Source: Acidobacteriota bacterium
Lineage (GTDB): Bacteria; Acidobacteriota; UBA6911; RPQK01; JAJDTT01
Reading direction: 5' to 3'
NCBI GenBank assembly: GCA_965217775.1
Contig: CBDCJH010000001.1
Location: forward strand, 29,816-93,815
Length of the DNA stretch: 64,000 bases
Shown here: positions 1-64,000 of the stretch, in pieces
How the letters are laid out: each line of letters starts with the position of its first letter
Numbering within the stretch: the first letter of the stretch is position 1
The notes under the pieces: generated by a model
The model's input: the letters and a program-made list of their open reading frames with translations, nothing else
The model's database searches: none
Told to the model about the DNA's origin: nothing
Position numbers and translations under genes: made by a program

Positions 1-1158
1 ATGGAGGACCGAGCCGTTGAACTTGTTCTTCATCTCCTTGTTTTTCCAGACGGTCCTTACAGTGTAGCCGTCCTTGCCCCGTCCGATCTCCAAAACTGCT
101 GCCCCGTGGCCGTAACCGGAGGAGATGAAGAACCGATCGCTTCCCAGCAACAGAGGTTCCACGGAATTGACGTCGTAGGACGTTACCCATGGATACTCCC
201 AGAGCAGGTCCCCGCCTTCCGGGTCCAACCCCACGACTCGCTCAGCCGTCACGACCAACAGCTGCTCCCGCCCGGCCAACTCGGATTGGATCGGCGCGGC
301 GTAGGCCTGTTTGTCGCTGAGCGACCCCCAGAGGAACTCGCCGGTGAGTCGATGATAGGCGACGACGGATCTGTCGGAAGGACCGCCGGGCAGGAGAATG
401 ACCTGATCACCCGTGATCAGGGGTGAGGCGGACATGCCCCATTCCAGATTCCGGGCTCCATTGTCCGAGATGATGTTCAGACCCCACTGGACTTTTCCGC
501 TGGCGGCGTCGAAGCAGCGGAACTCGCCCGTGGCCCCCAGGACGTAAAGACGGCCCTCGTGCCACAGGGGAGTCGCCCTGGGCCCGTCTCCCCCCATGAC
601 CTCCTGGAACTCGGCGTCCCAGCCAAGTTTCCAGACTTCGGCGCCCGTGTCCGGATCATAGGCAGCCACGACTTCCTGGCGCCCCCGTTGTTCGATGGTG
701 AAGAGGAGCCCCGAACCGGCGACAATGGAAGCGTATCCGCCTCCCACTGACCGCCGCCAGAGCAGCGGGAGTCCGTCACTGGGCCAGATGGTCCGGATCT
801 CTCCCTCCAGATAACGGCTGTCCCGGTCCGCCCCCCGAAACCCGTTCCAGTCTCGGACTTCCGACGAAGGAGAACGGTGAGCCGCGCTTGAAGCGGATGC
901 TCCCTCGATCGTGGCGTACCGGGACCAGATCGGTGTAATGGCAACCAGCGGACGCCAACCGGTGCCGTCACGTTCGATGCTCAGGCCCACTCCTTGAAAC
1001 ACGTAGACCCACGTCAATGCCAGAAGCGCGAGGCTTGCCAGCAACCGGTTCCGCGTCCTCCAGCCGGACCCCGCCCAGACCAGAATCAGGCCCAGCGGAG
1101 GCAACAACAGGGAAAGGGCAATCAGGATCCAGGGAGTCACGGCGCGTCCCTTGGTCAT
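1..1158 (-). CDS. PQQ-like beta-propeller repeat protein (BamB/YfgL-like); 3' end runs off the window
   Basis: Absent from the ORF track because it has no stop in the window. My reverse translation from the ATG at 1158-1156 stays open to position 1 (386 codons). It begins MTKGRAVTPWILIALSLLLPPLGLILVW (hydrophobic N-terminus). Propeller-blade-like repeats follow (LYVLGATGEFRCFDAASGKVQW, VVAYHRLTGEFLW, VVGLDPEGGDLLWEY). Confidence 0.8.
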   Translation of the reverse strand, partial: MTKGRAVTPWILIALSLLLPPLGLILVWAGSGWRTRNRLLASLALLALTWVYVFQGVGLSIERDGTGWRPLVAITPIWSRYATIEGASASSAAHRSPSSEVRDWNGFRGADRDSRYLEGEIRTIWPSDGLPLLWRRSVGGGYASIVAGSGLLFTIEQRGRQEVVAAYDPDTGAEVWKLGWDAEFQEVMGGDGPRATPLWHEGRLYVLGATGEFRCFDAASGKVQWGLNIISDNGARNLEWGMSASPLITGDQVILLPGGPSDRSVVAYHRLTGEFLWGSLSDKQAYAAPIQSELAGREQLLVVTAERVVGLDPEGGDLLWEYPWVTSYDVNSVEPLLLGSDRFFISSGYGHGAAVLEIGRGKDGYTVRTVWKNKEMKNKFNGSVLH

Positions 1159-1167
1159 CGGGGAGGC

Positions 1168-1470
1168 TTACTTGTACCGGTAGGTGAGACGGCCCCGGGT
1201 CAAATCGTAGGGTGAAAGCTCGACCATGACCCGGTCGCCACGGAGGATTCGGATGAAATGACGACGCATCTTGCCGGAAATGTGGGCCAGGACCACGTGA
1301 CCGTTCTCCAGTTCGACCCGAAACATGGCGTTGGGAAGCGGCTCCGTTACGGTTCCGGTGACCTCGATGGCGTCCGACTTCTTTTCTTTGGGCTCGTCCC
1401 GTCTCTGGGGAGGCCTCTTCTTTCGCCTCCGCCGTCTACGGCGAAAAGGTCTTGGTCGAAGTCTAGCCAT
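1168..1470 (-). CDS. infA: translation initiation factor IF-1 with a ~30-aa polybasic N-terminal extension
   Basis: The C-terminal 70 aa ([68 protein letters not shown]) match the canonical IF-1 S1-fold sequence. GGAGGGAG lies directly upstream of the ATG. Confidence 0.95.
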
Positions 1471-1599
1471 CTCCCTCCAATAGTCGGCAACGCACGGTTG
1501 TGAAACCGCAACCAGGAATGGAGGCTAGCACAGCCACAAATCGGAAAGCAACCAGACCGCAGGCATGTGCGCTGACAGGACAGGCGGAGAAAGGGCCCC

Positions 1600-2928
1600 T
1601 CAACCTTGAACGATGGAGACCAGGACCTCCTCGATGACGTCGAAGGCCCGGTGGACTTCCCGATCCTCGATGACGTATGGGGGAAGGAAATAAAGGACGT
1701 TTCCCAGAGGCCGTAGCAGAAGACCCCTCTCCAGAAAGGCTTGGATCAACCGGGGTGATCGAGAGTCGAGGTAGCCTGCCTCCCCCTCGGCTTCCAGTTC
1801 CACCACTGCCAGCGCTCCGATGCCTCGAACCTCTGCCACGCCCGGCAACCGGCCGATGCGCGCCAGACGCTCGGAGAAGAGTTGCTCCAATCGGGCCACC
1901 CGCTCCAATCGCCTTTCCTGATCGAACAGCAGCAGGCTTTCCAGGGCGACGGCGCATCCCAGGGGGTTGGCGGTGTAGGAATGTCCGTGCAGAAACCCGC
2001 GCCCCCGATCCTCGCTGAGGAACGCCTGGTACAGGGGCTCGGTCACCAAGGTGGCGGCCAGGGGAAGATACCCGCCCGTGAGGGCTTTGGAGAGGCACAT
2101 GAGATCGGGCGTCACCGGTCCATGTTCGCAGGCAAACATCTTTCCGGTCCTGCCGAAGCCGGTGAAGACCTCGTCGGCAATGAGCAACGTCCCGTGCCGG
2201 CGGGTCAGGTCCCGGACCAGGTTCAGGAACTCCACCGGCCAGATGATCATTCCACCGGCCCCCTGAACCATGGGTTCCACGATGACCGCCGCCACCCGGT
2301 GACCCGACTCCCGCAGGAGATCCTCAAGCCGGCCGCTGCACTCGATCCGGCAGGTGGCGCGGATGCGTCCCACCGGGCAGGTTCGGCAGGTGGGGGAGTG
2401 GGTCTGGAGCTGCTGAACCAGAAGGTCCGCGAACTGGGCATGGAAGGCATCGACTCCCCCCACTCCCATGGCCCCCAGCGTGTCGCCATGGTAGGCATGT
2501 TTCAGAGAGATGAAGAGATCCCGGGTCTCGCCCCGGTTCTTCCAGTACTGGTAGGACATCTTCAGAGCCACTTCCACCGAAGTGGATCCGTTGTCCGAGA
2601 AGAAGACCCGGGTCAACCCCGGCGGCGCCCGCCGGACCAGCTCGGAGGCCAACCGTGCCGCCGGTTCATGTGTGCAACCGGCAAACAGCACGTGCCCCAG
2701 CCGCGAAGCCTGTTCCTCCAACGCGCGGTTGAGACGGGGATGGTTGTGTCCGTGGATATTGACCCACCAGGAGGAGATGCCGTCCAATAGGCACCGGCCG
2801 TCCGCCGTATGGAGATAGATCCCCTGGGCCCGCTCTATGGGAATCGGAGGAGGCGCGGTCTGCATCTGGGTAAACGGATGCCAGACGTATTTCCGATCCT
2901 GGGACACCCAGCCGCCGAAATCTCCCAT
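1600..2928 (-). CDS. bioA: adenosylmethionine-8-amino-7-oxononanoate aminotransferase
   Basis: 442-aa ORF with class-III aminotransferase features (VWHPFTQM, SSWWVNIHGHNHP, IADEVFTGFGRTGKMFA). Adjacent to bioD and bioF. Confidence 0.93.
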   Translation of the reverse strand: MGDFGGWVSQDRKYVWHPFTQMQTAPPPIPIERAQGIYLHTADGRCLLDGISSWWVNIHGHNHPRLNRALEEQASRLGHVLFAGCTHEPAARLASELVRRAPPGLTRVFFSDNGSTSVEVALKMSYQYWKNRGETRDLFISLKHAYHGDTLGAMGVGGVDAFHAQFADLLVQQLQTHSPTCRTCPVGRIRATCRIECSGRLEDLLRESGHRVAAVIVEPMVQGAGGMIIWPVEFLNLVRDLTRRHGTLLIADEVFTGFGRTGKMFACEHGPVTPDLMCLSKALTGGYLPLAATLVTEPLYQAFLSEDRGRGFLHGHSYTANPLGCAVALESLLLFDQERRLERVARLEQLFSERLARIGRLPGVAEVRGIGALAVVELEAEGEAGYLDSRSPRLIQAFLERGLLLRPLGNVLYFLPPYVIEDREVHRAFDVIEEVLVSIVQG

Positions 2929-2944
2929 TGCTGACTACTCTAAC

Positions 2945-3640
2945 CTACTGCATCCCGTCGTCCGGCCGGGACCTCAGGAGATAGCGTTCCAGCACCCCGT
3001 CCCGGTCGAATTCGGAAGCCGCCCGGGTGACGGTTTCCCGGCAAAGGGGACTGAGGGGTTCCAACTCCGCCACGACACGGGTGCGACCGAACCTCTCGAT
3101 GGCCCGTCGATTCTCCAGGTTGAGGGGACCGTTCAGGACCACTCCCGCCAGACTCAGGCCTCTGGAACGGAGCGCTTCGAGGGTCAGGAGAGTGTGGTTG
3201 ATGGTCCCGAGCCGGCTCGACGAGACCACGAGGCAGGGCAGGTCCAGGGCGCTCAGGAGATCGGCCAAGAGATATCCGCGATCGGTCAGGGGCACCAGGA
3301 GCCCGCCGATCCCCTCCACGACCAGAAGACCGTTTCCCGAGGACTCCCGATGACGCCGGTAAGCGGAAACGATGCGTTCCGGTTCGATTTCGACTCCAGC
3401 CAGACGGGCTGCCAAGTGAGGCGATAGGGGCGGCGCAAACCGGTAACACTCCTCCAGAACTCGCAGCTCCGGCCCCACCAGGGAAGCCACTTCCCGGCTG
3501 TCGCTTCCCTCCTCTGCCCCCGTGGCAACCGGTTTCCAATAGGCTACTCCCATTCTCCCCATCCAACGGGCCAGGAGAACGGCGGAAACGACCGTCTTCC
3601 CGATCTCGGTTCCGGTTCCGGTGACCACGATTTCCATCAA
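2945..3640 (-). CDS. bioD: dethiobiotin synthase
   Basis: 231 aa. N-terminal P-loop VTGTGTEIGKT followed by YWKPVATG. Overlaps the bioF stop by 4 nt. Confidence 0.92.
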   Translation of the reverse strand: MMEIVVTGTGTEIGKTVVSAVLLARWMGRMGVAYWKPVATGAEEGSDSREVASLVGPELRVLEECYRFAPPLSPHLAARLAGVEIEPERIVSAYRRHRESSGNGLLVVEGIGGLLVPLTDRGYLLADLLSALDLPCLVVSSSRLGTINHTLLTLEALRSRGLSLAGVVLNGPLNLENRRAIERFGRTRVVAELEPLSPLCRETVTRAASEFDRDGVLERYLLRSRPDDGMQ

Positions 3641-4788
3641 ACGGTCTCCAGCGCGTCAGCCAGAGCCCGGCAAAGACGATCCAACTGCTCGGGAGTATGG
3701 TTGGCGTGAACCGAGATCCGGAGCCGTGCGGTTCCGGCCGGCACCGTGGGGGGACGAAGCGCCCTCACGTCCAAGCCCTCCTCTCGAAGCCGCTGGGCGA
3801 CGGCCAGAGCACGGCGGTTGTCCCCCAGGATGACCGGCACGATGGGACCCGCGCTGTCCAAGGTGTCCAGTCCCTGTGCTCTCAGTTGCCGGCGCAGGAG
3901 GTGGGAGAGCTCCAGGACCCGTTCCCGGCGTTCCGGGTCGCTCCGGATGATGTCCAGTGCCGCCTCCAACGCGTAGAGGAGAAGCGGCGGCGTGGAGGTC
4001 GTGAAGATGAAGCTGCGGCAAGCGTTGATCAGGTATTCGATGACGGTTCGGGGGCCGGCCACGAAGGCGCCGGCCACTCCCAGACCTTTACCGCACCCCG
4101 AGACGATGGCCGCGGCTCGTTTCTCGATTCCGAAATGCTCCGTGAGACCCGACCCTCGACCGTCGCCGAAGAGACCGGTGGCATGGGAGTCATCCACGAT
4201 CAGATCGGCTCCCCACTCCTCGGCCAAGTCGGCGTACTGGTCCAATGGGGCGATGTCTCCATCCATGCTGAAAAGGGACTCGGTGACCAGAAAGGTTCGG
4301 CCCCGCGGATGGGGAGACGAGAGAGCGGTTCGCATCGCCCCCAGATCCCGGTGTGGGTGGATGACCTTCCGCGCCCCGCTCAAGCGAATTCCGTCGATGA
4401 TGCTGGCATGGTTGAGCCGGTCCGAAACCACTCGGTCCCGGGGGCCCATGAGGGCAGAGAGGAGGCCCAGGTTGGCCTGGTAGCCGCTGGGAAAGATGAG
4501 AGCGGCCTCGGTCCCCTTGAAGCGGGCCAGCTTCTCTTCCAGGAGGCGGTGTTGCGGCGTGTTTCCCCGCAGTAGCCGGGAGGAGGGGGCAGAGACGGGA
4601 CGGGACCCGGCCTCTTCTTGCAGACGTTCGATCAGGAACGCCCTCAGCCGGGGATCGCGGGACAGATCAAGGTAGTCGTTGGAGCAGAAGTCCTCTAGCT
4701 GGGGGGACGCTTCCTCAAGGGACCGGTAGAGACCGGACGAGCGGATCCGCTCGAGGCGGTGCTCCAATTCCCGACCGAGAGTTCTCAT
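3637..4788 (-). CDS. bioF: 8-amino-7-oxononanoate synthase
   Basis: 383 aa, alpha-oxoamine synthase family (NDYLDLS, DDSHATGLFG, GCGKGLGVAGAF). First gene of the bioFDA cluster. Confidence 0.92.
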   Translation of the reverse strand: MRTLGRELEHRLERIRSSGLYRSLEEASPQLEDFCSNDYLDLSRDPRLRAFLIERLQEEAGSRPVSAPSSRLLRGNTPQHRLLEEKLARFKGTEAALIFPSGYQANLGLLSALMGPRDRVVSDRLNHASIIDGIRLSGARKVIHPHRDLGAMRTALSSPHPRGRTFLVTESLFSMDGDIAPLDQYADLAEEWGADLIVDDSHATGLFGDGRGSGLTEHFGIEKRAAAIVSGCGKGLGVAGAFVAGPRTVIEYLINACRSFIFTTSTPPLLLYALEAALDIIRSDPERRERVLELSHLLRRQLRAQGLDTLDSAGPIVPVILGDNRRALAVAQRLREEGLDVRALRPPTVPAGTARLRISVHANHTPEQLDRLCRALADALETV

Positions 4789-4872
4789 GGAGTCCCCGCC
4801 GGCATGGGGTACAAGCTATTGGAAATACCGCAACCGGTCAAGAATCCTTCCGAGTCTCGGCATCTCGTAGAT

Positions 4873-4902
4873 TTGAGTTCCAATTCCGGCGTTTCCTATA
4901 AT
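4873..4902 (+). promoter_or_regulatory. sigma70-like promoter for tRNA-Cys
   Basis: TTGAGT (4873-4878), an 18-nt spacer, then TATAAT (4897-4902). The -10 box ends 13 nt before the mature tRNA 5' end. Confidence 0.6.
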
Positions 4903-4915
4903 GGACGGAATCGGT

Positions 4916-4991
4916 GGCGGCGTACCCAAGTGGCTAAGGGAGAGGTCTGCAAAACCTCCATTCACCGGTTCGAATCCGGTCGCCGCCTCCA
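4916..4991 (+). tRNA. tRNA-Cys (anticodon GCA), CCA encoded
   Basis: Hand-folded cloverleaf. Acceptor GGCGGCG/CGCCGCC, anticodon stem GAGGT/ACCTC with loop CTGCAAA, T-arm ACCGG-TTCGAAT-CCGGT, discriminator T, then CCA. Confidence 0.93.
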
Positions 4992-5022
4992 CGCCCTCTG
5001 AAGCACCGCCTGGAGACGAGAC

Positions 5023-6744
5023 ATGGGCAGGTCCCGTCGATTCCTGCTGCTCCCACTGGCGATGATCCTGGTTTTCCTGCTTCTCCGCGACGGCGGTCCG
5101 GATCCGGAGTCCGTGTCGACTCCCCACTCCAGTTCCCAGATCCAGACGCCTCGAGACGAGGACGGAGTGCGGCGGCCTTCGCCGTACGGCGCCGGCGAGA
5201 AAAGACCTCAAGAGCTTCCGAAGGTCGGTACGGCGAAGAGAGCCGGGGAATGGAACGATGCTCCAACCCGGCTTGAGGTCCTGGTGATCGATGAAGAAAC
5301 TCGAGCTCCGCTGCCGGAGGCCACGGTTCACGTCGCGGATTTGTGGTCGTGGTCCAGGAATTTTTCAGGGGAGACCGGACCAGATGGACGGACCACTTTG
5401 GAACTGGACCGCGGGCATTACTGGCTGTTTGCGCTGCATCCGGACTACCTCTCCCACCACGTCAGCCTTGCAGCAGAGGGGCTTGAGGCTCGGCGCACGA
5501 TACCCCTGCTCTCGAGAGACCCCGAGACCCTGGTGACCGGATCGGTCCGGGACCGGACCGGTCAGGGAGTCCCGGAGGTTCCCATTTCCTTCCGGGCCGA
5601 ACCTGAGTCGAAGGAGCGAACGCGTCTGCGTCACAAAAAACCCGCCGATGTCCCGGTCCAGGTTTGGAACCGAATTCTGAGAAGAGCAGAACAGCCTCGA
5701 TGGGCCAAGACGGACCGGAACGGATTCTTCTCGCTGGAAGCCCCGAAGGGGAGATACGCGATCAACGTGCTCACATTGAGGTTTCGACCCTATGTAGGAG
5801 TGGTCCATGTCCCTCCTCCGGGACCCCTCGAGATAGTCCTGACCGAACCGGACGAAATGGTCCGGCTGTCGGGTTGGATCTCCGGTGAGGAGGGAGGCCC
5901 CCTGGCTGCGGCGAAGGTCAACCTGGACCTGCGGATGGAGTCCGGCAGGACGGGATTTGACCATGCCACCACCGACTCGGAAGGCTACTTCGAATTCGAT
6001 CTGCCGCCGGGTCTCGCCACGGTGAGAGCTCAACTCGACGGCTACCAGAAGTTCCGGGAAGTATATGAAGTGATCCGGGACACCGAGATCGTTCCGGTCC
6101 TCAAGGCTTACCGGAGCTTCACGGTGCGAGTCTACGATAGCAACGGAAGGACCGTCGCGGATCCCTTCGTGATCGGGACCGCCCTGGAGAGCGGCAAGGG
6201 CATCGTCTCCCCGGTCGCCGGGGAGGCCGGCGGGTCGAAGCAGACGCAAACCTATCACGCCACCGAGTACCCCTTTCGCATCTATGCCACGGCCCTTCAC
6301 CTGGGACGCGGCATCACGGAGGCCAAGGTGATCCGGTCCTACCAGGCCAACATCGATCTACGGGTCAAGGGTGGGGGGCGGATCGAGGGCAACGTCGCTG
6401 ATTCCGACGGGAATCCCGTACGGGATTTCACCATCGTATTGAGAAAGGACGGTTTTGACCTGGGTATCTTCAGGAGCTTTTCCCAAGAGGGGCGTTTCAG
6501 CCTGGAAGGGATCCCGCCGGGCCTCTACTCCTTGAGCTTCCACTCGCGCCCGGAACTGGACTGGACTCAGGAGCCGAGAAGGACCCAATCGGAACTGGCG
6601 ACGGTTCGGCCCAAACTGGTGTCAATTCAGAAGGATCGAACCAGTTTCCTGGATGTCGTGCTCCGACCGCAGGGATGGGTCAAGACCGCCGGCCAAAGGA
6701 GCGAACCACCGGACTCTCACCCTGAAACGCGGCTGGAATATTGA
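5023..6744 (+). CDS. secreted protein with repeated carboxypeptidase-regulatory-like (CarboxypepD_reg) domains
   Basis: 573 aa with an N-terminal signal/anchor (RRFLLLPLAMILVFLLL). Several segments resemble VTGSVRDRTGQGVPEV, TTDSEGYFEFDLPPGLATVRA and IEGNVADSDGNPVRDF...IPPGLYSLSF. Confidence 0.65.
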   Translation: MGRSRRFLLLPLAMILVFLLLRDGGPDPESVSTPHSSSQIQTPRDEDGVRRPSPYGAGEKRPQELPKVGTAKRAGEWNDAPTRLEVLVIDEETRAPLPEATVHVADLWSWSRNFSGETGPDGRTTLELDRGHYWLFALHPDYLSHHVSLAAEGLEARRTIPLLSRDPETLVTGSVRDRTGQGVPEVPISFRAEPESKERTRLRHKKPADVPVQVWNRILRRAEQPRWAKTDRNGFFSLEAPKGRYAINVLTLRFRPYVGVVHVPPPGPLEIVLTEPDEMVRLSGWISGEEGGPLAAAKVNLDLRMESGRTGFDHATTDSEGYFEFDLPPGLATVRAQLDGYQKFREVYEVIRDTEIVPVLKAYRSFTVRVYDSNGRTVADPFVIGTALESGKGIVSPVAGEAGGSKQTQTYHATEYPFRIYATALHLGRGITEAKVIRSYQANIDLRVKGGGRIEGNVADSDGNPVRDFTIVLRKDGFDLGIFRSFSQEGRFSLEGIPPGLYSLSFHSRPELDWTQEPRRTQSELATVRPKLVSIQKDRTSFLDVVLRPQGWVKTAGQRSEPPDSHPETRLEY

Positions 6745-6816
6745 TACGAACTGTCGTATTCCGTATCTTCCACATCGATTCGGACCAGTGACGTCCCGTG
6801 GTCCAGGAGGTGATCC

Positions 6817-7860
6817 ATGTTGAGTTCTCGAGGTGACGGCGCTCAGACTCGCCGCGGTTTTCTTCACCGATCCGCACAGGCCCTGGGGACCGCCGCCGCC
6901 GCCCATCTCGTCGGAGCCGAGGCGCGAAGCGCGCGTATCTCTGGCCCAAACAGGAAGGACGACCGGCCCCTGAAGATCGATGCCCATGGCCACATCAGCC
7001 AAGTTGAGATTCAAGACCTGGATGGAGAGTACAGAAAGAACTGGAAGTACGGGATGTCCCACCGGGACAACCTCTACCTGATGGATGCCGTCGGCATCGA
7101 AATGCAGGTGCTCCAATGCGCCTTCTACCTGCACCGATACCACCGCCGCGTGATGAAGGAACATCCGGGCCGATTCGTCGCCATCAGCAAGATCGACGAA
7201 CGGCTGCTCCCCGGTGACCGCGGGCTGAAGCTGATCCAGCAACACATCGAGGAATGGGGGTTCAAGGGCTGGTACTACGACTGCTGGCCACCGGAGCAGA
7301 GGGTGAAAATGGGGATGGACCCCAAGGAGTGGGGCACCCCCGACCCCTTCTACCACTTCGACCATCCCCGCTACGACCCTCAATGGGAACTGGTCCAGTC
7401 ACTGGGCGTCCCCGTCTGCATCACGTCTTATTCGTACAACTTCCAGACCCTGGGACCGGCTCTTTTGAACGTGGTCAAACGGTTTCCGGATCTGAAGGTG
7501 GTCGTCATCCACGGCTATTGGCCGCCGAGCTGTCTCCAGGACGACGGCTCCGTCCGAATTCCTGAAGCGGTCGTCGAGTTGGTCAGAAACTACAACGTGG
7601 TCTTGGAGCTCCTCACCGGACTCCAGCACAGGTCCGACATGTACGGTCCCGGCGAAGTGGTGCTCAAGGTGTTCTACGAAACCTTCGGCCCGGCCAAGCT
7701 GATGTGGGGCTCCGAGTACACCCACGTCAACCTTCCGACCGTCGAGCAGTACCGGCACCAGTTCGACTACATCAAGGAGCGGTGCCCGTACATGAGCGAA
7801 AGCGACGTCGCCCAGATCCGGGGCGGCACCGCCATGGAGACGTATGGCATCCAGGCCTGA
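6817..7860 (+). CDS. amidohydrolase-family (amidohydrolase 2-like) protein with a Tat-type signal
   Basis: 347 aa with a twin-arginine motif (TRRGFLHRSAQALGTAAAA), then IDAHGHI metal-binding motif and TIM-barrel-like content. Confidence 0.7.
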   Translation: MLSSRGDGAQTRRGFLHRSAQALGTAAAAHLVGAEARSARISGPNRKDDRPLKIDAHGHISQVEIQDLDGEYRKNWKYGMSHRDNLYLMDAVGIEMQVLQCAFYLHRYHRRVMKEHPGRFVAISKIDERLLPGDRGLKLIQQHIEEWGFKGWYYDCWPPEQRVKMGMDPKEWGTPDPFYHFDHPRYDPQWELVQSLGVPVCITSYSYNFQTLGPALLNVVKRFPDLKVVVIHGYWPPSCLQDDGSVRIPEAVVELVRNYNVVLELLTGLQHRSDMYGPGEVVLKVFYETFGPAKLMWGSEYTHVNLPTVEQYRHQFDYIKERCPYMSESDVAQIRGGTAMETYGIQA

Positions 7861-7966
7861 CGCGGATTGCGGCTTTTCCTTCCTACACACGATCCGATGG
7901 TCCGATATTCGCCAAAGGCGTGCTGATCACACCGGTCCGCACCCGTCGTCACTCGATGGGCCTTGA

Positions 7967-7998
7967 TTGTAAGACTATAGTCAGTAATACTCTTACAA
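7967..7998 (+). promoter_or_regulatory. inverted repeat (candidate VapB operator) overlapping the vapB promoter and start codon
   Basis: TTGTAAGA (7967-7974) and TCTTACAA (7991-7998) are perfect reverse complements. TTGATT and TAATAC boxes lie in the same stretch. The ATG is at 7998, so the mRNA may be nearly leaderless. Confidence 0.4.
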
Positions 7999-8228
7999 TG
8001 AGAATTACCTCTAAGGGTCAGGTGACAATCCCCCAGCGACTCAGGCTGAAGTTCGGACTGCTCCCCAATACGGAGGCGGCCTTCGAAGAGTCCGACGGTG
8101 GAGTGTTGATCCGTCCCGTGTTGACCAAACGAGCGCTCATAGAGCAGCGCCTCCGCGACGCACGCGGCGTCGCGGACAGTGGGCTCGGCACCGATGACGT
8201 GATGCGGCTCACGCGCGGGGACGACTGA
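7998..8228 (+). CDS. vapB: AbrB/SpoVT-type antitoxin
   Basis: MRITSKGQVTIPQRLRLKFGL is the AbrB/MazE swapped-hairpin motif. Its stop abuts the start of the PIN gene. The internal ATG at 7998 was chosen over the longer track ORF (7704). Confidence 0.85.
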   Translation: MRITSKGQVTIPQRLRLKFGLLPNTEAAFEESDGGVLIRPVLTKRALIEQRLRDARGVADSGLGTDDVMRLTRGDD

Positions 8229-8636
8229 GTGTTTCTGGTCGACACCAACGTATTGCTCGACATCTTCTCGGACGACCCGGTCTGGCGTCCCTGGTCCGAG
8301 CGTTCAATACGTGATTCACTGGTCTCTGGAGTAGTCGGAATCAACCCGATCATCTACGCCGAGACGTCACTTTCTTTCACCGACCCCAGAGAATTGGACC
8401 ATCACCTGAATGCCTTTATGCTGGTACGTTTTCAGCTACCGTACGAGGCTGGGTTTCTCGCGGCGAGAGCCTTTCTCCGGTACCGCCGCGCCGGAGGTGT
8501 GCGGTCATCGCCGCTACCGGATTTCTACATCGGCGCGCACGCCGAGACGCAAGGACTGACACTTCTCACGAGGGACATGAGGCGATACCAGACCTACTTC
8601 CCTGCAGTGAAACTGGTGACGCCACAAACCGGGTAA
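8229..8636 (+). CDS. vapC: PIN-domain ribonuclease toxin
   Basis: 135 aa with a GTG start immediately after the vapB stop. N-terminal FLVDTNVLLD (PIN acidic residue), later IYAE and TRD motifs. Confidence 0.85.
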   Translation: MFLVDTNVLLDIFSDDPVWRPWSERSIRDSLVSGVVGINPIIYAETSLSFTDPRELDHHLNAFMLVRFQLPYEAGFLAARAFLRYRRAGGVRSSPLPDFYIGAHAETQGLTLLTRDMRRYQTYFPAVKLVTPQTG

Positions 8637-8735
8637 AAGCTACATGGGTAGCGAGGTTCCGTGGAGAACGAGTCCCGCCGTCTCCGGATGGAAACGGTAG
8701 AGTCTCCCCGGTTGCAGATGCCGGGAGCGAATTCC

Positions 8736-11591
8736 CTACCGGAACAGCACGACCACTTCTTCCAGGATCGGCGATACGACTCCGGTGGGAGCGGGATGAA
8801 GAGTCGCACGGTATTGAATCACCGAGTGCGACGGATCCGTATACGGGATTTCGGCGGGATGCTCGAAGAATGTCGCCGGACCGCCGGGTCCCCGCCACAC
8901 GGCTCCGTCCAATTCTGCTTCCGACTCGGCCGTCCTGATCTGGAAACGCACTCGGCTGCCCAGGGGAGTCTGGGCTTTCCAGGTCAGGGTCGCCGGACGG
9001 CCCTTCGTGAACGAGTGGACCGAAGAGACGTAGTCGAACTCGAATCGGCGGTCGTAGATGTTGCCCAGGTCCACTCCAGAATCTCCATGGGGACCGCGGA
9101 CCGGGATCTCCAGCCGGCGGTCCGCCCGGAATCCGTCGACGCCTCCCCAGTAGAGAAAGGAGTTGGTGACGTGATCGCCGAAGGAGCCGATCCGGTTGGC
9201 GTCCCCCTCGGAACGGTGGCAGACGAAGAGAATGTCGGCGTATCCGTCCTGGTTGAAGTCTGCCACCATGCTTCCGGCCCCGGAGTTGGTGGGCAGCTTG
9301 AACATCCGATTCGGGTCGAACCCGTCAGGTCCGCCCAGATGCACCCGTGAGAGAGTCGCCCGGCTCGATCCGGTGTTGTAATTGGGGCACACCAGGTCCA
9401 GCCATCCGTCCTGGTTCACGTCCGCCACCGTGACCAGGTTGGTCCCCTCGATCTCGAATACGGTGCGCCGGCCGGCCGAGTATTCTCCCTCTCCCGCACC
9501 CCAATAGACGAACCCCGTGGTCAACCGGGAGCCCCCCTCGATGCCACGGCTCAAGACCAGATCGAGCACTCCGTCCCGATTCAGGTCGGCGACCTCCACG
9601 CCCCGGAGGCCGGACGACCCGGGAACGATGCCACGGCGCGACGAGGAGTAACCACGGCTTCCGTCGCCCCAATAGATGGGGACACCCTCCGGATTGGCCG
9701 AGAAAACGAGGTCCAGGTGTCCGTCCCGGTTGAGATCGGCAATGGCGGGGATGCCCGTCGGTCCGTTGTCCAACTCCAGCCGCTCGGTGACCACGAACCC
9801 TTCGCCGCCACCCCAGTAGACGAACGCTCCCGTCTCCGCCAACTCCTGACTGGGGACGTTGGACAGGACCACGTCCAGCCATCCGTCCCGGTCCAGATCG
9901 GCAATGCTCACGCCGGCGCTGCCGCGTCCCATCAGGGCGGACCGGTTGTCGACCTGGAACCCCTCTCGATCACCCCAGTAGACGTGGCTCTCCTGCCGCC
10001 ACCGAACCGTCTCTCCAAAGTTGGAGACCACCAGATCGGTCCAGCCGTCGTCGTCCAGGTCCGCCGATCCCCATTCATAAGGGTCCACGGCGGGCAACGA
10101 GATTCGCCGTTCGGCGCTGTACTGGCCCTGGGCGTCTCCCCAGTAGACGAAAATGGGACTGTCTCCACCCCGGCTGCGCGACACCGTGTTGTTGAAGAGG
10201 ATGTCCGGATGGCCGTCGCCGTCGAAGTCGGTCACCAGGTTTCCCACCGCGCCCTGGGTGAAGAGGGAGGTGCGCCGGGTGGGAGCGAATCCCTCTTCGG
10301 AGTTCCATTGGATATAGGAGGGGACCTCGAAAGAGAAGTGCTCCTTGTAATTGGAGATAACCAGGTCCACGTGCCCGTCCCGATTCAGATCGGCCGCCGA
10401 GACACCCCAGGCCCCCACCGTCTCGAATTCCTGGCGCCGCTCATTGGAGAAGCCTTCCGCAGAGCCCCAGTACAGAAAGGAGTGGGTGAGAGGGTTGCCG
10501 TGGGACTGATGATTGGTGAAGAAGATGTCCTGGTGGCCGTCGCCGTTGAAATCGGCGACGGCGGTGTCGCGGGCATTACTGGTGGAAAGCTCCAGCCGTC
10601 TCTCGGCCGAGAAGCCTTCCTCACTGTTGAGATAGACGAAAGAAGCCGGGCCCTTCCCGTTGGCGATCACGAGATCCGTGCGGCCGTCGCCATTCACGTC
10701 GGCCGCCTCCACGGCGAAGGCCTGATGGGTCGGAAGATCCACCTTGCGCTGGGGACTGAAACCCTCCTCACCGCCCCACAGAACATAGGAATCGATGTCC
10801 TGGTTCCCCTTGTCTTCCTGGTTGGCCAGGATGAGATCGGGCCATCCATCCCGGTTCAAATCAGCGACGGCCGCGTCCGAGGCCCCCAACGCCGGGACGT
10901 CCACGTAGCGCTCCCGGTCGGGACCTTGGGCGGAACCCCAGAAGACTCGGGACGGCGAATCGTAACCCCCTCCCCGGAAACCGACACGGTACTCCCAGAA
11001 TCCGGCGGACAGAGCCAGAACTACGTCGGGGTGCCCGTCACGGTTCAGATCAGCCACGGTGGCTCCCTGGGCCGCCCGCGAAGGAAGGGTGATCTTCCTG
11101 GAAAAGGGGTGGAATCCCCACGCCGAATCGTCCCGGCGGTTCTTCAACTCCTCGATCCCACCAAAATAGATGAACGAGTCCATGCCGTCCCAGGTGCCGT
11201 TGGTGTAGTTGGGGAAGACCACGTCCATCCGGCCGTCCCCGTTCAGATCGCCGGCCGCCGCCCATTGGGCGCCATCGTTGGGGATGAAGGAACGGCGGGA
11301 GACGTCGAAGTCCCTGCCGTTTCCCCAATAGATGGCCGCGTCCATCTTCTCCTTGTGGGGATGGGTGTTGGAAAAGACCAGGTCGATGAACCCATCCTGA
11401 TTGAGGTCCCATCGATTCACCAATTGGATGCGGCCCCGTCTGGAAACGTAGGTGTTGGCACCGCCGTCGCCAAACCTGCCGTCAACGAAATCCTCGAAGC
11501 TGGATTCCTTCCAGACCTTCGTCTCCGTCTGGCCCCAGGCCGCAACGGCGCAAGGCAGAAAAAGCAAGGTCAGCCCCAGATTCCAGCGCAT
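8736..11591 (-). CDS. secreted FG-GAP/VCBS-repeat protein
   Basis: 951 aa with a signal peptide (LTLLFLPCAVAAWGQ). More than 10 repeats of the ADLNRDGxxDLV / ADFNGDGHxD type. Confidence 0.85.
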   Translation of the reverse strand: MRWNLGLTLLFLPCAVAAWGQTETKVWKESSFEDFVDGRFGDGGANTYVSRRGRIQLVNRWDLNQDGFIDLVFSNTHPHKEKMDAAIYWGNGRDFDVSRRSFIPNDGAQWAAAGDLNGDGRMDVVFPNYTNGTWDGMDSFIYFGGIEELKNRRDDSAWGFHPFSRKITLPSRAAQGATVADLNRDGHPDVVLALSAGFWEYRVGFRGGGYDSPSRVFWGSAQGPDRERYVDVPALGASDAAVADLNRDGWPDLILANQEDKGNQDIDSYVLWGGEEGFSPQRKVDLPTHQAFAVEAADVNGDGRTDLVIANGKGPASFVYLNSEEGFSAERRLELSTSNARDTAVADFNGDGHQDIFFTNHQSHGNPLTHSFLYWGSAEGFSNERRQEFETVGAWGVSAADLNRDGHVDLVISNYKEHFSFEVPSYIQWNSEEGFAPTRRTSLFTQGAVGNLVTDFDGDGHPDILFNNTVSRSRGGDSPIFVYWGDAQGQYSAERRISLPAVDPYEWGSADLDDDGWTDLVVSNFGETVRWRQESHVYWGDREGFQVDNRSALMGRGSAGVSIADLDRDGWLDVVLSNVPSQELAETGAFVYWGGGEGFVVTERLELDNGPTGIPAIADLNRDGHLDLVFSANPEGVPIYWGDGSRGYSSSRRGIVPGSSGLRGVEVADLNRDGVLDLVLSRGIEGGSRLTTGFVYWGAGEGEYSAGRRTVFEIEGTNLVTVADVNQDGWLDLVCPNYNTGSSRATLSRVHLGGPDGFDPNRMFKLPTNSGAGSMVADFNQDGYADILFVCHRSEGDANRIGSFGDHVTNSFLYWGGVDGFRADRRLEIPVRGPHGDSGVDLGNIYDRRFEFDYVSSVHSFTKGRPATLTWKAQTPLGSRVRFQIRTAESEAELDGAVWRGPGGPATFFEHPAEIPYTDPSHSVIQYRATLHPAPTGVVSPILEEVVVLFR

Positions 11592-11609
11592 ATCAGACCT
11601 CCCGGGTAT

Positions 11610-12197
11610 TCAGTGGCCAGCTTGTTCGAGGTACTTCCTGGCGAACTCGAGCAACTTCCTGGATCGCAGGCCGATCTTCCGGGCCTCTTTCTCCGCCTTC
11701 GCCAGACTCCAGCCATGGTTGACCACCCGGTGAAGAATCCAGAACGCTCCGACCCGATTGGCGCTGGCGCAATGAATGAAGAGGGGCCGGTTCGACTCAT
11801 CCGAGACGATCCGCAGAAACTCGTCTCCCAGCTTCGGAGTCAGGTGATTCGAGTCCACCGGAAGATGGAAATACTTGAGTCCAAGCGCCTGCACGGCAGC
11901 TCCCTCTTTCAAAACGCCGGGGTCCTCGGCGGCGGTCCGCAGGTTCAAGACCGAGTGGACCCCTCGCTGCTTGAGCCGGATCAGGTCCTGGTGGGCCGGT
12001 TGGCCGCCGGTACAGTAGTCCCGGTTGATCCAGAGGAAGTTACGAGCCGAGACCGGCGCGTCGGAATCCTGCGCCAGCACAAATCCAGGCAGAAAGACCA
12101 CCCAGAGAAGAGCGGCCGGAATGATGAATCTCACGGCCCGAGTATACCGGAGCTTGCCCGGAAAGGCGGACCCTGGAAAGATCCCGGCATCATCCAA
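11610..12197 (-). CDS. Cys-based phosphatase-like protein (DUF442/PTP-like)
   Basis: 195 aa with a hydrophobic N-terminus. Active-site-like IHCASANRVGAFW. Confidence 0.5.
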   Translation of the reverse strand: MDDAGIFPGSAFPGKLRYTRAVRFIIPAALLWVVFLPGFVLAQDSDAPVSARNFLWINRDYCTGGQPAHQDLIRLKQRGVHSVLNLRTAAEDPGVLKEGAAVQALGLKYFHLPVDSNHLTPKLGDEFLRIVSDESNRPLFIHCASANRVGAFWILHRVVNHGWSLAKAEKEARKIGLRSRKLLEFARKYLEQAGH

Positions 12198-12214
12198 AGA
12201 CGGGGGCTGATAGA

Positions 12215-14041
12215 ATGTTTCGTCTGTATTCCGTGAGCGGACTCGAAGTCCTTTCTGTCGTCGCCATGCGATTTCGCCGCCTGTCGTGGGCCGCCGGCCT
12301 CTTGGGGTTCACCCTGATGCCGCTCGACGCCCAACAGGAACTCGTTCCGTCTTTCCGAGCCCATTCCGAGGTCGTCCTGGTCGACCTGGTAGTCACCGAC
12401 AAGCGAGACCGATTCGTCCCCGACCTGAAGCTTGAAGAGATTCAGGTTTTCGAGGACGGCAAGCTCCAGAGACTGACCTTCTTCGACCTGCGCATACGGG
12501 CCGGGTCCGAGGAACAACTGGTATCGGACGTCAGAACGGGCGCCGTTCCGGCACCCGCCCTCGCCGTCAGGTCCCTCCCCACGACCCCACAGGACAGGGG
12601 TTATTTCGTCTTTCTGTTCGACCTGCAGGCCATGTCCTTTCATGGGCTGGAACGAGCCAAGGAATCCATACGACGGTTCGCCCGCTCCGAACTGGCTCCC
12701 ACCGACCGGGTGATGGTGGCCAGCATACGGCCGCAGTTTCGAGTCGAAATGCCCTTCACCAGCGACATTTCTCGATTGAACGCCACCCTCGACCAACTGG
12801 TCGCGAGAGATTTTGAAGAGACCAGCATCGCCCGGTTCATAGAGCAGATGGACCATTCGTTCGCCCGAATGGAGGCGGGAGCCCTGGATACCTTCGATCC
12901 CGGCCAGACCGGGGCCGGAGAGCAGAGACTCGATCCAAATCTGGATGGAGCCATCTCTCAAGCAGCGGACCACGGCCGCGATCTCCTGGTGAAGGTCGAA
13001 CTGCAGTTGGACTTCACCTGCGCCGCCATCGGCGCGCTCTCCCGGCATCTGGGCTCCCTGCCCGGACGAAAACAGCTGATCTACTTCTCCAAGGGCTATC
13101 CTCTGGATGCCAAGCGCACCGTCACTCACCTGATCTCCCAACGAGCCGTTACCTACTCTCCGGGACAGGTCACGCTGATCCATCTGGCGGCCAACAACTA
13201 CATGGCGGGAGCCTCCCAAGCCTCGCACCTGCTCAACCGGCTTGGATCGGCGGTACGCCAGGCCAATCGAGCCCAGGTTTCGGTGTACAGTATCGATCCT
13301 CGAGGTCTGATGGTCCCCGCGATCAGCAACCCTGAAACCAGAGGTTCGGGCAATTACCTCTACCCGACCTACTCCACCGAGGACATCACGGCCCCGCAAC
13401 AGTTTCTGGCCTCCCTCTCGATGGAGACCGGTGGGCTCTGGTTCGCCGACGACAACGACCTGGAACGCCCGATCCGCAGTGCCTACCGGGACGGCAGTCA
13501 ATACTACCTTTTGGGATACGTCCCGTCCTCGATCCGGAAGCAGGGCAAGTTCCACAAGATCAAGGTGAAGGTCAGAAGAAAGGGCATCCGGTTGCGGTAC
13601 CGGGAAGGTTACGTCGAAGAGGACCCGCGGGAAGCCGAAACCGTTGATCTGGCCAACGCCTTCAAGTTCCCCGACCTGTTCCGGGACTTTCCCGTCGACA
13701 CTCAGATCCTGAACCGAAAGGGGCAGGTGCAGGTCCAGGCCCGAATTCCCACCGGCTCCTTCATCTTCAGATCCCAGGGCGGACAGAACCGGTGCGTCAT
13801 CGAGATGTTCGGCGCACTCTTCGACGACGGCGGGAAATGGGTTGGGGAGAACTTCTACTTCGTCGAGAAGATCGACCTGGACTTCAACCAGCAGGATCTG
13901 GCCAAGTTCCTCCGCTACGAACACTTCGTCCCCATGGCGGCGGGGGTCGCGCCGGACGGGCCCCACGACCTGGTGGTCGTGGTTCGCCAGAGTCTCACCG
14001 GAAGGATGGCAACGTCGACCCATCGGATCGTGCCGAACTGA
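12215..14041 (+). CDS. VWA-domain protein (VWFA-related acidobacterial-type)
   Basis: 608 aa with a signal peptide. The N-terminus VVLVDLVVTDKRDRFVPDLKLEEIQVFEDGKLQRLTFF resembles, from memory, the acidobacterial VWFA-related family. Confidence 0.7.
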   Translation: MFRLYSVSGLEVLSVVAMRFRRLSWAAGLLGFTLMPLDAQQELVPSFRAHSEVVLVDLVVTDKRDRFVPDLKLEEIQVFEDGKLQRLTFFDLRIRAGSEEQLVSDVRTGAVPAPALAVRSLPTTPQDRGYFVFLFDLQAMSFHGLERAKESIRRFARSELAPTDRVMVASIRPQFRVEMPFTSDISRLNATLDQLVARDFEETSIARFIEQMDHSFARMEAGALDTFDPGQTGAGEQRLDPNLDGAISQAADHGRDLLVKVELQLDFTCAAIGALSRHLGSLPGRKQLIYFSKGYPLDAKRTVTHLISQRAVTYSPGQVTLIHLAANNYMAGASQASHLLNRLGSAVRQANRAQVSVYSIDPRGLMVPAISNPETRGSGNYLYPTYSTEDITAPQQFLASLSMETGGLWFADDNDLERPIRSAYRDGSQYYLLGYVPSSIRKQGKFHKIKVKVRRKGIRLRYREGYVEEDPREAETVDLANAFKFPDLFRDFPVDTQILNRKGQVQVQARIPTGSFIFRSQGGQNRCVIEMFGALFDDGGKWVGENFYFVEKIDLDFNQQDLAKFLRYEHFVPMAAGVAPDGPHDLVVVVRQSLTGRMATSTHRIVPN

Positions 14042-14085
14042 GGGGAAGATCACAGGATCGGCAGAGTCCACTCGAGTTGAGGACG

Positions 14086-15501
14086 ATGGACAAGCCCAAC
14101 CTCGTCTACATCACCGCCGATCAACTCAAGGCCTCGGCGGCGCCCATTCTGGGGAACTCGCTGATCTCCTGCCCCTTCATGGAAGGCCTGGCCGCGGAAG
14201 GAATCACTTTTCCCGAGACTTATGCCGCCAGCACCATCTGCACCCCCAGCCGCGCCTCCGTCTTCACCGGCGTTCATCCCCTGGTCCACCAGGTCACCTG
14301 TTGGCAGAACAAGGCGCCCCTGAACTTGCCGCAGATGTCCGAGCTCTTCGCCTCAGCCGGTTACTACACGGCGGTGTCGGGTCATTTCGAACAAGGGAGG
14401 AACCTGAGCCGCGGCTGGTACGAGCAGGTGGATCTGCGCGAGCCGGGTCCGCTGGCTCGAGCCTTGGAGACCAAGTACTCCCATGGCCGCAGAGACGTGG
14501 GCTGGTCCTGCGGAGCCATCGATTGCGCTCCCGAGGAGGGACATTCGGCGCTGCTGGCAGATCGGTCGATCCGCATGATCGACACGGCACGGCGATCCCG
14601 AATGCCTTTCTTTCTCCACTTCTCCTTCAACGACCCTCATCCCTCCTATTTCGTGCCTCCCCCCTACGATTCCATGGTGGACCCCGGCCAAGTCGATCTG
14701 CCGGTGATGGACCACGACGGGGCGAGGCCCGCCTGGCAAACCCAGGCCCTCAAGGAAGTCAGGACCGATGAGGCTTCCGAACGCGAACTCAAGAAGGTGG
14801 TGGCCGTCTACCACGGAATGATTCGCTACGTGGACGACCAGATGAATCGGGTGTTCCAGGCCCTGGCCGAACGGGACCTGCTGGAGGACACCTGGGTGGT
14901 CTTCGCCTCCGACCACGGCGATTTCATGGGGGAGAAGGGACTCTTCGAGAAGTGCGAGGTTCCCTATGAGTGCCTGACCCACGTCCCGCTGGTGATCCGC
15001 CCGCCCACGAATCTGGCGGCTCACCGGGGAACCCGGATCCCCGGTCTGGTGGATCTGGTGGATCTTTTCCCCACCTTCCTCTCACTGGCCGGCATTCCGG
15101 TTCCCGACTATGCTCAGGGACGGGATCTGATGGCCTGGGTGGGCCGGGGAGCGAGACGGCCGTTGCGCCGTGTCGTCTTCGCTCAGGTCGGCGACTACCA
15201 TGGGCACCTCAAGTCCACCTTTCCCACCGGAACCTTCAATTCGGGGCGGCGAAACGCCCTGGTTCGCGGCGGACGGAGCCGGGACTTCTCCTACATCCGG
15301 GATCCGCAGTACGGGGACGAAGCCTACGATCTCACGCAGGATCCCCGCGAACTGGACAACCTCCTGCAGCGGGGGTCGGTCCCGGATGACGTCACTCAGT
15401 TCAGGGATGATCTCGACGGCTGGGAGGAGGCCTGTCTCGACCTGCGGAGACAGTTGAACGTCATCCCCGGAGACCGGGGTTTCGAACCGGGTTGGGAGTA
15501 G
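14086..15501 (+). CDS. Cys-type sulfatase (no obvious signal peptide)
   Basis: Starts at MDKPNLVYITADQL, an in-frame ATG within track ORF 13792. Formylglycine motif STICTPSRASVFTG. Also SDHGDFMGEKG. Confidence 0.88.
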   Translation: MDKPNLVYITADQLKASAAPILGNSLISCPFMEGLAAEGITFPETYAASTICTPSRASVFTGVHPLVHQVTCWQNKAPLNLPQMSELFASAGYYTAVSGHFEQGRNLSRGWYEQVDLREPGPLARALETKYSHGRRDVGWSCGAIDCAPEEGHSALLADRSIRMIDTARRSRMPFFLHFSFNDPHPSYFVPPPYDSMVDPGQVDLPVMDHDGARPAWQTQALKEVRTDEASERELKKVVAVYHGMIRYVDDQMNRVFQALAERDLLEDTWVVFASDHGDFMGEKGLFEKCEVPYECLTHVPLVIRPPTNLAAHRGTRIPGLVDLVDLFPTFLSLAGIPVPDYAQGRDLMAWVGRGARRPLRRVVFAQVGDYHGHLKSTFPTGTFNSGRRNALVRGGRSRDFSYIRDPQYGDEAYDLTQDPRELDNLLQRGSVPDDVTQFRDDLDGWEEACLDLRRQLNVIPGDRGFEPGWE

Positions 15502-15512
15502 TGGGGCGGCAT

Positions 15513-15569
15513 GGAATCGGGGGTTTGTAACCCCCGATTCCGGGGTGTGGGGGGGACAAGAATGTCCCC
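15513..15569. terminator. two stem-loops between convergent genes (candidate bidirectional terminator)
   Basis: GGAATCGGGGGTT-TGT-AACCCCCGATTCC (13-bp stem, 15513-15541) and GGGGACA-AGAA-TGTCCCC (15552-15569). They lie between the sulfatase stop (15501) and the ankyrin stop (15582). Confidence 0.55.
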
Positions 15570-15581
15570 TCCCAGGCGCCC

Positions 15582-16355
15582 CTACCTGGTGGCGCCGGCC
15601 TCTTGTAGATAACGGACGACCTCGGTGTGCCGGTTGGAAGCTGCAGCCCCAAGGGCGGTGAGACCCTTCTGGTCCTTGATGTCCAGTCGAGCTCCCGCGT
15701 TCACCAGCGCCTGGACCACTGGCAGATGGCCCTCGGTCGCCGCGCCGATGAGTGCCGTCTTGCCTTCGTTCTCGCGGGCATCGACGGCGGCCCCGGCCGC
15801 CAGCAGGGCTTGGGCGGTTTCCAGGCGGCCGCTCCAGGCGGCCCACATCAGGGCGGTGGCGCCGGTGTAATCGCGTGATTCCAACTGGGCTCCGGCGGCA
15901 AGCAACATCCCCACGATCACCGTGCGCCCCTCCCACGCGGCCCCCATGAGCCCGCCCCGGTCGTTCTTGTCCTTGATGTTCACGTCGGCTCCGGCTTCCA
16001 GAAGAATGCCGACGGTGTCGCCATATCCCTTCCAGCAGGCCCAGATGAGGGGTGTCATTCCGGCCAGTTCATCCCGGGGATCGATTTCGGAGCCTCGTTC
16101 CAAAAGGATCTTGACCACTTCGGTCTGACCCCTCCAAGCGGCGGCGGTCAGAGCCGTGGTGCCCTGCTCGTCCCTCCCGTTGACGTCCACGCCGAGGTCC
16201 AGCAGGTACTTCACCGCGTCCACGTCTCCCCGTTCGGCAGCCTCGATGAGATGGATCGGTTTCTCCTGCTGCCGGATCGCACCCGACACGGGTCCCGCTA
16301 CCAGGAGCGACGCGGCCAGCACCAAAACCACCGGCTTTCTGATTCTCAATCTCAT
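15582..16355 (-). CDS. secreted ankyrin-repeat protein
   Basis: Signal peptide MRLRIRKPVVLVLAASLLVAGPVSG, then about 7 ANK repeats (TALTAAAWRGQTEVVKILLERGSEID and similar). The ATG at 16355 overlaps the batE stop as ATGA. The track start is 16394. Confidence 0.85.
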   Translation of the reverse strand: MRLRIRKPVVLVLAASLLVAGPVSGAIRQQEKPIHLIEAAERGDVDAVKYLLDLGVDVNGRDEQGTTALTAAAWRGQTEVVKILLERGSEIDPRDELAGMTPLIWACWKGYGDTVGILLEAGADVNIKDKNDRGGLMGAAWEGRTVIVGMLLAAGAQLESRDYTGATALMWAAWSGRLETAQALLAAGAAVDARENEGKTALIGAATEGHLPVVQALVNAGARLDIKDQKGLTALGAAASNRHTEVVRYLQEAGATR

Positions 16356-17113
16356 TGCTGAGCGATCCTGGCCATGGAGTCGGCCTTCAGCCATCCTACA
16401 TTACCGTCGGCGAGAAGGACTTCGACCCACGATCCCGAAACTTCCTGAATTCGCACCTTGGTCCCCTCGTGGAGCGTGAAGACGTGGATGCCCTCTTCTC
16501 CCGGAGCACTCACGGCCCTGGCCTCATTGGCCAGAATGATGGCCTCGGAGGACTCTCGTTCCTGGCGAATCTGACCGGCAAGGCATAGGGAGGACACGAT
16601 CAGCAGGAGAGCTCCGGCCCCGATGATCTTGCCGGTGAACCTGCGGCCCCGACTCCAAAGAAGCCTGAGGATCCAGGCAGCCACCAGAACGGCGTAGGAA
16701 CTCCACATCAGGATCCATAGAGCGCTACGGGGAAGAAAGAACACGAAGCGCTCCAAGAGGACCAGGGGCCTGAACCGGGGCAGCTCAGGAATTTGATCGA
16801 CCACCTTGAGCCGCGCCAGTGACAGGTTCACCTCCAGATCCTCATCTCCGGGGATCAGTCGAGCCGCGCGCTCATAGTGAAGAATCGCCTGCCCCGTCTC
16901 GCCGAGCTTGTAGTAGCAATTCCCCATGTTGAAATAGAGTGGGCCCGACTCGTAACCCATGGCGGCGACGCTGGCGTAGCTCTCCAAGGCCTTCCGGTAT
17001 TCACCAGCCTCGTAATTTCGGTTGCCCTGTTGGAAGAGACCCTCCCGAGAGTCCCCCCAAACCGGAGCGAAGATCAAAGTCAGCGAGAGCAGAGCGATCG
17101 CCCGTGGGTTCAC
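16352..17113 (-). CDS. batE: BatE-like TPR plus SH3 domain protein
   Basis: 253 aa with a signal peptide, TPR repeats (YEAGEYRKALESY, GNCYYKLGETGQAILHYERA), TM segments and a C-terminal SH3-like WVEVLLADGNVGWLKADS. Last of the Bat gene order. Confidence 0.75.
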   Translation of the reverse strand: MNPRAIALLSLTLIFAPVWGDSREGLFQQGNRNYEAGEYRKALESYASVAAMGYESGPLYFNMGNCYYKLGETGQAILHYERAARLIPGDEDLEVNLSLARLKVVDQIPELPRFRPLVLLERFVFFLPRSALWILMWSSYAVLVAAWILRLLWSRGRRFTGKIIGAGALLLIVSSLCLAGQIRQERESSEAIILANEARAVSAPGEEGIHVFTLHEGTKVRIQEVSGSWVEVLLADGNVGWLKADSMARIAQQ

Positions 17114-18942
17114 TGAGAATACCTCCTTTCCGGGCGGGAGGCGAACTCCTGCTCCATCCGGGTCACGGCGTCCCGGGCGCTGGCCATCAGGTCCTGCATT
17201 TCCTGCTCGGCGGAGGAAGAGGGCGCGAACTGCTTCAGGTCACAGATCTGAAGACAATCGAAATAGCCCGCGAGGGATTCTTCCGAGACTCCTCTCGCCC
17301 GCAAGGACTCCTTGACCTCCTGACTGACCATTCCGGCTTGGGCCAGGTTGAGCTTGTCGGCAAGATAGCCCGTGAGCGCCTGTCCCACGGCCTGATAGAA
17401 CTTCTTCTCGGCGCCCCCATCCAGATGGGCCTGGGCTTGGGCCAGTCTCTTCCGGGAGACGCGGCGAGCCCGCCGGGCCCGCGCGTAGGCTACGTCTCCC
17501 TTGAGCCGCATCAGATGCCGCCTGTAACCGACGGCGCCCAGAAGGCAAAACAGGGGCAAAGAGAAGGGAATCCAGAACCGCTGGGCCGTCAGCAAGGACT
17601 CCCCGGTCTTGCGGAATGGACCGGACCCGATCTTGATGAACCGGATATCCTGTCCCAGCAGCTTCACCTCCTGGCGGGAGAGCCCTCCTTCCGCCGCTTC
17701 CGCCAAGTGATCTCCTGGCGCCACATGGACCGACAACTCGGGAGCGCGGCTGATCCGGTAGGCGCCCTCGACCGGGTCGAAGTACGCCAGCTTCACCGGC
17801 TCCAACCGCACCGGACCGGGACGGCGGGGAATGAGCACGTATTCGTAGGTCTTCTCTCCCGAGATCCCGCTCGGATCCCGTCGGATCTGCTGCTCCATCT
17901 TCGGCGGGTAGACTTCGAAGCTGGAAGGGAAGGAGATTTGGGGTTCGCTCAGTCCGGAAAGATTGCCGCTGCCGGAAATCCGAACCTTGTAGGTCAGAGC
18001 CTTGTTGACCTTGACCTGAGACTTGTCCAATTGACCAGCAATGGAGAAACTTCCCACGGCGCCCTGGAATTCCGGGGGCCTGCCCTCCTGGGGCAAGGGC
18101 AGGACTTGCACCCGAAGCGAATCGGAAGCCAGTTGCCGGGTCACCTCCCGGCCGAAGAGATCACCGCTGAAAAAGCCTCGGAAGGGGTCCCGGGAGACGC
18201 CTCGGGACCGGACCCGGCATTCTAGGACCAGGGGGCCGACCTCCTTTTCCCCAGCGCCGGTGGGGAAAAGCGCCATCCTCTTGATCAGCGCCACCCTATA
18301 TCGCCGTCCGTCGATCACTTCCTCGGTATGTGGCTGCCGGGTCTGCGGATAGTCTTCCACCCAGAATCCAGCCGTCTCCGGCTGCTTGGAGATCCCGTAC
18401 GAGGAAACGCTGACACGCGTATAGATCTTGTAAGTCACCACCAGGGCCTGGTTCTCGTAGATGCGCTCCCGGTCGGCCGTTGCACGCACAAAGAGATCGG
18501 ATTGGGCAGCCGTGCCCGCCGGCCGGCGGTCGCCACGAGGAGTGGGCGCCGGTCGACCGGTGCCGCCGATCCGGATCCGAAGAGGGGCCGTTTTATGGAC
18601 CCTGCCGTCCAGTTGCACTTGGACCGCGCCGATCTCGAACTCCCCTTCCCGGGTCGCCTGAAAATGGAAGCTGAAGGTCCTGGACGTGGACATGCGTCCG
18701 TTCACCAAGCGAAACTGCTGTGAACTCCTACGTCCCAGGAACGCGGCAAACTTCTCCATCGGGGGCAAGCGCGGTTCTCCGGATCCGGAGGCGCCCCTGC
18801 CCGAAACTTCCACCGAAAGCGTGAACTGCTGGCCCACAAAGACGGAGGTACGGTCCAGAAACGCCCGGACGGCCGGGTCCTGACCGCCTGCCGGTCCGCA
18901 AAGCAGGACCGCCGCCAGAAGTGTTCCGCAAAACTTTCTCAC
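17110..18942 (-). CDS. batD: BatD-like oxygen-tolerance protein
   Basis: 610 aa with a signal peptide and a C-terminal TM region. Position between batC and batE, with 4-nt overlaps on both sides. Confidence 0.75.
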   Translation of the reverse strand: MRKFCGTLLAAVLLCGPAGGQDPAVRAFLDRTSVFVGQQFTLSVEVSGRGASGSGEPRLPPMEKFAAFLGRRSSQQFRLVNGRMSTSRTFSFHFQATREGEFEIGAVQVQLDGRVHKTAPLRIRIGGTGRPAPTPRGDRRPAGTAAQSDLFVRATADRERIYENQALVVTYKIYTRVSVSSYGISKQPETAGFWVEDYPQTRQPHTEEVIDGRRYRVALIKRMALFPTGAGEKEVGPLVLECRVRSRGVSRDPFRGFFSGDLFGREVTRQLASDSLRVQVLPLPQEGRPPEFQGAVGSFSIAGQLDKSQVKVNKALTYKVRISGSGNLSGLSEPQISFPSSFEVYPPKMEQQIRRDPSGISGEKTYEYVLIPRRPGPVRLEPVKLAYFDPVEGAYRISRAPELSVHVAPGDHLAEAAEGGLSRQEVKLLGQDIRFIKIGSGPFRKTGESLLTAQRFWIPFSLPLFCLLGAVGYRRHLMRLKGDVAYARARRARRVSRKRLAQAQAHLDGGAEKKFYQAVGQALTGYLADKLNLAQAGMVSQEVKESLRARGVSEESLAGYFDCLQICDLKQFAPSSSAEQEMQDLMASARDAVTRMEQEFASRPERRYSQ

Positions 18943-19823
18943 CAGTCCTTCTCTACCTTCACGGTTCCCGGGCGCAATTCGAGTTTCTTTTTGATTCCCG
19001 CCTGAGCCTGAGCCAGGGCCTCCAGCAGTCGCTCGGCCTCTTCCCGAGACATGGGCTGAGAGCCCTCGGGAGAGGCCTGGGTCTGATCCTCCCGGGGAGG
19101 TTCCTGTTGCTGGTCGCCGGAGGCGCGAGATTTCTCGTCCCTGTTTTCCTGCGGGTCCCCAGGGCGCTGTTGAGGCTCTTCGGAATCCTGCCGGTCATTC
19201 TGATCCCGGGACTGCTGCCCCTCTTCCTGCGGGTCCCGGCCCTCCTGATCTTCCGGCCGGTCCTGCCGGCCCTGCTCTGACTGATCCTCGCCGTCGGACT
19301 GACCCTCGTCCTGGTTCTTATCCTTGTCCTTTTCCTGATCTCCGTCTCCCTGCTGGTTCTGGTTCTTCTGCTGCTGTTGCTGCTCCTGCAACTGCTTGAG
19401 TACGAATTCCAGATTGTGCTTGGCGTCCCGGTCCCCGGGAGCCACCTTCAGAGCTTCCCGGTAGGCACTCAGGCTCTCTTGGAGCTTGCCCTGGCGATAG
19501 AGCGAGTTGCCCAGATTATACTGGGCCCGGGACTTGATCTCGGGATCCTCCGACTGCAGCGCCTGGGAGAAGGAATCGGCGGCATCCTCCATCTCTTCTT
19601 TCTTGAAGTGCGCATCCCCCAGATTGAAACGGATGGCCGGGGAATCCGGGCTCTCTTCCAGTGCCTCCCGGTACAGCTCCAGAGCCTTGTCGTAGTCTCC
19701 TTCCGAGAAATTCCGGTTCCCCTCCAGAACTTTCTCCCTGCCGGCCTGACTCCAGAGAGGCTGGGAGCCGGACAGCAGTCCCGCCAGCAACAGTCCCGCG
19801 AACAGACGACGAAACCCGATCAC
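18939..19823 (-). CDS. batC: BatC-like TPR protein with a long Gln/Asp/Glu-rich tail
   Basis: 294 aa with N-terminal TPRs (GDYDKALELYREALE, YNLGNSLYRQGKLQESLSAYREALK). A ~140-aa low-complexity QEQQQQQKNQNQQGDGDQEKDKDK... region follows. Confidence 0.75.
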   Translation of the reverse strand: MIGFRRLFAGLLLAGLLSGSQPLWSQAGREKVLEGNRNFSEGDYDKALELYREALEESPDSPAIRFNLGDAHFKKEEMEDAADSFSQALQSEDPEIKSRAQYNLGNSLYRQGKLQESLSAYREALKVAPGDRDAKHNLEFVLKQLQEQQQQQKNQNQQGDGDQEKDKDKNQDEGQSDGEDQSEQGRQDRPEDQEGRDPQEEGQQSRDQNDRQDSEEPQQRPGDPQENRDEKSRASGDQQQEPPREDQTQASPEGSQPMSREEAERLLEALAQAQAGIKKKLELRPGTVKVEKDW

Positions 19824-20851
19824 CGAAAACGCCCTCTCCAGACTCTGTCGACTCGCCGCCGCTCGGCCAACAGGACATCGGCCAGCAACAGCACCAGACC
19901 CAGCAGGACCGGAATCTGAAACCGCTCCTCATATTGGGCCACCTGGATGGAGGCGAGCTGCTTCTTGTCCATGGCGGCCACTTCTCCGTAGATCCCCTCC
20001 AATTCCGACTCGCCGGGGGAGGCCCGGTGATAGGTGCCTCCCGTCTCCTCGGCCAGTTCTCGAAGCGTGCTCTCGTCCAGCCGCGTCATCACCACTTCGC
20101 CTGACCTGTTCTTCTTGAAACCCTGGGCGCGGCCTTCGGAATCGAAGACCGGTATGGGAGTTCCCTGCATCGACCCGATTCCGACGGCGTGGATGACCAC
20201 TCCCTGGCCGGCCGCCTCCCGGGCCACCTCCAGGGGCCGTCCCAGGTGGTCTTCGCCGTCGGTGATCAGAATCATCACCTTGTGCTTCTTCTCCTCGGCC
20301 GAGAAGAGCTCCATCCCCTTGCGCAGGGCTTCGCCCAACGCCGTTCCCGGCACCGGTATCGACTCCGGACCCATGGAAACCAGCAGCGTCCTGGCCGCTC
20401 CGTAGTCGAGGGTCAGGGGACATTGGACGAACGCTTCTCCGGCGAACCCCACAAGCCCGATGCGGTCCCCCTCCAGCAGGCCGATGAGCGTTCCGATGGC
20501 GTGCTTGGCCTTTTCCAGGCGGTTCGGCTGGATGTCCCGGGCCAGCATGGAGGCGGACAGATCCAGGACCACCACCAGATCCTGTCCCTCTCTTTCCACC
20601 GTCTCCAGACGGGTCCCGAACTGGGGCCGGGCCAGACCGCCCAACAGCAGGCCGGCGGCGGCCACCACCAGAAGCCCCTTCGACCACTGCCGCCGGCTGC
20701 TGGAGTTCCCGGTGAGCCGGGGCGCCATGTGGGGGCCCACCAGGACCTGGATCCCGCGCCGCTTGCGCCGGATTACCCAGAACAGAAAAGCCAGCAGCAG
20801 CGGCAACAGAACCAGCAAATGCAGTAACTGCGGTTCACCGAACCGAAACAA
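19820..20851 (-). CDS. batB: BatB-like VWA-domain membrane protein
   Basis: 343 aa with an N-terminal TM and a VWA MIDAS motif (VVLDLSASM). Also ILITDGEDH. Confidence 0.8.
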   Translation of the reverse strand: MFRFGEPQLLHLLVLLPLLLAFLFWVIRRKRRGIQVLVGPHMAPRLTGNSSSRRQWSKGLLVVAAAGLLLGGLARPQFGTRLETVEREGQDLVVVLDLSASMLARDIQPNRLEKAKHAIGTLIGLLEGDRIGLVGFAGEAFVQCPLTLDYGAARTLLVSMGPESIPVPGTALGEALRKGMELFSAEEKKHKVMILITDGEDHLGRPLEVAREAAGQGVVIHAVGIGSMQGTPIPVFDSEGRAQGFKKNRSGEVVMTRLDESTLRELAEETGGTYHRASPGESELEGIYGEVAAMDKKQLASIQVAQYEERFQIPVLLGLVLLLADVLLAERRRVDRVWRGRFR

Positions 20852-20878
20852 GATCCCTTCCCTCTGGTCTGTCTGGTT

Positions 20879-21889
20879 TCACGGTATCTTGCGAAACCAG
20901 GTTCCGGAGAGTCCCAGCTCGCCCAACAGAATCACGACGGCCAGGGCCAGCGGATAGGGGAACAGCTCTCCGTATTGAGTGTATTGGTTCACCTTGATCT
21001 CGCTCTTTTCCAATTCGTCGATCTCACGGTAGATCTCCTCCAGGCTCTCACGATCCGTGGCCCGAAAATATCGCCCGCCCGTGGTGTCGGCGGCTTGTCG
21101 GAGAGCCTCTTCGTCGATGTCGACCCGGATCCGGGTCTGGCGCCGGCCGAAGACGGGGTCGTCCACAGGATAGGGGGCCGCGCCCCGGGTTCCGGCTCCG
21201 ATGGAATAGATGCGGATTTCGAAGGCCTGAGCCATCTGGGCCGCGGTGGCGGGGTCGATCTCTCCAGCGTTGTTGCGGCCGTCGGTGAGCAGGATCAACA
21301 CCTTGGACTCGGCTTCGCTCTCCTTGAGCCGGCCGACGGCGGTGGCGATGCCCATGCCCAGGGCGGTCCCGTCGTCCAGCAGGCCCACCTTCAGCTCGTC
21401 CAGAAAATCCAGAAGGATCCCGTAGTCCAGGGTCAAGGGACACTGGACGAACCCGTGACTGGCGAAAACCACCAGCCCGATACGGTCGTTGGTCCGGCGG
21501 CGGATGAAGTCGGCAGCGACCTGCTTCGCCGCCTCGATCCGGTCCGGCTCGATGTCCTGCGCCAGCATGGAACTGGACAGATCCAATGCCAGCACGATGT
21601 CGATCCCTTCCGCCGTCACCTCCTCACGGGTGGCGCCACTCTGGGGCCGCGCCGCCGCGAGAACCAGAAGCCCCAGGGCGATCAACCGAAGGGCGAAAAG
21701 AAAATGGCGGGAACGGGCCGCCATGGGCTTGTAGGCCTTCTTGAGAGATCCCACGTGCGGAAACCGCAGACTGGAGTTCCGGCGGCCCGCCCGCCTCAGG
21801 GTCCAGACCAGGATCAGGGGAAGGATCAGCAGCAGGCTGAGAAACCAGGGATCCGCGAAACGGTACGACATGGTCAAATCTCGGGGCAA
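20879..21889 (-). CDS. batA: BatA-like VWA-domain membrane protein
   Basis: 336 aa in the track (TTG start). The ATG at 21871 (MSYRFADPWFLSLLL) is the more likely start. Motifs LALDLSSSM and ILLTDGRNN. Confidence 0.8.
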   Translation of the reverse strand: MPRDLTMSYRFADPWFLSLLLILPLILVWTLRRAGRRNSSLRFPHVGSLKKAYKPMAARSRHFLFALRLIALGLLVLAAARPQSGATREEVTAEGIDIVLALDLSSSMLAQDIEPDRIEAAKQVAADFIRRRTNDRIGLVVFASHGFVQCPLTLDYGILLDFLDELKVGLLDDGTALGMGIATAVGRLKESEAESKVLILLTDGRNNAGEIDPATAAQMAQAFEIRIYSIGAGTRGAAPYPVDDPVFGRRQTRIRVDIDEEALRQAADTTGGRYFRATDRESLEEIYREIDELEKSEIKVNQYTQYGELFPYPLALAVVILLGELGLSGTWFRKIP

Positions 21890-21938
21890 AGCGAAATCAG
21901 GTCGTCGATCCCCAATTGTCCGAATCGAGGTTCTCTAT

Positions 21939-22096
21939 CAGTCCGTGGTGAAAGTCCCGCGAGCACCGAGACCGTTCCTGCGCCCGCCGGACAAGGCGCG
22001 ATTCGGGTGCATACCGGGAGTATGTGCCCGAATCGCAACGCAGTCCGCCGGGATGCAGGGACGGTCGAATGCCGTGGCGACTTTTGCCACGGGCTG
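21939..22096 (-). mobile_element. 158-bp MITE, copy 1 (reverse orientation relative to copy 2)
   Basis: About 93% identical by hand alignment to the reverse complement of 56169-56326. Termini are CAGYCCGTGG...CCACGGRCTG. Flanked by a direct 4-bp duplication CTAT (21935-21938 and 22097-22100). Confidence 0.8.
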
Positions 22097-22202
22097 CTAT
22101 GGCCCCAGGGGTCCACTCTACCGGTTTCGGACCCGCCGGCGGTCAGCTTTGAACTCCCACTCGGTGGGAGAATCCGTGCGGCCGTGATCCTGCACACGAT
22201 CC

Positions 22203-22523
22203 TCATCCGAGAACCCACAGGAGGGCCGCAACTATCCCCACGATGCCGGCGGCTTGTATTGCCAGGGCTCGATAGATCCGAGATTCCAGATCGCGGATGG
22301 TCGATTCCAGGGCCTCGCTCGTGGGACGCGACGCAATAGCCTCCCGGATCTGAGCCAGGTCGTCGTGCAGGGTCGTCGTGGCCTCATCGAATGCTTGGCG
22401 CACAGCTGCCGCATCGATGCCGGACCCTGTGTCTTTGCCCATTCGCTTGTCAATGACTTTCGTAACGGCCGTGACAACAGCGTCGATCAGAGCCCCAAGC
22501 AAAATCGGGGGAACAAGAACCAT
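22203..22523 (-). CDS. small hypothetical protein with hydrophobic N- and C-termini
   Basis: 106 aa. A strong AGGAGG lies 5 nt upstream of the ATG. MVLVPPILLGALIDAVVTAV ... ALAIQAAGIVGIVAALLWVLG. No family recognised. Confidence 0.6.
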   Translation of the reverse strand: MVLVPPILLGALIDAVVTAVTKVIDKRMGKDTGSGIDAAAVRQAFDEATTTLHDDLAQIREAIASRPTSEALESTIRDLESRIYRALAIQAAGIVGIVAALLWVLG

Positions 22524-22534
22524 GATGACCTCCT

Positions 22535-23530
22535 CTAATGTGTATCGTCTTGCCCGTAGCGGCGATCCCCTGGCTGACGATCACCGGTCTCCGGCGCGGA
22601 CTGCGGGGCGGCCGATAGGACCGGTTCCGCCGGGCGGGTGACCTCCAGAATCCGGAAGGCCAGCTTCGTCACTCGCTCCTGCTCCGGGACCGGGGGGACA
22701 TATTTGGCGAATTTGACCAGGTCACAGCAAGGGAAGAAGTCCCGAAACAGTTGCAGCTCATCCAGGGCGAGAGCCATCTTCCGCAGTTGGTCCAGGACCT
22801 GCGTGGTCGTCGATTCCATGGCTTGAATCGGATACCGCCGTTCCAGGTAGCGGCGGATGATCTCCGAGAGCCGGGTGAAATAGGGCTTGAGCCGACCCTC
22901 TTCCAGAAGTCCCGAATCCCGCAGGCGGCAGAGCGCCTGATACGCCTCGTCATACGGCGAGAGCCGGGGTTTGCGGGATACCGCTGATGGAGCCTCTCCG
23001 CCCCTCCGGCGAAGATACAGGAGGATCAGGGCCGCCAGGCCCAGGGCGGCGGCGAACCAGGGCCACAGCGACCAGAGGCTTCGCGGAATCTCCAGCGGTC
23101 CCTTGATGTCGAGGATGTCCTTGGAATCGTCCGACAGAGTGCTCTCGACCCGAATCGAATGCTCCTGGGTCCGGACCGAGCCGGCTTGGATCCCGTCGCC
23201 ACGGTAGGTCACCGGGACCGGCGGAATCTCGAAACTGCCCGGTTCATAGAGAGCCAGAGTGTAGGCCACGGTCCAGGTCCGATTTCCTTCCTCCTCGACC
23301 GGACCCGCGACCTCCTGGCCGAGGACCTCGAACTCGCCCAAGTCAGGGTCCGCTTCCGGCAGATCCACTTCCACGCCGGGGACCGCCGTCACCGTCAGGG
23401 TGAAGCGAATCGGATCCCCCACCGTGACCTGGGTCAGATCCACCTGGGAATCCAACTGGACGGGGGGTTGTCCCCGCAGCACCAGCAGGCAGCAGATCAG
23501 GATCGCAATTGAGATGGCATTGTGTCTCAT
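22535..23530 (-). CDS. Bat-operon membrane protein (DUF4381-like)
   Basis: 331 aa with a signal peptide, a central TM (WPWFAAALGLAALILLYL) and C-terminal FFPCCDLVKFAKY. Sits between the DUF58 gene and batA, as in Bat operons. Confidence 0.6.
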   Translation of the reverse strand: MRHNAISIAILICCLLVLRGQPPVQLDSQVDLTQVTVGDPIRFTLTVTAVPGVEVDLPEADPDLGEFEVLGQEVAGPVEEEGNRTWTVAYTLALYEPGSFEIPPVPVTYRGDGIQAGSVRTQEHSIRVESTLSDDSKDILDIKGPLEIPRSLWSLWPWFAAALGLAALILLYLRRRGGEAPSAVSRKPRLSPYDEAYQALCRLRDSGLLEEGRLKPYFTRLSEIIRRYLERRYPIQAMESTTTQVLDQLRKMALALDELQLFRDFFPCCDLVKFAKYVPPVPEQERVTKLAFRILEVTRPAEPVLSAAPQSAPETGDRQPGDRRYGQDDTH

Positions 23531-24408
23531 CGCCGCAGTCGCCGGCTCCGGGTCCGGAAGAACCGGATCAACAACTCCAGATAGCTCCGGTTGGAATCCA
23601 CCTCGATGCTGTCGACGCTGATGGAGTTGAGAAAGCTCCTGAGCTCCTCGTCCTCCCGGAGAACCTGGGCCTTGAAAGCCTCTCGAACCTCGGGGTCATT
23701 GGTGTTGAGGATCAGTTGCTCTCCCGTCTCGGCATCCTCGAACTCGACGAAACCCACTCGCGGAAGTTCCCGTTCCCTGGGGTCCCGGACCCGGATGGCC
23801 ACCACGTCATGCCTCCGGTTGGCGACCCGGAGCCCGCGCCGGAAACCGTCCGCGAGGAAGTCCGACACCAGGAACACGATGCTTCTTCGGCGGATCACCC
23901 GCATCAGGTACTCGAGGGCCAGACCGATGTCGGTGGCGTGATGCCGGGGCTGGAAATACAGCAACTCCCGCAGGACCCGGAGCACGTGGGAGCGGCCCTT
24001 GCGGGGGGGCACGAATTTCTCGATCCGGTCGGTGAAGATGATCAGGCCCACCTTGTCGTTGTTCTTGATGGCGGAAAACGCCAGCAGAGCGCAGATCTCG
24101 ACGGCGACCTCTCCCTTCATTCGCTCCCCGGACCCGAACTCTCCCGAGAGGCTGGCGTCGACCAGGAGCATCACCGTCAGGTCCCTCTCCTCGTCGAACA
24201 GCTTGACGTAGGGACGATCCATCCGGGCCGTCACGTTCCAGTCGATGGTCCGGACGTCATCCCCGATCTGGTACTCGCGGACCTCGGCAAAGCTCATGCC
24301 TCGTCCCTTGAACACTGAATGGTATTCGCCCGAAAAGACATTGTTGACCAGACCTCGAGTGGCGATCTCGAGACGGCGAACCTTGCGCAGGATCTCTCGT
24401 GGAATCAT
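23527..24408 (-). CDS. DUF58-domain protein (MoxR partner)
   Basis: 293 aa. GEYHSVFKGRGMSFAEVREYQIGDDVRTIDWNVTAR is the characteristic DUF58 motif. Confidence 0.88.
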   Translation of the reverse strand: MIPREILRKVRRLEIATRGLVNNVFSGEYHSVFKGRGMSFAEVREYQIGDDVRTIDWNVTARMDRPYVKLFDEERDLTVMLLVDASLSGEFGSGERMKGEVAVEICALLAFSAIKNNDKVGLIIFTDRIEKFVPPRKGRSHVLRVLRELLYFQPRHHATDIGLALEYLMRVIRRRSIVFLVSDFLADGFRRGLRVANRRHDVVAIRVRDPRERELPRVGFVEFEDAETGEQLILNTNDPEVREAFKAQVLREDEELRSFLNSISVDSIEVDSNRSYLELLIRFFRTRSRRLRR

Positions 24409-24489
24409 CTCAGCATGAATTCAATAGACCGATTCCGCATTCCGGAAACGGCGATACGTGCCATAGACATCGGACAAAAGGGTCGAAGA

Positions 24490-24514
24490 GGGCACCCACA
24501 AGGGGTACCCCTAC
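24490..24514 (-). repeat. REP-like hairpin, half element
   Basis: On the minus strand it reads GTAGGGGTACCCCTTGTGGGTGCCC. This is the same hairpin type as the 5' arm of the 44248 and 47984 elements. Confidence 0.6.
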
Positions 24515-24569
24515 GCTGCCACCAATTTATTTCCGGCATTCGCTGGTCCTCGCCCCGGGGGGGACGTTC

Positions 24570-25616
24570 CTATGGTACTTCTACGTTGTTCAGGACCTTC
24601 CGGACCACGTCCTCGGCCGTCACCTCTTCGGCTTCCGCCTCGTAGGTCAGAATGACCCGGTGCCTGAGGACGTCCATGCCGATAGCCCGAACGTCTTCCG
24701 GAGTCACGTAGGCGCGATGGTCCAGGAAGGCGTGGGCCCGGGCCGCCCGAGCCAGAAAGATGGAGGCTCTGGGAGAAGCCCCGAAATTGACGAGATCGAC
24801 CAGCTCGTCCATTCCGCACTCCCCGGGCGTTCGTGTCGCGAAGACGATGTCGACGATATACCGTTGAATCTTGGTGTCCATGTAGATTTCCTGCACCGCG
24901 GCCCGGGCGCGTCGGACCTCCTCCGGCGACACGACGGGTCCGGCCTCGGGAACGACGCTTCCGGACATGCGGCGCATGATCTCCAACTCTTCCATTCGCG
25001 ACGGATACCCCACCGACAACTTCAACATGAAGCGGTCGACTTGTGCCTCGGGAAGGGGGTAAGTGCCCTCCTGCTCGATGGGATTCTGGGTCGCCAGAAC
25101 CAGGAACGGGTCATCCAGGGGATAAGTGGTCTCGCCGATGGTCACGGTCCGCTCCTGCATGGCCTCCAGCAGAGCCGACTGGACCTTGGCCGGTGAGCGA
25201 TTGATCTCGTCAGCCAGAATCAGGTTGGAGAAGATGGGTCCCTTCTTGGTCTTGAAGGTCCCGTCGCTCTGATCGTAGACCAGCGTGCCGATCAGATCCG
25301 CGGGGAGCAGGTCGGGCGTGAACTGAACCCGTTGAAACCCGGTGTCGATGGTCTGGGAGAGGGTCTTGACCGTCAGGGTCTTGGCCAGACCGGGCACCCC
25401 CTCCAGCAGCACGTGCCCATTGGTGAGAAGCCCGATGAGCAGGCGCCGGACCATATATTCCTGGCCCACGATCACCTTGGAAACCTCGTCGAGGATTCGC
25501 TCCACCACGACACTCTCGGCATCGATTCTTCGCTGGATTTCTCGGATCTCGATGTTCATCTTGGATGGTTCCGCTTTCTTTACTTCTCGAGGGAAAATGG
25601 GATTCTCAGACTTCAA
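24570..25616 (-). CDS. MoxR-like AAA+ ATPase
   Basis: 348 aa. Walker A LLEGVPGLAKT and Walker B ILADEINR. First gene of the MoxR-DUF58-Bat cluster. The true start may be the internal MNIEIREIQ. Confidence 0.9.
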   Translation of the reverse strand: MKSENPIFPREVKKAEPSKMNIEIREIQRRIDAESVVVERILDEVSKVIVGQEYMVRRLLIGLLTNGHVLLEGVPGLAKTLTVKTLSQTIDTGFQRVQFTPDLLPADLIGTLVYDQSDGTFKTKKGPIFSNLILADEINRSPAKVQSALLEAMQERTVTIGETTYPLDDPFLVLATQNPIEQEGTYPLPEAQVDRFMLKLSVGYPSRMEELEIMRRMSGSVVPEAGPVVSPEEVRRARAAVQEIYMDTKIQRYIVDIVFATRTPGECGMDELVDLVNFGASPRASIFLARAARAHAFLDHRAYVTPEDVRAIGMDVLRHRVILTYEAEAEEVTAEDVVRKVLNNVEVP

Positions 25617-25670
25617 AATATTTCACGACGGCCTCTGGAGGCGAGTTCCACTAAACCGGGAAAACGATGC

Positions 25671-25696
25671 GTAGGGGCGGCCCTTGTGGCCGCCCG
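25671..25696 (+). repeat. REP-like hairpin, half element
   Basis: GTAGGGGCGGCC-CTTGT-GGCCGCCCG with a perfect 8-bp stem. Intergenic. Confidence 0.6.
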
Positions 25697-25732
25697 TTTC
25701 AACAGGTGGTATGCGAGGAGGCAACAACAGCG

Positions 25733-26776
25733 TCAGCCCACAGAAGCCACGGCCTCTCGAACCAGCCGCTTGAGGGTGGCCAGATCCTTACCGATGGACT
25801 CCAGAACCCGATCCCGGTCCATGGTGAGTCGACGGCTGCCACGCTCGGCGCCGCCGAGGGAGTATTCGCAGTGAAGGCTGATTGGACCTGCGAAACCCGA
25901 TTTCAGCAATAGGGCCAGAAAGGGACGGATGGGAACCATGCCCTCGCCCAGGGGACAGTTTTCCACCCGCCACCCCTCGGATGTTTCCTTCCATCTGAAG
26001 TCTTTCACCACCACGGTGTGGATTCGGTCGGCCAGAGCCCTGAAGTTGGTGGGCCAGGCGAGCCCCCCTTCCACGGTGGCGTGACGAATGTCGAACTGGC
26101 AACCGAGCCAGCGCCGGGGGAATCCCTCCAACGCTTGACGCAGGTCCCACAATGCCGCTCCAAAATGGGAAGCGCCGGCGTGGTTCTGATAGTCGCCGCA
26201 GATCTCGAACCTGCGATTTAGATCGGCCAAGCCGGCGAGATTTCTTCTGATCTGCGCCAGCGTCTCCGACATGTCCTTGTCTTCCGGGTAGCGATAGTAC
26301 CCCAGCCGATAGTAAGGGATCCCCAGTCCACTGGCGGTCTCCAGGATCTCCCGCGTGCCCGCTCCTTCCGGGTCGGTAATGGCCGTCGTTATCGTGGACA
26401 CGCGGACACCCGATTCCGCAACAGCCGACACGGCCCGGGGAAGATCCGTTGTCACCTTCCCGGGCAGAACATGCCCTGAAGGACGGACGGTGAGGTCGAC
26501 TCCGTCAAAGCCCAACTGGGACACGGCCACGCCCAATTCCGGGTAGTCCAGCCACTGCAGGTGCTTGGAGAAGATGCAGTACGTCCACTCGGGGACGGCG
26601 GGACTCCGGCCGCGAGCGAAAGGATTGCCTCGGACCGACTTCCCGGAGACCGCCAGAAGACCGGTTCCCAGGCCGGCAAGGAATTCCCGTCGTCCGGTTC
26701 GTTCAGTCTTAACTCGACCGCAGCTCATCGACGCCTCGCGTTCTTCATTTGGAGCACTACCATCTGGAAACACCAT
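25733..26776 (-). CDS. sugar phosphate isomerase/epimerase (xylose isomerase-like TIM barrel) with a Tat signal
   Basis: 347 aa. Twin-arginine motif TGRREFLAGLGTGLLAVSG, followed by TIM-barrel-like content. Confidence 0.65.
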   Translation of the reverse strand: MVFPDGSAPNEEREASMSCGRVKTERTGRREFLAGLGTGLLAVSGKSVRGNPFARGRSPAVPEWTYCIFSKHLQWLDYPELGVAVSQLGFDGVDLTVRPSGHVLPGKVTTDLPRAVSAVAESGVRVSTITTAITDPEGAGTREILETASGLGIPYYRLGYYRYPEDKDMSETLAQIRRNLAGLADLNRRFEICGDYQNHAGASHFGAALWDLRQALEGFPRRWLGCQFDIRHATVEGGLAWPTNFRALADRIHTVVVKDFRWKETSEGWRVENCPLGEGMVPIRPFLALLLKSGFAGPISLHCEYSLGGAERGSRRLTMDRDRVLESIGKDLATLKRLVREAVASVG

Positions 26777-26863
26777 GATAGGCTATCGGGCCATTTCGAC
26801 CGTTGCCGTCCGATTCTACACTGGACCGGCCGCGGACAAGGAAGGATTTCGACGGAGGAGAAC

Positions 26864-27559
26864 ATGTCCCTGCTTCAGACCTTGAACCGTCTCGTCGAAT
26901 ACGACACGGCATTGCTCGCCAACACCATCGGATACATCGATCCGTCTCCGCCTGAGGAGTTTTACATGTCGGGCGCCATTCAATCGGTCACCCCTTCCTT
27001 GGGACCCAGCGTCGGAGTGGCCGTCACCTGCAAGCTGGACAGCAGCACGCCGGGAAGGCAATCGGACCTGAGCGGGTTCTGGGAGATGGTGGACCGGATC
27101 GACAAGATGGAAGAGCCCGTGGTGTGGGTGTGCGAGGCGGTCGGCTCCAGGCCGGAACACGAGTGCGTGTTCGGCGACGGAATGGCCAAAGCGCTGCACA
27201 CTGCCGGTTGCAGCGCCCTCGTCACCAACGGCGGGGTCAGAGACATTCCCGGACTGATGAGCATTCCCTTCGCAGCCTATGCGCGAGGCCTCACCATCCA
27301 CCACTGCGCGCTGACGGTCTCGGGGGTGAACGAGCCGGTTCAGGTCGGCGGGATTCAGGTGACCCCGGGCGACGTCATCCACGCCAACAACGAGGGGGTC
27401 ATCAAGATCCCCGCGAGCTGCCTCCAGGTTCTGCCTGAGAAAGCGGGACAGATGCTCGTCTTCGAGAAGGAGGCGCACGAGATCATGCGCCGGCCCGATC
27501 TACCTCCTCTGGAGAAACCGAAACAGACCGCCCAACTGTTGAAGAAGTTCGGATTCTGA
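26864..27559 (+). CDS. RraA-family protein (RraA / HMG-CHA aldolase-like)
   Basis: Start ATG at 26864, preceded by GGAGGAG. Motifs VYDTALLANT-like, FGDGMAKALHTAGCSALVTNGGVRD and PGDVIHANNEGVIKIP. Confidence 0.75.
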   Translation: MSLLQTLNRLVEYDTALLANTIGYIDPSPPEEFYMSGAIQSVTPSLGPSVGVAVTCKLDSSTPGRQSDLSGFWEMVDRIDKMEEPVVWVCEAVGSRPEHECVFGDGMAKALHTAGCSALVTNGGVRDIPGLMSIPFAAYARGLTIHHCALTVSGVNEPVQVGGIQVTPGDVIHANNEGVIKIPASCLQVLPEKAGQMLVFEKEAHEIMRRPDLPPLEKPKQTAQLLKKFGF

Positions 27560-27605
27560 CGCGGCGAATATCGCCTGCCTGCGGCAGACGCCTCGAACGA
27601 CTCCA

Positions 27606-29252
27606 TCACAGATACCCCACCAGGCTCAGCGTGGTGACGATCGCCAGCAGGGTGAAGAAGGATCCGGCCAGGAACATTCCGATGCGCATGGGCCAGCCGG
27701 GGCGAAGTTCCGGGGGCAGCAGGATGACGTTGACGGCCAGCGTGTGGAAACAGCTCACGCCCAAAGCGTAATTGAAGATGTTGGTGGCGAACTTCAAGAG
27801 TTCCAGCGGCGGCGCCAATGAGAGCATGATGAGTCCGAACCCGGCGTAGCCGGCCAGCACCTTGAAATAGACGATCCGGATCCGGCTGGGTTCCAGCTTC
27901 CGCAGGCGTGCGCTGGAGGTCCAGAACACGTCCACCCACCGGCGGATCACTCCGTCCGCCGACGTCGCCATGGTCGGAGCCAGGACCAGAAAACCGCAGC
28001 ACATGGTGAGGTACCAGAAGAGCACGCCGGCATCCAGGCCCCAGGCCGCCCCCACGTGATCCCGTACGCCGGAGGCCGTCATGCCGGCTGCGACCCAGCT
28101 GCTGGCTTCCGTACCCCGGGGCAGAAACTGCACCGAGAGCATGCTGGGCAGGGCCAGGCCCAGGAAGCAGGCCGGCATCCAGACGGCCAATTGGTCGCGG
28201 GCAACATGCCGGTACCAGCGGCGAAATCTGCCCAGGGAGCTGCGCGTCACCTCGAAGACCATCCCCACGTGGGACAGGCTCAGGTTGTGCCCTCCGATGA
28301 CGCTGGGGATGGCTCCGACGTGACGCCCCATTCCCCAACCCTGATCCCTCGTGTAGTTGCTGATGGGAGCATTGGAGAGCCCCCCGCTGCCGGCGATGGC
28401 GGCGAATGCCGCCAAGAGGGAGATGGTGCTGAAATCGATCTCGGGCAGTGTACCCTTGTCCATCAGGGAGATGAAGATGTTCTCGGTCTCGGTTCCACCG
28501 ACGGGAACCGACCCGAACTTGAGGAAGCCGCTGAAGATCTCGAACCAGGTGGAGAGGCTGGAGTGGAAGATTCCCAGGATTGAGAGAAACCCCAGGACGA
28601 CCACGATCTTGAAGGTCATCACCGCCCGGAGCGAGTTGTAGATCTTGCCGCCGATCAGCAGCGGTATCAGGGCCGCCAGAAAAATCACGTAGCCCAGGAT
28701 CTTCAGGAGCCACCAGTGGGCATCGTTGTTGAGGGGGTCGGGAAGGACTCCTCCCAGCAGCACGGCGGCCAGAGGGGTGGCCGCATTGGCCGCCAGATAG
28801 GGAAAGACGGCTCCAAAATCCAGGAAAATGTAGGCGATAAGCCAGAACCTGGGTCCGGGCAGAGTCCGGAACTTGCCGGTGAAGATCGGTTCTCCCGTGT
28901 AGAGTGCGTACCGGCTGATCTCGATGTTGTAGAGAACCTGACTCATGATGCTCAGGGTGGCGAGCCACATGAGAGCGCCGCCGTACTTGGCCGTTACGGC
29001 CGGTCCCATCAGCCATTCGCCGCCGCCGATGGCGCCTCCTCCCAGGAGCAGGCCGGGACCCAGCAAGCCGAACCAGTTTCGAGTCGTGAAGACAGGCGCC
29101 TTCACCAGCTCACCGGTCTGCCACCGCGGCATCTCCTTGGAACCGGGATGGGGCGCCTGAAAGCCACGGCTTCCCGAGCCAGGAGATGAGTTTTCCGGTC
29201 TCGTGTCTTGCATTCCTGAAACCTTTCTGCTGGGGCTCCCGCTACGGGCCAT
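27606..29252 (-). CDS. Nramp-like polytopic membrane transporter
   Basis: 548 aa and strongly hydrophobic (10 or more predicted TM segments by eye). N-terminal GPGLLLGGGAIGGGEWLMGP resembles the Nramp signature. Confidence 0.55.
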   Translation of the reverse strand: MARSGSPSRKVSGMQDTRPENSSPGSGSRGFQAPHPGSKEMPRWQTGELVKAPVFTTRNWFGLLGPGLLLGGGAIGGGEWLMGPAVTAKYGGALMWLATLSIMSQVLYNIEISRYALYTGEPIFTGKFRTLPGPRFWLIAYIFLDFGAVFPYLAANAATPLAAVLLGGVLPDPLNNDAHWWLLKILGYVIFLAALIPLLIGGKIYNSLRAVMTFKIVVVLGFLSILGIFHSSLSTWFEIFSGFLKFGSVPVGGTETENIFISLMDKGTLPEIDFSTISLLAAFAAIAGSGGLSNAPISNYTRDQGWGMGRHVGAIPSVIGGHNLSLSHVGMVFEVTRSSLGRFRRWYRHVARDQLAVWMPACFLGLALPSMLSVQFLPRGTEASSWVAAGMTASGVRDHVGAAWGLDAGVLFWYLTMCCGFLVLAPTMATSADGVIRRWVDVFWTSSARLRKLEPSRIRIVYFKVLAGYAGFGLIMLSLAPPLELLKFATNIFNYALGVSCFHTLAVNVILLPPELRPGWPMRIGMFLAGSFFTLLAIVTTLSLVGYL

Positions 29253-29293
29253 TGAGGGCTGCTATGCTAGACTGCGCTCCGGAACTCCGCAAC

Positions 29294-30811
29294 ATGCAGG
29301 TCCTTTCCAAACCGGTACCGGCGAGTCCGATGGGGGCAGTGATTCTCCTGCTGTTGACGCTGGCGAACCTTACGGCAGCGCCGATCAAGGGCGTCGGCGA
29401 GCTCCCCGCGCAGGGCGAGATCCCGTCTCCGCCGGTGCCGGGACAGCCGGCGCGGGCGGATCTGGATCGAGCCATCACCCGGGGCACCCGATCCTTCATC
29501 CGGGACTTCGTCGAGCCCTCCTACGCCGCCATCTCCAACGGCGGCTACGTCGACTACAAGAACGCCGACGGCGCCGTCAAACGCTACGGACCCAAGGCCT
29601 ACGTGGCCTACCAGCTCTACCTGCTGACCCATTTCCTCATGTACTATCAGGACTTCGGCGTCGATCCGCAGAGCGAGCTCTTCCGGAAGGTCAGAACTTG
29701 GTTCGTGGAGGAATTCGATCGCCGGACCGGGAACTGGCTCTGGTCCCACGAGGGCTGCCTCCACGCCAAGGGAATGATCGCTCTGGCCAATCTGGGCCGT
29801 TCCTCCCTGGTGCGGAAGGGGTACGAATGGGCGCTCAGGTCGCCGCTCTCCCTGCCCTATCTGCCCCCCAGTTCCCTGCCGGTCGCCGACCGGGTCTTCA
29901 CCATCATGCAATCGGGCAACATCATCCAGACCCTGGGCAACGCCCGGAGTTCGCTCACCGGAAAGCACGGCTGGGAGCACGGCAGTCCGGTTCCCGACCT
30001 GGAGAACAGCGCCAAGCTCCTCTATGCCCTCTTGCAGGCCGGGTTCCCGTCCACGGACGCTCGCCTGACCGACCTCCGCCGGGGACTGGCGAACCGGCTT
30101 CTGGCCCTGGGTCCCCGCCTGATCGCAGCGGACTACGTGGGACTGGCCTGGTACGTCTTCCTGACCCACGACTTCGACCTGGAACCCGACCTGGCCTACC
30201 AGCGGTGTCTTCAGATTATGGAGGCGACCATCGACGGTGAATGGAAGTCGCATTTCGCCCTGATGGAATTTCCGGGCTTCCGCAGCCTCCTGGTGCGGGC
30301 GCTCATGACCGCCGGCAGGAGATCGCCTCAGGTGGATGCCGCCGTGAACGGGTACGTCGCGTCGCAAAGTGAAACTGGGGCCTGGCCGCTACCCCGCGCC
30401 CTCAGTCTATGGGGACTGGACAAGCCGCCGGTCGCCGGGATCAAACTGGGCACCATGGACGGCGCCAACACCTACCTGTTGACGCTGACGCTGATCCACT
30501 ACCGGGACAGGATCTCCAGTGACAACTCCGCGTTCGCCGTCCCGTCCCTTTCCCTGAAACACCGTCTCGCGCCGGCCGCCGTACGAGACGACTCTCCAGG
30601 AGCGAAGGCGGTGGAGCGGGCCTGTACCGGTTGCCATGCCCGGCCTCACCCCGATGCCTATGGCCGCGAGGATTGGCCGGGCGTCACCCGGAAAATGGAA
30701 GAGTACATGTTCGAGAAGGGGATGAACGTCGCTCCCCGGGATCTCACCCTGGTTCTCGACTACCTGATGGAGAAAGCTTCGTCCCGGTCGGGGACCAACG
30801 AGCCAAGGTGA
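29294..30811 (+). CDS. secreted hypothetical protein with a C-terminal c-type haem-binding motif
   Basis: Internal ATG at 29294 gives a signal peptide (MGAVILLLLTLANLTAAP). CxxCH motif ACTGCHARPHP near the C-terminus. The N-terminal ~400 aa were not recognised. Confidence 0.55.
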   Translation: MQVLSKPVPASPMGAVILLLLTLANLTAAPIKGVGELPAQGEIPSPPVPGQPARADLDRAITRGTRSFIRDFVEPSYAAISNGGYVDYKNADGAVKRYGPKAYVAYQLYLLTHFLMYYQDFGVDPQSELFRKVRTWFVEEFDRRTGNWLWSHEGCLHAKGMIALANLGRSSLVRKGYEWALRSPLSLPYLPPSSLPVADRVFTIMQSGNIIQTLGNARSSLTGKHGWEHGSPVPDLENSAKLLYALLQAGFPSTDARLTDLRRGLANRLLALGPRLIAADYVGLAWYVFLTHDFDLEPDLAYQRCLQIMEATIDGEWKSHFALMEFPGFRSLLVRALMTAGRRSPQVDAAVNGYVASQSETGAWPLPRALSLWGLDKPPVAGIKLGTMDGANTYLLTLTLIHYRDRISSDNSAFAVPSLSLKHRLAPAAVRDDSPGAKAVERACTGCHARPHPDAYGREDWPGVTRKMEEYMFEKGMNVAPRDLTLVLDYLMEKASSRSGTNEPR

Positions 30812-30952
30812 AGCGACATCAGTAGCCTGCGCCCTGCTACAGTTTCGAAGCCGGATAATCTGAGATTCCACCGACGCACCGCAGACGGACCGCTTTGGGC
30901 AGCGCCCCTCCCCCACTGCTGCGGGGCAAGAGGGGCGCCGTCCCGGTCTTCA

Positions 30953-32224
30953 TCATGACCGTCCCTGGACGCTCGTGGGCGCGCCCGGTCTCCCCGTAGG
31001 GACTCCGGCTCCGGCTTGCGAGCGTACGGGCCACCCGGAACGCGATTTTGTTGTTCCGGTTCGCGGTGGTGTTCCTGTTGCGGTTCGCGGAGCGCAGGTT
31101 CCTAGGGTTGTTGTTCCAGGAGCCGCCGCGCAAAACGCGCCGGGGGGACGGTCAGGCCTCCGGACGGGGCCGAAACGCACCGCCCGGAAGATCGCTTGGC
31201 GCAAGCGCCAGGTGTTCGCATGCTCGGCATGCGCGATCCAGGCGCGCACGTGCCGAGTCATCTGTTCCAGGTCCACCGTGCCCGCGTGCCAGCGGTCGCG
31301 CAGCCCCCGCAGGCGATTGCGGAACCGGCGCACGTTCGCTTCCGGCAATCGGCGGTAACCGCCCGGAAGTAGGACCAGGCCCAGGAACGGAGTCGGTTGA
31401 GCAGTTTCCAGCACCACCGTCTTGCGTGGGTGCAGCCGCAGGCGCCGGCCCTTGAGATACGTCGCGATTCGATTCCGCCAGTCCTCGAGCCGCCCGCGGT
31501 CGTCGTGAAACAGCGCGAAGTCGTCCACGTACCTGAGATATCCCTTCGCCCGCAGCACTTCCTTGCAGAAGTGGTCGAGACCGTTCAGATAGAGATTGGC
31601 GAAGAACTGGCTCGTCAGGTTGCCGATGGGCAAACCTCGCCGGCGTTCGAACGGGGTGAAGAGATTGTCGCCGGGATAGTAGAGGTTCACCGGTTCCTGC
31701 GGGTTGGACCCCTCGATGAGGCGTTCCGCTAACGCCAGGGTGCGCCGGCAGGCGATCCGCCGCCGCAGGTCCGCCTTGAGGATCTCGTGGTCGATGGCCG
31801 GGAAGTAGCGGTAGACGTCACAACGCAGCACCCAACGGTGCCGGTCGCGAAATCGTTCGTAGCGCGCGATGGCCCGGTGGGTTCCCTTGCCCTTCCGGTT
31901 GGCGTAGCTGTCGTGGATGAAGCCGCGTTCGAAGATGGGTTCCACCACGCGGCAGAAGGCATGGTGGACGACCCGGTCCCGAAAGGGCGCCGCCGAGACC
32001 ATGCGGCGTTTGGGGTCCCGGATCTCGATCACGGTGTAGCGTCCGGGACGGTAGCGCCCGCTCCTCAGTTCCCGCTCCAGGCGCAGAACCTGAGGCTCCA
32101 GATTGGCCAGGAACGACGCCACGCCCGGCTTGGCCCGTTTGCCCTTACAGGCGATCCGGGCCGCCTCCAGCAGGGCCGAAAACGAGGCGATCCGGTCAAA
32201 GAGGTCACGCGCTTTCGCGGGCAT
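30953..32224 (-). CDS. DGR-type reverse transcriptase; the annotated ORF reads through TR1
   Basis: 423-aa ORF with RT motifs, including the DGR-typical LPIGNLTSQFFANLYLNGLD and catalytic RYVDDFALF. After about residue 350 the ORF is just the open frame across TR1. Confidence 0.9.
   Translation of the reverse strand: MPAKARDLFDRIASFSALLEAARIACKGKRAKPGVASFLANLEPQVLRLERELRSGRYRPGRYTVIEIRDPKRRMVSAAPFRDRVVHHAFCRVVEPIFERGFIHDSYANRKGKGTHRAIARYERFRDRHRWVLRCDVYRYFPAIDHEILKADLRRRIACRRTLALAERLIEGSNPQEPVNLYYPGDNLFTPFERRRGLPIGNLTSQFFANLYLNGLDHFCKEVLRAKGYLRYVDDFALFHDDRGRLEDWRNRIATYLKGRRLRLHPRKTVVLETAQPTPFLGLVLLPGGYRRLPEANVRRFRNRLRGLRDRWHAGTVDLEQMTRHVRAWIAHAEHANTWRLRQAIFRAVRFGPVRRPDRPPGAFCAAAPGTTTLGTCAPRTATGTPPRTGTTKSRSGWPVRSQAGAGVPTGRPGAPTSVQGRS
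31032..31143 (-). other. DGR template repeat TR1
   Basis: Adenine/AAC-rich on the minus strand. In the VR frame it reads RGGSWNNNPRNLRSANRNRNTTANRNNKIAFRVAR. Aligns to VR 32696-32823 with mismatches mostly at TR adenines. Confidence 0.85.
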
Positions 32225-32600
32225 GATGCGCTTTCCGCCAGCCGCCGACCAGACGGCCGGTCTCGTCGAGTTGTCGGGCCGCGTGTTCGTAACGGCGCGG
32301 GTCCAGGTAACGCAGCTCGCGGGCCAGACGGCATAGGCACCGGAGCTTCTCCAGACCCAGGTTGGCGGCGGCCAGGGCGGGACCGCGGTGCCGGGTGTAG
32401 GTCGCCTCGATCAGCCGCTCCAGAACGTCCAGAGCCGAGGTCTGGATCCGGTCCCCCAGCAGAAACTTCTGCCGGCGCGGAAAGCGCTCCACCGTCGGGA
32501 TCAACCAGGCGAGGAATCGATAGTGCGACTCCAATGCGGGGCCAGTTTCACGCGAACGGTCGCCACTCCGGACACGCCGCCGCTGGGATTCATTCCTCAA
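32205..32600 (-). CDS. avd: DGR accessory variability determinant (Avd, four-helix-bundle family)
   Basis: 131 aa with a TTG start; a later TTG is also possible. YRFLAWLIPTVERFPRRQKFLLGDRI...LRCLCRLARELRYL...GRLVGGWRK matches the Avd pattern. Overlaps the RT start by 20 nt. Confidence 0.8.
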   Translation of the reverse strand: MRNESQRRRVRSGDRSRETGPALESHYRFLAWLIPTVERFPRRQKFLLGDRIQTSALDVLERLIEATYTRHRGPALAAANLGLEKLRCLCRLARELRYLDPRRYEHAARQLDETGRLVGGWRKAHHARESA

Positions 32601-32618
32601 ATTTGCCGATCAACCTCA

Positions 32619-32645
32619 AGAAAAAACCAGGGCGTTGCCCCCTGG
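32619..32645 (-). terminator. stem-loop plus T6 downstream of VR (intrinsic terminator and/or DGR target-recognition hairpin)
   Basis: The minus strand reads CCAGGG-GGCAACG-CCCTGG followed by TTTTTT. It lies about 50 nt 3' of VR and just upstream of avd. Confidence 0.55.
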
Positions 32646-32695
32646 CCCCCCGCAGGAGATAAAGATTTAAGGATTCAAGGGGTAACGGTCCGGGG

Positions 32696-32823
32696 CACCC
32701 GGAACGCGATTCCGAGGTCACCGAATTCACATGAGCCGGTTCGCGGAGGCGGACCCGCTGCGGTACGCGGAGCGCAGGAGCCCGGGGAAATTGCTCCGGG
32801 AGCCGCCGCGCAAAACGCGCCGG
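32696..32823 (-). other. DGR variable repeat (VR) at the 3' end of the target gene
   Basis: Collinear with TR1. By hand count about 18 of 22 substitutions are at TR adenines. VR carries a 16-nt insertion relative to TR1, and a TGA sits where TR1 has AAA. Confidence 0.8.
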
Positions 32824-33944
32824 GAACATTTCCCGCTCTCCCACGCCGAGCCGTTTGTCGGCGCTCCTTGGTAATTCTCGTTCCAACAATCCTGCACCCA
32901 CTCATACACGTTCCCGTGCATGTCGTGCAGGCCCCAGCCGTTGGGACCGAACGATCCCACCGGCGCCGTCTGTGCCTTGTCCCACTTACTCCCGCAGCCA
33001 ACACAGTTGGCCCGGTTGCGACCGATCCCGTTCCCCCAACTGTAGACCGTCTCCGTCCCCGCCCGAGACGCACCCCATCCGGAAGCTCCCCCCGGGGATC
33101 ACCACCATCTCCGGCCGAATCGGGTCCGCCTGGCTGCAGTCGTAAGTGCTGCTGCGGTCATAGGTGACCGACCTCTCGTTTTCTCCTCCCGGATCAAGGG
33201 TCCAAGTCCCGTCCCGTTTGTCCTCCACATACGACCCTTGTTCTACGATCTGCCCGTCATCGTTGCGCCTCACCCAGCGGCCGTGTTTCTTGCCTTCGAC
33301 GTAGGAGATTTCCCATGTGTCGCCGTCCGCGTCTCGGCCGGTCAGTTGGCCGTGTCTTTTGCCGTCTACGTACGGCCTTTTCTCTATGGATCCGTCTGGC
33401 CACCGAGCAGTCCAAAGGCCCTGCATATTGCCTTCCACGAAGGGTCCTTCTGTCTTGTTCCCGGACAGGTCACCGTCTGCTCCGGCAAGAGATATTCGTC
33501 CCACACGTGGCATCCCGGCTGGTTGGCCAGTTCCTTCCAACATTCGGAACCCTTCGCTTTGCCTGAGCAGGTCTGGACGGCATTGAACGTGTCCGCTTCG
33601 GCGGCGTTCAACAATTCCAGGGCTTCGATGTAGTGGTCCCCGTCGCGTCCAGCCATCTCCAAATAGCGCGTCACCATCTGGACCGCCCGGGCGGGACGGC
33701 CCGTCCGCTACGCCACTTGGGCACTTCGAAAATAGAATTCTTCCGGAAGCTTTAGACCCTGTTCCGTCTCTAACGTACTCATCTTGTCGAGCGCGGTTTG
33801 AGCACCAGCGAAGTCTTGCCGCTCGATCGCTTGCCGCGCGGAAAGTAGGTAGCGGTCCGCTTGGATCTCGGGTGGCAGCTGGGCGACCGTCGCGGGAGCG
33901 CCCAAGAATACGAAAACGACAACGCTCCGGATTCTTTTTTCCAT
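32727..33944 (-). pseudogene. DGR target: signal peptide + YwqK/MORN-like repeats + FGE-sulfatase (C-type lectin fold) domain; apparently disrupted
   Basis: The coding signal is split over track ORFs 33708-33944, 33384-33677, 32986-34017 (the latter's 3' half) and 32727-32960. There is an in-frame TAG at 33710-33708, a frame change near 33478, and a frame change plus missing domain core near 33055. Confidence 0.7.
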
Positions 33945-34080
33945 TGATTCTCTCCCGGTCTTCAGTGCATGCAGGTGAGGTGTGAATGCAGCCTATTCTA
34001 AAGGACCATCGGGCCATCTATCTTTTTGCTCCGCGGCAACCATTCTCCTGCTCCACTGATCGCTCTTCCCACCCTTCGCG

Positions 34081-35418
34081 TCACTTCACTAGGGCACCAA
34101 AAAGGTCCTCCAGATTTCGTGAGACGCCAAAGATGAATCGTAAGTCGTCAATCCCTTCGCCGTTGTTCAAATCAAATCCGAAGTGGATTCCTTTCAGATA
34201 GAGGCGAGACTCGATGTAGGTTCTCCATGGACGTTTCCGGGTAAAGTCCTTTTCCTCAATCATAGAAATAAGAGGGGGACCACGCCTCTTAGTTGGCATG
34301 GTGCGGCACTTTTGTATGTCTCTCGCACACTTCATTGCATTGGGTGTCAGCGGCGTTGCGATCTCATAGTTTTCAAACTTGCCGTAGGACACGTCCACGT
34401 AGAAGACCGGGGACCACGTGTTTCTCTTAGCCTTGTCCATGAGCGAGAATCGGCCTCCGAACGTGTAAGCAGAATAAATGTCATCTACATCCCAAATTCG
34501 AAGCGCCTTCTCACTACCCGTTATGCTTTGAAGGACGTACCTCCCAATAAAGCCACCCGACCACTGGTAGCGATCGTTTGATCCCAACGCTGCGACTGGG
34601 AAGTAGCGACCGACAACACCACCAAGGTGAATCGTCGCAGCTTTCTGTGACTGGATAAACGCACTCGAATCGAAGCCACCGCTGGCGTCCCCGGTGCTTG
34701 TCTTCACGCCAACCGAAGAAAGGCGAATGTTGACAATGGGATCAACGACGCATTCTCTTTCTGGGTCCACTATGGCTGGCATCAGGTCAAGCGCCATGTA
34801 CAGGTTCGCCTTAGTGAACGGTTCATTCGACCCCGCTTGAGCAGGGGCTTGAAGGTTCAACCTGTGCGTAGAGTTCGCCAGAACCACTCCAGCCGTGGCG
34901 TTCGCCCGCAGTAGACTTAGTACTGTTTTGTCGTCGGAATCACCTGCTGTGCCTTTGGCGTGTTCCGACCATGGGCCGCCGCCGCCTTCATTGTAAGCGC
35001 GAACCCGGTAGTGTTTCGTCGTACCGGCAAGGAGGTCGGTGTGGTGATACTTTGGTTTCTTGGGGTCAATGTCGTCGCATAGGATGATCCAGCCGGTGTT
35101 GCCGTCGTCGGAGACTTGGAGCGTGTAACCGGTGATCGTGGCATCTGCAGCCGGTTTGTTCCACGTCACCTCGATGCTACTGATTCCGGAGACCGCTTTC
35201 AGTCCACAGACTTTTTCTGGCTTTGGTGGGGAGGTCGTCTCCCCCGTGCCTGTCCCGAACCCGAGGACAGAGGCGTACATGAGGACGATGAGGAAGGCAA
35301 GAATATGACTGAGACGGGAGATAAATGAGAGCTTCTTACTCCTCCGCCACCCTCGCGGACCATTTGGCAGATTGGGCGGGATGTCGGGAGTGAGCCATCG
35401 GGCGGGTTCTTCTGACAC
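34081..35418 (-). CDS. membrane-anchored protein with a fibronectin type III domain and an unrecognised ~280-aa C-terminal domain
   Basis: 445 aa with TM ILAFLIVLMYASVLGF. FN3-like segment SIEVTWNKPAADATITGYTLQVSDDGNTGW...HYRVRAYNEGGGGPWS. Visibly lower GC than its flanks. Confidence 0.65.
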   Translation of the reverse strand: MSEEPARWLTPDIPPNLPNGPRGWRRSKKLSFISRLSHILAFLIVLMYASVLGFGTGTGETTSPPKPEKVCGLKAVSGISSIEVTWNKPAADATITGYTLQVSDDGNTGWIILCDDIDPKKPKYHHTDLLAGTTKHYRVRAYNEGGGGPWSEHAKGTAGDSDDKTVLSLLRANATAGVVLANSTHRLNLQAPAQAGSNEPFTKANLYMALDLMPAIVDPERECVVDPIVNIRLSSVGVKTSTGDASGGFDSSAFIQSQKAATIHLGGVVGRYFPVAALGSNDRYQWSGGFIGRYVLQSITGSEKALRIWDVDDIYSAYTFGGRFSLMDKAKRNTWSPVFYVDVSYGKFENYEIATPLTPNAMKCARDIQKCRTMPTKRRGPPLISMIEEKDFTRKRPWRTYIESRLYLKGIHFGFDLNNGEGIDDLRFIFGVSRNLEDLFGALVK

Positions 35419-36159
35419 TCTAACCTCCTTGAGGAAACCGTACCATTAGTTACCGTATCTATGACTTCGATCATGCCGAGTGAGTTGCTGAATTCAAGAT
35501 AAAGTGCCTTACAGGAAATAATCCCACATATCGTCATGCTCTAAGTTGGCCGCCACTTCTGTGCATATCTCAAGTGAACTTTCCCTGTAACTAAGGACGC
35601 AACTTTTTTTAAACGAGAATGCGGAATGTTACAACTTAGTACGTGCCTTTTTAGTCCCCATTTCTCATCACCGAAACGGAAGTCGGTGCGTTTAACGGCA
35701 TTTCAATGGTTTTCTTATTCATATGAATTCAAGTGCCGTCTTGCCGACTCGAATGTGGCGACAAAAGCCAAGATCGGGCGATGTCCAGAGGCATTTGACG
35801 TCCCACCTGCGTTCATGAGCCAGATTTCTCAAAGAGCCGACTCCAGCGCAGAGTCCGTCCGGCGCGGCGGACTCCCAAGGTGGCGTCTTCCCATTCGCTG
35901 TTTCCCGTCAACAGCGAACCTGGAGGGATTGCCCTCGCGCCAGAACCGATCACAAACACGAATTGCTAGCCCTGGTTTCACGAGCCGAAGCGGCTCCTGG
36001 CGGCTCACAAGTCTATCACCTGATGTTCAAATACCTATGACGTTTGGGAAACGAGAACCGGACAGTTTCCCCGAAAAAATTGAGGAGAGGCGCGATAGCC
36101 GTAGGTCCGAGGGAGTCGCTGTTGGCGGCGGCCTTCGCCGCTATGCTGGCGCCTCGATC

Positions 36160-36262
36160 TCCCTTCCTGCTTGCCGTGTAGCGGATCGTTCGTGGCGTCC
36201 ACGTTCAGGATCATGTACGCGGGCGGCGCTTGGTGCGCTTCCAGGAACACCTCCACCGGTCG
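36160..36262 (-). pseudogene. fragment resembling the N-terminal catalytic region of a DDE transposase (IS1380/IS4-superfamily-like)
   Basis: The minus-strand translation EVFLEAHQAPPAYMILNVDATNDPLHGKQEG resembles the LDxDxTxxxxHGxQEG block of such transposases. The similarity stops abruptly. Bounded by motif copies. Confidence 0.35.
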
Positions 36263-36501
36263 GAACCAGAGAGAAGGGGACAGTCACGTTTTCTGCATGC
36301 GATTCGCCAGGACCGAAAAGGGGACAGTCACATTCTCTGCTGTCGCTACTGGGGAGCTCCAGACTCGACTTCCACCGAGCCGCTCTTCGCCTGGAGACCC
36401 AAGAGGAGGATCGAAGCCCTATTGGCCGTTTCGACCTTGACCGAAGAGGAGAAGGAGACAGTCTATTTGTCGCGCGCCGTTGTCCTTGGTACGGTAGCGT
36501 A

Positions 36502-36945
36502 TCAGGTTAGTCCAGACGTAAACGATTGGGTGACCAGGCCCTTGGCCGCGTCTATCCCACCCTCCTTGATCAGGCGAGCAAGAATCTTTCCAAAAGTCTC
36601 GTCGGGTTGCTGGACGCCATCGGGAATGGAGTTGAGTAGCTTCAGCGCCTTCTCGGTCAACATGCAGCCGTTGACCTGTAGTCCTCCACGCTGGAGAGCC
36701 CGAACGTACTCATTCTCTACGAGCCAATCGATCGTCGAAAAGGCGATCCGCATCTGCTTCTGCTTCTCCTCGTCCACATCCTCTGAGTCGTCCTTGCGAG
36801 AGTAAAAGATGTCACCGTATCCTTTGGGGCGAGTGTCACCGCTGATTTCCCACGCCATAAGATCTTGTCTGACCGGAAAGTTCTCATAGAGGCGGCCCAA
36901 AATGATGGCGACGTATTCGTTGAACAGGTCGATGTTCTGCGTCAT
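36502..36945 (-). CDS. hypothetical protein
   Basis: 147-aa ORF with plausible composition (MTQNIDLFNEYVAIILGRLYENFP...). No family recognised. Lies between two motif copies. Confidence 0.5.
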   Translation of the reverse strand: MTQNIDLFNEYVAIILGRLYENFPVRQDLMAWEISGDTRPKGYGDIFYSRKDDSEDVDEEKQKQMRIAFSTIDWLVENEYVRALQRGGLQVNGCMLTEKALKLLNSIPDGVQQPDETFGKILARLIKEGGIDAAKGLVTQSFTSGLT

Positions 36946-37038
36946 GCGTCCTCCCCGTAATGGCTGAGTTGGAGCCGAAACTCCACTTTACGAGGTGTTC
37001 CCACTCGGAGAGAAGGGGACAGTCACGTTTTCTGCATG

Positions 37039-37275
37039 CGCGGCGAGGGCCAAGGCAGTGGCGCCCTCACCGTTCTGGGCGTCGATCCGGGCCCTGCGGT
37101 CCAGCAGCAATTCCGCGACTTCAGCATGACCGTTCGAGGCGGCTTGCATCAGGGGGGTCCGACCATCGTCGTCCCGAACATCCGGGTCCGCCCCCCGGTC
37201 CAGCAGCAGCTTGGCGATCTCCGGGAATCCCTGATACGCCGCGAAGGCGAGAGCCGTCTGGCCTCCCGCGCCTCG
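37039..37275 (-). pseudogene. ankyrin-repeat gene fragment, paralogous to 38767-39003
   Basis: 237 nt, collinear and about 90% identical by hand count to an internal part of the 627-aa ankyrin gene. Encodes GGQTALAFAAYQGFPEIAKLLLDRGADPDVRDDDGRTPLMQAASNGHAEVAELLLDR. Bounded on both sides by motif copies. Confidence 0.85.
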
Positions 37276-37541
37276 GGTTCCCACGGGACGCGAGAAGGGG
37301 ACAGTCTATTTTTCCCGCCCTCGGTTCCAACTGCGCCCACCACTGGACCCTTGCCTGCCAGGTCGATTATCTGGTCACGGACCCTCTACGCGAGAGGGGA
37401 CCAGATTAGGGACCGCTTGGAGAGGTTGGCGAGGGTGCCTTTCTTGACGTGGCTCTTAGGGCGGTAGGACTTGCTCAGGAGGGGCCGGAGAGAAGGGGGC
37501 AGTCACGTTTTCCGCCCCTCGTTCGATGTCAGGAGGATGGC

Positions 37542-37558
37542 GGGGGGGGGGGGGGGGG
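37542..37558 (+). repeat. homopolymeric G17 tract
   Basis: 17 consecutive G read directly from the sequence. Intergenic within the mosaic region. Confidence 0.9.
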
Positions 37559-37568
37559 CGCAGACCGG

Positions 37569-37790
37569 CTACTCCTGCTCCTGGAGCAATCTGGCCAGCG
37601 CAAGAAGGGGACAATCTATTTTTCCCATGATGACGTGTGAAACGTACCGTCTTCCCGCCAATACGCCAGCCCATGCGCCGACGGCCGCAGAGCCTATGGC
37701 GAGAAGGGCCTCATTCTCTTTCTCGTAGAATGCCAACAGCACGGAACCCAGCACAGATAGAACAATGGCCGTGCCCAGCGATATTGCCAC
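37569..37790 (-). CDS. small two-TM hypothetical ORF whose 3' end runs into a motif copy and an ankyrin 3'-end fragment
   Basis: 73 aa with a GTG start. MAISLGTAIVLSVLGSVLLAFY...LLAIGSAAVGAWAGVLAG. The last ~20 codons are encoded by motif copy 37602-37626 plus the LLQEQE-stop fragment. Confidence 0.35.
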   Translation of the reverse strand: MAISLGTAIVLSVLGSVLLAFYEKENEALLAIGSAAVGAWAGVLAGRRYVSHVIMGKIDCPLLALARLLQEQE

Positions 37791-37888
37791 GACTCGATAA
37801 AAGAACTGGTACGATTCATAGGTGGGGGGTGGAACCTATCGCAATTGCAGAATTCCCACTATCGCCCCAATCCTGGGGAGCGGGGGTT

Positions 37889-38110
37889 TCAGCCACCTCT
37901 CAGCCCCATAATGACAAGACGCTCCATCGAACCGTCCTTCTTGCGTCTGTACAATTCTCCACCGTCTTCGACCAACCTGGTCAGATCGTCCATCACCGAC
38001 AATGCGCTACTCACAGTTGATGCTTTGCTTCGCGAGTCCAATTTTTGCGTCAGCCTGTTGGTGATTTCGATATCGCGCTCGGTCAGATTCATGGTGACTT
38101 TTCGTAACAC
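37889..38110 (-). CDS. small ribbon-helix-helix-like hypothetical protein
   Basis: 73 aa. GTG start with AGGAGG 5 nt upstream. VTMNLTERDIEITNRLTQKLDSRSKASTVSSALSV fits a beta-alpha-alpha RHH pattern by eye. TTGACT-18 nt-TATATT lies upstream. Confidence 0.45.
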   Translation of the reverse strand: MLRKVTMNLTERDIEITNRLTQKLDSRSKASTVSSALSVMDDLTRLVEDGGELYRRKKDGSMERLVIMGLRGG

Positions 38111-38381
38111 GTGTGCCTCCTATGTGGTTGCAGATTCCAACCATGCTTCGTTCTGGATGCGCATTGTGCCGCCAAGTCGAGGGACGTCGAGAGGCCAACC
38201 CTGGATCCATCCACCTTTTCAGTCGATGCCAAAGCCCATTCAGCAGCATCTTCAACACTTAACGAGTACTAGAACACATACAGACAATGTATGGCGAATA
38301 TACAGATAAAGTATGGTCATAGTCAAGGTCAAGGGGGGTCGGAACAGGGGACAGTTCCCTTTTCACGAGGTGTGGGTCCGT

Positions 38382-38531
38382 TTTTGTTGTTCCGGTTCCC
38401 GGTGGTGTTCCTGTTGCGGTTCGCGGAGCGCAGGTTCCTGGGGTTGTTGTTCCAGGAGCCGCCGCGAAAAACGCGCTGGGGGGACGGTCAGGCCTCTGGA
38501 CGGGGCCGAAGTGCACCTCCCGGAAGATCGC
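38382..38531 (-). other. orphan second copy of the RT 3' end plus template repeat (TR2)
   Basis: About 150 nt collinear with 31046-31196 at roughly 93-95% identity. Encodes ...IFREVHFGPVQRPDRPP in the RT frame and RGGSWNNNPRNLRSANRNRNTTGNRNNK in the VR frame. There is no RT body upstream. Flanked by motif copies. Confidence 0.8.
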
Positions 38532-38619
38532 CTCGAGGGGACAGTCACGTTTTCCGCAGAGAGAAGGGAACCGCGCAGAGAGAAGGGAACCGGATTCGCG
38601 CGTGCGGCCCAGACGGCTT

Positions 38620-40503
38620 CTACTCCTGTTCCTGGAGTAATCTCGCCGTGACCTTTCGACCTTCGGCCTGAGCCAGCATGAGGGGATTGCTTCCCTGGTG
38701 GTTCCGGATACGCACGTCAGCGCCGCGGCTCAGCAACAGCCGGGCCAGGTCCGTCTGACCTCGGGACGCGGCGAGGGCCAAGGCAGTGGCGCCCTCTCCG
38801 TCCTGGGCATCGATCCGGGCCCCCCGGTCCAGTAGCAGTTCCGCCACTTCAGCATGACCGTTCCAGGCGGCTTGCATCAGTGGGGTCCGGCCGGAATCGT
38901 CTTGGACATCCGGGTCCGCCCCCCGGTCCAGCAGCAGCTTGGCGATCTCCGGAAATCCCTGATACGCCGCGAAGGTGAGGGCCGTCTGGCCCCCCGCGCC
39001 TCGCGCTCCGACACGAGCGCCGCGTTGCAACAGTTTCCGCACCGACTCGATTCGCCCCCTGTAGGCCGCCATGCCCAGAAAAGACTGGCCGCGGGGGGCG
39101 AGCGAATTCACGTCCACACCCGCCGCCAACAGGGCGTCGACGATGGGACCGCGGTCCTGGCTCAGCGCCAGCCCCAGGGCCGTCCAGCCCTCGTTGCTGC
39201 GAGAGTCGAGCCGGGCGCCGCCGTCGATGAGCCGCCGCGCCACTTCGGCGTGACCATGGAGGGCGGCGTAGATGAGCGGCGTCCTCCCCTCCCGGTCCGG
39301 CCGGTCCGGATCGGTCCCCCGGGCCAGCAGGACCTTGACCGTCGCCTCGTTTCCTTCCAACGCGGCGTGCACCAGAAGGGTTCGACCCGCCTCGTCGGGG
39401 GTATCGACCCGTTCCCCGGCCGGGAGCAGCGCTTCGATGACCTTCGTGTGGTCGTACCAGACGGCCAGGTCCAGAGCCGTCTGGCCCCGATTGGACTTGA
39501 TCTGCGGATCCGCGCCCGCCGCCAGAAGCGCCTTGACCGCATCCGCCTTCCCCTGGGAGGCGGCCTGCGTGAGAGGTGTCCGGCCTTGACTGTCGCGGCT
39601 GTCCACCACGGCCCCCGCCCGGATCAGAGCCTCGACGATGGGTGCAAAGCCATTGTAGGCCGCCGCCGCCAGTGGTCCGTTGCCCTCCTTGTCCCGAAAG
39701 CCGGTGGCGGCGCCGTGGGCCAGCAGGAATCGGGCCGCTTCGGTCTTCCCTCCCGACGCCGCATGCATCAGGAGCGGGATGCCGTTGACGTCCACCTCAT
39801 CGACGTCGGCTCCGTAGCGCACCAGGAGAGCAGCCGTTCGTCCGTGGCCCTCGAACAGGGCCAAGGCGAGAGCCGTCCAGTTGTCGCGGCTCCGAGTCCC
39901 GACCTTGGATCCTCCTTCGAGCAGAGCCTCGACCACAGGCAGGTCGCCCTGGGACGATGCCCGCATCAGGACGGTCCAGCCCGTCTTGTCTCGCGCGTCG
40001 GGTCCGGCCCCGGCCGCCAACAGTGTCCGGACCACCGCCACGCTCCCTCCCAGTACTCCCCAGACCAAGGGCGTATGTCCGCTGGCGTCGGTGGAGCGTA
40101 TGTCCGCTCCCACCTCCAGCAAGGCGCCAACGACAGCCACATGTCCGGATCCGGAACCGATCATCAGGGCGGTGGCGCCGTCCCGGGTTCTGGCTTCCAG
40201 TTCCGACCCCCGGGACAGGAGCAGGCGGACGGTCTGTTCATTCCCGCCCATGGCGGCGTACATGAGAGGATTCAATCCGTCCGGATCCCGAACCAACACG
40301 CTGGCGCCCCGGTCCAACAAGGCCGCGACCTGATCGGTGCGGCCCTCCACGGCGGCCCCGATCAGGGCCGCATTGAGCTCCTGATCCTGACCGGCGGCGG
40401 AGACGTTGGACGACAGAAGACCCAGAACCAACCACCGGGCGAGGAAGTCCCGGCCCCGCGGTTTCGGCCTTGGCCGCACTTGATATCCGGTGGCTCGGAA
40501 CAT
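38620..40503 (-). CDS. large secreted ankyrin-repeat protein
   Basis: 627 aa with an N-terminal signal/anchor (WLVLGLLSSNVSAAG), followed by about 18 ANK repeats. Confidence 0.9.
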   Translation of the reverse strand: MFRATGYQVRPRPKPRGRDFLARWLVLGLLSSNVSAAGQDQELNAALIGAAVEGRTDQVAALLDRGASVLVRDPDGLNPLMYAAMGGNEQTVRLLLSRGSELEARTRDGATALMIGSGSGHVAVVGALLEVGADIRSTDASGHTPLVWGVLGGSVAVVRTLLAAGAGPDARDKTGWTVLMRASSQGDLPVVEALLEGGSKVGTRSRDNWTALALALFEGHGRTAALLVRYGADVDEVDVNGIPLLMHAASGGKTEAARFLLAHGAATGFRDKEGNGPLAAAAYNGFAPIVEALIRAGAVVDSRDSQGRTPLTQAASQGKADAVKALLAAGADPQIKSNRGQTALDLAVWYDHTKVIEALLPAGERVDTPDEAGRTLLVHAALEGNEATVKVLLARGTDPDRPDREGRTPLIYAALHGHAEVARRLIDGGARLDSRSNEGWTALGLALSQDRGPIVDALLAAGVDVNSLAPRGQSFLGMAAYRGRIESVRKLLQRGARVGARGAGGQTALTFAAYQGFPEIAKLLLDRGADPDVQDDSGRTPLMQAAWNGHAEVAELLLDRGARIDAQDGEGATALALAASRGQTDLARLLLSRGADVRIRNHQGSNPLMLAQAEGRKVTARLLQEQE

Positions 40504-40554
40504 AAGATTTCGTTGCTGGAAACCCGCTCCAGTCTAGTTTAAGCGACCGCTCCC

Positions 40555-41706
40555 ATGCCAAGAAGAAGTGTCGTCGATCTTCCGCCTTCCAGTATCCGCA
40601 TGATGTTCAACGAGGCTGCGGGAAAGGAAGACGTCGTCCATCTCTCCATCGGGCAACCGGATTTCAACACGCCCGCTCCGGTCATCGAGGCCATGGTGAA
40701 TGCTCTTCACGAGGGCAAGACCCGCTACGCCCTGGATTCGGGCGTCCCCGAATTCAGAGAGGCCATCGGCGGCTACTATGAGAGAACCCAGGGCGTTCAA
40801 GTCCGTCCCGAAGAGATCCTGGTCACTGACGGCGCAGTGGAGGCCATCACCCTGACACTTCAGGCCTTCATCAGTCCAGGCGATGAGGTCATCTTGCTGG
40901 AACCGGCTTTCGTCGTCTACGCTCCATTCATTCGGATGATCGGCGGGGAACCCGTTTCCGTGGTGACGAGGGTCGAAGACGGCTACATACCCGATCCCAA
41001 TCAGGTCGAAGCCGCCGTCACTCCCCGAACCAGGATGATCCTGGTCAACTCCCCCTGCAATCCCACCGGGTCGACCTATCCGGTGGAGGTCCTCCAGGGG
41101 CTGGCCGCAGTGGCGCGGAGGCATGGCCTGTTGCTGGGCTCGGACGAAGTCTATGAACAACTGGTCTACGACCATGAGGGGAGTTACCCCTCCATGCTGG
41201 CGCTGGAGCCCGACCGGGACCGTCTCTTCGTGTTCCACAGCTTGTCCAAAACCTACGCCATGACCGGCATCCGAGTCGGCTGGGTCGTGACGGGCCATTC
41301 CAATTGGCGGCTCCTGCAAAAGCTCCACACTTTTACCACCACCGTGGCCAACACGCCGGGCCAGTGGGCCGGCATCGAGGCGCTGACCGGAGATCAGACC
41401 TTTATCCCCCCCATGGTTTCCGAGTACCGGGAACGGCGCAATCTGGCCCTGGATCTGCTTCGAGACATACCGCATCTCTCCAGCTATACCCCGGGAGGGG
41501 CCTTCTACATCTTTCCCAGATTCGATCTGGACCTGGATGCGGATACGTTTTGCCTGCGTCTCCTGGAGGAGGCGCGAGTCTGTTGCATTCCCGGAACCGG
41601 CTTCGGCGAGTCTTGCCGCCGGGCCTTCAGAATTTCATACGCAGTGGGTCCGGACACCATCCGGGAGGGACTTAGGAGGATACGACAGTGGCTTACCCGA
41701 TTCTGA
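40555..41706 (+). CDS. PLP-dependent aminotransferase, class I/II
   Basis: 383 aa. Motifs GQPDFNTP, NSPCNPTG and PLP-lysine motif SLSKTYAMTGIRVGW. Confidence 0.88.
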   Translation: MPRRSVVDLPPSSIRMMFNEAAGKEDVVHLSIGQPDFNTPAPVIEAMVNALHEGKTRYALDSGVPEFREAIGGYYERTQGVQVRPEEILVTDGAVEAITLTLQAFISPGDEVILLEPAFVVYAPFIRMIGGEPVSVVTRVEDGYIPDPNQVEAAVTPRTRMILVNSPCNPTGSTYPVEVLQGLAAVARRHGLLLGSDEVYEQLVYDHEGSYPSMLALEPDRDRLFVFHSLSKTYAMTGIRVGWVVTGHSNWRLLQKLHTFTTTVANTPGQWAGIEALTGDQTFIPPMVSEYRERRNLALDLLRDIPHLSSYTPGGAFYIFPRFDLDLDADTFCLRLLEEARVCCIPGTGFGESCRRAFRISYAVGPDTIREGLRRIRQWLTRF

Positions 41707-42668
41707 TCATCAGCCAGAAAGAGATCATCTCACGATTCAGCATCCAGGAGTCCATCGACATGGTGGAGCAGGCCTTCGCCAATCATGAGAAGGGGAACGA
41801 CATCCTTCCCAAGAAACTCATTTTCCAGGTCCCGGGCGGCATCAGCGCCTGCATGGCCAGCATGCTCCCGGACCTGAACGTGCTGGCCATGAAACTGGGA
41901 CAGGGCCGGGAAGAGAACCCCAAGCGGAACCTGCCCAACATACTCTCCCAGATCTCGCTGTTCGATCCCGACACGGGAAAGCCGCTGGCCCTGATGGATG
42001 GTTCCTGGGTGACCGGGCTCAGAACCGGAGCCTCGGCCGCGGTCGCCGTCAAGCACTTGGCCAGGACGGACGTTCGGACGCTGGGGATCCTGGGAGCCGG
42101 ATTCCAGGGGAGGCACGCCCTGCGAGCCGCGGTTCAGGTCCGGTCCTTTGAGGAAATCCGGGTCTACGACTCCTTTCCCAAAGCCCTGGAAAGCTACGTC
42201 GCCGAGCTTTCCGAGGATCTGGGCCGACCGGTGGAGCCGGTCCGCCGCCCGCGGGATCTGGTCACGACGAGCGACGTCATCATTACCTGCACCAATACCA
42301 CCGTCCCCATCGTCCGGAACGAATGGTTGAGACCCGGGACCCACCTGTCGTGCATGGGGGCCGATCAAGCCTGGAAACAGGAATTAGCCAATGGCGTGCA
42401 TGCACGGTGCACCATCTTCGGCGATCACATCGAGCAGATTTGCCACTTGGGCGAGGTCTCGGAACCGCTGGAAAAAGGCCATATCGACCGTTCCGATATC
42501 AGGGGCACACTGGGCCAGGTGATCAACGGCTCTATTGAGGGTCGCACTTCCGACGACGAGATCACTCTTTTTGACGCGACCGGAATGGCCATCCAGGACG
42601 CGGCCGTCGCCCGCCGCATCTACGATCTGGCGGCTCAGGAAAAATTCGGGATCTGGGCCGAACTCTAA
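41688..42668 (+). CDS. ornithine cyclodeaminase/mu-crystallin family protein
   Basis: 326 aa. Rossmann motif LGILGAGFQGRHALRA and family-typical TGLRTGAASAVA. Confidence 0.85.
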   Translation: MAYPILIISQKEIISRFSIQESIDMVEQAFANHEKGNDILPKKLIFQVPGGISACMASMLPDLNVLAMKLGQGREENPKRNLPNILSQISLFDPDTGKPLALMDGSWVTGLRTGASAAVAVKHLARTDVRTLGILGAGFQGRHALRAAVQVRSFEEIRVYDSFPKALESYVAELSEDLGRPVEPVRRPRDLVTTSDVIITCTNTTVPIVRNEWLRPGTHLSCMGADQAWKQELANGVHARCTIFGDHIEQICHLGEVSEPLEKGHIDRSDIRGTLGQVINGSIEGRTSDDEITLFDATGMAIQDAAVARRIYDLAAQEKFGIWAEL

Positions 42669-42696
42669 TCTCCCACTCTACCCCCGATCTCCCCCT

Positions 42697-44073
42697 CTAC
42701 CGTAGTGGCGTCGTCTTCTGCTCCGGACGGGGCTCGATGTCGATGGTTTCGGTGCAGTCGACGAAGAACCAGGAGAGCGCGCTGACCAGATACATGGCGG
42801 CTACGACGACGAACAGGGGATTGTAGTTGGTGGTTTGGACCCATGCGCCGTCCACCCATTGCCGGGCCGTGTTGTAGTCCAGGATCAGACCGAAGAGCGG
42901 GGGAGCGAGGACACCTCCCGCGCTGCCCGACGTGTTGATGATCCCAAAAAGAGTCGCCGAGTATCTTCCTCCCAGATCGGTGCAGGTTCCCCACGTCGTC
43001 GGTTGACTCCAGTCGGTGAAGAACTTGACCGCGAACAGGGAGATTCCGGCCGCCACCGCGCTCTCCTGACGGATGGTCAAGAGCATCAGCAAGCAGGCCA
43101 GGAACTTGCCGCTGAATCCGATGAGGCTCCGGCCCCAACGCCGGCTTCCGCTCCACTGGATGGCCCAGTCGTTGCAGTAGCCTCCCACCATGCCCCCCAC
43201 GGCTCCTCCCCACAGGGGCAGGCTCACCAGTATGCCCGCCTGGATCATCTCAATGCCTTTGGCGTTCAGGAAAAAGTCTCCCATGAACGAAACGTAGATG
43301 GTGTCGGCGGCCGCGCTCATGATCTGGCCCAGGACGAAATAGCGCATGCTCCGATTGCGCGCGACCCGGCGCCAGGGGAGCACCCGGGACCCTCCCGGCT
43401 CCGGTTTCGGCGATCCCTCCCGAATCAGATCCCGCTCCGCCTGGTTGGTCCTCGGGTCCAGCTTCGGCGAATTGCGAAACAGTTGCAGGAAGAGCACACC
43501 CAGAAGAACCCCTCCTCCTCCCAACAACACCAGTGCCGATTGCCACGAGAAGCCGCAGTAGCCGATGAGGAGGGTCCCGAAGAGGATGGGGGACATGGCC
43601 CCTCCGCCCCGGCCGAAAAAGGTGGCCACCCAACCCTGGATGATGGTGCGCCGGCTCCGGGGAAACCAGACCTGGGTGACCTTGGCCAGGTTGGGATAGC
43701 AACCCGCCTGGAAGGTGCCGAAGAGAACACGGACGGCGGCCAGAGAAAAGAAACTGCCGGCCGCGGCATGCAGAGGAAGCGCCAAAGACCAGAGGATCAT
43801 GATCAGTCCCAGAAACAGATGTGGACCGACCAGATCGCTCACGATGCCGCTGGGAATCTGCAGGAGCCCGTAGGGAGGGATGAAGAAGGAGAAGAGAGTG
43901 CCCAGCTCGGCCTTGGAGAGGCCGTGGGTCCGTTCCAACTCGGGCCCAATGAAATTCCAGGTGTACCGGTGCAGGTAGAGCATCCAGGACGAGGCGCAGG
44001 CCAAGCCGAAGACCAGCCAACGGACTCGGGTGGGAGACTGGAGGGGTTGCCCCATGCTGGTTGCCGGTATCAA
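42697..44073 (-). CDS. MFS transporter
   Basis: 458 aa with about 12 hydrophobic segments. TTG start in the track; the ATG at 44055 is the more likely start. Confidence 0.8.
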   Translation of the reverse strand: MIPATSMGQPLQSPTRVRWLVFGLACASSWMLYLHRYTWNFIGPELERTHGLSKAELGTLFSFFIPPYGLLQIPSGIVSDLVGPHLFLGLIMILWSLALPLHAAAGSFFSLAAVRVLFGTFQAGCYPNLAKVTQVWFPRSRRTIIQGWVATFFGRGGGAMSPILFGTLLIGYCGFSWQSALVLLGGGGVLLGVLFLQLFRNSPKLDPRTNQAERDLIREGSPKPEPGGSRVLPWRRVARNRSMRYFVLGQIMSAAADTIYVSFMGDFFLNAKGIEMIQAGILVSLPLWGGAVGGMVGGYCNDWAIQWSGSRRWGRSLIGFSGKFLACLLMLLTIRQESAVAAGISLFAVKFFTDWSQPTTWGTCTDLGGRYSATLFGIINTSGSAGGVLAPPLFGLILDYNTARQWVDGAWVQTTNYNPLFVVVAAMYLVSALSWFFVDCTETIDIEPRPEQKTTPLR

Positions 44074-44090
44074 GAGGAATGTGATGGGAT

Positions 44091-44168
44091 TGGCGGGACC
44101 GACGAGATTCGAACTCGCGACCTCCGGCGTGACAGGCCGGCGTTCTAACCAAGCTGAACTACGGCCCC
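44091..44168 (-). tRNA. tRNA-Asp (anticodon GUC), CCA encoded
   Basis: The reverse complement folds as a cloverleaf. Acceptor GGGGCCG/CGGTCCC, anticodon stem CCGGC/GCCGG with loop CTGTCAC, T-arm GCGAG-TTCGAAT-CTCGT, discriminator G, then CCA. Confidence 0.93.
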
Positions 44169-44247
44169 GCTAGGCCGAGCGCACATTATATTCATTCCCC
44201 CCCTGTCAGGCAACGAAGCGGCCCCATTCCCGTGCTCCGGCCAAACC

Positions 44248-44328
44248 GTAGGGGCACCCCTTGTGTGGGTGCCCGCTTTCGCCTGCACGGATCGGCCCGG
44301 GGAGGGCGACCGCAAGGGTTGCCCCTAC
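44248..44328 (+). repeat. REP-like double-hairpin intergenic element (full copy)
   Basis: GTAGGGGCACCC-CTTGTGT-GGGTGCCCG ... GGGCGACC-GCAA-GGGTTGCCCCTAC. About 85% identical to 47984-48063. Confidence 0.8.
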
Positions 44329-44399
44329 TTGGGAAAGGTGCCGGTTCAGTTTTTTCTTAGTAAATCCATGAACTTGTGTTATTATCGCTGACTGTGCGG

Positions 44400-44690
44400 A
44401 TGAGGGGCATCGGTCGAAACACTGAGACACGTCAAAAGGTAGATTTCAGGTCCGAAAGAAATTTAGCCGTTGCCATCTTGAGACAGGCGTGGCACGAAGC
44501 CGTCATCGACCTGCGGATCGTCAAGGAGAACTCCCGCAAAGACTATCGCCTGCTCAAAAAGAAAGCCATCGAGTGGATCGTCAGTGACGAAGATGGCTTT
44601 CCCTACTGGTGCAAGTTGGCTGACGCCGACCACAGCGCCATCCGGCAGCGCCTCCAGGAGCGATTGAGCCAACAGTACAACTGTCAGTAG
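44400..44690 (+). CDS. small hypothetical protein
   Basis: ATG at 44400 within track ORF 44376. Lower GC. TTAGTA-17 nt-TATTAT lies upstream. No family recognised. Confidence 0.45.
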   Translation: MRGIGRNTETRQKVDFRSERNLAVAILRQAWHEAVIDLRIVKENSRKDYRLLKKKAIEWIVSDEDGFPYWCKLADADHSAIRQRLQERLSQQYNCQ

Positions 44691-44879
44691 ACGCTCTCAG
44701 TGCTGTCGATGGAATCGCGGACTGCCTTCCACTTCTACCCTTCTTAGAATTCCTCTATCCCCCCTCCGAGAGGAATTCCCTCGCTTCTATCTTTCACTCC
44801 TGATATTGGTTACCCCGAGTCAGCAAATGCCGACTCCAGAGTCGCAATGACGCCTTTTCTCTCACTCCTCACTCCTCCG

Positions 44880-47800
44880 TCAGTCCCTGGAAGCCGGGAC
44901 GACGGTCAGGGTGATCCTCTTGCCCTCTCGCACCACGACGATCTCGGTCGGTGAGCCGATCTCCAGAAAATCGATGGCGTAGGTGTAGTCGTAGATGTCC
45001 CCGATCTCACGGTCGGCCAGACGCACCACCAAATCCCCGGCTCTGACTCCCGCCTTTTCGGCCGGTCCCCCGGCCGCGACGCCGGAGAGGCTGAGACCCT
45101 TTTGCGCACCCTGAGCGTAATCGGGAATCGTACCCAGGTAGGCTCTCAGCCCGCTTCTGGCCCCTCGCCTTCTGGGGTCGCTCATCTCCTGGTAATCGGG
45201 ACGGTCGGGGTTTTCCAAGAGATGGACGGCAATCCGGCTCAGGAACGACGCAATCTTCCGCGTCCCCTGATAGTTGATTTTTTCGGGGCGGTCTCCGGGC
45301 GTGTGATAGTCCTCGTGGGAACCGGTGAAGAGGCTCAGGATCGGGACCTGTTTGACATAGAAGGAGGTGGCATCCGTGGGCAGGTGGCTCTCGGGCTGCA
45401 TCACGACGGGTAGATCCAGATCCAGGTTGGACCGCTCGATAGCGGAAGGCCAGACAGAACTAGAACCCACACCCTGCACCACCAGGGATGTCTTCAAGCG
45501 ACCCACCATGTCCAGATTCAGATAGGCCAACAGGTCGCTTCCGGACCCATGCCCTGGGCCCGATCCATAGGTTTTCATGAAATGGTTCGAGCCCAGCAGA
45601 CCGAGCTCCTCGCCTGACCAGAGCGCGAACAAGACGTCTCGTCCCGGCGGAAGGTCTCCCTTGTCACGGAGGTCCACGAGATGTTCCGCAATCTCCAGAA
45701 CCGCGGCGACCCCGGACGCATTGTCGTCGGCCCCGTAGTGGATCCCTCCCTCCTCGTCCGACCGGGCCAGAGATGCGGCCGTGGCTCCCGAGCCCAAATG
45801 GTCCAAATGGGCTCCCACCACCAGCACTCCCTCCCCGGCCCTGCTCTGCCCCACTTGCAGCGTCCCCAGAACGTTCCGGCCGGTCCTCTGCTCCGTGTTC
45901 AGATCGACGTTCGAAGCCACCTCGACTCCGGGCAGCACGAAACCCATCTGGAGCTCGCCGGAATCCAGTTCTTCCTGGAGCTCTTCCAAGGTCCGGTCGT
46001 TGGACTCCAGCAGAATTCCGGCTGTCCGGTCGGTAATGGAGATGACGGGGAGGCGTCCGTCCGTGACCGAACCGTCGAGCCTCAGCGGGATCAGCTCCCG
46101 GCGGACCTTGGAGTTGGGACCGCTGGCGATGAGGAGTCCCTGGGCGCCACGGTCCAGGGCCTGCATGGCCTTGTAACGAAGGCTCCCATAGCGAGCCAGA
46201 TGGCGCCGCCGTTGGGGAGACACCTCTTCGGGATAGTAACGCAGCACCAGGACCCACTTGCCGGCCACGTCCAGGTGAGCATAGGAATCGTAGCCCGGAT
46301 TCTCCTCCAACTCGGGCGCCACAATCCCATACCCGGCAAAGACCACCTGAGAGGTCCCGAAGGTTCCGGTGGCCGAGAAGGACAGCGGTCTCCAGTCGTG
46401 GTCCAGGCGCAGCGACTTCTTCTCTTCCCCACTCACGATGTCCAATCGGTTCTCGGAGCCCAGTGAGACTCCCGCCGTGAAGGGAAAGGACTGGAAGAAG
46501 GAGCCTTCGTCTCCAGCCGGCTTCAACCCCAACCGAGCCAGGACCGAAGCGGCGTACTCGGTGGCCAGGAGCTCTCCCCGAGTCCCGGTCATTCGTCCCT
46601 CCATCTCCTCGGAAGCCAGGCGGATCACGTGGCGGCGAAGGTCCTGAGCCCGGATCAGGGCCTCACTTGCAGTCTCCGCGGCCGAACCGGAGACGGCCTC
46701 TCCCTCCGGCTCGGAAAGTCCCAGCAGACGTCTCGCTTCCCGGTCGTCCCAGTCGGCCAGATAGATCTGGGAAGTCTTTCCGGGAGTCCGGTTGGAGGTC
46801 CAGGCCAGCGTATCTCCATCGGGAGAGAAGACGGGCAGACCGTCGAATCCGGGAGTCCCGGTGACGCGCACCGGTTCGGAGCGACCCCCGGCGGCCACCA
46901 GGTAGAGCTCGAAATTGTCCAGGCCATGCAGGTTGGTGGTAAAAATCAGGTAATCGCCGGAAGGATGGAAAAACGGCGCCCAGGACATCTTCCCCAGTCG
47001 CGTCACGGGCCGCTGGCGGCCCCCGTCCACGTCCATCAGGTAGATCTCGGCCACCAGTCCGTCCTCGGTGAATCTTCGCCAGCAGATCTCCCGGCCGGAG
47101 GGACTGAAGAAGGGACCGCCGTCATACCCCGGCGAGGCGGTCAGGCGGCGGACGCCGGTACCGTCCGAGTTCATGGAGTAGAGGTCCACAAAGGACGAAG
47201 GGTCCCGGTCCCGGGACTCCACCTGCTCCGGAGACAGACGGGCTTCGTAGGCCAACCGATTCGAGGCGAACACGATCCGTCCGCCATCCGGAGACCAGGA
47301 AGCTTCAGCGTCATATCCCATCTTGTTGGTGAGGTTCTGCAACGTCGACGTTCCAAGAGTGAGTCCGTAGATTTCATACTCGGCGTCGAAATCCCACGTG
47401 TACCGGCGGGTCCTGCCCGAGGCCCTGCGCTCCAGTTCCTCGCGTTGCTTCCGCCCGGATTCGGGATCATGGTGGGTCGAGGCGAAGAGAACCTGACCCC
47501 CCGAAGGATGAATCCAGCCGCAGGTGGTCTTGCCCTGGCCGGGAGAGAGCCGGCTCACCTCTCTCCGGACCATGTCCATCAGGTAGATCTGGAAGAACGG
47601 GTTTCCCTCCTCGCGCTCGCTCTGGAAGATGAACCGGGAGCCGTCCCGGCTGAAATAACCTTCTCCGGAACGCCGGCCTTCGAAAGTGAGCTGTCGAGTT
47701 CCGGAAAGGAGCGGCTCTCGTTCGCTTGAAACATGATTCGGCTCCGGCGCCGGAGCTCGGCTGAATCCCTGGCTGCCCGAGACGGACGCCAGGATGGCCG

Positions 47801-47930
47801 CCCCGACCCAGACCGCCAGCAGGGTGGAAGATGACCCAGGACGCATCGCGGGAGATCGGTCTCTCATCGGGCTACAATAGCAGCCCCTGCCAAGCATCGT
47901 CATGGTCTCCACCAACAACACTGTCCCCAT
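44880..47930 (-). CDS. multidomain protease: TolB-like beta-propeller + PA/M28 metallopeptidase + C-terminal PDZ
   Basis: 1016-aa track ORF; the likely start is MRPGSSSTLLAVWV at 47846. Motifs are the repeats SPDGxxIxF, GAHLDHLG...GADDNASGVAAVLEIAE, LWSGEELGLLGS, and PDZ GLSLSGVAAGGPAEKAGVRAGDLVV. Confidence 0.85.
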   Translation of the reverse strand: MGTVLLVETMTMLGRGCYCSPMRDRSPAMRPGSSSTLLAVWVGAAILASVSGSQGFSRAPAPEPNHVSSEREPLLSGTRQLTFEGRRSGEGYFSRDGSRFIFQSEREEGNPFFQIYLMDMVRREVSRLSPGQGKTTCGWIHPSGGQVLFASTHHDPESGRKQREELERRASGRTRRYTWDFDAEYEIYGLTLGTSTLQNLTNKMGYDAEASWSPDGGRIVFASNRLAYEARLSPEQVESRDRDPSSFVDLYSMNSDGTGVRRLTASPGYDGGPFFSPSGREICWRRFTEDGLVAEIYLMDVDGGRQRPVTRLGKMSWAPFFHPSGDYLIFTTNLHGLDNFELYLVAAGGRSEPVRVTGTPGFDGLPVFSPDGDTLAWTSNRTPGKTSQIYLADWDDREARRLLGLSEPEGEAVSGSAAETASEALIRAQDLRRHVIRLASEEMEGRMTGTRGELLATEYAASVLARLGLKPAGDEGSFFQSFPFTAGVSLGSENRLDIVSGEEKKSLRLDHDWRPLSFSATGTFGTSQVVFAGYGIVAPELEENPGYDSYAHLDVAGKWVLVLRYYPEEVSPQRRRHLARYGSLRYKAMQALDRGAQGLLIASGPNSKVRRELIPLRLDGSVTDGRLPVISITDRTAGILLESNDRTLEELQEELDSGELQMGFVLPGVEVASNVDLNTEQRTGRNVLGTLQVGQSRAGEGVLVVGAHLDHLGSGATAASLARSDEEGGIHYGADDNASGVAAVLEIAEHLVDLRDKGDLPPGRDVLFALWSGEELGLLGSNHFMKTYGSGPGHGSGSDLLAYLNLDMVGRLKTSLVVQGVGSSSVWPSAIERSNLDLDLPVVMQPESHLPTDATSFYVKQVPILSLFTGSHEDYHTPGDRPEKINYQGTRKIASFLSRIAVHLLENPDRPDYQEMSDPRRRGARSGLRAYLGTIPDYAQGAQKGLSLSGVAAGGPAEKAGVRAGDLVVRLADREIGDIYDYTYAIDFLEIGSPTEIVVVREGKRITLTVVPASRD

Positions 47931-47983
47931 TTTTCTGGGGGTTCAGTAGAACAGGGGAAGCAGGTTTGAACGAGGATCGCGAC

Positions 47984-48063
47984 GTAGGGTCACCCCTTGT
48001 GGGTGCCCGCTTTCGCCCTTCACTGATCGGCCCGGGGAAGTCGACCACAAGGGTCGCCCCTAC
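47984..48063 (+). repeat. REP-like double-hairpin intergenic element (full copy)
   Basis: GTAGGGTCACCCCTTGTGGGTGCCCGCTTTCGCCC...GGCCCGGGGAAGTCGACCACAAGGGTCGCCCCTAC. Same family as 44248-44328. Confidence 0.8.
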
Positions 48064-48118
48064 GTTTTCCTCTTTGGTCCGTTTGACACCCGGAAATAGG
48101 GGTGACTATTCTCCCGTG

Positions 48119-49003
48119 ATGGCCACGGACGCGACATCGACGCTGCAGAGGGTCCCCCTTCGGGAGGGTGAGCCGGTTCTGCTCATCGGACCCAAGAACA
48201 AGCGCCACATGCTTCAACTGCGCCCAGGTGGCCTCTTCCACCACTCCCATACCGGCCACGTCTCCCACGACGAGATCGTGGGCAAGCCCCCAGGCTGCCG
48301 GTTTCTGAGCCGCCAGGGAATACCTGTCGTCTGCCTGCGGCCTACGCTGGAACGGTACGTTCTCAAGAGGCTGCGCCGTCGAACCCAGATCATCTACCCG
48401 CGGGACTCGACGCAGATCCTGCTCCGGGGCGACATCTATCCTGGGGCCCGGGTTCTGGAAGCGGGCCTGGGGTCCGGATCGGTCGCCCTGATCCTGCTCC
48501 GTTTCCTGGGACCGCAGGGTCATCTCATCTCCTACGAGCGCCGGGAAGAGTTCGCTTCGCTGGCCCGGGACACGCTCTCCGAATTCGCGGGCCTCTACGG
48601 GGCTTCGGGAGCGCGGCACACGATCGTTCTGGAGGATGTCTACGACGGGATCCGGGAGGAGGACCTGGACACGATCCTGCTCGACGTCCCCGAACCGGAG
48701 AGCGCCGTCGACTCGGCGGCAGCGGCGTTGAGACCGGGCGGCAGCCTTCTCTGTTGGCTTCCCACGGCGCTTCAAGTGTACCGCCTGGTGAGAAAATTGC
48801 AGCGCGACCCGGACTGGGCGCACATCGAAACCACCGAGTCGCTGGTCCGTCCCTGGCACGTCAGCGAGGCTTCCATCCGGCCGGTCCATCGGATGGTGGC
48901 GCACACCGGCTTTCTGGTTTCCGCCCGGCGTATCTATGTGGAACCTGCGGATCAGAACTCCACGGTGGGAGCCGCCTCAGCCCCCTCGGAGGCTTCGAAG
49001 TAA
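48119..49003 (+). CDS. trmI: tRNA (adenine-N1)-methyltransferase (TrmI/Gcd14 family)
   Basis: ATG at 48119 within track ORF 47831. Motifs RRTQIIYPRDSTQIL and SAM motif VLEAGLGSGSVAL. Confidence 0.85.
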   Translation: MATDATSTLQRVPLREGEPVLLIGPKNKRHMLQLRPGGLFHHSHTGHVSHDEIVGKPPGCRFLSRQGIPVVCLRPTLERYVLKRLRRRTQIIYPRDSTQILLRGDIYPGARVLEAGLGSGSVALILLRFLGPQGHLISYERREEFASLARDTLSEFAGLYGASGARHTIVLEDVYDGIREEDLDTILLDVPEPESAVDSAAAALRPGGSLLCWLPTALQVYRLVRKLQRDPDWAHIETTESLVRPWHVSEASIRPVHRMVAHTGFLVSARRIYVEPADQNSTVGAASAPSEASK

Positions 49004-49518
49004 GCCGTGCTCCGCTCGAAGCCGTAAAAGCCGGCCACCAGGTTGGTGGGAAACCGGCGGACCGTCGTGTTGTAGTTCCGTACCGCCTGGTTGTAGCGGC
49101 GCCGCTCCACGGCGATCCGGTTTTCGGTACCGGCCAACTCATCCTGCAGGGCCAGGAAGTTCTGATTGGACTTGAGTTCGGGATAGCGCTCGGCGACCAG
49201 GAGAAGGCGAGACAGCATCCCTTCCATCTGGCCGGCGATCTGAGCCTTGCCGGCGGTGGTCCGGGCGGCTCCCCATTGGCTGCGCAAGCGGGTGACCTCC
49301 GTAAAGACTTCCCGCTCCTGGGCTGCAAACCCCTTCACGGTGTTCACCAGGTTGGGGATCAGATCGTAGCGCCGTTGCAACACCGTCTCCACTTGGGCCC
49401 AAGCACTCTCCACCCCCTCATTCAACGTGACCAGCCGGTTGAAAGAGCCGGTCAGACTCATGCCGATGATGAGGAAAAGAAGCAGGAAAGCTCCCAAGAC
49501 GATCCATGTCTTCTTCAA
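48952..49518 (-). CDS. lemA: LemA family protein
   Basis: 188 aa with an N-terminal TM. The sequence AWAQVETVLQRRYDLIPNLVNTVKGFAAQEREVF is typical of LemA. Confidence 0.9.
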   Translation of the reverse strand: MKKTWIVLGAFLLLFLIIGMSLTGSFNRLVTLNEGVESAWAQVETVLQRRYDLIPNLVNTVKGFAAQEREVFTEVTRLRSQWGAARTTAGKAQIAGQMEGMLSRLLLVAERYPELKSNQNFLALQDELAGTENRIAVERRRYNQAVRNYNTTVRRFPTNLVAGFYGFERSTAYFEASEGAEAAPTVEF

Positions 49519-50255
49519 GACGACAACTCCTGTTCATCAGCCCGTCCCCGCCCCTGGACGTAGCTGTCGATGGTGTCCACCACCGTTTCAACGGTCTTCA
49601 GAAAATCTCCGAAGAGGGCGTCCGCGTTGACTTGTCTGACCTTCATGTGTCCTTCCTTGAGGGCTTCGACGGTTTCGAACGGTGTGGGGTCCAATGGGAT
49701 CCGCCGGGCTAGAGCGGCCAGCGCATCCAGCTTCTTGGCCGGCGCCTCGATCTGGTAGAGGCGAAGGGCCGCACGAAAGAGGACCAGGAAAGAAGCAACG
49801 GAACGGACCAGGACTTCCACCACGTCCCGGGGCTTGCCTCCCGTAATCAGATAGGCTTCCCGCAGTTGAATCAGCTTTCCCTTGAGCTCCGACTCCACCT
49901 GGTGTCTCAGATTCCCTTCACTGACCGGAATCCGGCTGAGGACATCCGCGCCGTAAAGGACCCGGTTCGCCGCCTTCATGTCCAGGATCTCGATGGGGAA
50001 GACGTCCGCCGACTGTTTCAATCGCTCCAAAGTGAAGAGCAGCGGAGGCGGATTCCCTGCCTTGACCCAACGCCGAGCCACGCTGGACAGAGCCCGCAAC
50101 TCCGGCACTCCCAGACTCTCCGCGATGACGAGCACATTGTAGTCCGAGCGCTTCTTTACGAAGTCACCGGCGACGGCCGACCCGTACAGAATGACCGACC
50201 TGAGACTCAAGGGTTGGACTTTGCGCAGCTTCTCGACCAATTGTTCCGGTTTCAT
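49515..50255 (-). CDS. nucleotidyltransferase-domain protein
   Basis: Start MKPEQLVEKL at 50255. The longer track ORF would overlap the TPM gene. NTase motif ILYGSAVAGDF, followed by a helical C-terminal domain. Confidence 0.65.
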   Translation of the reverse strand: MKPEQLVEKLRKVQPLSLRSVILYGSAVAGDFVKKRSDYNVLVIAESLGVPELRALSSVARRWVKAGNPPPLLFTLERLKQSADVFPIEILDMKAANRVLYGADVLSRIPVSEGNLRHQVESELKGKLIQLREAYLITGGKPRDVVEVLVRSVASFLVLFRAALRLYQIEAPAKKLDALAALARRIPLDPTPFETVEALKEGHMKVRQVNADALFGDFLKTVETVVDTIDSYVQGRGRADEQELSS

Positions 50256-50283
50256 GTTTTCAAATCCGATCCGAGACCGACGC

Positions 50284-51045
50284 TTACCAACTCCTGCCGG
50301 CGCCTCCGCCCCCGGAGAGCCCGCCACCGAAGCCGCCGAAGCCCCCTCCCGAGAATCCGCCGCCATAGCCGCCCCGCGGGAACCCGGCACCCATTCCGAG
50401 AGGCAGAAACAACCCCAACAGGGGACGCCGCAGGAACAGGAACAGGAGAAATAGCAGATAGAGCAGGTTGCCGGCGCCCGGACGGCGGCTTCTTCGAGGC
50501 TCCGACGGGACGGCAGCCCCGCTGAGAGTGACTTCCGCATCCCGGGCAATCACCCCGGCAATCGTGAGCGCGCCCCTGGCCAAGCCACCCCCATGGCGCC
50601 CGTGGCGGAAATCCGGCATCACCGCCTGGTCCAGAATGCGTCCCACCAACGCGTCCGGAAGGAGTCCTTCCAAACCGTAACCGACTTCAATCCAGATCTT
50701 GCGATCCTCCAGCGAGGTGAGGATCAGAACACCGTTGTCCTTGCCTTTCCGTCCCACTCCCCAGCGCTCGAAGAGCCGATTGGCGAAGTCCCGGATCTCT
50801 CCTCCCTTCAGCGACCGGAGAGTGACCACCGCAATCTGAGCCGACGTCTTCTGCTCCAGTTCCCTGAGCCGAACCTCCAGTGACCGCCTCAGATTGGCGT
50901 CCATCACGCCCGCGTAGTCGCTGACGTAACCCTGGGGCTTCAGACTCTCCAGCAGGGTGTCCGGCTCGACCTGGGCCTGGGATTGACTGCCCAGCAGGAG
51001 GAGCAGGGGCACCAGCAACCAACGGCTCGTTCTCACGGGCTCCAT
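50284..51045 (-). CDS. TPM-domain (YgcG-like) protein
   Basis: 253 aa with a signal peptide. Motifs YVSDYAGVM...QIAVVTL...NGVLILTSLEDRKIWIEVGYGLEG, a TM segment and a Gly-rich tail. LemA/TPM neighbourhood. Confidence 0.85.
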   Translation of the reverse strand: MEPVRTSRWLLVPLLLLLGSQSQAQVEPDTLLESLKPQGYVSDYAGVMDANLRRSLEVRLRELEQKTSAQIAVVTLRSLKGGEIRDFANRLFERWGVGRKGKDNGVLILTSLEDRKIWIEVGYGLEGLLPDALVGRILDQAVMPDFRHGRHGGGLARGALTIAGVIARDAEVTLSGAAVPSEPRRSRRPGAGNLLYLLFLLFLFLRRPLLGLFLPLGMGAGFPRGGYGGGFSGGGFGGFGGGLSGGGGAGRSW

Positions 51046-51086
51046 TGTACTCGACTCGCCGGTAACCCGATCGGAGGATCGCGAAG

Positions 51087-51122
51087 CGGCCCGGGGAGGG
51101 CGACTACAAGGGTCGCCCCTAC
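51087..51122 (+). repeat. REP-like element, 3' half
   Basis: CGGCCCGGGGAGGGCGACTACAAGGGTCGCCCCTAC matches the 3' hairpin of the 44248 element. Confidence 0.65.
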
Positions 51123-51128
51123 TGCCGA

Positions 51129-53446
51129 TCAGAGCCGGATCCGCCGCAATCTCAAGGCGTTGGCGATCACCGAGAGAGAGCTGAGAGCCATGGCCGCGGC
51201 GGCCAGCATGGGGTTCAGCGTGACTCCCCAGAGAGGATACAGGACCCCGGCCGCTACCGGAACACCCAACATGTTGTAAAGAAAAGCTAAAAACAGATTT
51301 TGGCGAATGTTTCGCAGCGTCGCCCGGCTCAATCGGAGAGCTCGAAGAATGCCTTTCAGATCCCCCCGAACCAGGGTCACCCCGGCACTCTTGAGGGCGA
51401 TGTCGGATCCCGTGCCCATGGCGATGCCCACCTGGGCCAAGGCCAGGGCCGGGGCGTCGTTGACGCCATCCCCCGCCATGGCCACGATCCGGCCCTCCTC
51501 CTGGTACCTATGAATCAGACTCGCCTTCTCGTCGGGCAACATCTCCGACCGGACCCGTTCGATCCCCAGCTCACTCGCCACCGCGTCGGCCGTGGTCCGG
51601 CCGTCGCCGGTGAGCATGACGATCCTGAGGTCTTGGATCCTCAACTGCGCCAGAGTCTCCCGGGCGGACGCCTTGACCGGGTCACCCAGACCCAAAACGC
51701 CGGAGCTACGCCCGTCGACGGCCACGAAGAAGGCCGTCAGCCCGCGGTGGCGCAACTCTTCCGCCTGCTGATCCAGATCCCCCACCCGGACGGACAGACC
51801 CGCCAGGAAACGCCGGTTGCCCACCGCCACATCCCGGCCCTCCACCTTTCCCCGGACCCCCTGTCCGGCCACGGAATCGAAGCGTTTCACGGAAGGTAAC
51901 TCCAGACCCTCCCGACGCGCTCCATCAACCACGGCCCCGGCCAGGGGATGCTCACTCCCCTGTTCGACGCCGGCGGCGAGTCTCAGGATCTCCTCACGCT
52001 TCCATCCGGCGGCCGGAAGCACGGCCTGAAGCCGGGGTCTCCCTTCGGTGAGAGTGCCCGTCTTGTCGACCATCAGGGTATCCACGCGCTCCAGGACTTC
52101 CAGCGATTCGGCGTCGCGAATCAGGACCCCCGATCGGGCCCCCTCCCCCACCCCCACCATGATGGACATGGGAGTGGCCAGACCGAGGGCGCAGGGACAC
52201 GCGATCAGCAATACCGCTGCCGCCGTGACGAGCGCGTTGGCCCACCTGGGTTCCGGTCCCAGCAGTCCCCACGTCACTGCCGCCGCCACCGCCACCAGAA
52301 TGACCCCGGGTACGAACCACGCCGCCACCCGGTCCACCAAGCGGTGGACGGGCGCCCGGGAGCGTTGGGCTTCGGTGACCATCCGGACGATACGGGCCAA
52401 AAGGGTCTCGGTCCCGACCCGGCGAGCCTCCATGACGAGCGTACCGGAACCGTTCGCCGTCCCGCCCGTCACCGAGTCTCCCGGTTGTTTCATGACCGGG
52501 ATGGACTCGCCGCTGATCATGGACTCGTCGACGCTGCTCTCTCCCTCCAGCACCCGGCCGTCCACCGGGACCTTGTCCCCCGGGCGCACTCGCAGCCGAT
52601 CGCCCGGCTGCACGTCCCCCAAAGGCACCACTTCTTCGCCTCCGGCGACGATCTTCCGGGCGGTGGGCGGAGACAGTTCCAGCAGGGACCGGATGGCGCT
52701 GCCGGTACGCGCCCTGGCTCTGAGCTCCAGGACCTGCCCCAGAAGGACCAGGGTCGTGATGACGGCGGCCGCCTCGAAATAGACGCCCACCTGACCGAGG
52801 CTGTCCCGATAGACATCCGGAAAAGATTTTGGAAACCCGACGGCCGCCAAGCTGTAGACGTAGGCTGCGCCCGTGCCCAGGGCAATCAGCGTGAACATGT
52901 TCAGGCTGCGATTCAGAATGGAGGCCCAGGCTCTCTGCCAGAAGGGGAGCCCTCCCCAGATCACCACGGGCGTGGCCAGCAGCAGCTCGATCCACTGGCG
53001 GAGCGTCGGAGTCAAGGTCCCGGAGATCGGACGTCCCGGCGCCATATCCAACATGGACAGCAGAAAAAGGGGAACGGTGAAACCGAGACTCCAGCGGAAA
53101 CGCCGGGTCATTTCCCGCAATTCTCCGTCGTCGTCTCCTGCCGCCGGGTCGTACGGCTGCAAAGCCATGCCACATGAGGGACACGACCCTGGTGTCGGCG
53201 ACTCGACGCCGGGACACATGGGGCAGACGTAAGCGAAGGCGTCCCCATGGTCCCGGACCTGGTCCTCGGAAGGGTCCCCTCCCTGGTGCGCAAGGGCGAG
53301 TTCCGGATCGGACCGGAACAAATCGGCGCAGTGTGAGCAGCAAAAGTAGTACCTGGTTCCCCGGTGGGCGACGGTGACGGTGTCGGGTCCGGGAGTCACC
53401 GTCATCCCGCAAACCGGATCGATTTCACGCTGCTCGGACGAGGGGC

Positions 53447-53450
<4 letters not shown>
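51129..53450 (-). CDS. copA: heavy-metal (Cu-type) translocating P1B-type ATPase with an N-terminal TRASH/YHS-like domain
   Basis: 773 aa. Motifs DPVCGMTV...[17 protein letters not shown] motif [19 protein letters not shown] and GDGVNDAP. Confidence 0.9.
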
Positions 53451-54531
<1,081 letters not shown>

Positions 54532-54535
<4 letters not shown>

Positions 54536-55920
54536 GACGGAGGTTGTCCCTCACCCTTGATTCGCCTGAGTCCGAACTTCCGCATCCGGTAGATCAGAGT
54601 GTTTCTGGTGATCCCCAGGTACCGCGCCGTACGAACCTGATTCCAGCGGTTCCGCTCCAGCGCCGCCAGCAGGATGTCACGCTCCAGCTCTTGCAGAGAA
54701 AAGCCTTTCTCCGGGAGCCGGAACATCCGGCCGTACGAATCCGCGGGAGGGCGGCGGATCTCGATGGGCAGGTCCTCGCGCTCGACGCTTCCGGTCCGGT
54801 TGAAGAGCACCAGCCTCTCGACGACGTTTTCCAGCTCCCGGACATTGCCGGGCCAACGGTACGACTGCAGCAGCGAAACCCCCTCTTCCCCGAACCGCAC
54901 CTCCTTTCCCAGTTTCCGGGACGACTCACTCTGGAAATGGTGGATCAGAAGCGGGACGTCTTCCCGGCGCTCCCGCAAGGGGGGGATCCTCAAGGGCGCG
55001 ACCGAGAGCCGATAGAACAGATCTTGCCGGAATCGGCCCTCGGCCATGTTCCGGACCAGGTCCTGATTCGTGGCCGCCAGGATCCGGACGTCCACGGGAG
55101 AGGGTACGGGGTCTCCGATCACATCCATCTCCTTGTGCTGCAATACCCGGAGCAGCTTCACCTGCATATCCAGCGGAAGCTCCGCCACCTCATCCAGGAA
55201 CAGAGTCCCGGTGTCCGCCACGGCGAACTTTCCATGCCTGTCGGCGACGGCTCCGGTGAATGCGCCCTTCCGGTGACCGAAGAGTTCGGACTCCATCAGG
55301 TCCCGCGGAATGGCGCCGCAGTTGACCACCACGAAGGGACGATCCCGGCGCGGACCGTTGAAATGGATGGCCCGCGCCAGGAGTTCCTTCCCGGTCCCCG
55401 TCTCTCCCTGAATCAGAACCGTCGTCCCCACCGCCGCCAGTTGGCGCGCCATGTCCAGGACCTCCCGGAACTCCTTGGACGATCCCACGATCCCCTCGAA
55501 CTCGAACCTGCGCTGCACCTCCCGGGAGAGTCTCCGGTTCTCCCGAATCAACTGCGTCATCTGCAGGGCTTTCCGGATGGAGTGGTGGATCTCCTCCCGC
55601 TCGAAGGGCTTGGTCAGAAAATCGGAGGCCCCGCCCTTGACGGCGTCGACGGCCCCCTCGATGGAGCCGTGGGCGGTCAGGACGATCACGGGCAGGTCCG
55701 GGTCCAGCCGGCGGATCCGTTCCAGCAACTGGAGGCCGTCCATCCCCGGCATGCGAAGGTCGGTGACCACCAGGTCCACGTCGGACTCGCGAACCCGGTC
55801 CAAGGCGCGGTCACCGGAAGAGACGCAGCAAGTGTCGTACCCGAACTGCTCGACCTGATAACCCAGGACCCGCAGGAAATTCCGGTCGTCGTCGACCAAC
55901 AGGATCCGTTCGGATTTCAT
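54532..55920 (-). CDS. sigma54-dependent response regulator (NtrC family)
   Basis: 462 aa with a receiver domain (LLVDDD...DLVVTDLRMPGMDG). AAA+ domain with Walker A GETGTGKE and the GAFTGA loop (KGAFTGAV). C-terminal HTH. Confidence 0.92.
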
Positions 55921-55944
55921 CTTCTATCCATTGTAACCAACATG

Positions 55945-55999
55945 TGTATCATATGAGACATCTGTTTTATTTCCCACATTCTATGATTCATATGAACCA
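55945..55999 (+). promoter_or_regulatory. two near-palindromic 16-mers (candidate enhancer/UAS sites for the NtrC-type regulator)
   Basis: TGTATCATATGAGACA (55945-55960) and TGATTCATATGAACCA (55984-55999). They share the form TG-N2-TCATATGA-N2-CA and start 39 bp apart. They lie about 110-150 bp upstream of the sigma54-like promoter. Confidence 0.45.
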
Positions 56000-56100
56000 T
56001 AGAACAGGCTCGTCGATCCCCGGACCGTCTCCGGCCGGTAAGCATCAAATATCCAATTTGGAAGGACTTAGCACCCGCATCCGGGGGCAGGAGCTCCAGT

Positions 56101-56116
56101 TGGATCGGAAATTGCG
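56101..56116 (+). promoter_or_regulatory. sigma54-type -24/-12 promoter for the efflux operon
   Basis: TGGATCGGAAATTGCG has GG and TTGC at the canonical TGGCAC-N5-TTGC spacing. It lies about 25-30 nt upstream of the GTG/ATG at 56141/56147. A sigma54-dependent regulator is encoded divergently. Confidence 0.55.
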
Positions 56117-56140
56117 TGCGAAAACAGGCGAGCCGGACAA

Positions 56141-57646
56141 GTGACGATGAAGAGATCGACACCCTTAACAGCCCGTGGTGAAAGTCGCCACGGCATTCGA
56201 CCGTCCCTGCATCCCGGCGAACTGCGTTGCGATCGGCTCACATACTCCCGGTATGCTCCCTCATCGCGCCTTGTCCGGCGGGCGCAGGAACGGTCTCGGT
56301 GCTCGCGGGACTCTCACCACGGACTGTTAATCCTGACGGCCGTATTGCTGGGAGTCGGGCTCCTCCTGCCGGGGGTCCCCGGAGTCTACGGAGCGCAGCC
56401 GGATGCGGAGCAAGCCTTCCACATCCCGGACCCGCTGCTGGGTGAGTACATTCGCACCGCCCTCGACTCCAACCCCTCCATCCTGACCGAGCTGGCCCGT
56501 TACCGTGCGGCTCTCCAGAAGGTGCCCCAGCAGACCGCTCTTCCCGATCCCATGGTGAGCTTCGGCCGCTACCTTCGCAGCGTAGAAACCCGGGAAGGTC
56601 CTCAACTGAGCACGCTCACACTCAGCCAGCGGTTCCCCTGGTTCGGCAAGCTGGACCTGAAGGGCAAGATCGCCTTCAAACGGGCGGCGGCCCGATACCG
56701 TCTCTACCGCGCCCGGGAAAGGGAAGTCGCCGCCGACGTGAAGCGAAACTTCTACGACGTGGCCTTTCTGGACCGGGCCCTGGAAGTCGTACAGGAGGAG
56801 AAATCTCTGCTGGCTCACTACGAGAATCTGGCTCAGGCTCGTTACGCTTCGGGCAAGGGACACCAGCAGGAGGTGATCCGGATCCAGGCCGAGATCAGCC
56901 GGACCATGAGCCGGCTGGAACTGCTGGGACAACAACGCCAATCGGCGGCGGCACGACTGAACAGCCTGCTGGACCAGCCTCCGGAAAAGCCCGTGCCTCG
57001 ACTCCTGCTTCCCGCTGCGGCGAAGGTCAGTATCAACTTGGATGAATTGTACGAGCTGGGGAAGCTTCACCGGCAGGAACTCAAGGGGACCATGGCGCGG
57101 ATCGAAGCTTCGGAGCAGGGCGTGGAGCTGGCCAAGAAGAGTTTCTGGCCGGATTTCACACTGACTGCGGGGACCGTCAACGTGGGCGGTCTTCCGCCGC
57201 AGGACCTGTTGCCGGCGACGCGTCCCGGCGGCGGAAAGAATGCCTACAACCTCTCGGTGGGCATCAACATTCCCCTCCAAAGGCACAAATACCGCGCGGA
57301 GGTGATGGAGGCCGCGGAAAACCTGATCGCCGAACGCAGCACGTATCGAGATCTGCGAAACCGGATTCAACTCTCCATCCGGGACCTGGCGGTTCGCATC
57401 CAGACCCTGTGGAGACAGATGGACCTGTTTGAACGGGTCCTGATTCCCCAGACCCGGGAGGCGCTCCGTTCCGCCGAGTCCGGATACCGGAACGGGCAGT
57501 TGGGGGCCCTGGAGCTCTTGGACAGCGAACGGTCCCTGTTGGAAACGCGCGTGCTCCAGGCTCGCCACCGGGCCGACTATTTGCAGGCCCTGGCGGAAAT
57601 GGAGCGGGCCGTCGGAGCACGTTACCCCGGATCGGGAGAAGACTGA
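56141..57646 (+). CDS. TolC-family outer-membrane efflux protein (CusC/CzcC-like) carrying an in-frame MITE insertion near the 5' end
   Basis: 501-aa track ORF. From about residue 65 it is a typical OMF (paired coiled repeats). Residues ~10-63 are encoded by MITE copy 2. The functional start is uncertain. Confidence 0.8.
   Translation: MTMKRSTPLTARGESRHGIRPSLHPGELRCDRLTYSRYAPSSRLVRRAQERSRCSRDSHHGLLILTAVLLGVGLLLPGVPGVYGAQPDAEQAFHIPDPLLGEYIRTALDSNPSILTELARYRAALQKVPQQTALPDPMVSFGRYLRSVETREGPQLSTLTLSQRFPWFGKLDLKGKIAFKRAAARYRLYRAREREVAADVKRNFYDVAFLDRALEVVQEEKSLLAHYENLAQARYASGKGHQQEVIRIQAEISRTMSRLELLGQQRQSAAARLNSLLDQPPEKPVPRLLLPAAAKVSINLDELYELGKLHRQELKGTMARIEASEQGVELAKKSFWPDFTLTAGTVNVGGLPPQDLLPATRPGGGKNAYNLSVGINIPLQRHKYRAEVMEAAENLIAERSTYRDLRNRIQLSIRDLAVRIQTLWRQMDLFERVLIPQTREALRSAESGYRNGQLGALELLDSERSLLETRVLQARHRADYLQALAEMERAVGARYPGSGED
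56169..56326 (+). mobile_element. 158-bp MITE, copy 2
   Basis: Terminal inverted repeats CAGCCCGTGGTGAAAGTC ... GACTCTCACCACGGACTG. Flanked by direct TTAA repeats (56165-56168 and 56327-56330). About 93% identical to copy 1. Confidence 0.8.
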
Positions 57647-59148
57647 TGAAAAGATGGGTTCTACCGGTCTTGCTGATTTTTCTGGCGGCGGCCGCCCTGA
57701 TCCTGGTGGATCCTTTCGATTGGCGCCTGATCCATCGGTTCCGGAAGGGAATCCCCTCCTGGTTCGGCATTCTGTCTCCCCAACGAGATTCCCAGGAGGG
57801 ACAGCTCTGGACCTGCGGCATGCATCCCCAGGTCATCCGCCAAGGGCCGGGAAGCTGTCCGCTCTGCGGGATGCGCCTGAGTCCGTTGAAAGGATCGACC
57901 GCCGGCCGGGAAGGCTCCGGGACAGATCGGGAAGGTGCCGGGACCGACCACGTCATGTCCCGTTCCCGACTCTCGCACGGCTCCACGGGCGACACCGGTG
58001 TTTCCGGCGAAACGGAGACACGCACCGCAGACAACCAACAGCCGGACGTTCCGGAAACGGAAATCGAGACCCGTCATCAGGACGTCGTTCGAATCGACCC
58101 GTCCTTCGTCCAGAACTTCGGCGTGCAGTGGGTCGCAGTCCGGCGGGTCGATCTCTCCTTCACCATCCGAACCGTGGGAAACCTGGTCCACGACGAAGGG
58201 AAGATGTCCTGGATCAACACCAAGTACGACGGTTGGATCGAGAAGGCTCACGTCAACTACGTGGGTGAGCCGGTCGAGAGAGGCCAGAAGCTGCTGGAGA
58301 TCTACAGCCCCGAACTGGTGACCACCCAGCAGGAGTATCTGCAGGCCATGGACTACGCCGAGCGGCTCGGCGGAAACCAGTACCCCGAGGTCGCCGAGCG
58401 GGCCCGATCCCTGGTGGAGTCCAGCCGGCGCCGGCTGGATCACTGGGACGTCGACTCGGACCAGATCCGCCGTCTGGAAGAGTCCCGAGAGCCCCGGCAC
58501 ACCGTCACCTTGGTATCACCGGTCAGCGGAGTGGTGGTGGAGAAAATGGACAAGGCGTTGGAGGGGATGCGAGTCCGTCCCGGAATGAACCTCTACAAGA
58601 TCGCCGATCCTTCCAGCCTCTGGGTGGAGGCGGAGGTCTTCGAGCATCAGATTCCCTGGCTGCAGATCGGACAGGCCGCCTCCATCGAGATTCCTGCCCA
58701 ACCGGGACAAAAATTTCAAGGCGCCGTCCGGTTCCTGTCCCCCGCCATCAGCGGCCGGACCCGGACTCTCAAGGTGTCGGTGGAGTTGATGGATCCCGAT
58801 CCGAGCCTTCGCGCCGACATGTACGCCAACGTCACCTTCGACGTGTCATCGGTCCGCGGAGCACTGGCGGTTCCCGAGGACTCGGTGATCCACAGCGGCC
58901 GCCGGAACCTGGTGGTCCTGGATCGGGGAAATGGAGCCTTCCAGGTCCGGGTGGTGGTGTTGGGCAGAAACGGCAATGGATTCTGGGAAGTGAGGAAGGG
59001 TCTGGCCGTTGGCGATCGGGTCGTGATCTCTTCCCAATTCCTCATCGATTCGGAGAGCCGTCTGAAGGAGGCCATTCGGAAAATCGTCTCTCCGAACTCC
59101 ACGGACGCCACGGGGAACACAGGATCCTCCATGCATCATCAGCACTGA
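57646..59148 (+). CDS. RND efflux periplasmic adaptor (CusB/CzcB-like) with an N-terminal metal-binding CxxC-type motif
   Basis: 500 aa. Motif WTCGMHPQVIRQGPGSCPLCGMRL followed by membrane-fusion-protein domains. Its start overlaps the upstream stop. Confidence 0.88.
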   Translation: MKRWVLPVLLIFLAAAALILVDPFDWRLIHRFRKGIPSWFGILSPQRDSQEGQLWTCGMHPQVIRQGPGSCPLCGMRLSPLKGSTAGREGSGTDREGAGTDHVMSRSRLSHGSTGDTGVSGETETRTADNQQPDVPETEIETRHQDVVRIDPSFVQNFGVQWVAVRRVDLSFTIRTVGNLVHDEGKMSWINTKYDGWIEKAHVNYVGEPVERGQKLLEIYSPELVTTQQEYLQAMDYAERLGGNQYPEVAERARSLVESSRRRLDHWDVDSDQIRRLEESREPRHTVTLVSPVSGVVVEKMDKALEGMRVRPGMNLYKIADPSSLWVEAEVFEHQIPWLQIGQAASIEIPAQPGQKFQGAVRFLSPAISGRTRTLKVSVELMDPDPSLRADMYANVTFDVSSVRGALAVPEDSVIHSGRRNLVVLDRGNGAFQVRVVVLGRNGNGFWEVRKGLAVGDRVVISSQFLIDSESRLKEAIRKIVSPNSTDATGNTGSSMHHQH

Positions 59149-59174
59149 AGGTCCAACCCACGGTGATCTGAGAA

Positions 59175-62100
59175 ATGCTTGGGAAAATCATCGACTGGTC
59201 CCTGGAAAACCGCCTCCTGGTCATCCTGGCCACCGGTTTCATCATCATCGCCGGACTGTATTCCTTCCGGCAGACCCCCCTGGACGCCATTCCGGACCTC
59301 TCTGACGTCCAGGTCATCATTTACGCCGAATACCCGGGCCAGGCCCCGCAGGTGGTGGAAGACCAGTTGACCTACCCCATCACCACCCAGATGCTCTCCG
59401 TGCCCTATTCGAAAGCCGTGCGGGGGTACTCTTTCTTCGGTTATTCCTTCGTCTACGTCATCTTCGAAGACGGGACCGACATGTACTGGGCCCGGAGCCG
59501 GGTGCTGGAGTCCCTGAACTACGTCAGCACCCGTCTGCCCGAAGGAGTGAGTCCCACCCTGGGACCGGACGCCAGCGGCGTCGGGTGGGCCTTCATGTAC
59601 GTCCTCAAATCGGAACGGAGAAACCTGGCCGAGCTTCGCAGCCTCCAGGACTGGTTCCTCAAGTACGAGCTCACCTCGGTCGACGGCGTGTCGGAAGTCG
59701 CGAGCGTCGGCGGCTTCGTCAAGCAGTACCAGATCACCGTGGATCCCAACAGGCTCCGAGCCTACGACATTCCCATCTCCCAGATTCGCCAGGCCGTCCA
59801 GCGGAGCAACAGCGAAGTGGGGGGACGGGTCCTGGAGATGTCGGAAACCGAGTTCATGATCCGCGGCCGGGGATATATCCGGAACGTGGCGGACCTCCGG
59901 GAGATTGCGTTGGCGGTGTCTCCGGCCGGAACGCCGATTCTCCTGAGAGACGTGGCCACGGTCCAGATGGGACCCGAAATGCGGCGGGGGATCGCTGAAT
60001 TCAACGGCGAGGGAGAGGTGGTGGGCGGAATCGTCGTGGTGCGGTCCGGGGCCAATACCCACCAGGTCATTCAAGGAGTCAAGGAGAAGTTGGAGGAGCT
60101 GCGCCAGGGTCTGCCCGGGGACGTCGAGATCCTGACCGTCTACGACCGGTCGGCTCTGATCGAACGGGCGGTGAAGACACTGGGGGAGAAACTCCTGGAA
60201 GAGGGGCTGGCGGTCGCCCTGGTGTGCATCCTGTTCCTGCTCCATTTGCGCTCCTCGCTGGTGGCCATCATCACCTTGCCGGTGGCGGTCCTGATCTCCT
60301 TCATCGTCATGGAGCAGCAGGGGATCGACGCCAACATCATGTCTCTGGGGGGCATCGCCATCGCCATCGGGGCCATGGTCGACGGCGCCGTCATCATGAT
60401 CGAGAACGCCCACAAGCACCTGGAGGCGGATCGCGGCCGCAAGGACCACTGGCAGATCATCGCCGAGGCCTCCAAGGAGGTCGGCCCCACCCTCTTCTTC
60501 GCCATGCTGGTCATCACCGTCTCCTTCATTCCCGTCTTCACTCTGGAGGCCCAGGAAGGGAGGCTCTTCAAGCCCTTGGCCTTCACCAAGACCTGGTCCA
60601 TGGCGGCGGCTTCGATTCTGGCGATCACTCTGGTGCCGGTCCTCATGGGTTACTGGATTCGGGGCCGGATCCGGTCCGAGAAGAGGAATCCCCTCAGCCG
60701 TATCCTGATCCGGCTCTACGACCCGGTGCTCCGTCTCCTGCTGAGGTGGAAGTGGACGGTCCTGCTCCTCACCGCCGGGACCTTGGGGTTGACCTGGTTT
60801 CCCTACTCCCGCCTGGGATCCGAGTTCATGCCGCCCCTCTATGAAGGCGACCTGCTCTACATGCCCACCACCCTGCCCGGAATCTCCACCACCAAGGCCC
60901 GAGAGATCCTGCAGCAGACAGACAGGATCATCGCCAGCTTTCCCGAGGTCGACCGCGTCTTCGGAAAGATCGGGCGAGCCGACACGGCCACCGACCCCGC
61001 CCCCCTGAACATGATCGAAACCACCATCATGCTCAAACCCGAGTCGGAGTGGCGCCCCGGCATGACCCCGGACACCCTCATCGCTGAGTTGAACCAGGCC
61101 ATTCAGTTCCCTGGACTCACCAACACCTGGACCATGCCCATCAAGACCCGGATCGCCATGCTCTCCACCGGAATCAAGACCCCGGTCGGGATCAAGTTGT
61201 CGGGACCGGACCTTACCGTGCTCCAGAACCTGGGGCAGGAGATCGAGGCGGTGGTCCGCCGCCTGCCCGGCACCCTCTCCGTCTACTCGGAGCGGGTCAT
61301 GGAGGGCAACTACCTGGACTTCGACATCCGGCGGGACGCCATTGCCCGCTACGGGCTCACCGTGGGCGACGTCCAGGATGTGATCCAGTCGGCCATCGGC
61401 GGAATGAACATCACCACCACCGTCGAGGGTCTGGAGCGCTATCCGGTGAATCTACGCTACAGCCGGGAATTGCGGGACAACCTTCCTGCCCTGCGGGAAA
61501 TCCTGGTTCCCACACCACGGGGGTCGCAGATCCCCCTGGGACAGTTGGCCTCCATCCGAATCCGGAAGGGGCCGGCTTCCATCAAGACCGAGAATTCCCG
61601 CCCCAACGCCTGGATCTACGTCGACCTGGCAGACATCGACGTGGGGAACTACGTGACCATGGCGCGGCAGGCGGTCGCGGGCCAAGTCGACGTTCCCGAC
61701 GGATACAACGTCGTCTGGAGCGGTCAGTACGAGCACATGGTGCGGACCCGCCAACACCTGATGGCCGTGATCCCCATGACCCTGTTGATCGTCTTCGTCA
61801 TCATCTACCTGAACACGCGCTCCGTTTTCGAGACGGCCATCGTGTTTCTGGCGGTCCCCTTCTCCCTGGTGGGAGCGTTCTGGCTGCTCTATCTGCTCGA
61901 CTACAACATGAGCGTTGCGGTCTGGGTCGGGATCATCGCCCTGATGGGACTGGATGCGGAAACCGGCGTGGTGATGCTACTCTACCTGAACGTGGCCTAC
62001 GGGAAGGCAGTCCGGGAGGGTCGCATGCAGCGGCTTTCGGATCTGACCGGTTGCATCCGCGAGGGCGCGGTCCACCGTGTGCGCCCCAAGGTGATGACGG

Positions 62101-62273
62101 CCTGCATCATCCTGGCGGGTCTCATTCCCATCATGTGGAGCCGTGGAGCCGGCGCGGACGTCATGAAGAGAATCGCCGCACCCATGGTCGGCGGAGTGAC
62201 GACTTCCGTCCTCCTGGAACTCTGTGTCTACCCCGTCATCTACTACATCTGGAAGGGTTGGAGGCTGAAATGA
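59175..62273 (+). CDS. CusA/CzcA-family heavy-metal efflux RND transporter
   Basis: 1032 aa with 12-TM RND architecture. The N-terminus (IIDWSLENRLLVILATGFIIIAGLYSF) is typical of the HME-RND family. Confidence 0.93.
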   Translation: MLGKIIDWSLENRLLVILATGFIIIAGLYSFRQTPLDAIPDLSDVQVIIYAEYPGQAPQVVEDQLTYPITTQMLSVPYSKAVRGYSFFGYSFVYVIFEDGTDMYWARSRVLESLNYVSTRLPEGVSPTLGPDASGVGWAFMYVLKSERRNLAELRSLQDWFLKYELTSVDGVSEVASVGGFVKQYQITVDPNRLRAYDIPISQIRQAVQRSNSEVGGRVLEMSETEFMIRGRGYIRNVADLREIALAVSPAGTPILLRDVATVQMGPEMRRGIAEFNGEGEVVGGIVVVRSGANTHQVIQGVKEKLEELRQGLPGDVEILTVYDRSALIERAVKTLGEKLLEEGLAVALVCILFLLHLRSSLVAIITLPVAVLISFIVMEQQGIDANIMSLGGIAIAIGAMVDGAVIMIENAHKHLEADRGRKDHWQIIAEASKEVGPTLFFAMLVITVSFIPVFTLEAQEGRLFKPLAFTKTWSMAAASILAITLVPVLMGYWIRGRIRSEKRNPLSRILIRLYDPVLRLLLRWKWTVLLLTAGTLGLTWFPYSRLGSEFMPPLYEGDLLYMPTTLPGISTTKAREILQQTDRIIASFPEVDRVFGKIGRADTATDPAPLNMIETTIMLKPESEWRPGMTPDTLIAELNQAIQFPGLTNTWTMPIKTRIAMLSTGIKTPVGIKLSGPDLTVLQNLGQEIEAVVRRLPGTLSVYSERVMEGNYLDFDIRRDAIARYGLTVGDVQDVIQSAIGGMNITTTVEGLERYPVNLRYSRELRDNLPALREILVPTPRGSQIPLGQLASIRIRKGPASIKTENSRPNAWIYVDLADIDVGNYVTMARQAVAGQVDVPDGYNVVWSGQYEHMVRTRQHLMAVIPMTLLIVFVIIYLNTRSVFETAIVFLAVPFSLVGAFWLLYLLDYNMSVAVWVGIIALMGLDAETGVVMLLYLNVAYGKAVREGRMQRLSDLTGCIREGAVHRVRPKVMTACIILAGLIPIMWSRGAGADVMKRIAAPMVGGVTTSVLLELCVYPVIYYIWKGWRLK

Positions 62274-62950
62274 AACCAAGTCTGTTCGCTCTCCTGACAC
62301 TGCTCTGTTTCGCCACCGGCGCCTGGGGAGATTCGATGCGGGTCCGGCACGACCACGATCCCTGGGGCAAGTGCGAAGGCGAATTGATCATCGACCAGGA
62401 GGGGATCGAATACCGGTCGCCGAAAAAGATGGACCACAACCGGAAGTGGGTCTGGCAAGACATTCAGAGCGTCGACCGCAAGTCCCCCTCTCGCCTGAGC
62501 GTGCTCACCTACGAAGACCAGAAGCTCCGTCTGGGCCAGGACAAGGTCTTCGACTTCGAGCTGCTGTCTCCTGATCAGACTTTTTCCGACCAGACGCTGT
62601 CGCTCATCTCCGGCAAGCTGAAGAAACCGGTGACCGATCGCGTCACCGACCCCATTGATGCCGAGTACCAGGTCCCGGCCAAACACAAGCACACTCTCGG
62701 AGGCTGCGAAGGCACGCTCTATTTCGGACCGGAGACCATCGTCTACGACAGCGAGGACTCGTCGGATTCGAGGAAATGGAGAAAGGATCGGGACGTGGCC
62801 AACGTCTGGTCCTCGCAACGGTACGAGCTGGAGATCCGGACTTTCGAAGAGAACCGCCGCAACTTCGACAAGATGCGGGTCTTTCGCTTTCAGCTCAAGG
62901 AGCCTCTGAATCAGGCATACTATGAGAAACTTCGTCGCGAACTGCCGTAG
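62270..62950 (+). CDS. periplasmic hypothetical protein with an internal tandem duplication (two H..GxCEG modules)
   Basis: ATG at 62270 overlaps the RND stop (ATGA). Signal peptide MKPSLFALLTLLCFATGAWG. The two ~95-aa halves align by eye. Confidence 0.65.
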   Translation: MKPSLFALLTLLCFATGAWGDSMRVRHDHDPWGKCEGELIIDQEGIEYRSPKKMDHNRKWVWQDIQSVDRKSPSRLSVLTYEDQKLRLGQDKVFDFELLSPDQTFSDQTLSLISGKLKKPVTDRVTDPIDAEYQVPAKHKHTLGGCEGTLYFGPETIVYDSEDSSDSRKWRKDRDVANVWSSQRYELEIRTFEENRRNFDKMRVFRFQLKEPLNQAYYEKLRRELP

Positions 62951-62989
62951 TCTTGGCGAGTGGCGACCGGCCCCCAGGGTAACTGTGTC

Positions 62990-63529
62990 ATGAAGGAAAA
63001 TGGGCCGCCGCCCGACGCTCCGGCCAAGCGTGCCGGTAGGGGCTCCCAGGTGTTTCGAGGAACTGCGCTCATACTGTTGATATTGCTGCTGGGCGGCAGC
63101 GGCTATTTCCTGTACACGCTGGAGACGGGAACCTGCGCCGTCTGCCAGAGACCTCTGCATGGAGACTCGACCTACCGAATCGTACTTTCCGGAGGAGAGG
63201 ACATCGACGTCTGCTGTCCTCGTTGCGGGCTCCATTACCAGGAGCTGAACGGCCACCGGGTGAAAGAGGCGTGGATTGGAGACGTCGCCACCGGAGAGCT
63301 CCTCCCCGCCGAGCAGGCCGTCTACGTCGAAGACAGCTCGATTCGCCAATGCTGCTCGCTGGAACGGCCCCGGGAAGATGGATCCGGCCACCAGTACACT
63401 CTGGCCTGGGACCGGTGCCTGCCCGGCCTGGTCGCCTTCAAGGACCGCCGGAGCGCTCTGGAATTCCAAGCAGGCCGCGGCGGCGTTATCCGAAGTTACC
63501 AGGAGCTGTTGGCGGCGGGTCACCGGTAA
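62990..63529 (+). CDS. membrane-anchored Cys-rich hypothetical protein
   Basis: ATG at 62990 within track ORF 62960. TM ALILLILLLGGSGYFLY. Cys motifs CAVCQ...CCPRCG...QCCS. Confidence 0.55.
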   Translation: MKENGPPPDAPAKRAGRGSQVFRGTALILLILLLGGSGYFLYTLETGTCAVCQRPLHGDSTYRIVLSGGEDIDVCCPRCGLHYQELNGHRVKEAWIGDVATGELLPAEQAVYVEDSSIRQCCSLERPREDGSGHQYTLAWDRCLPGLVAFKDRRSALEFQAGRGGVIRSYQELLAAGHR

Positions 63530-63567
63530 CGGCGAGTCCGCAGGGCAGCGCAATCAGGGAGAGAACC

Positions 63568-64000
63568 ATGAAGAGAAGACGATTTCTGGGGGCTGCGACG
63601 GCATCGGTGTCGGCCGGACTCTGGACCGGAGAAACTTCCGCCTTGCCCGTTTCGACCCGGCAAACCACCCGGACACCTCCCCTGCGCCTGGGAACGGTCA
63701 CCTACAACCTGGGCCGGAATTGGGACCTGGAGACGCTCATCCGCAACTGCACCGAAACCGGGTTCGAGGGGGTCGAGCTGCGCAGCACCCACGCCCACGG
63801 CGTCGAGATCGACATTTCTCCCGAGAAGCGCCGGGAGGTGATGATGCGATTTCAGGATTCACCGGTCCGCCTGGTGGGCCTGGGCAGCGCCTGCGAGTAT
63901 CACTCACCCGATCCGGAAGTCCTGCGCCGCAACATCGAAGAGACCAAGGATTTTGTCCGGCTGGCCCACGACGTCGGCGCCCCCGGCGTCAAGGTGCGCC
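63568..64000 (+). CDS. sugar phosphate isomerase/epimerase-like TIM-barrel protein with a Tat signal; 3' end runs off the window
   Basis: Not in the track (no stop in the window). MKRRRFLGAATASVSAGLW, then TYNLGRNWDLETLIRNCTETGFEGVELRSTHAHGVE. Confidence 0.65.
   Translation, partial: MKRRRFLGAATASVSAGLWTGETSALPVSTRQTTRTPPLRLGTVTYNLGRNWDLETLIRNCTETGFEGVELRSTHAHGVEIDISPEKRREVMMRFQDSPVRLVGLGSACEYHSPDPEVLRRNIEETKDFVRLAHDVGAPGVKVR

Follow-up and report, generated by a model that had tools for sequence, protein, structure and literature searches.

An in-frame MITE insertion between the n- and h-regions of the signal peptide of a heavy-metal efflux gene in an Acidobacteriota bacterium

What becomes of an exported protein when a transposable element lands inside the coding region of its signal peptide and leaves the reading frame open? 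This question is raised by a gene in a 64,000-nucleotide stretch of an Acidobacteriota genome (hereafter called the window; positions 29,816 to 93,815 of contig CBDCJH010000001.1, assembly GCA_965217775.1). The gene, at 56141–57646 on the + strand, encodes a TolC-family outer-membrane efflux protein (Pfam OEP, E = 1.8e-37). The initial annotation had described a MITE inserted in frame near its 5′ end and had left three outcomes side by side: loss of export, re-initiation of translation downstream of the element, and a regulatory role for the insert. The observation itself is confirmed, and all of its sequence-level statements hold. Here, we describe the element, explain its position and weigh its consequences.

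The efflux operon and the inserted element

The gene stands first in an operon, as claimed before; domain matches now cover all three genes. The second gene encodes a membrane-fusion (adaptor) protein with a heavy-metal-binding domain (MFP; 57646–59148, + strand; Pfam HlyD_D23 and HMBD, and NCBIfam RND_mfp above the cut-off), and its start overlaps the stop of the outer-membrane factor (OMF) by 1 nt. The third encodes a CusA/CzcA-family heavy-metal RND pump (59175–62273, + strand; TIGR00914, 1189.6 bits against a cut-off of 701). Pump, adaptor and outer-membrane factor in a single operon are what defines a heavy-metal RND system of the CusCBA/CzcCBA type. On the opposite strand lie the genes of a divergent sigma54-dependent response regulator (RR; 54532–55920, − strand; Pfam Response_reg, Sigma54_activat and HTH_8) and of a sensor histidine kinase (HK; 53447–54535, − strand; Pfam HisKA and HATPase_c). 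The sigma54-type promoter postulated just upstream of the efflux gene was located at 56101–56115 (+ strand) as the predicted −24/−12 sequence TGGATCGGAAATTGC, a pattern that matches twice in the window, where 0.58 matches are expected. Its GG and GC elements have the canonical −24/−12 spacing, the gene for an enhancer-binding protein, the divergent sigma54 activator, adjoins it, and it is conserved as TGGTCCGGGAATTGC in the orthologous locus L002. Palindromes and direct repeats at 55939–56004 (TTCTATGATTCAT/ATGAACCATAGAA, TCATATGAGACAT and TCATATGAACCAT) are, from their position, putative activator-binding sites.

The inserted element is a non-autonomous, fold-back MITE of 158 bp (56169–56326, + strand). 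Its left terminal inverted repeat, CAGCCCGTGGTGAAAGTC (56169–56186, + strand), and its right one, CAGTCCGTGGTGAGAGTC (56309–56326, read on the − strand), agree at 16 of 18 positions. The TTAA target-site duplication recorded in the initial annotation was re-found together with these 18-bp repeats, at 56165–56168 on the left and 56327–56330 on the right; with the TTAA flanks included, the arms measure 22 nt and are 91% complementary. The repeat pattern occurs four times in the window, against 0.29 expected, and two of the four matches delimit a second copy of the same MITE at 21939–22096. This copy lies in the opposite orientation (− strand) between a 106-aa ORF and a BatA gene, is flanked by CTAT duplications (21935–21938 and 22097–22100) and matches the efflux-gene copy at 149 of the 158 positions. 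As RNA, the 158-bp element is predicted to fold into a single long hairpin (−86.3 kcal/mol, z = −6.4). Neither promoter-like nor terminator-like motifs were found by a scan in and around the element, and an Rfam scan of the window returned two tRNAs and nothing else.

The element belongs to a large Acidobacteriota family, of which two scans of genomes and metagenomes yielded at least 162 copies of MITE size; the matches listed are a sample of the family, biased to copies with intact ends. Among these 162, the modal length is 158 bp (exactly 158 bp in 95 copies), and 103 have identical 4-bp flanks (CTAG in 64, TTAA in 10, TTAG in 8 and CTAA in 8), giving the duplication consensus YTAR, mostly CTAG. 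At least 14 full-length elements of 1442–1535 bp have the same 18-bp ends, most of them with matching YTAR duplications. The two that we examined, L021 and L072, encode transposases of 452 and 461 aa, in which the Pfam domains DUF772 and DDE_Tnp_1 score above cut-off. Both proteins fall below the NCBIfam cut-offs (176–194 against 270 bits for the IS1182 model, and 89–115 against 140 for the IS5_4 model), and the nearest plasmid relatives are about 50% identical, one of them being annotated as an IS5-family transposase. Judged by these scores, the autonomous partner is IS5/IS1182-like, a placement at the superfamily level only. We propose that the MITE is mobilised in trans: a DDE transposase of the IS5/IS1182 superfamily would recognise the 18-bp ends CAGYCCGTGGYRARAGTC and duplicate the 4-bp YTAR target. 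Within the window, no full-length autonomous element was found. A TA duplication of the IS630/Tc1-like kind was also considered, since the repeat begins with CAG, and was ruled out by the identical 4-bp flanks and by the DUF772/DDE_Tnp_1 transposase. The small size (below about 500 bp and too short for a transposase of 452–461 aa), the inverted repeats, the fixed-length duplication, the dispersed copies, the autonomous partner with the same ends and the empty sites described below together identify the element as a MITE.

In the papers that we searched, this Acidobacteriota MITE family is not described. When the consensus MITE peptide was used as the query, a 5.8-billion protein index returned two short ORFs only, and a search of 50%-identity representatives gave 149 matches, mostly short spurious ORFs. 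The same 6-bp flanks (CCTTAA/TTAATC) also enclose a 284-bp element at one further locus, L003; the wider flanks of L003 are unrelated, and the match is a coincidence.

The empty site is seen in the orthologues. About 30 of them, with 84–93% identity, do not have the 54 residues, and their N-terminus is MKRSTPP-ILTAVLL. The block is absent from P0001–P0010 (443–486 aa as called) and from the 446-aa members of the 90% cluster of P0001, which are 12 of the 15 listed; among these 15 of the 32 cluster members, only P0129 has the insert. The longer orthologues among P0001–P0010 have unrelated upstream extensions. In the orthologous DNA of L002, where the gene order is conserved, the empty site reads ACGCCC|CCAATCCTGACG. 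The exact pre-insertion allele, AGATCGACRCCCTTAATCCTGACGGC, was found in none of the metagenome contigs, the nearest empty sites reading CCAA, not TTAA. The initial annotation had named the sequences that would speak against an insertion, namely orthologues with the 54-aa segment as native protein; in the comparison of orthologous loci, no orthologue has it. The insert allele is present in at least two assemblies with differing flanks. One of them, the independent assembly L122 (23x coverage), matches window positions 56101–56400 exactly, and the 2.9 kb around the insertion are 100% identical, with zero substitutions, between the two good insert-bearing assemblies. The insertion looks young and is found in one lineage only. 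A garbled version of the element, about 100 bp long, occurs at the same site in L001 and was considered as a partial excision. It is most simply seen as an assembly error, because the L001 assembly has a coverage of 8x and shows 14 gap openings over 6.5 kb.

Target site, reading frame and signal peptide

Why does the element sit exactly here? The reconstructed efflux gene contains one YTAR site, which is the TTAA used, and the MFP, RND, RR and HK genes contain zero. This explains the position: neither the gene nor the remaining coding sequence of the five-gene cluster offers another YTAR. The insertion would have occurred at the TTAA that Leu codon 7 (TTA, counted from ATG 56147) makes with the next base. 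In the whole window, 53 YTAR sites are observed against 568 expected, and 36 of the 53 fall outside gene-like ORFs, in about 18% of the sequence. We propose that the location reflects the scarcity of YTAR in a GC-rich genome, combined with selection that would purge insertions elsewhere in coding DNA.

The reading frame, in turn, is kept by construction, because 158 + 4 = 162 nt make 54 codons and the YTA phase is free of stops. In the phase that reads YTA as a Leu codon, the subfamily consensus is stop-free in both orientations, and 76% of the listed 158-bp copies are open. In the efflux gene, the 54 stop-free codons follow codon 7, and the product has 501 aa from GTG 56141 or 499 aa from ATG 56147; P0129 (499 aa) is identical to it from ATG 56147 onward. 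The translation of 56141–57646 reads MTMKRSTPL-[TARGES...HHGL]-LILTAVLLGVGLLLPGVPGVYGAQPD, in agreement with the earlier claim of an in-frame, stop-free insertion between the n- and h-regions. The added block is hydrophilic and Arg-rich, with a net charge of +7.

The h- and c-regions of the signal peptide, LILTAVLLGVGLLLPGVPGVYG (56327–56392, + strand), are unchanged. The first 10 residues past the element have a mean hydrophobicity of 2.88, and the putative cleavage site, before AQPD at 56393, has Val at −3 and Gly at −1. Removal of the element and one TTAA copy restores the N-terminus as had been proposed, and the reconstruction matches the orthologues: MKRSTPL + ILTAVLLGVGLLLPGV + PGVYG|AQ, by inspection a Sec-type candidate signal peptide, aligns with their N-termini. 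As read from the gene, the putatively cleaved n-region grows from about 7 residues to about 61, and the core, the VYG|AQ region and the mature protein stay unaltered.

The same arrangement recurs elsewhere. Besides the window copy, at least eight copies (L036, L092, L109, L125, L136, L171, L193 and L231) lie in frame directly before a hydrophobic core, as called by a simple Kyte-Doolittle window, and a peptide search added a ninth case, P0164. Six of the eight proteins have Pfam identities (PSCyt/PSD1, DPP-IV, ankyrin repeat, PQQ dehydrogenase, a CarboxypepD_reg-domain protein and S9 peptidase); those of L092 and L193 have no Pfam match. Beyond the window copy, orthologue comparison confirmed one junction insertion, that of L036, which reads MRTRL[54 aa]LALVVALT... 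against MRSRAALVVGLT... in an 871-aa orthologue with 96% identity. In-frame insertions in host ORFs other than the efflux gene include, besides that of L036, those in L037, L014, P0142, P0186 and P0138. All nine junction peptides are net positive (+2 to +11), and a bias of orientation or charge was considered as a signal of selection; it is uninformative, as peptides of the opposite orientation mostly carry a positive charge as well. We likewise rejected the idea that selection keeps the frame open at signal-peptide junctions, with 9 of 11 copies open against the 76% baseline of the 158-bp copies (P = 0.49). The recurrence therefore indicates that such alleles survive for long enough to turn up in a sample; selection is not demonstrated.

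Consequences for the efflux gene

We lean towards regarding the MITE as a tolerated passenger rather than an exapted regulatory part, with a precursor that is probably still translated, exported and cleaved. Taken together, the only available target, the stop-free phase and the repeated finding of such insertions in other exported proteins make "tolerated, still exported" more likely than "inactivated", as far as the sequences suggest. We propose the following course. Translation would still begin at ATG 56147 or GTG 56141 behind the sigma54 promoter, and the ribosome would read through the hairpin-forming insert. The precursor would still be targeted and cleaved, possibly with lower efficiency, and the extra peptide would be discarded along with the signal peptide. 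Judging from its predicted stability, the hairpin of −86 kcal/mol could lower translation or attract RNase III. Compared with L002, the efflux gene has a dN/dS of 0.35 (0.39 for the adjacent MFP gene), and the relative-rate test counts 10 lineage-specific amino-acid changes on each branch; neither test shows relaxed constraint on the efflux gene. Since the insertion looks young, with 2.9 kb identical around it, the intact ORF and the ordinary dN/dS reveal little about events after the insertion.

The same youth leaves room for the view that the insertion inactivates the outer-membrane factor, making the gene a young, undecayed pseudogene with a possible polar effect on the adaptor, whose start overlaps the OMF stop. 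A 61-residue, highly basic n-region might bar Sec targeting, or the hairpin might block translation or trigger mRNA cleavage; the predicted fold starts about 19 nt past the ATG and still forms in a wider mRNA context. The allele is known from one lineage, with P0129 as its sole carrier among the listed cluster members, and zero substitutions between the two strains would mean that decay has had no time to appear. Even so, we consider inactivation unlikely. Mature protein, h-region and c-region are all intact, there is no frameshift, stop or excess of amino-acid changes on the insert branch, the allele occurs in assemblies whose flanks differ, and at least eight other exported proteins, from different genomes, have in-frame junction insertions, one of which was confirmed against orthologues.

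Could the family go beyond mere tolerance and be adapted to live inside signal peptides? The length plus the duplication make exactly 54 codons, which begin and end as L-(A/T)ARGES...FHHGL-L when YTA is read as Leu, and this phase encodes basic peptides and, for at least two subfamilies, is stop-free in either orientation. On present comparisons, we find such adaptation quite unlikely. If it were true, the transposon would have in the cleaved n-region a safe harbour where coding DNA nearly lacks targets; it might tune the export or translation kinetics of host genes, and its copies would form a natural library of n-region extensions.

Re-initiation would place the functional start at a TTG behind the element, yielding a minimal signal peptide, MLGVGLLLPGVPGVYG, without a charged n-region, and would turn the upstream ATG and the element into a leader, translated or not. 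The initial annotation had put this codon near 56346; an in-frame TTG is indeed present, at 56345–56347 (+ strand). No other canonical start is in frame between the end of the element and the mature protein, and this TTG lies 15 nt past the foot of the hairpin, in sequence left unpaired by the centroid fold. We nevertheless judge its use very unlikely: inspection of the sequence upstream of it revealed no Shine-Dalgarno-like motif, and the resulting signal would have no basic n-region and a core of only about 10 residues. Moreover, L036, L109 and other junction cases have no start codon at all between element and core, so the general junction pattern cannot depend on re-initiation.

Co-option of the element as a regulatory leader appears highly improbable. 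In that role, the hairpin would adjust the stability of the operon mRNA, its cleavage by RNase III or its translation rate, an extra layer of control on top of sigma54 and the two-component system. The structure is very stable, many of the listed family copies sit a few codons upstream of start codons, so that the family often ends up in leaders, and the processing of Correia and ERIC elements provides a precedent. Against this, the motif scan found no promoter or terminator signals, the sole available target site fully accounts for the position, and the insertion is conserved in one lineage only, the efflux-gene copy being indistinguishable from intergenic copies. Finally, the idea that the 54-residue block belongs natively to the protein, or arose during assembly, is effectively refuted by the orthologues without it, by the inverted repeats, the duplication and more than 160 relatives, and by the identity of L122 across the element, the shortened version in L001 being most simply put down to poor assembly.

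Known systems and significance

How does the tolerated, still-exported reading compare with known systems? Signal peptides can exceed 50 residues, having an extra N-terminus before a normal h/c region, and still be exported and cleaved, as in the ESPR of autotransporters. In the ESPR, the n1-h1-n2-h2-c architecture is conserved, passed on vertically and marked by a motif of its own; here, the extension is transposon-encoded, lacks an h1 segment and is absent from orthologues, and the likeness is limited to function. Correia (CREE) and ERIC elements undergo processing by RNase III or RNase E and change how neighbouring genes are expressed. Like them, the element described here would be a co-transcribed MITE hairpin in an operon and a potential nuclease substrate, but it lies inside a coding sequence, not between genes, and is devoid of recognisable promoter or terminator motifs. 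With bacterial MITEs of the IS5/IS1182 superfamily, the family has in common its small size, IS-shared inverted repeats, 4-bp YTAR duplication, many copies, the lack of a transposase and presence/absence polymorphism; it differs in that only the terminal 18–21 bp are common to the ends of the autonomous elements (1.44–1.54 kb), the interior being unrelated.

In-frame fusions with host ORFs have been reported for RPEs, ERIC, QMITE and Anabaena MITEs (PMC10969869; PMC5896051), and in-frame MITE insertion is thus a type of event already known. RPEs and other intragenic MITEs are likewise palindromic, measure about 150 bp, insert in frame, add a peptide, keep the gene open and occur in several unrelated host genes. 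RPEs lie inside mature proteins, reportedly at surface positions, whereas most coding-region copies of the present family lie in the cleaved signal peptide; host phylum, sequence (GC-rich in the present family) and target site all differ as well, and RPEs are an analogue likened by description only. These two papers on intragenic MITEs and RPEs (PMC10969869; PMC5896051) do not mention signal peptides. What is new here is the sole-target position, the stop-free phase in both orientations and the recurrence at the n/h junction of other exported proteins.

For annotation, the case matters because pipelines call a 499-aa TolC protein with the insert unflagged, and because the functionality of the first gene of a sigma54-controlled operon, for copper/silver or Co/Zn/Cd-type efflux, is put in question. 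In MAGs of Acidobacteriota, genes of this kind may also be treated wrongly by signal-peptide predictors and by programs that call start codons. For the biology of export, the family offers natural experiments, with a basic segment of about 54 residues at the n/h junction of at least nine unrelated exported proteins, which bear on the n-region length and charge tolerated by the Sec pathway. They also bear on how target scarcity and purifying selection shape the survival of transposons in GC-rich genomes.

The insertion in the efflux gene and its locus

In the sequence of 55800-56700, two copies of TTAA (56165-56168 and 56327-56330) bracket a 158-bp segment (56169-56326), the ends of which form inverted repeats (CAGCCCGTGGTGAAAGTC; on the opposite strand, CAGTCCGTGGTGAGAGTC). 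When the flanks are included, each arm extends to 22 nt, with 91% complementarity, and the repeat pattern has 4 matches in the 64-kb window, as compared to 0.29 expected. The RNA of the element and its flanks folds into a single long hairpin (-86.3 kcal/mol, z = -6.4), which is retained in a fold of the entire 5′ mRNA region. The ORF at 56141-57646 remains open across the insert (MTMKRSTPL + TARGESRHGIRPSLHPGELRCDRLTYSRYAPSSRLVRRAQERSRCSRDSHHGL + LILTAVLLGVGLLLPGVPGVYGAQPD), and the insert contributes 162 nt, or 54 codons, encoding a peptide with 12 Arg against 5 acidic residues and a net charge of +7. The TTAA pair, the inverted repeats, and the open ORF thereby bear out the initial annotation, which described a MITE inserted in frame with a target duplication.

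Is the 54-residue block an insertion or native sequence? The ten closest orthologues (P0001-P0010, 84-93% identical) lack it and begin with MKRSTPP-ILTAVLL; their lengths as called are 443-486 aa, and the longer ones bear unrelated upstream extensions. The 90% cluster of P0001 has 32 members; those listed number 15, of which 12 have 446 aa and two have 433 aa. The remaining one, P0129, has 499 aa and shares its entire sequence with the window ORF as read from ATG 56147. At the orthologous locus L002, which has the same gene order, the DNA at the site reads ACGCCC/CCAATCCTGACG. These block-free relatives confirm that the segment was inserted. Moreover, the gene for P0129 recurs on L122, an independent contig with 23x coverage that matches window 56101-56400 exactly, and the insert allele therefore does not stem from misassembly. 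A third assembly, the 8x long-read contig L001, carries a shortened and garbled version of the element: its positions 3182-3281, corresponding to window 56165-56334, comprise only about 100 bp, without the element's left end and without either copy of TTAA. This contig shows 14 gap openings over 6.5 kb, and further frameshifts lie downstream of the site. The short version is most simply an assembly error through the hairpin, and may alternatively be a real partial deletion. None of the metagenomes searched contained the exact pre-insertion allele, with its TTAA.

The product of the interrupted gene belongs to the TolC family of outer-membrane efflux proteins (Pfam OEP). The next gene, for a membrane-fusion protein that contains a heavy-metal-binding domain, has a start that overlaps the stop of the TolC-family gene by one base. 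It is followed by a gene for a CusA/CzcA-family RND pump, which scores 1189.6 bits with TIGR00914 (cut-off 701). On the divergent side are genes for a sigma54-dependent response regulator and a histidine kinase, with a YHS/HMBD P-type ATPase beyond them. A sigma54-type -24/-12 element (TGGATCGGAAATTGC, a motif match) lies at 56101-56115; the motif occurs twice in the window, as compared to 0.58 expected, and the promoter element is conserved at L002. The earlier reading of an efflux operon behind a sigma54-type promoter was thus correct. In addition, the divergent intergenic region contains palindromes and direct repeats at 55939-56004 (TTCTATGATTCAT/ATGAACCATAGAA; TCATATGAGACAT and TCATATGAACCAT), about 100-160 bp upstream of the promoter, and this suitable placement makes them putative binding sites for the adjacent sigma54 activator. 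Across the window, Rfam and ARAGORN matched tRNA-Cys(GCA) (4916-4991, + strand) and tRNA-Asp(GTC) (44091-44168, - strand), and nothing else.

The MITE family and its transposase partner

Scanning one genome per species with the repeat pattern yielded at least 119 loci, and a metagenome scan for complete elements yielded at least 120, both requiring fairly intact ends; combined, they provide at least 162 MITE-size copies. Nearly all of the loci listed from the one-genome-per-species scan are in MAGs of Acidobacteriota (among them Vicinamibacterales, Bryobacterales, and Thermoanaerobaculia), and Planctomycetota and Myxococcota account for a few. Among the 162 copies listed, 95 are exactly 158 bp and 31 are 159 bp long, and the flanks are identical over 4 bp in 103, most often CTAG (64), followed by TTAA (10), TTAG (8), and CTAA (8), giving the consensus YTAR. 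The closest copies among the matches listed, in other Acidobacteriota MAGs, are identical to the window element at 144-150 of 158 positions.

At least 14 elements of 1442-1535 bp have the same ends as the MITE, most of them with matching YTAR flanks. The two examined encode proteins of 452 and 461 aa with DUF772 and DDE_Tnp_1 domains; in NCBIfam these proteins score highest with IS1182 and next with IS5, in neither case reaching the curated cut-off. Among plasmid-borne relatives, the closest share about 50% identity, and one of these carries the annotation of an IS5-family transposase. The MITE has just the terminal 18-21 bp in common with these long elements, and is therefore cross-mobilised rather than a simple deletion derivative.

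A second 158-bp copy resides at 21939-22096, in the orientation opposite to the efflux-gene copy and flanked by CTAT on both sides; its ends account for the other two matches to the repeat pattern. The two copies match at 149 of 158 positions, and differ from the consensus of their small subfamily at 2 (second copy) and 11 (efflux-gene copy) positions. The second copy lies between a 106-aa ORF (22203-22523, - strand) and a BatA/VWA gene (20879-21889, - strand), with a BatD-like gene upstream, and is probably co-transcribed within this Bat operon.

Target choice, reading frame, and recurrence at signal-peptide junctions

Why did the element enter at this site, and in frame? Only one YTAR is present in the 1338 nt of the reconstructed gene, the TTAA that was used, and no YTAR occurs in the genes for the adaptor, the pump, the regulator, or the kinase; the coding DNA of the cluster therefore offered no other landing site. 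Base composition predicts 568 YTAR sites for the whole window, and 53 are present, an approximately tenfold depletion; 36 of the 53 lie outside gene-like ORFs, in about 18% of the sequence. A low-GC island at 33700-36600 (52.9% GC in 34001-36000, as compared to about 62% elsewhere) holds 19 of the 53; in its 445-aa ORF (34081-35418, - strand), hardly anything apart from a fibronectin type III domain can be recognised, and the island is possibly horizontally acquired DNA.

A Y at codon position 3 would make TAR a stop codon, so no such site exists within genes. With YT at codon positions 2-3, the repeat reads ...CCG TGG TGA and terminates. When YTA is a Leu codon (phase 0), in contrast, the element ends translate as L-(A/T)ARGES...FHHGL-L, stop-free; the subfamily consensus in this phase lacks stops in either orientation, and 76% of the 158-bp copies sampled are open. 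Since 158 + 4 = 162 and the end sequences are stop-free, an open in-frame insertion is expected on a Leu-codon target. The open frame at the efflux gene is thus no coincidence calling for special explanation.

We surveyed all coding frames abutting the ends of sampled elements, with frames chosen by a GC3 criterion and cores called by simple heuristics, for copies followed within 15 residues by a hydrophobic core and with no intervening start codon. Such copies are taken to lie at the junction between the signal-peptide n- and h-regions. Ten copies were found, eight of them open in frame, including that in the window, and two blocked (L176, L230). L171 has the same pattern and was left out by the start-codon rule because ATG is the second codon after the element; counting it, 9 of 11 are open. 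According to Pfam, the proteins are, besides the TolC-type outer-membrane factor, a PSCyt1/PSCyt2/PSD1 protein (L036), a DPP-IV/S9 peptidase (L109), an ankyrin-repeat protein (L125), a PQQ dehydrogenase (L136), a CarboxypepD_reg-domain protein (L171), and an S9 peptidase with PD40 repeats (L231); the Pfam search found no domain in L092 or L193. The L036 insertion is verified independently: its 925-aa ORF begins with MRTRL, 54 inserted residues, and LALVVALTILGLGAGAAAPAEAQ, while its 96%-identical orthologue P0284 (871 aa) begins with MRSRAALVVGLTIVGLGAGAAAPAKAQ. The peptide search also returned P0164, of lipoprotein type, with MPHRQSPRGRCLAAL before the element and LAATLLLATC after it.

Other in-frame copies lie just past the signal peptide (L014, a porin O/P; L134, a VWA protein) or inside proteins (L037, a transposase; P0142; P0186; P0138). 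In L037, the copy (6085-6242, GTAA duplication) leaves open a 651-aa DDE_Tnp_1 transposase ORF, a MITE nested in an unrelated IS. Many copies, including L034, L035, L167, L086, L115, L141, and L226, end 0-12 codons upstream of the next start codon, so the element often occupies the expected position of the ribosome-binding site. Before a penicillin-amidase gene, L089 (3671-3828) has a copy in a different phase, stop-free because its repeat reads TGG CGA rather than TGG TGA. No start codon separates this element from the hydrophobic core, and the element contains two in-frame ATG codons; it may supply the start codon and the n-region.

Fate of the insert-bearing allele

We propose that the MITE inserted at the sole target site, and that mRNA from the sigma54 promoter would be translated from ATG 56147 (or GTG 56141) on through the element. 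The precursor would have a 61-residue basic n-region, followed by the unaltered hydrophobic core and VYG/AQ cleavage region, and its export and cleavage would release the normal mature protein, perhaps at lower efficiency. Long signal peptides with N-terminal extensions can be functional, as in the autotransporter ESPR; the insert lacks a second hydrophobic segment, and the likeness is therefore only an analogy.

Alternatively, the gene may be inactivated, at the level of export or mRNA. No sign of decay was found in its intact ORF, dN/dS (0.35 against L002, as compared to 0.39 for the adjacent adaptor gene), or lineage-specific amino-acid changes (ten on each branch). However, the window and L122 are 100% identical over 55496-58409 (about 2.9 kb, including the insert-bearing gene), which leaves no post-insertion substitutions on which to test decay. 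The insertion is probably young. Beyond this block, the regulator gene has 9 differences, and the divergence is strong from 58410 on, where synonymous divergence is 0.05 in the adaptor gene and up to 0.2 at the start of the pump gene; there are no indels on either side. An identical block with diverged flanks points to an exchange by homologous recombination within the operon, involving strains that had diverged. Translation may also re-initiate at TTG 56345, but this codon lacks a ribosome-binding motif and the resulting signal would lack an n-region. Finally, the element may have been co-opted as a regulatory hairpin, although a search for promoter and terminator motifs in and around it found none.

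Nor do the junction copies as a group reveal selection for an open frame: 9 of 11 is no excess over the 76% baseline (P = 0.49), and comparisons of the orientation and charge of the junction peptides were uninformative. Fusions in which a MITE extends a host ORF in frame have ample precedent (Rickettsia palindromic elements, intragenic ERIC, Coxiella QMITEs, and Anabaena MITEs; review PMC10969869; PMC5896051), and this kind of event is therefore already known. The literature searched described neither the Acidobacteriota MITE family nor a preference for signal-peptide n/h junctions, which is no proof of novelty. Signal-peptide junctions are a recurrent resting place of this family, where, judging from the heuristically called cores, the insert would always lie in the segment cleaved off the precursor. 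From the recurrence it follows that alleles of exported proteins with the insert last long enough to turn up repeatedly in the sample, and this family-level junction pattern is the part that deserves follow-up.
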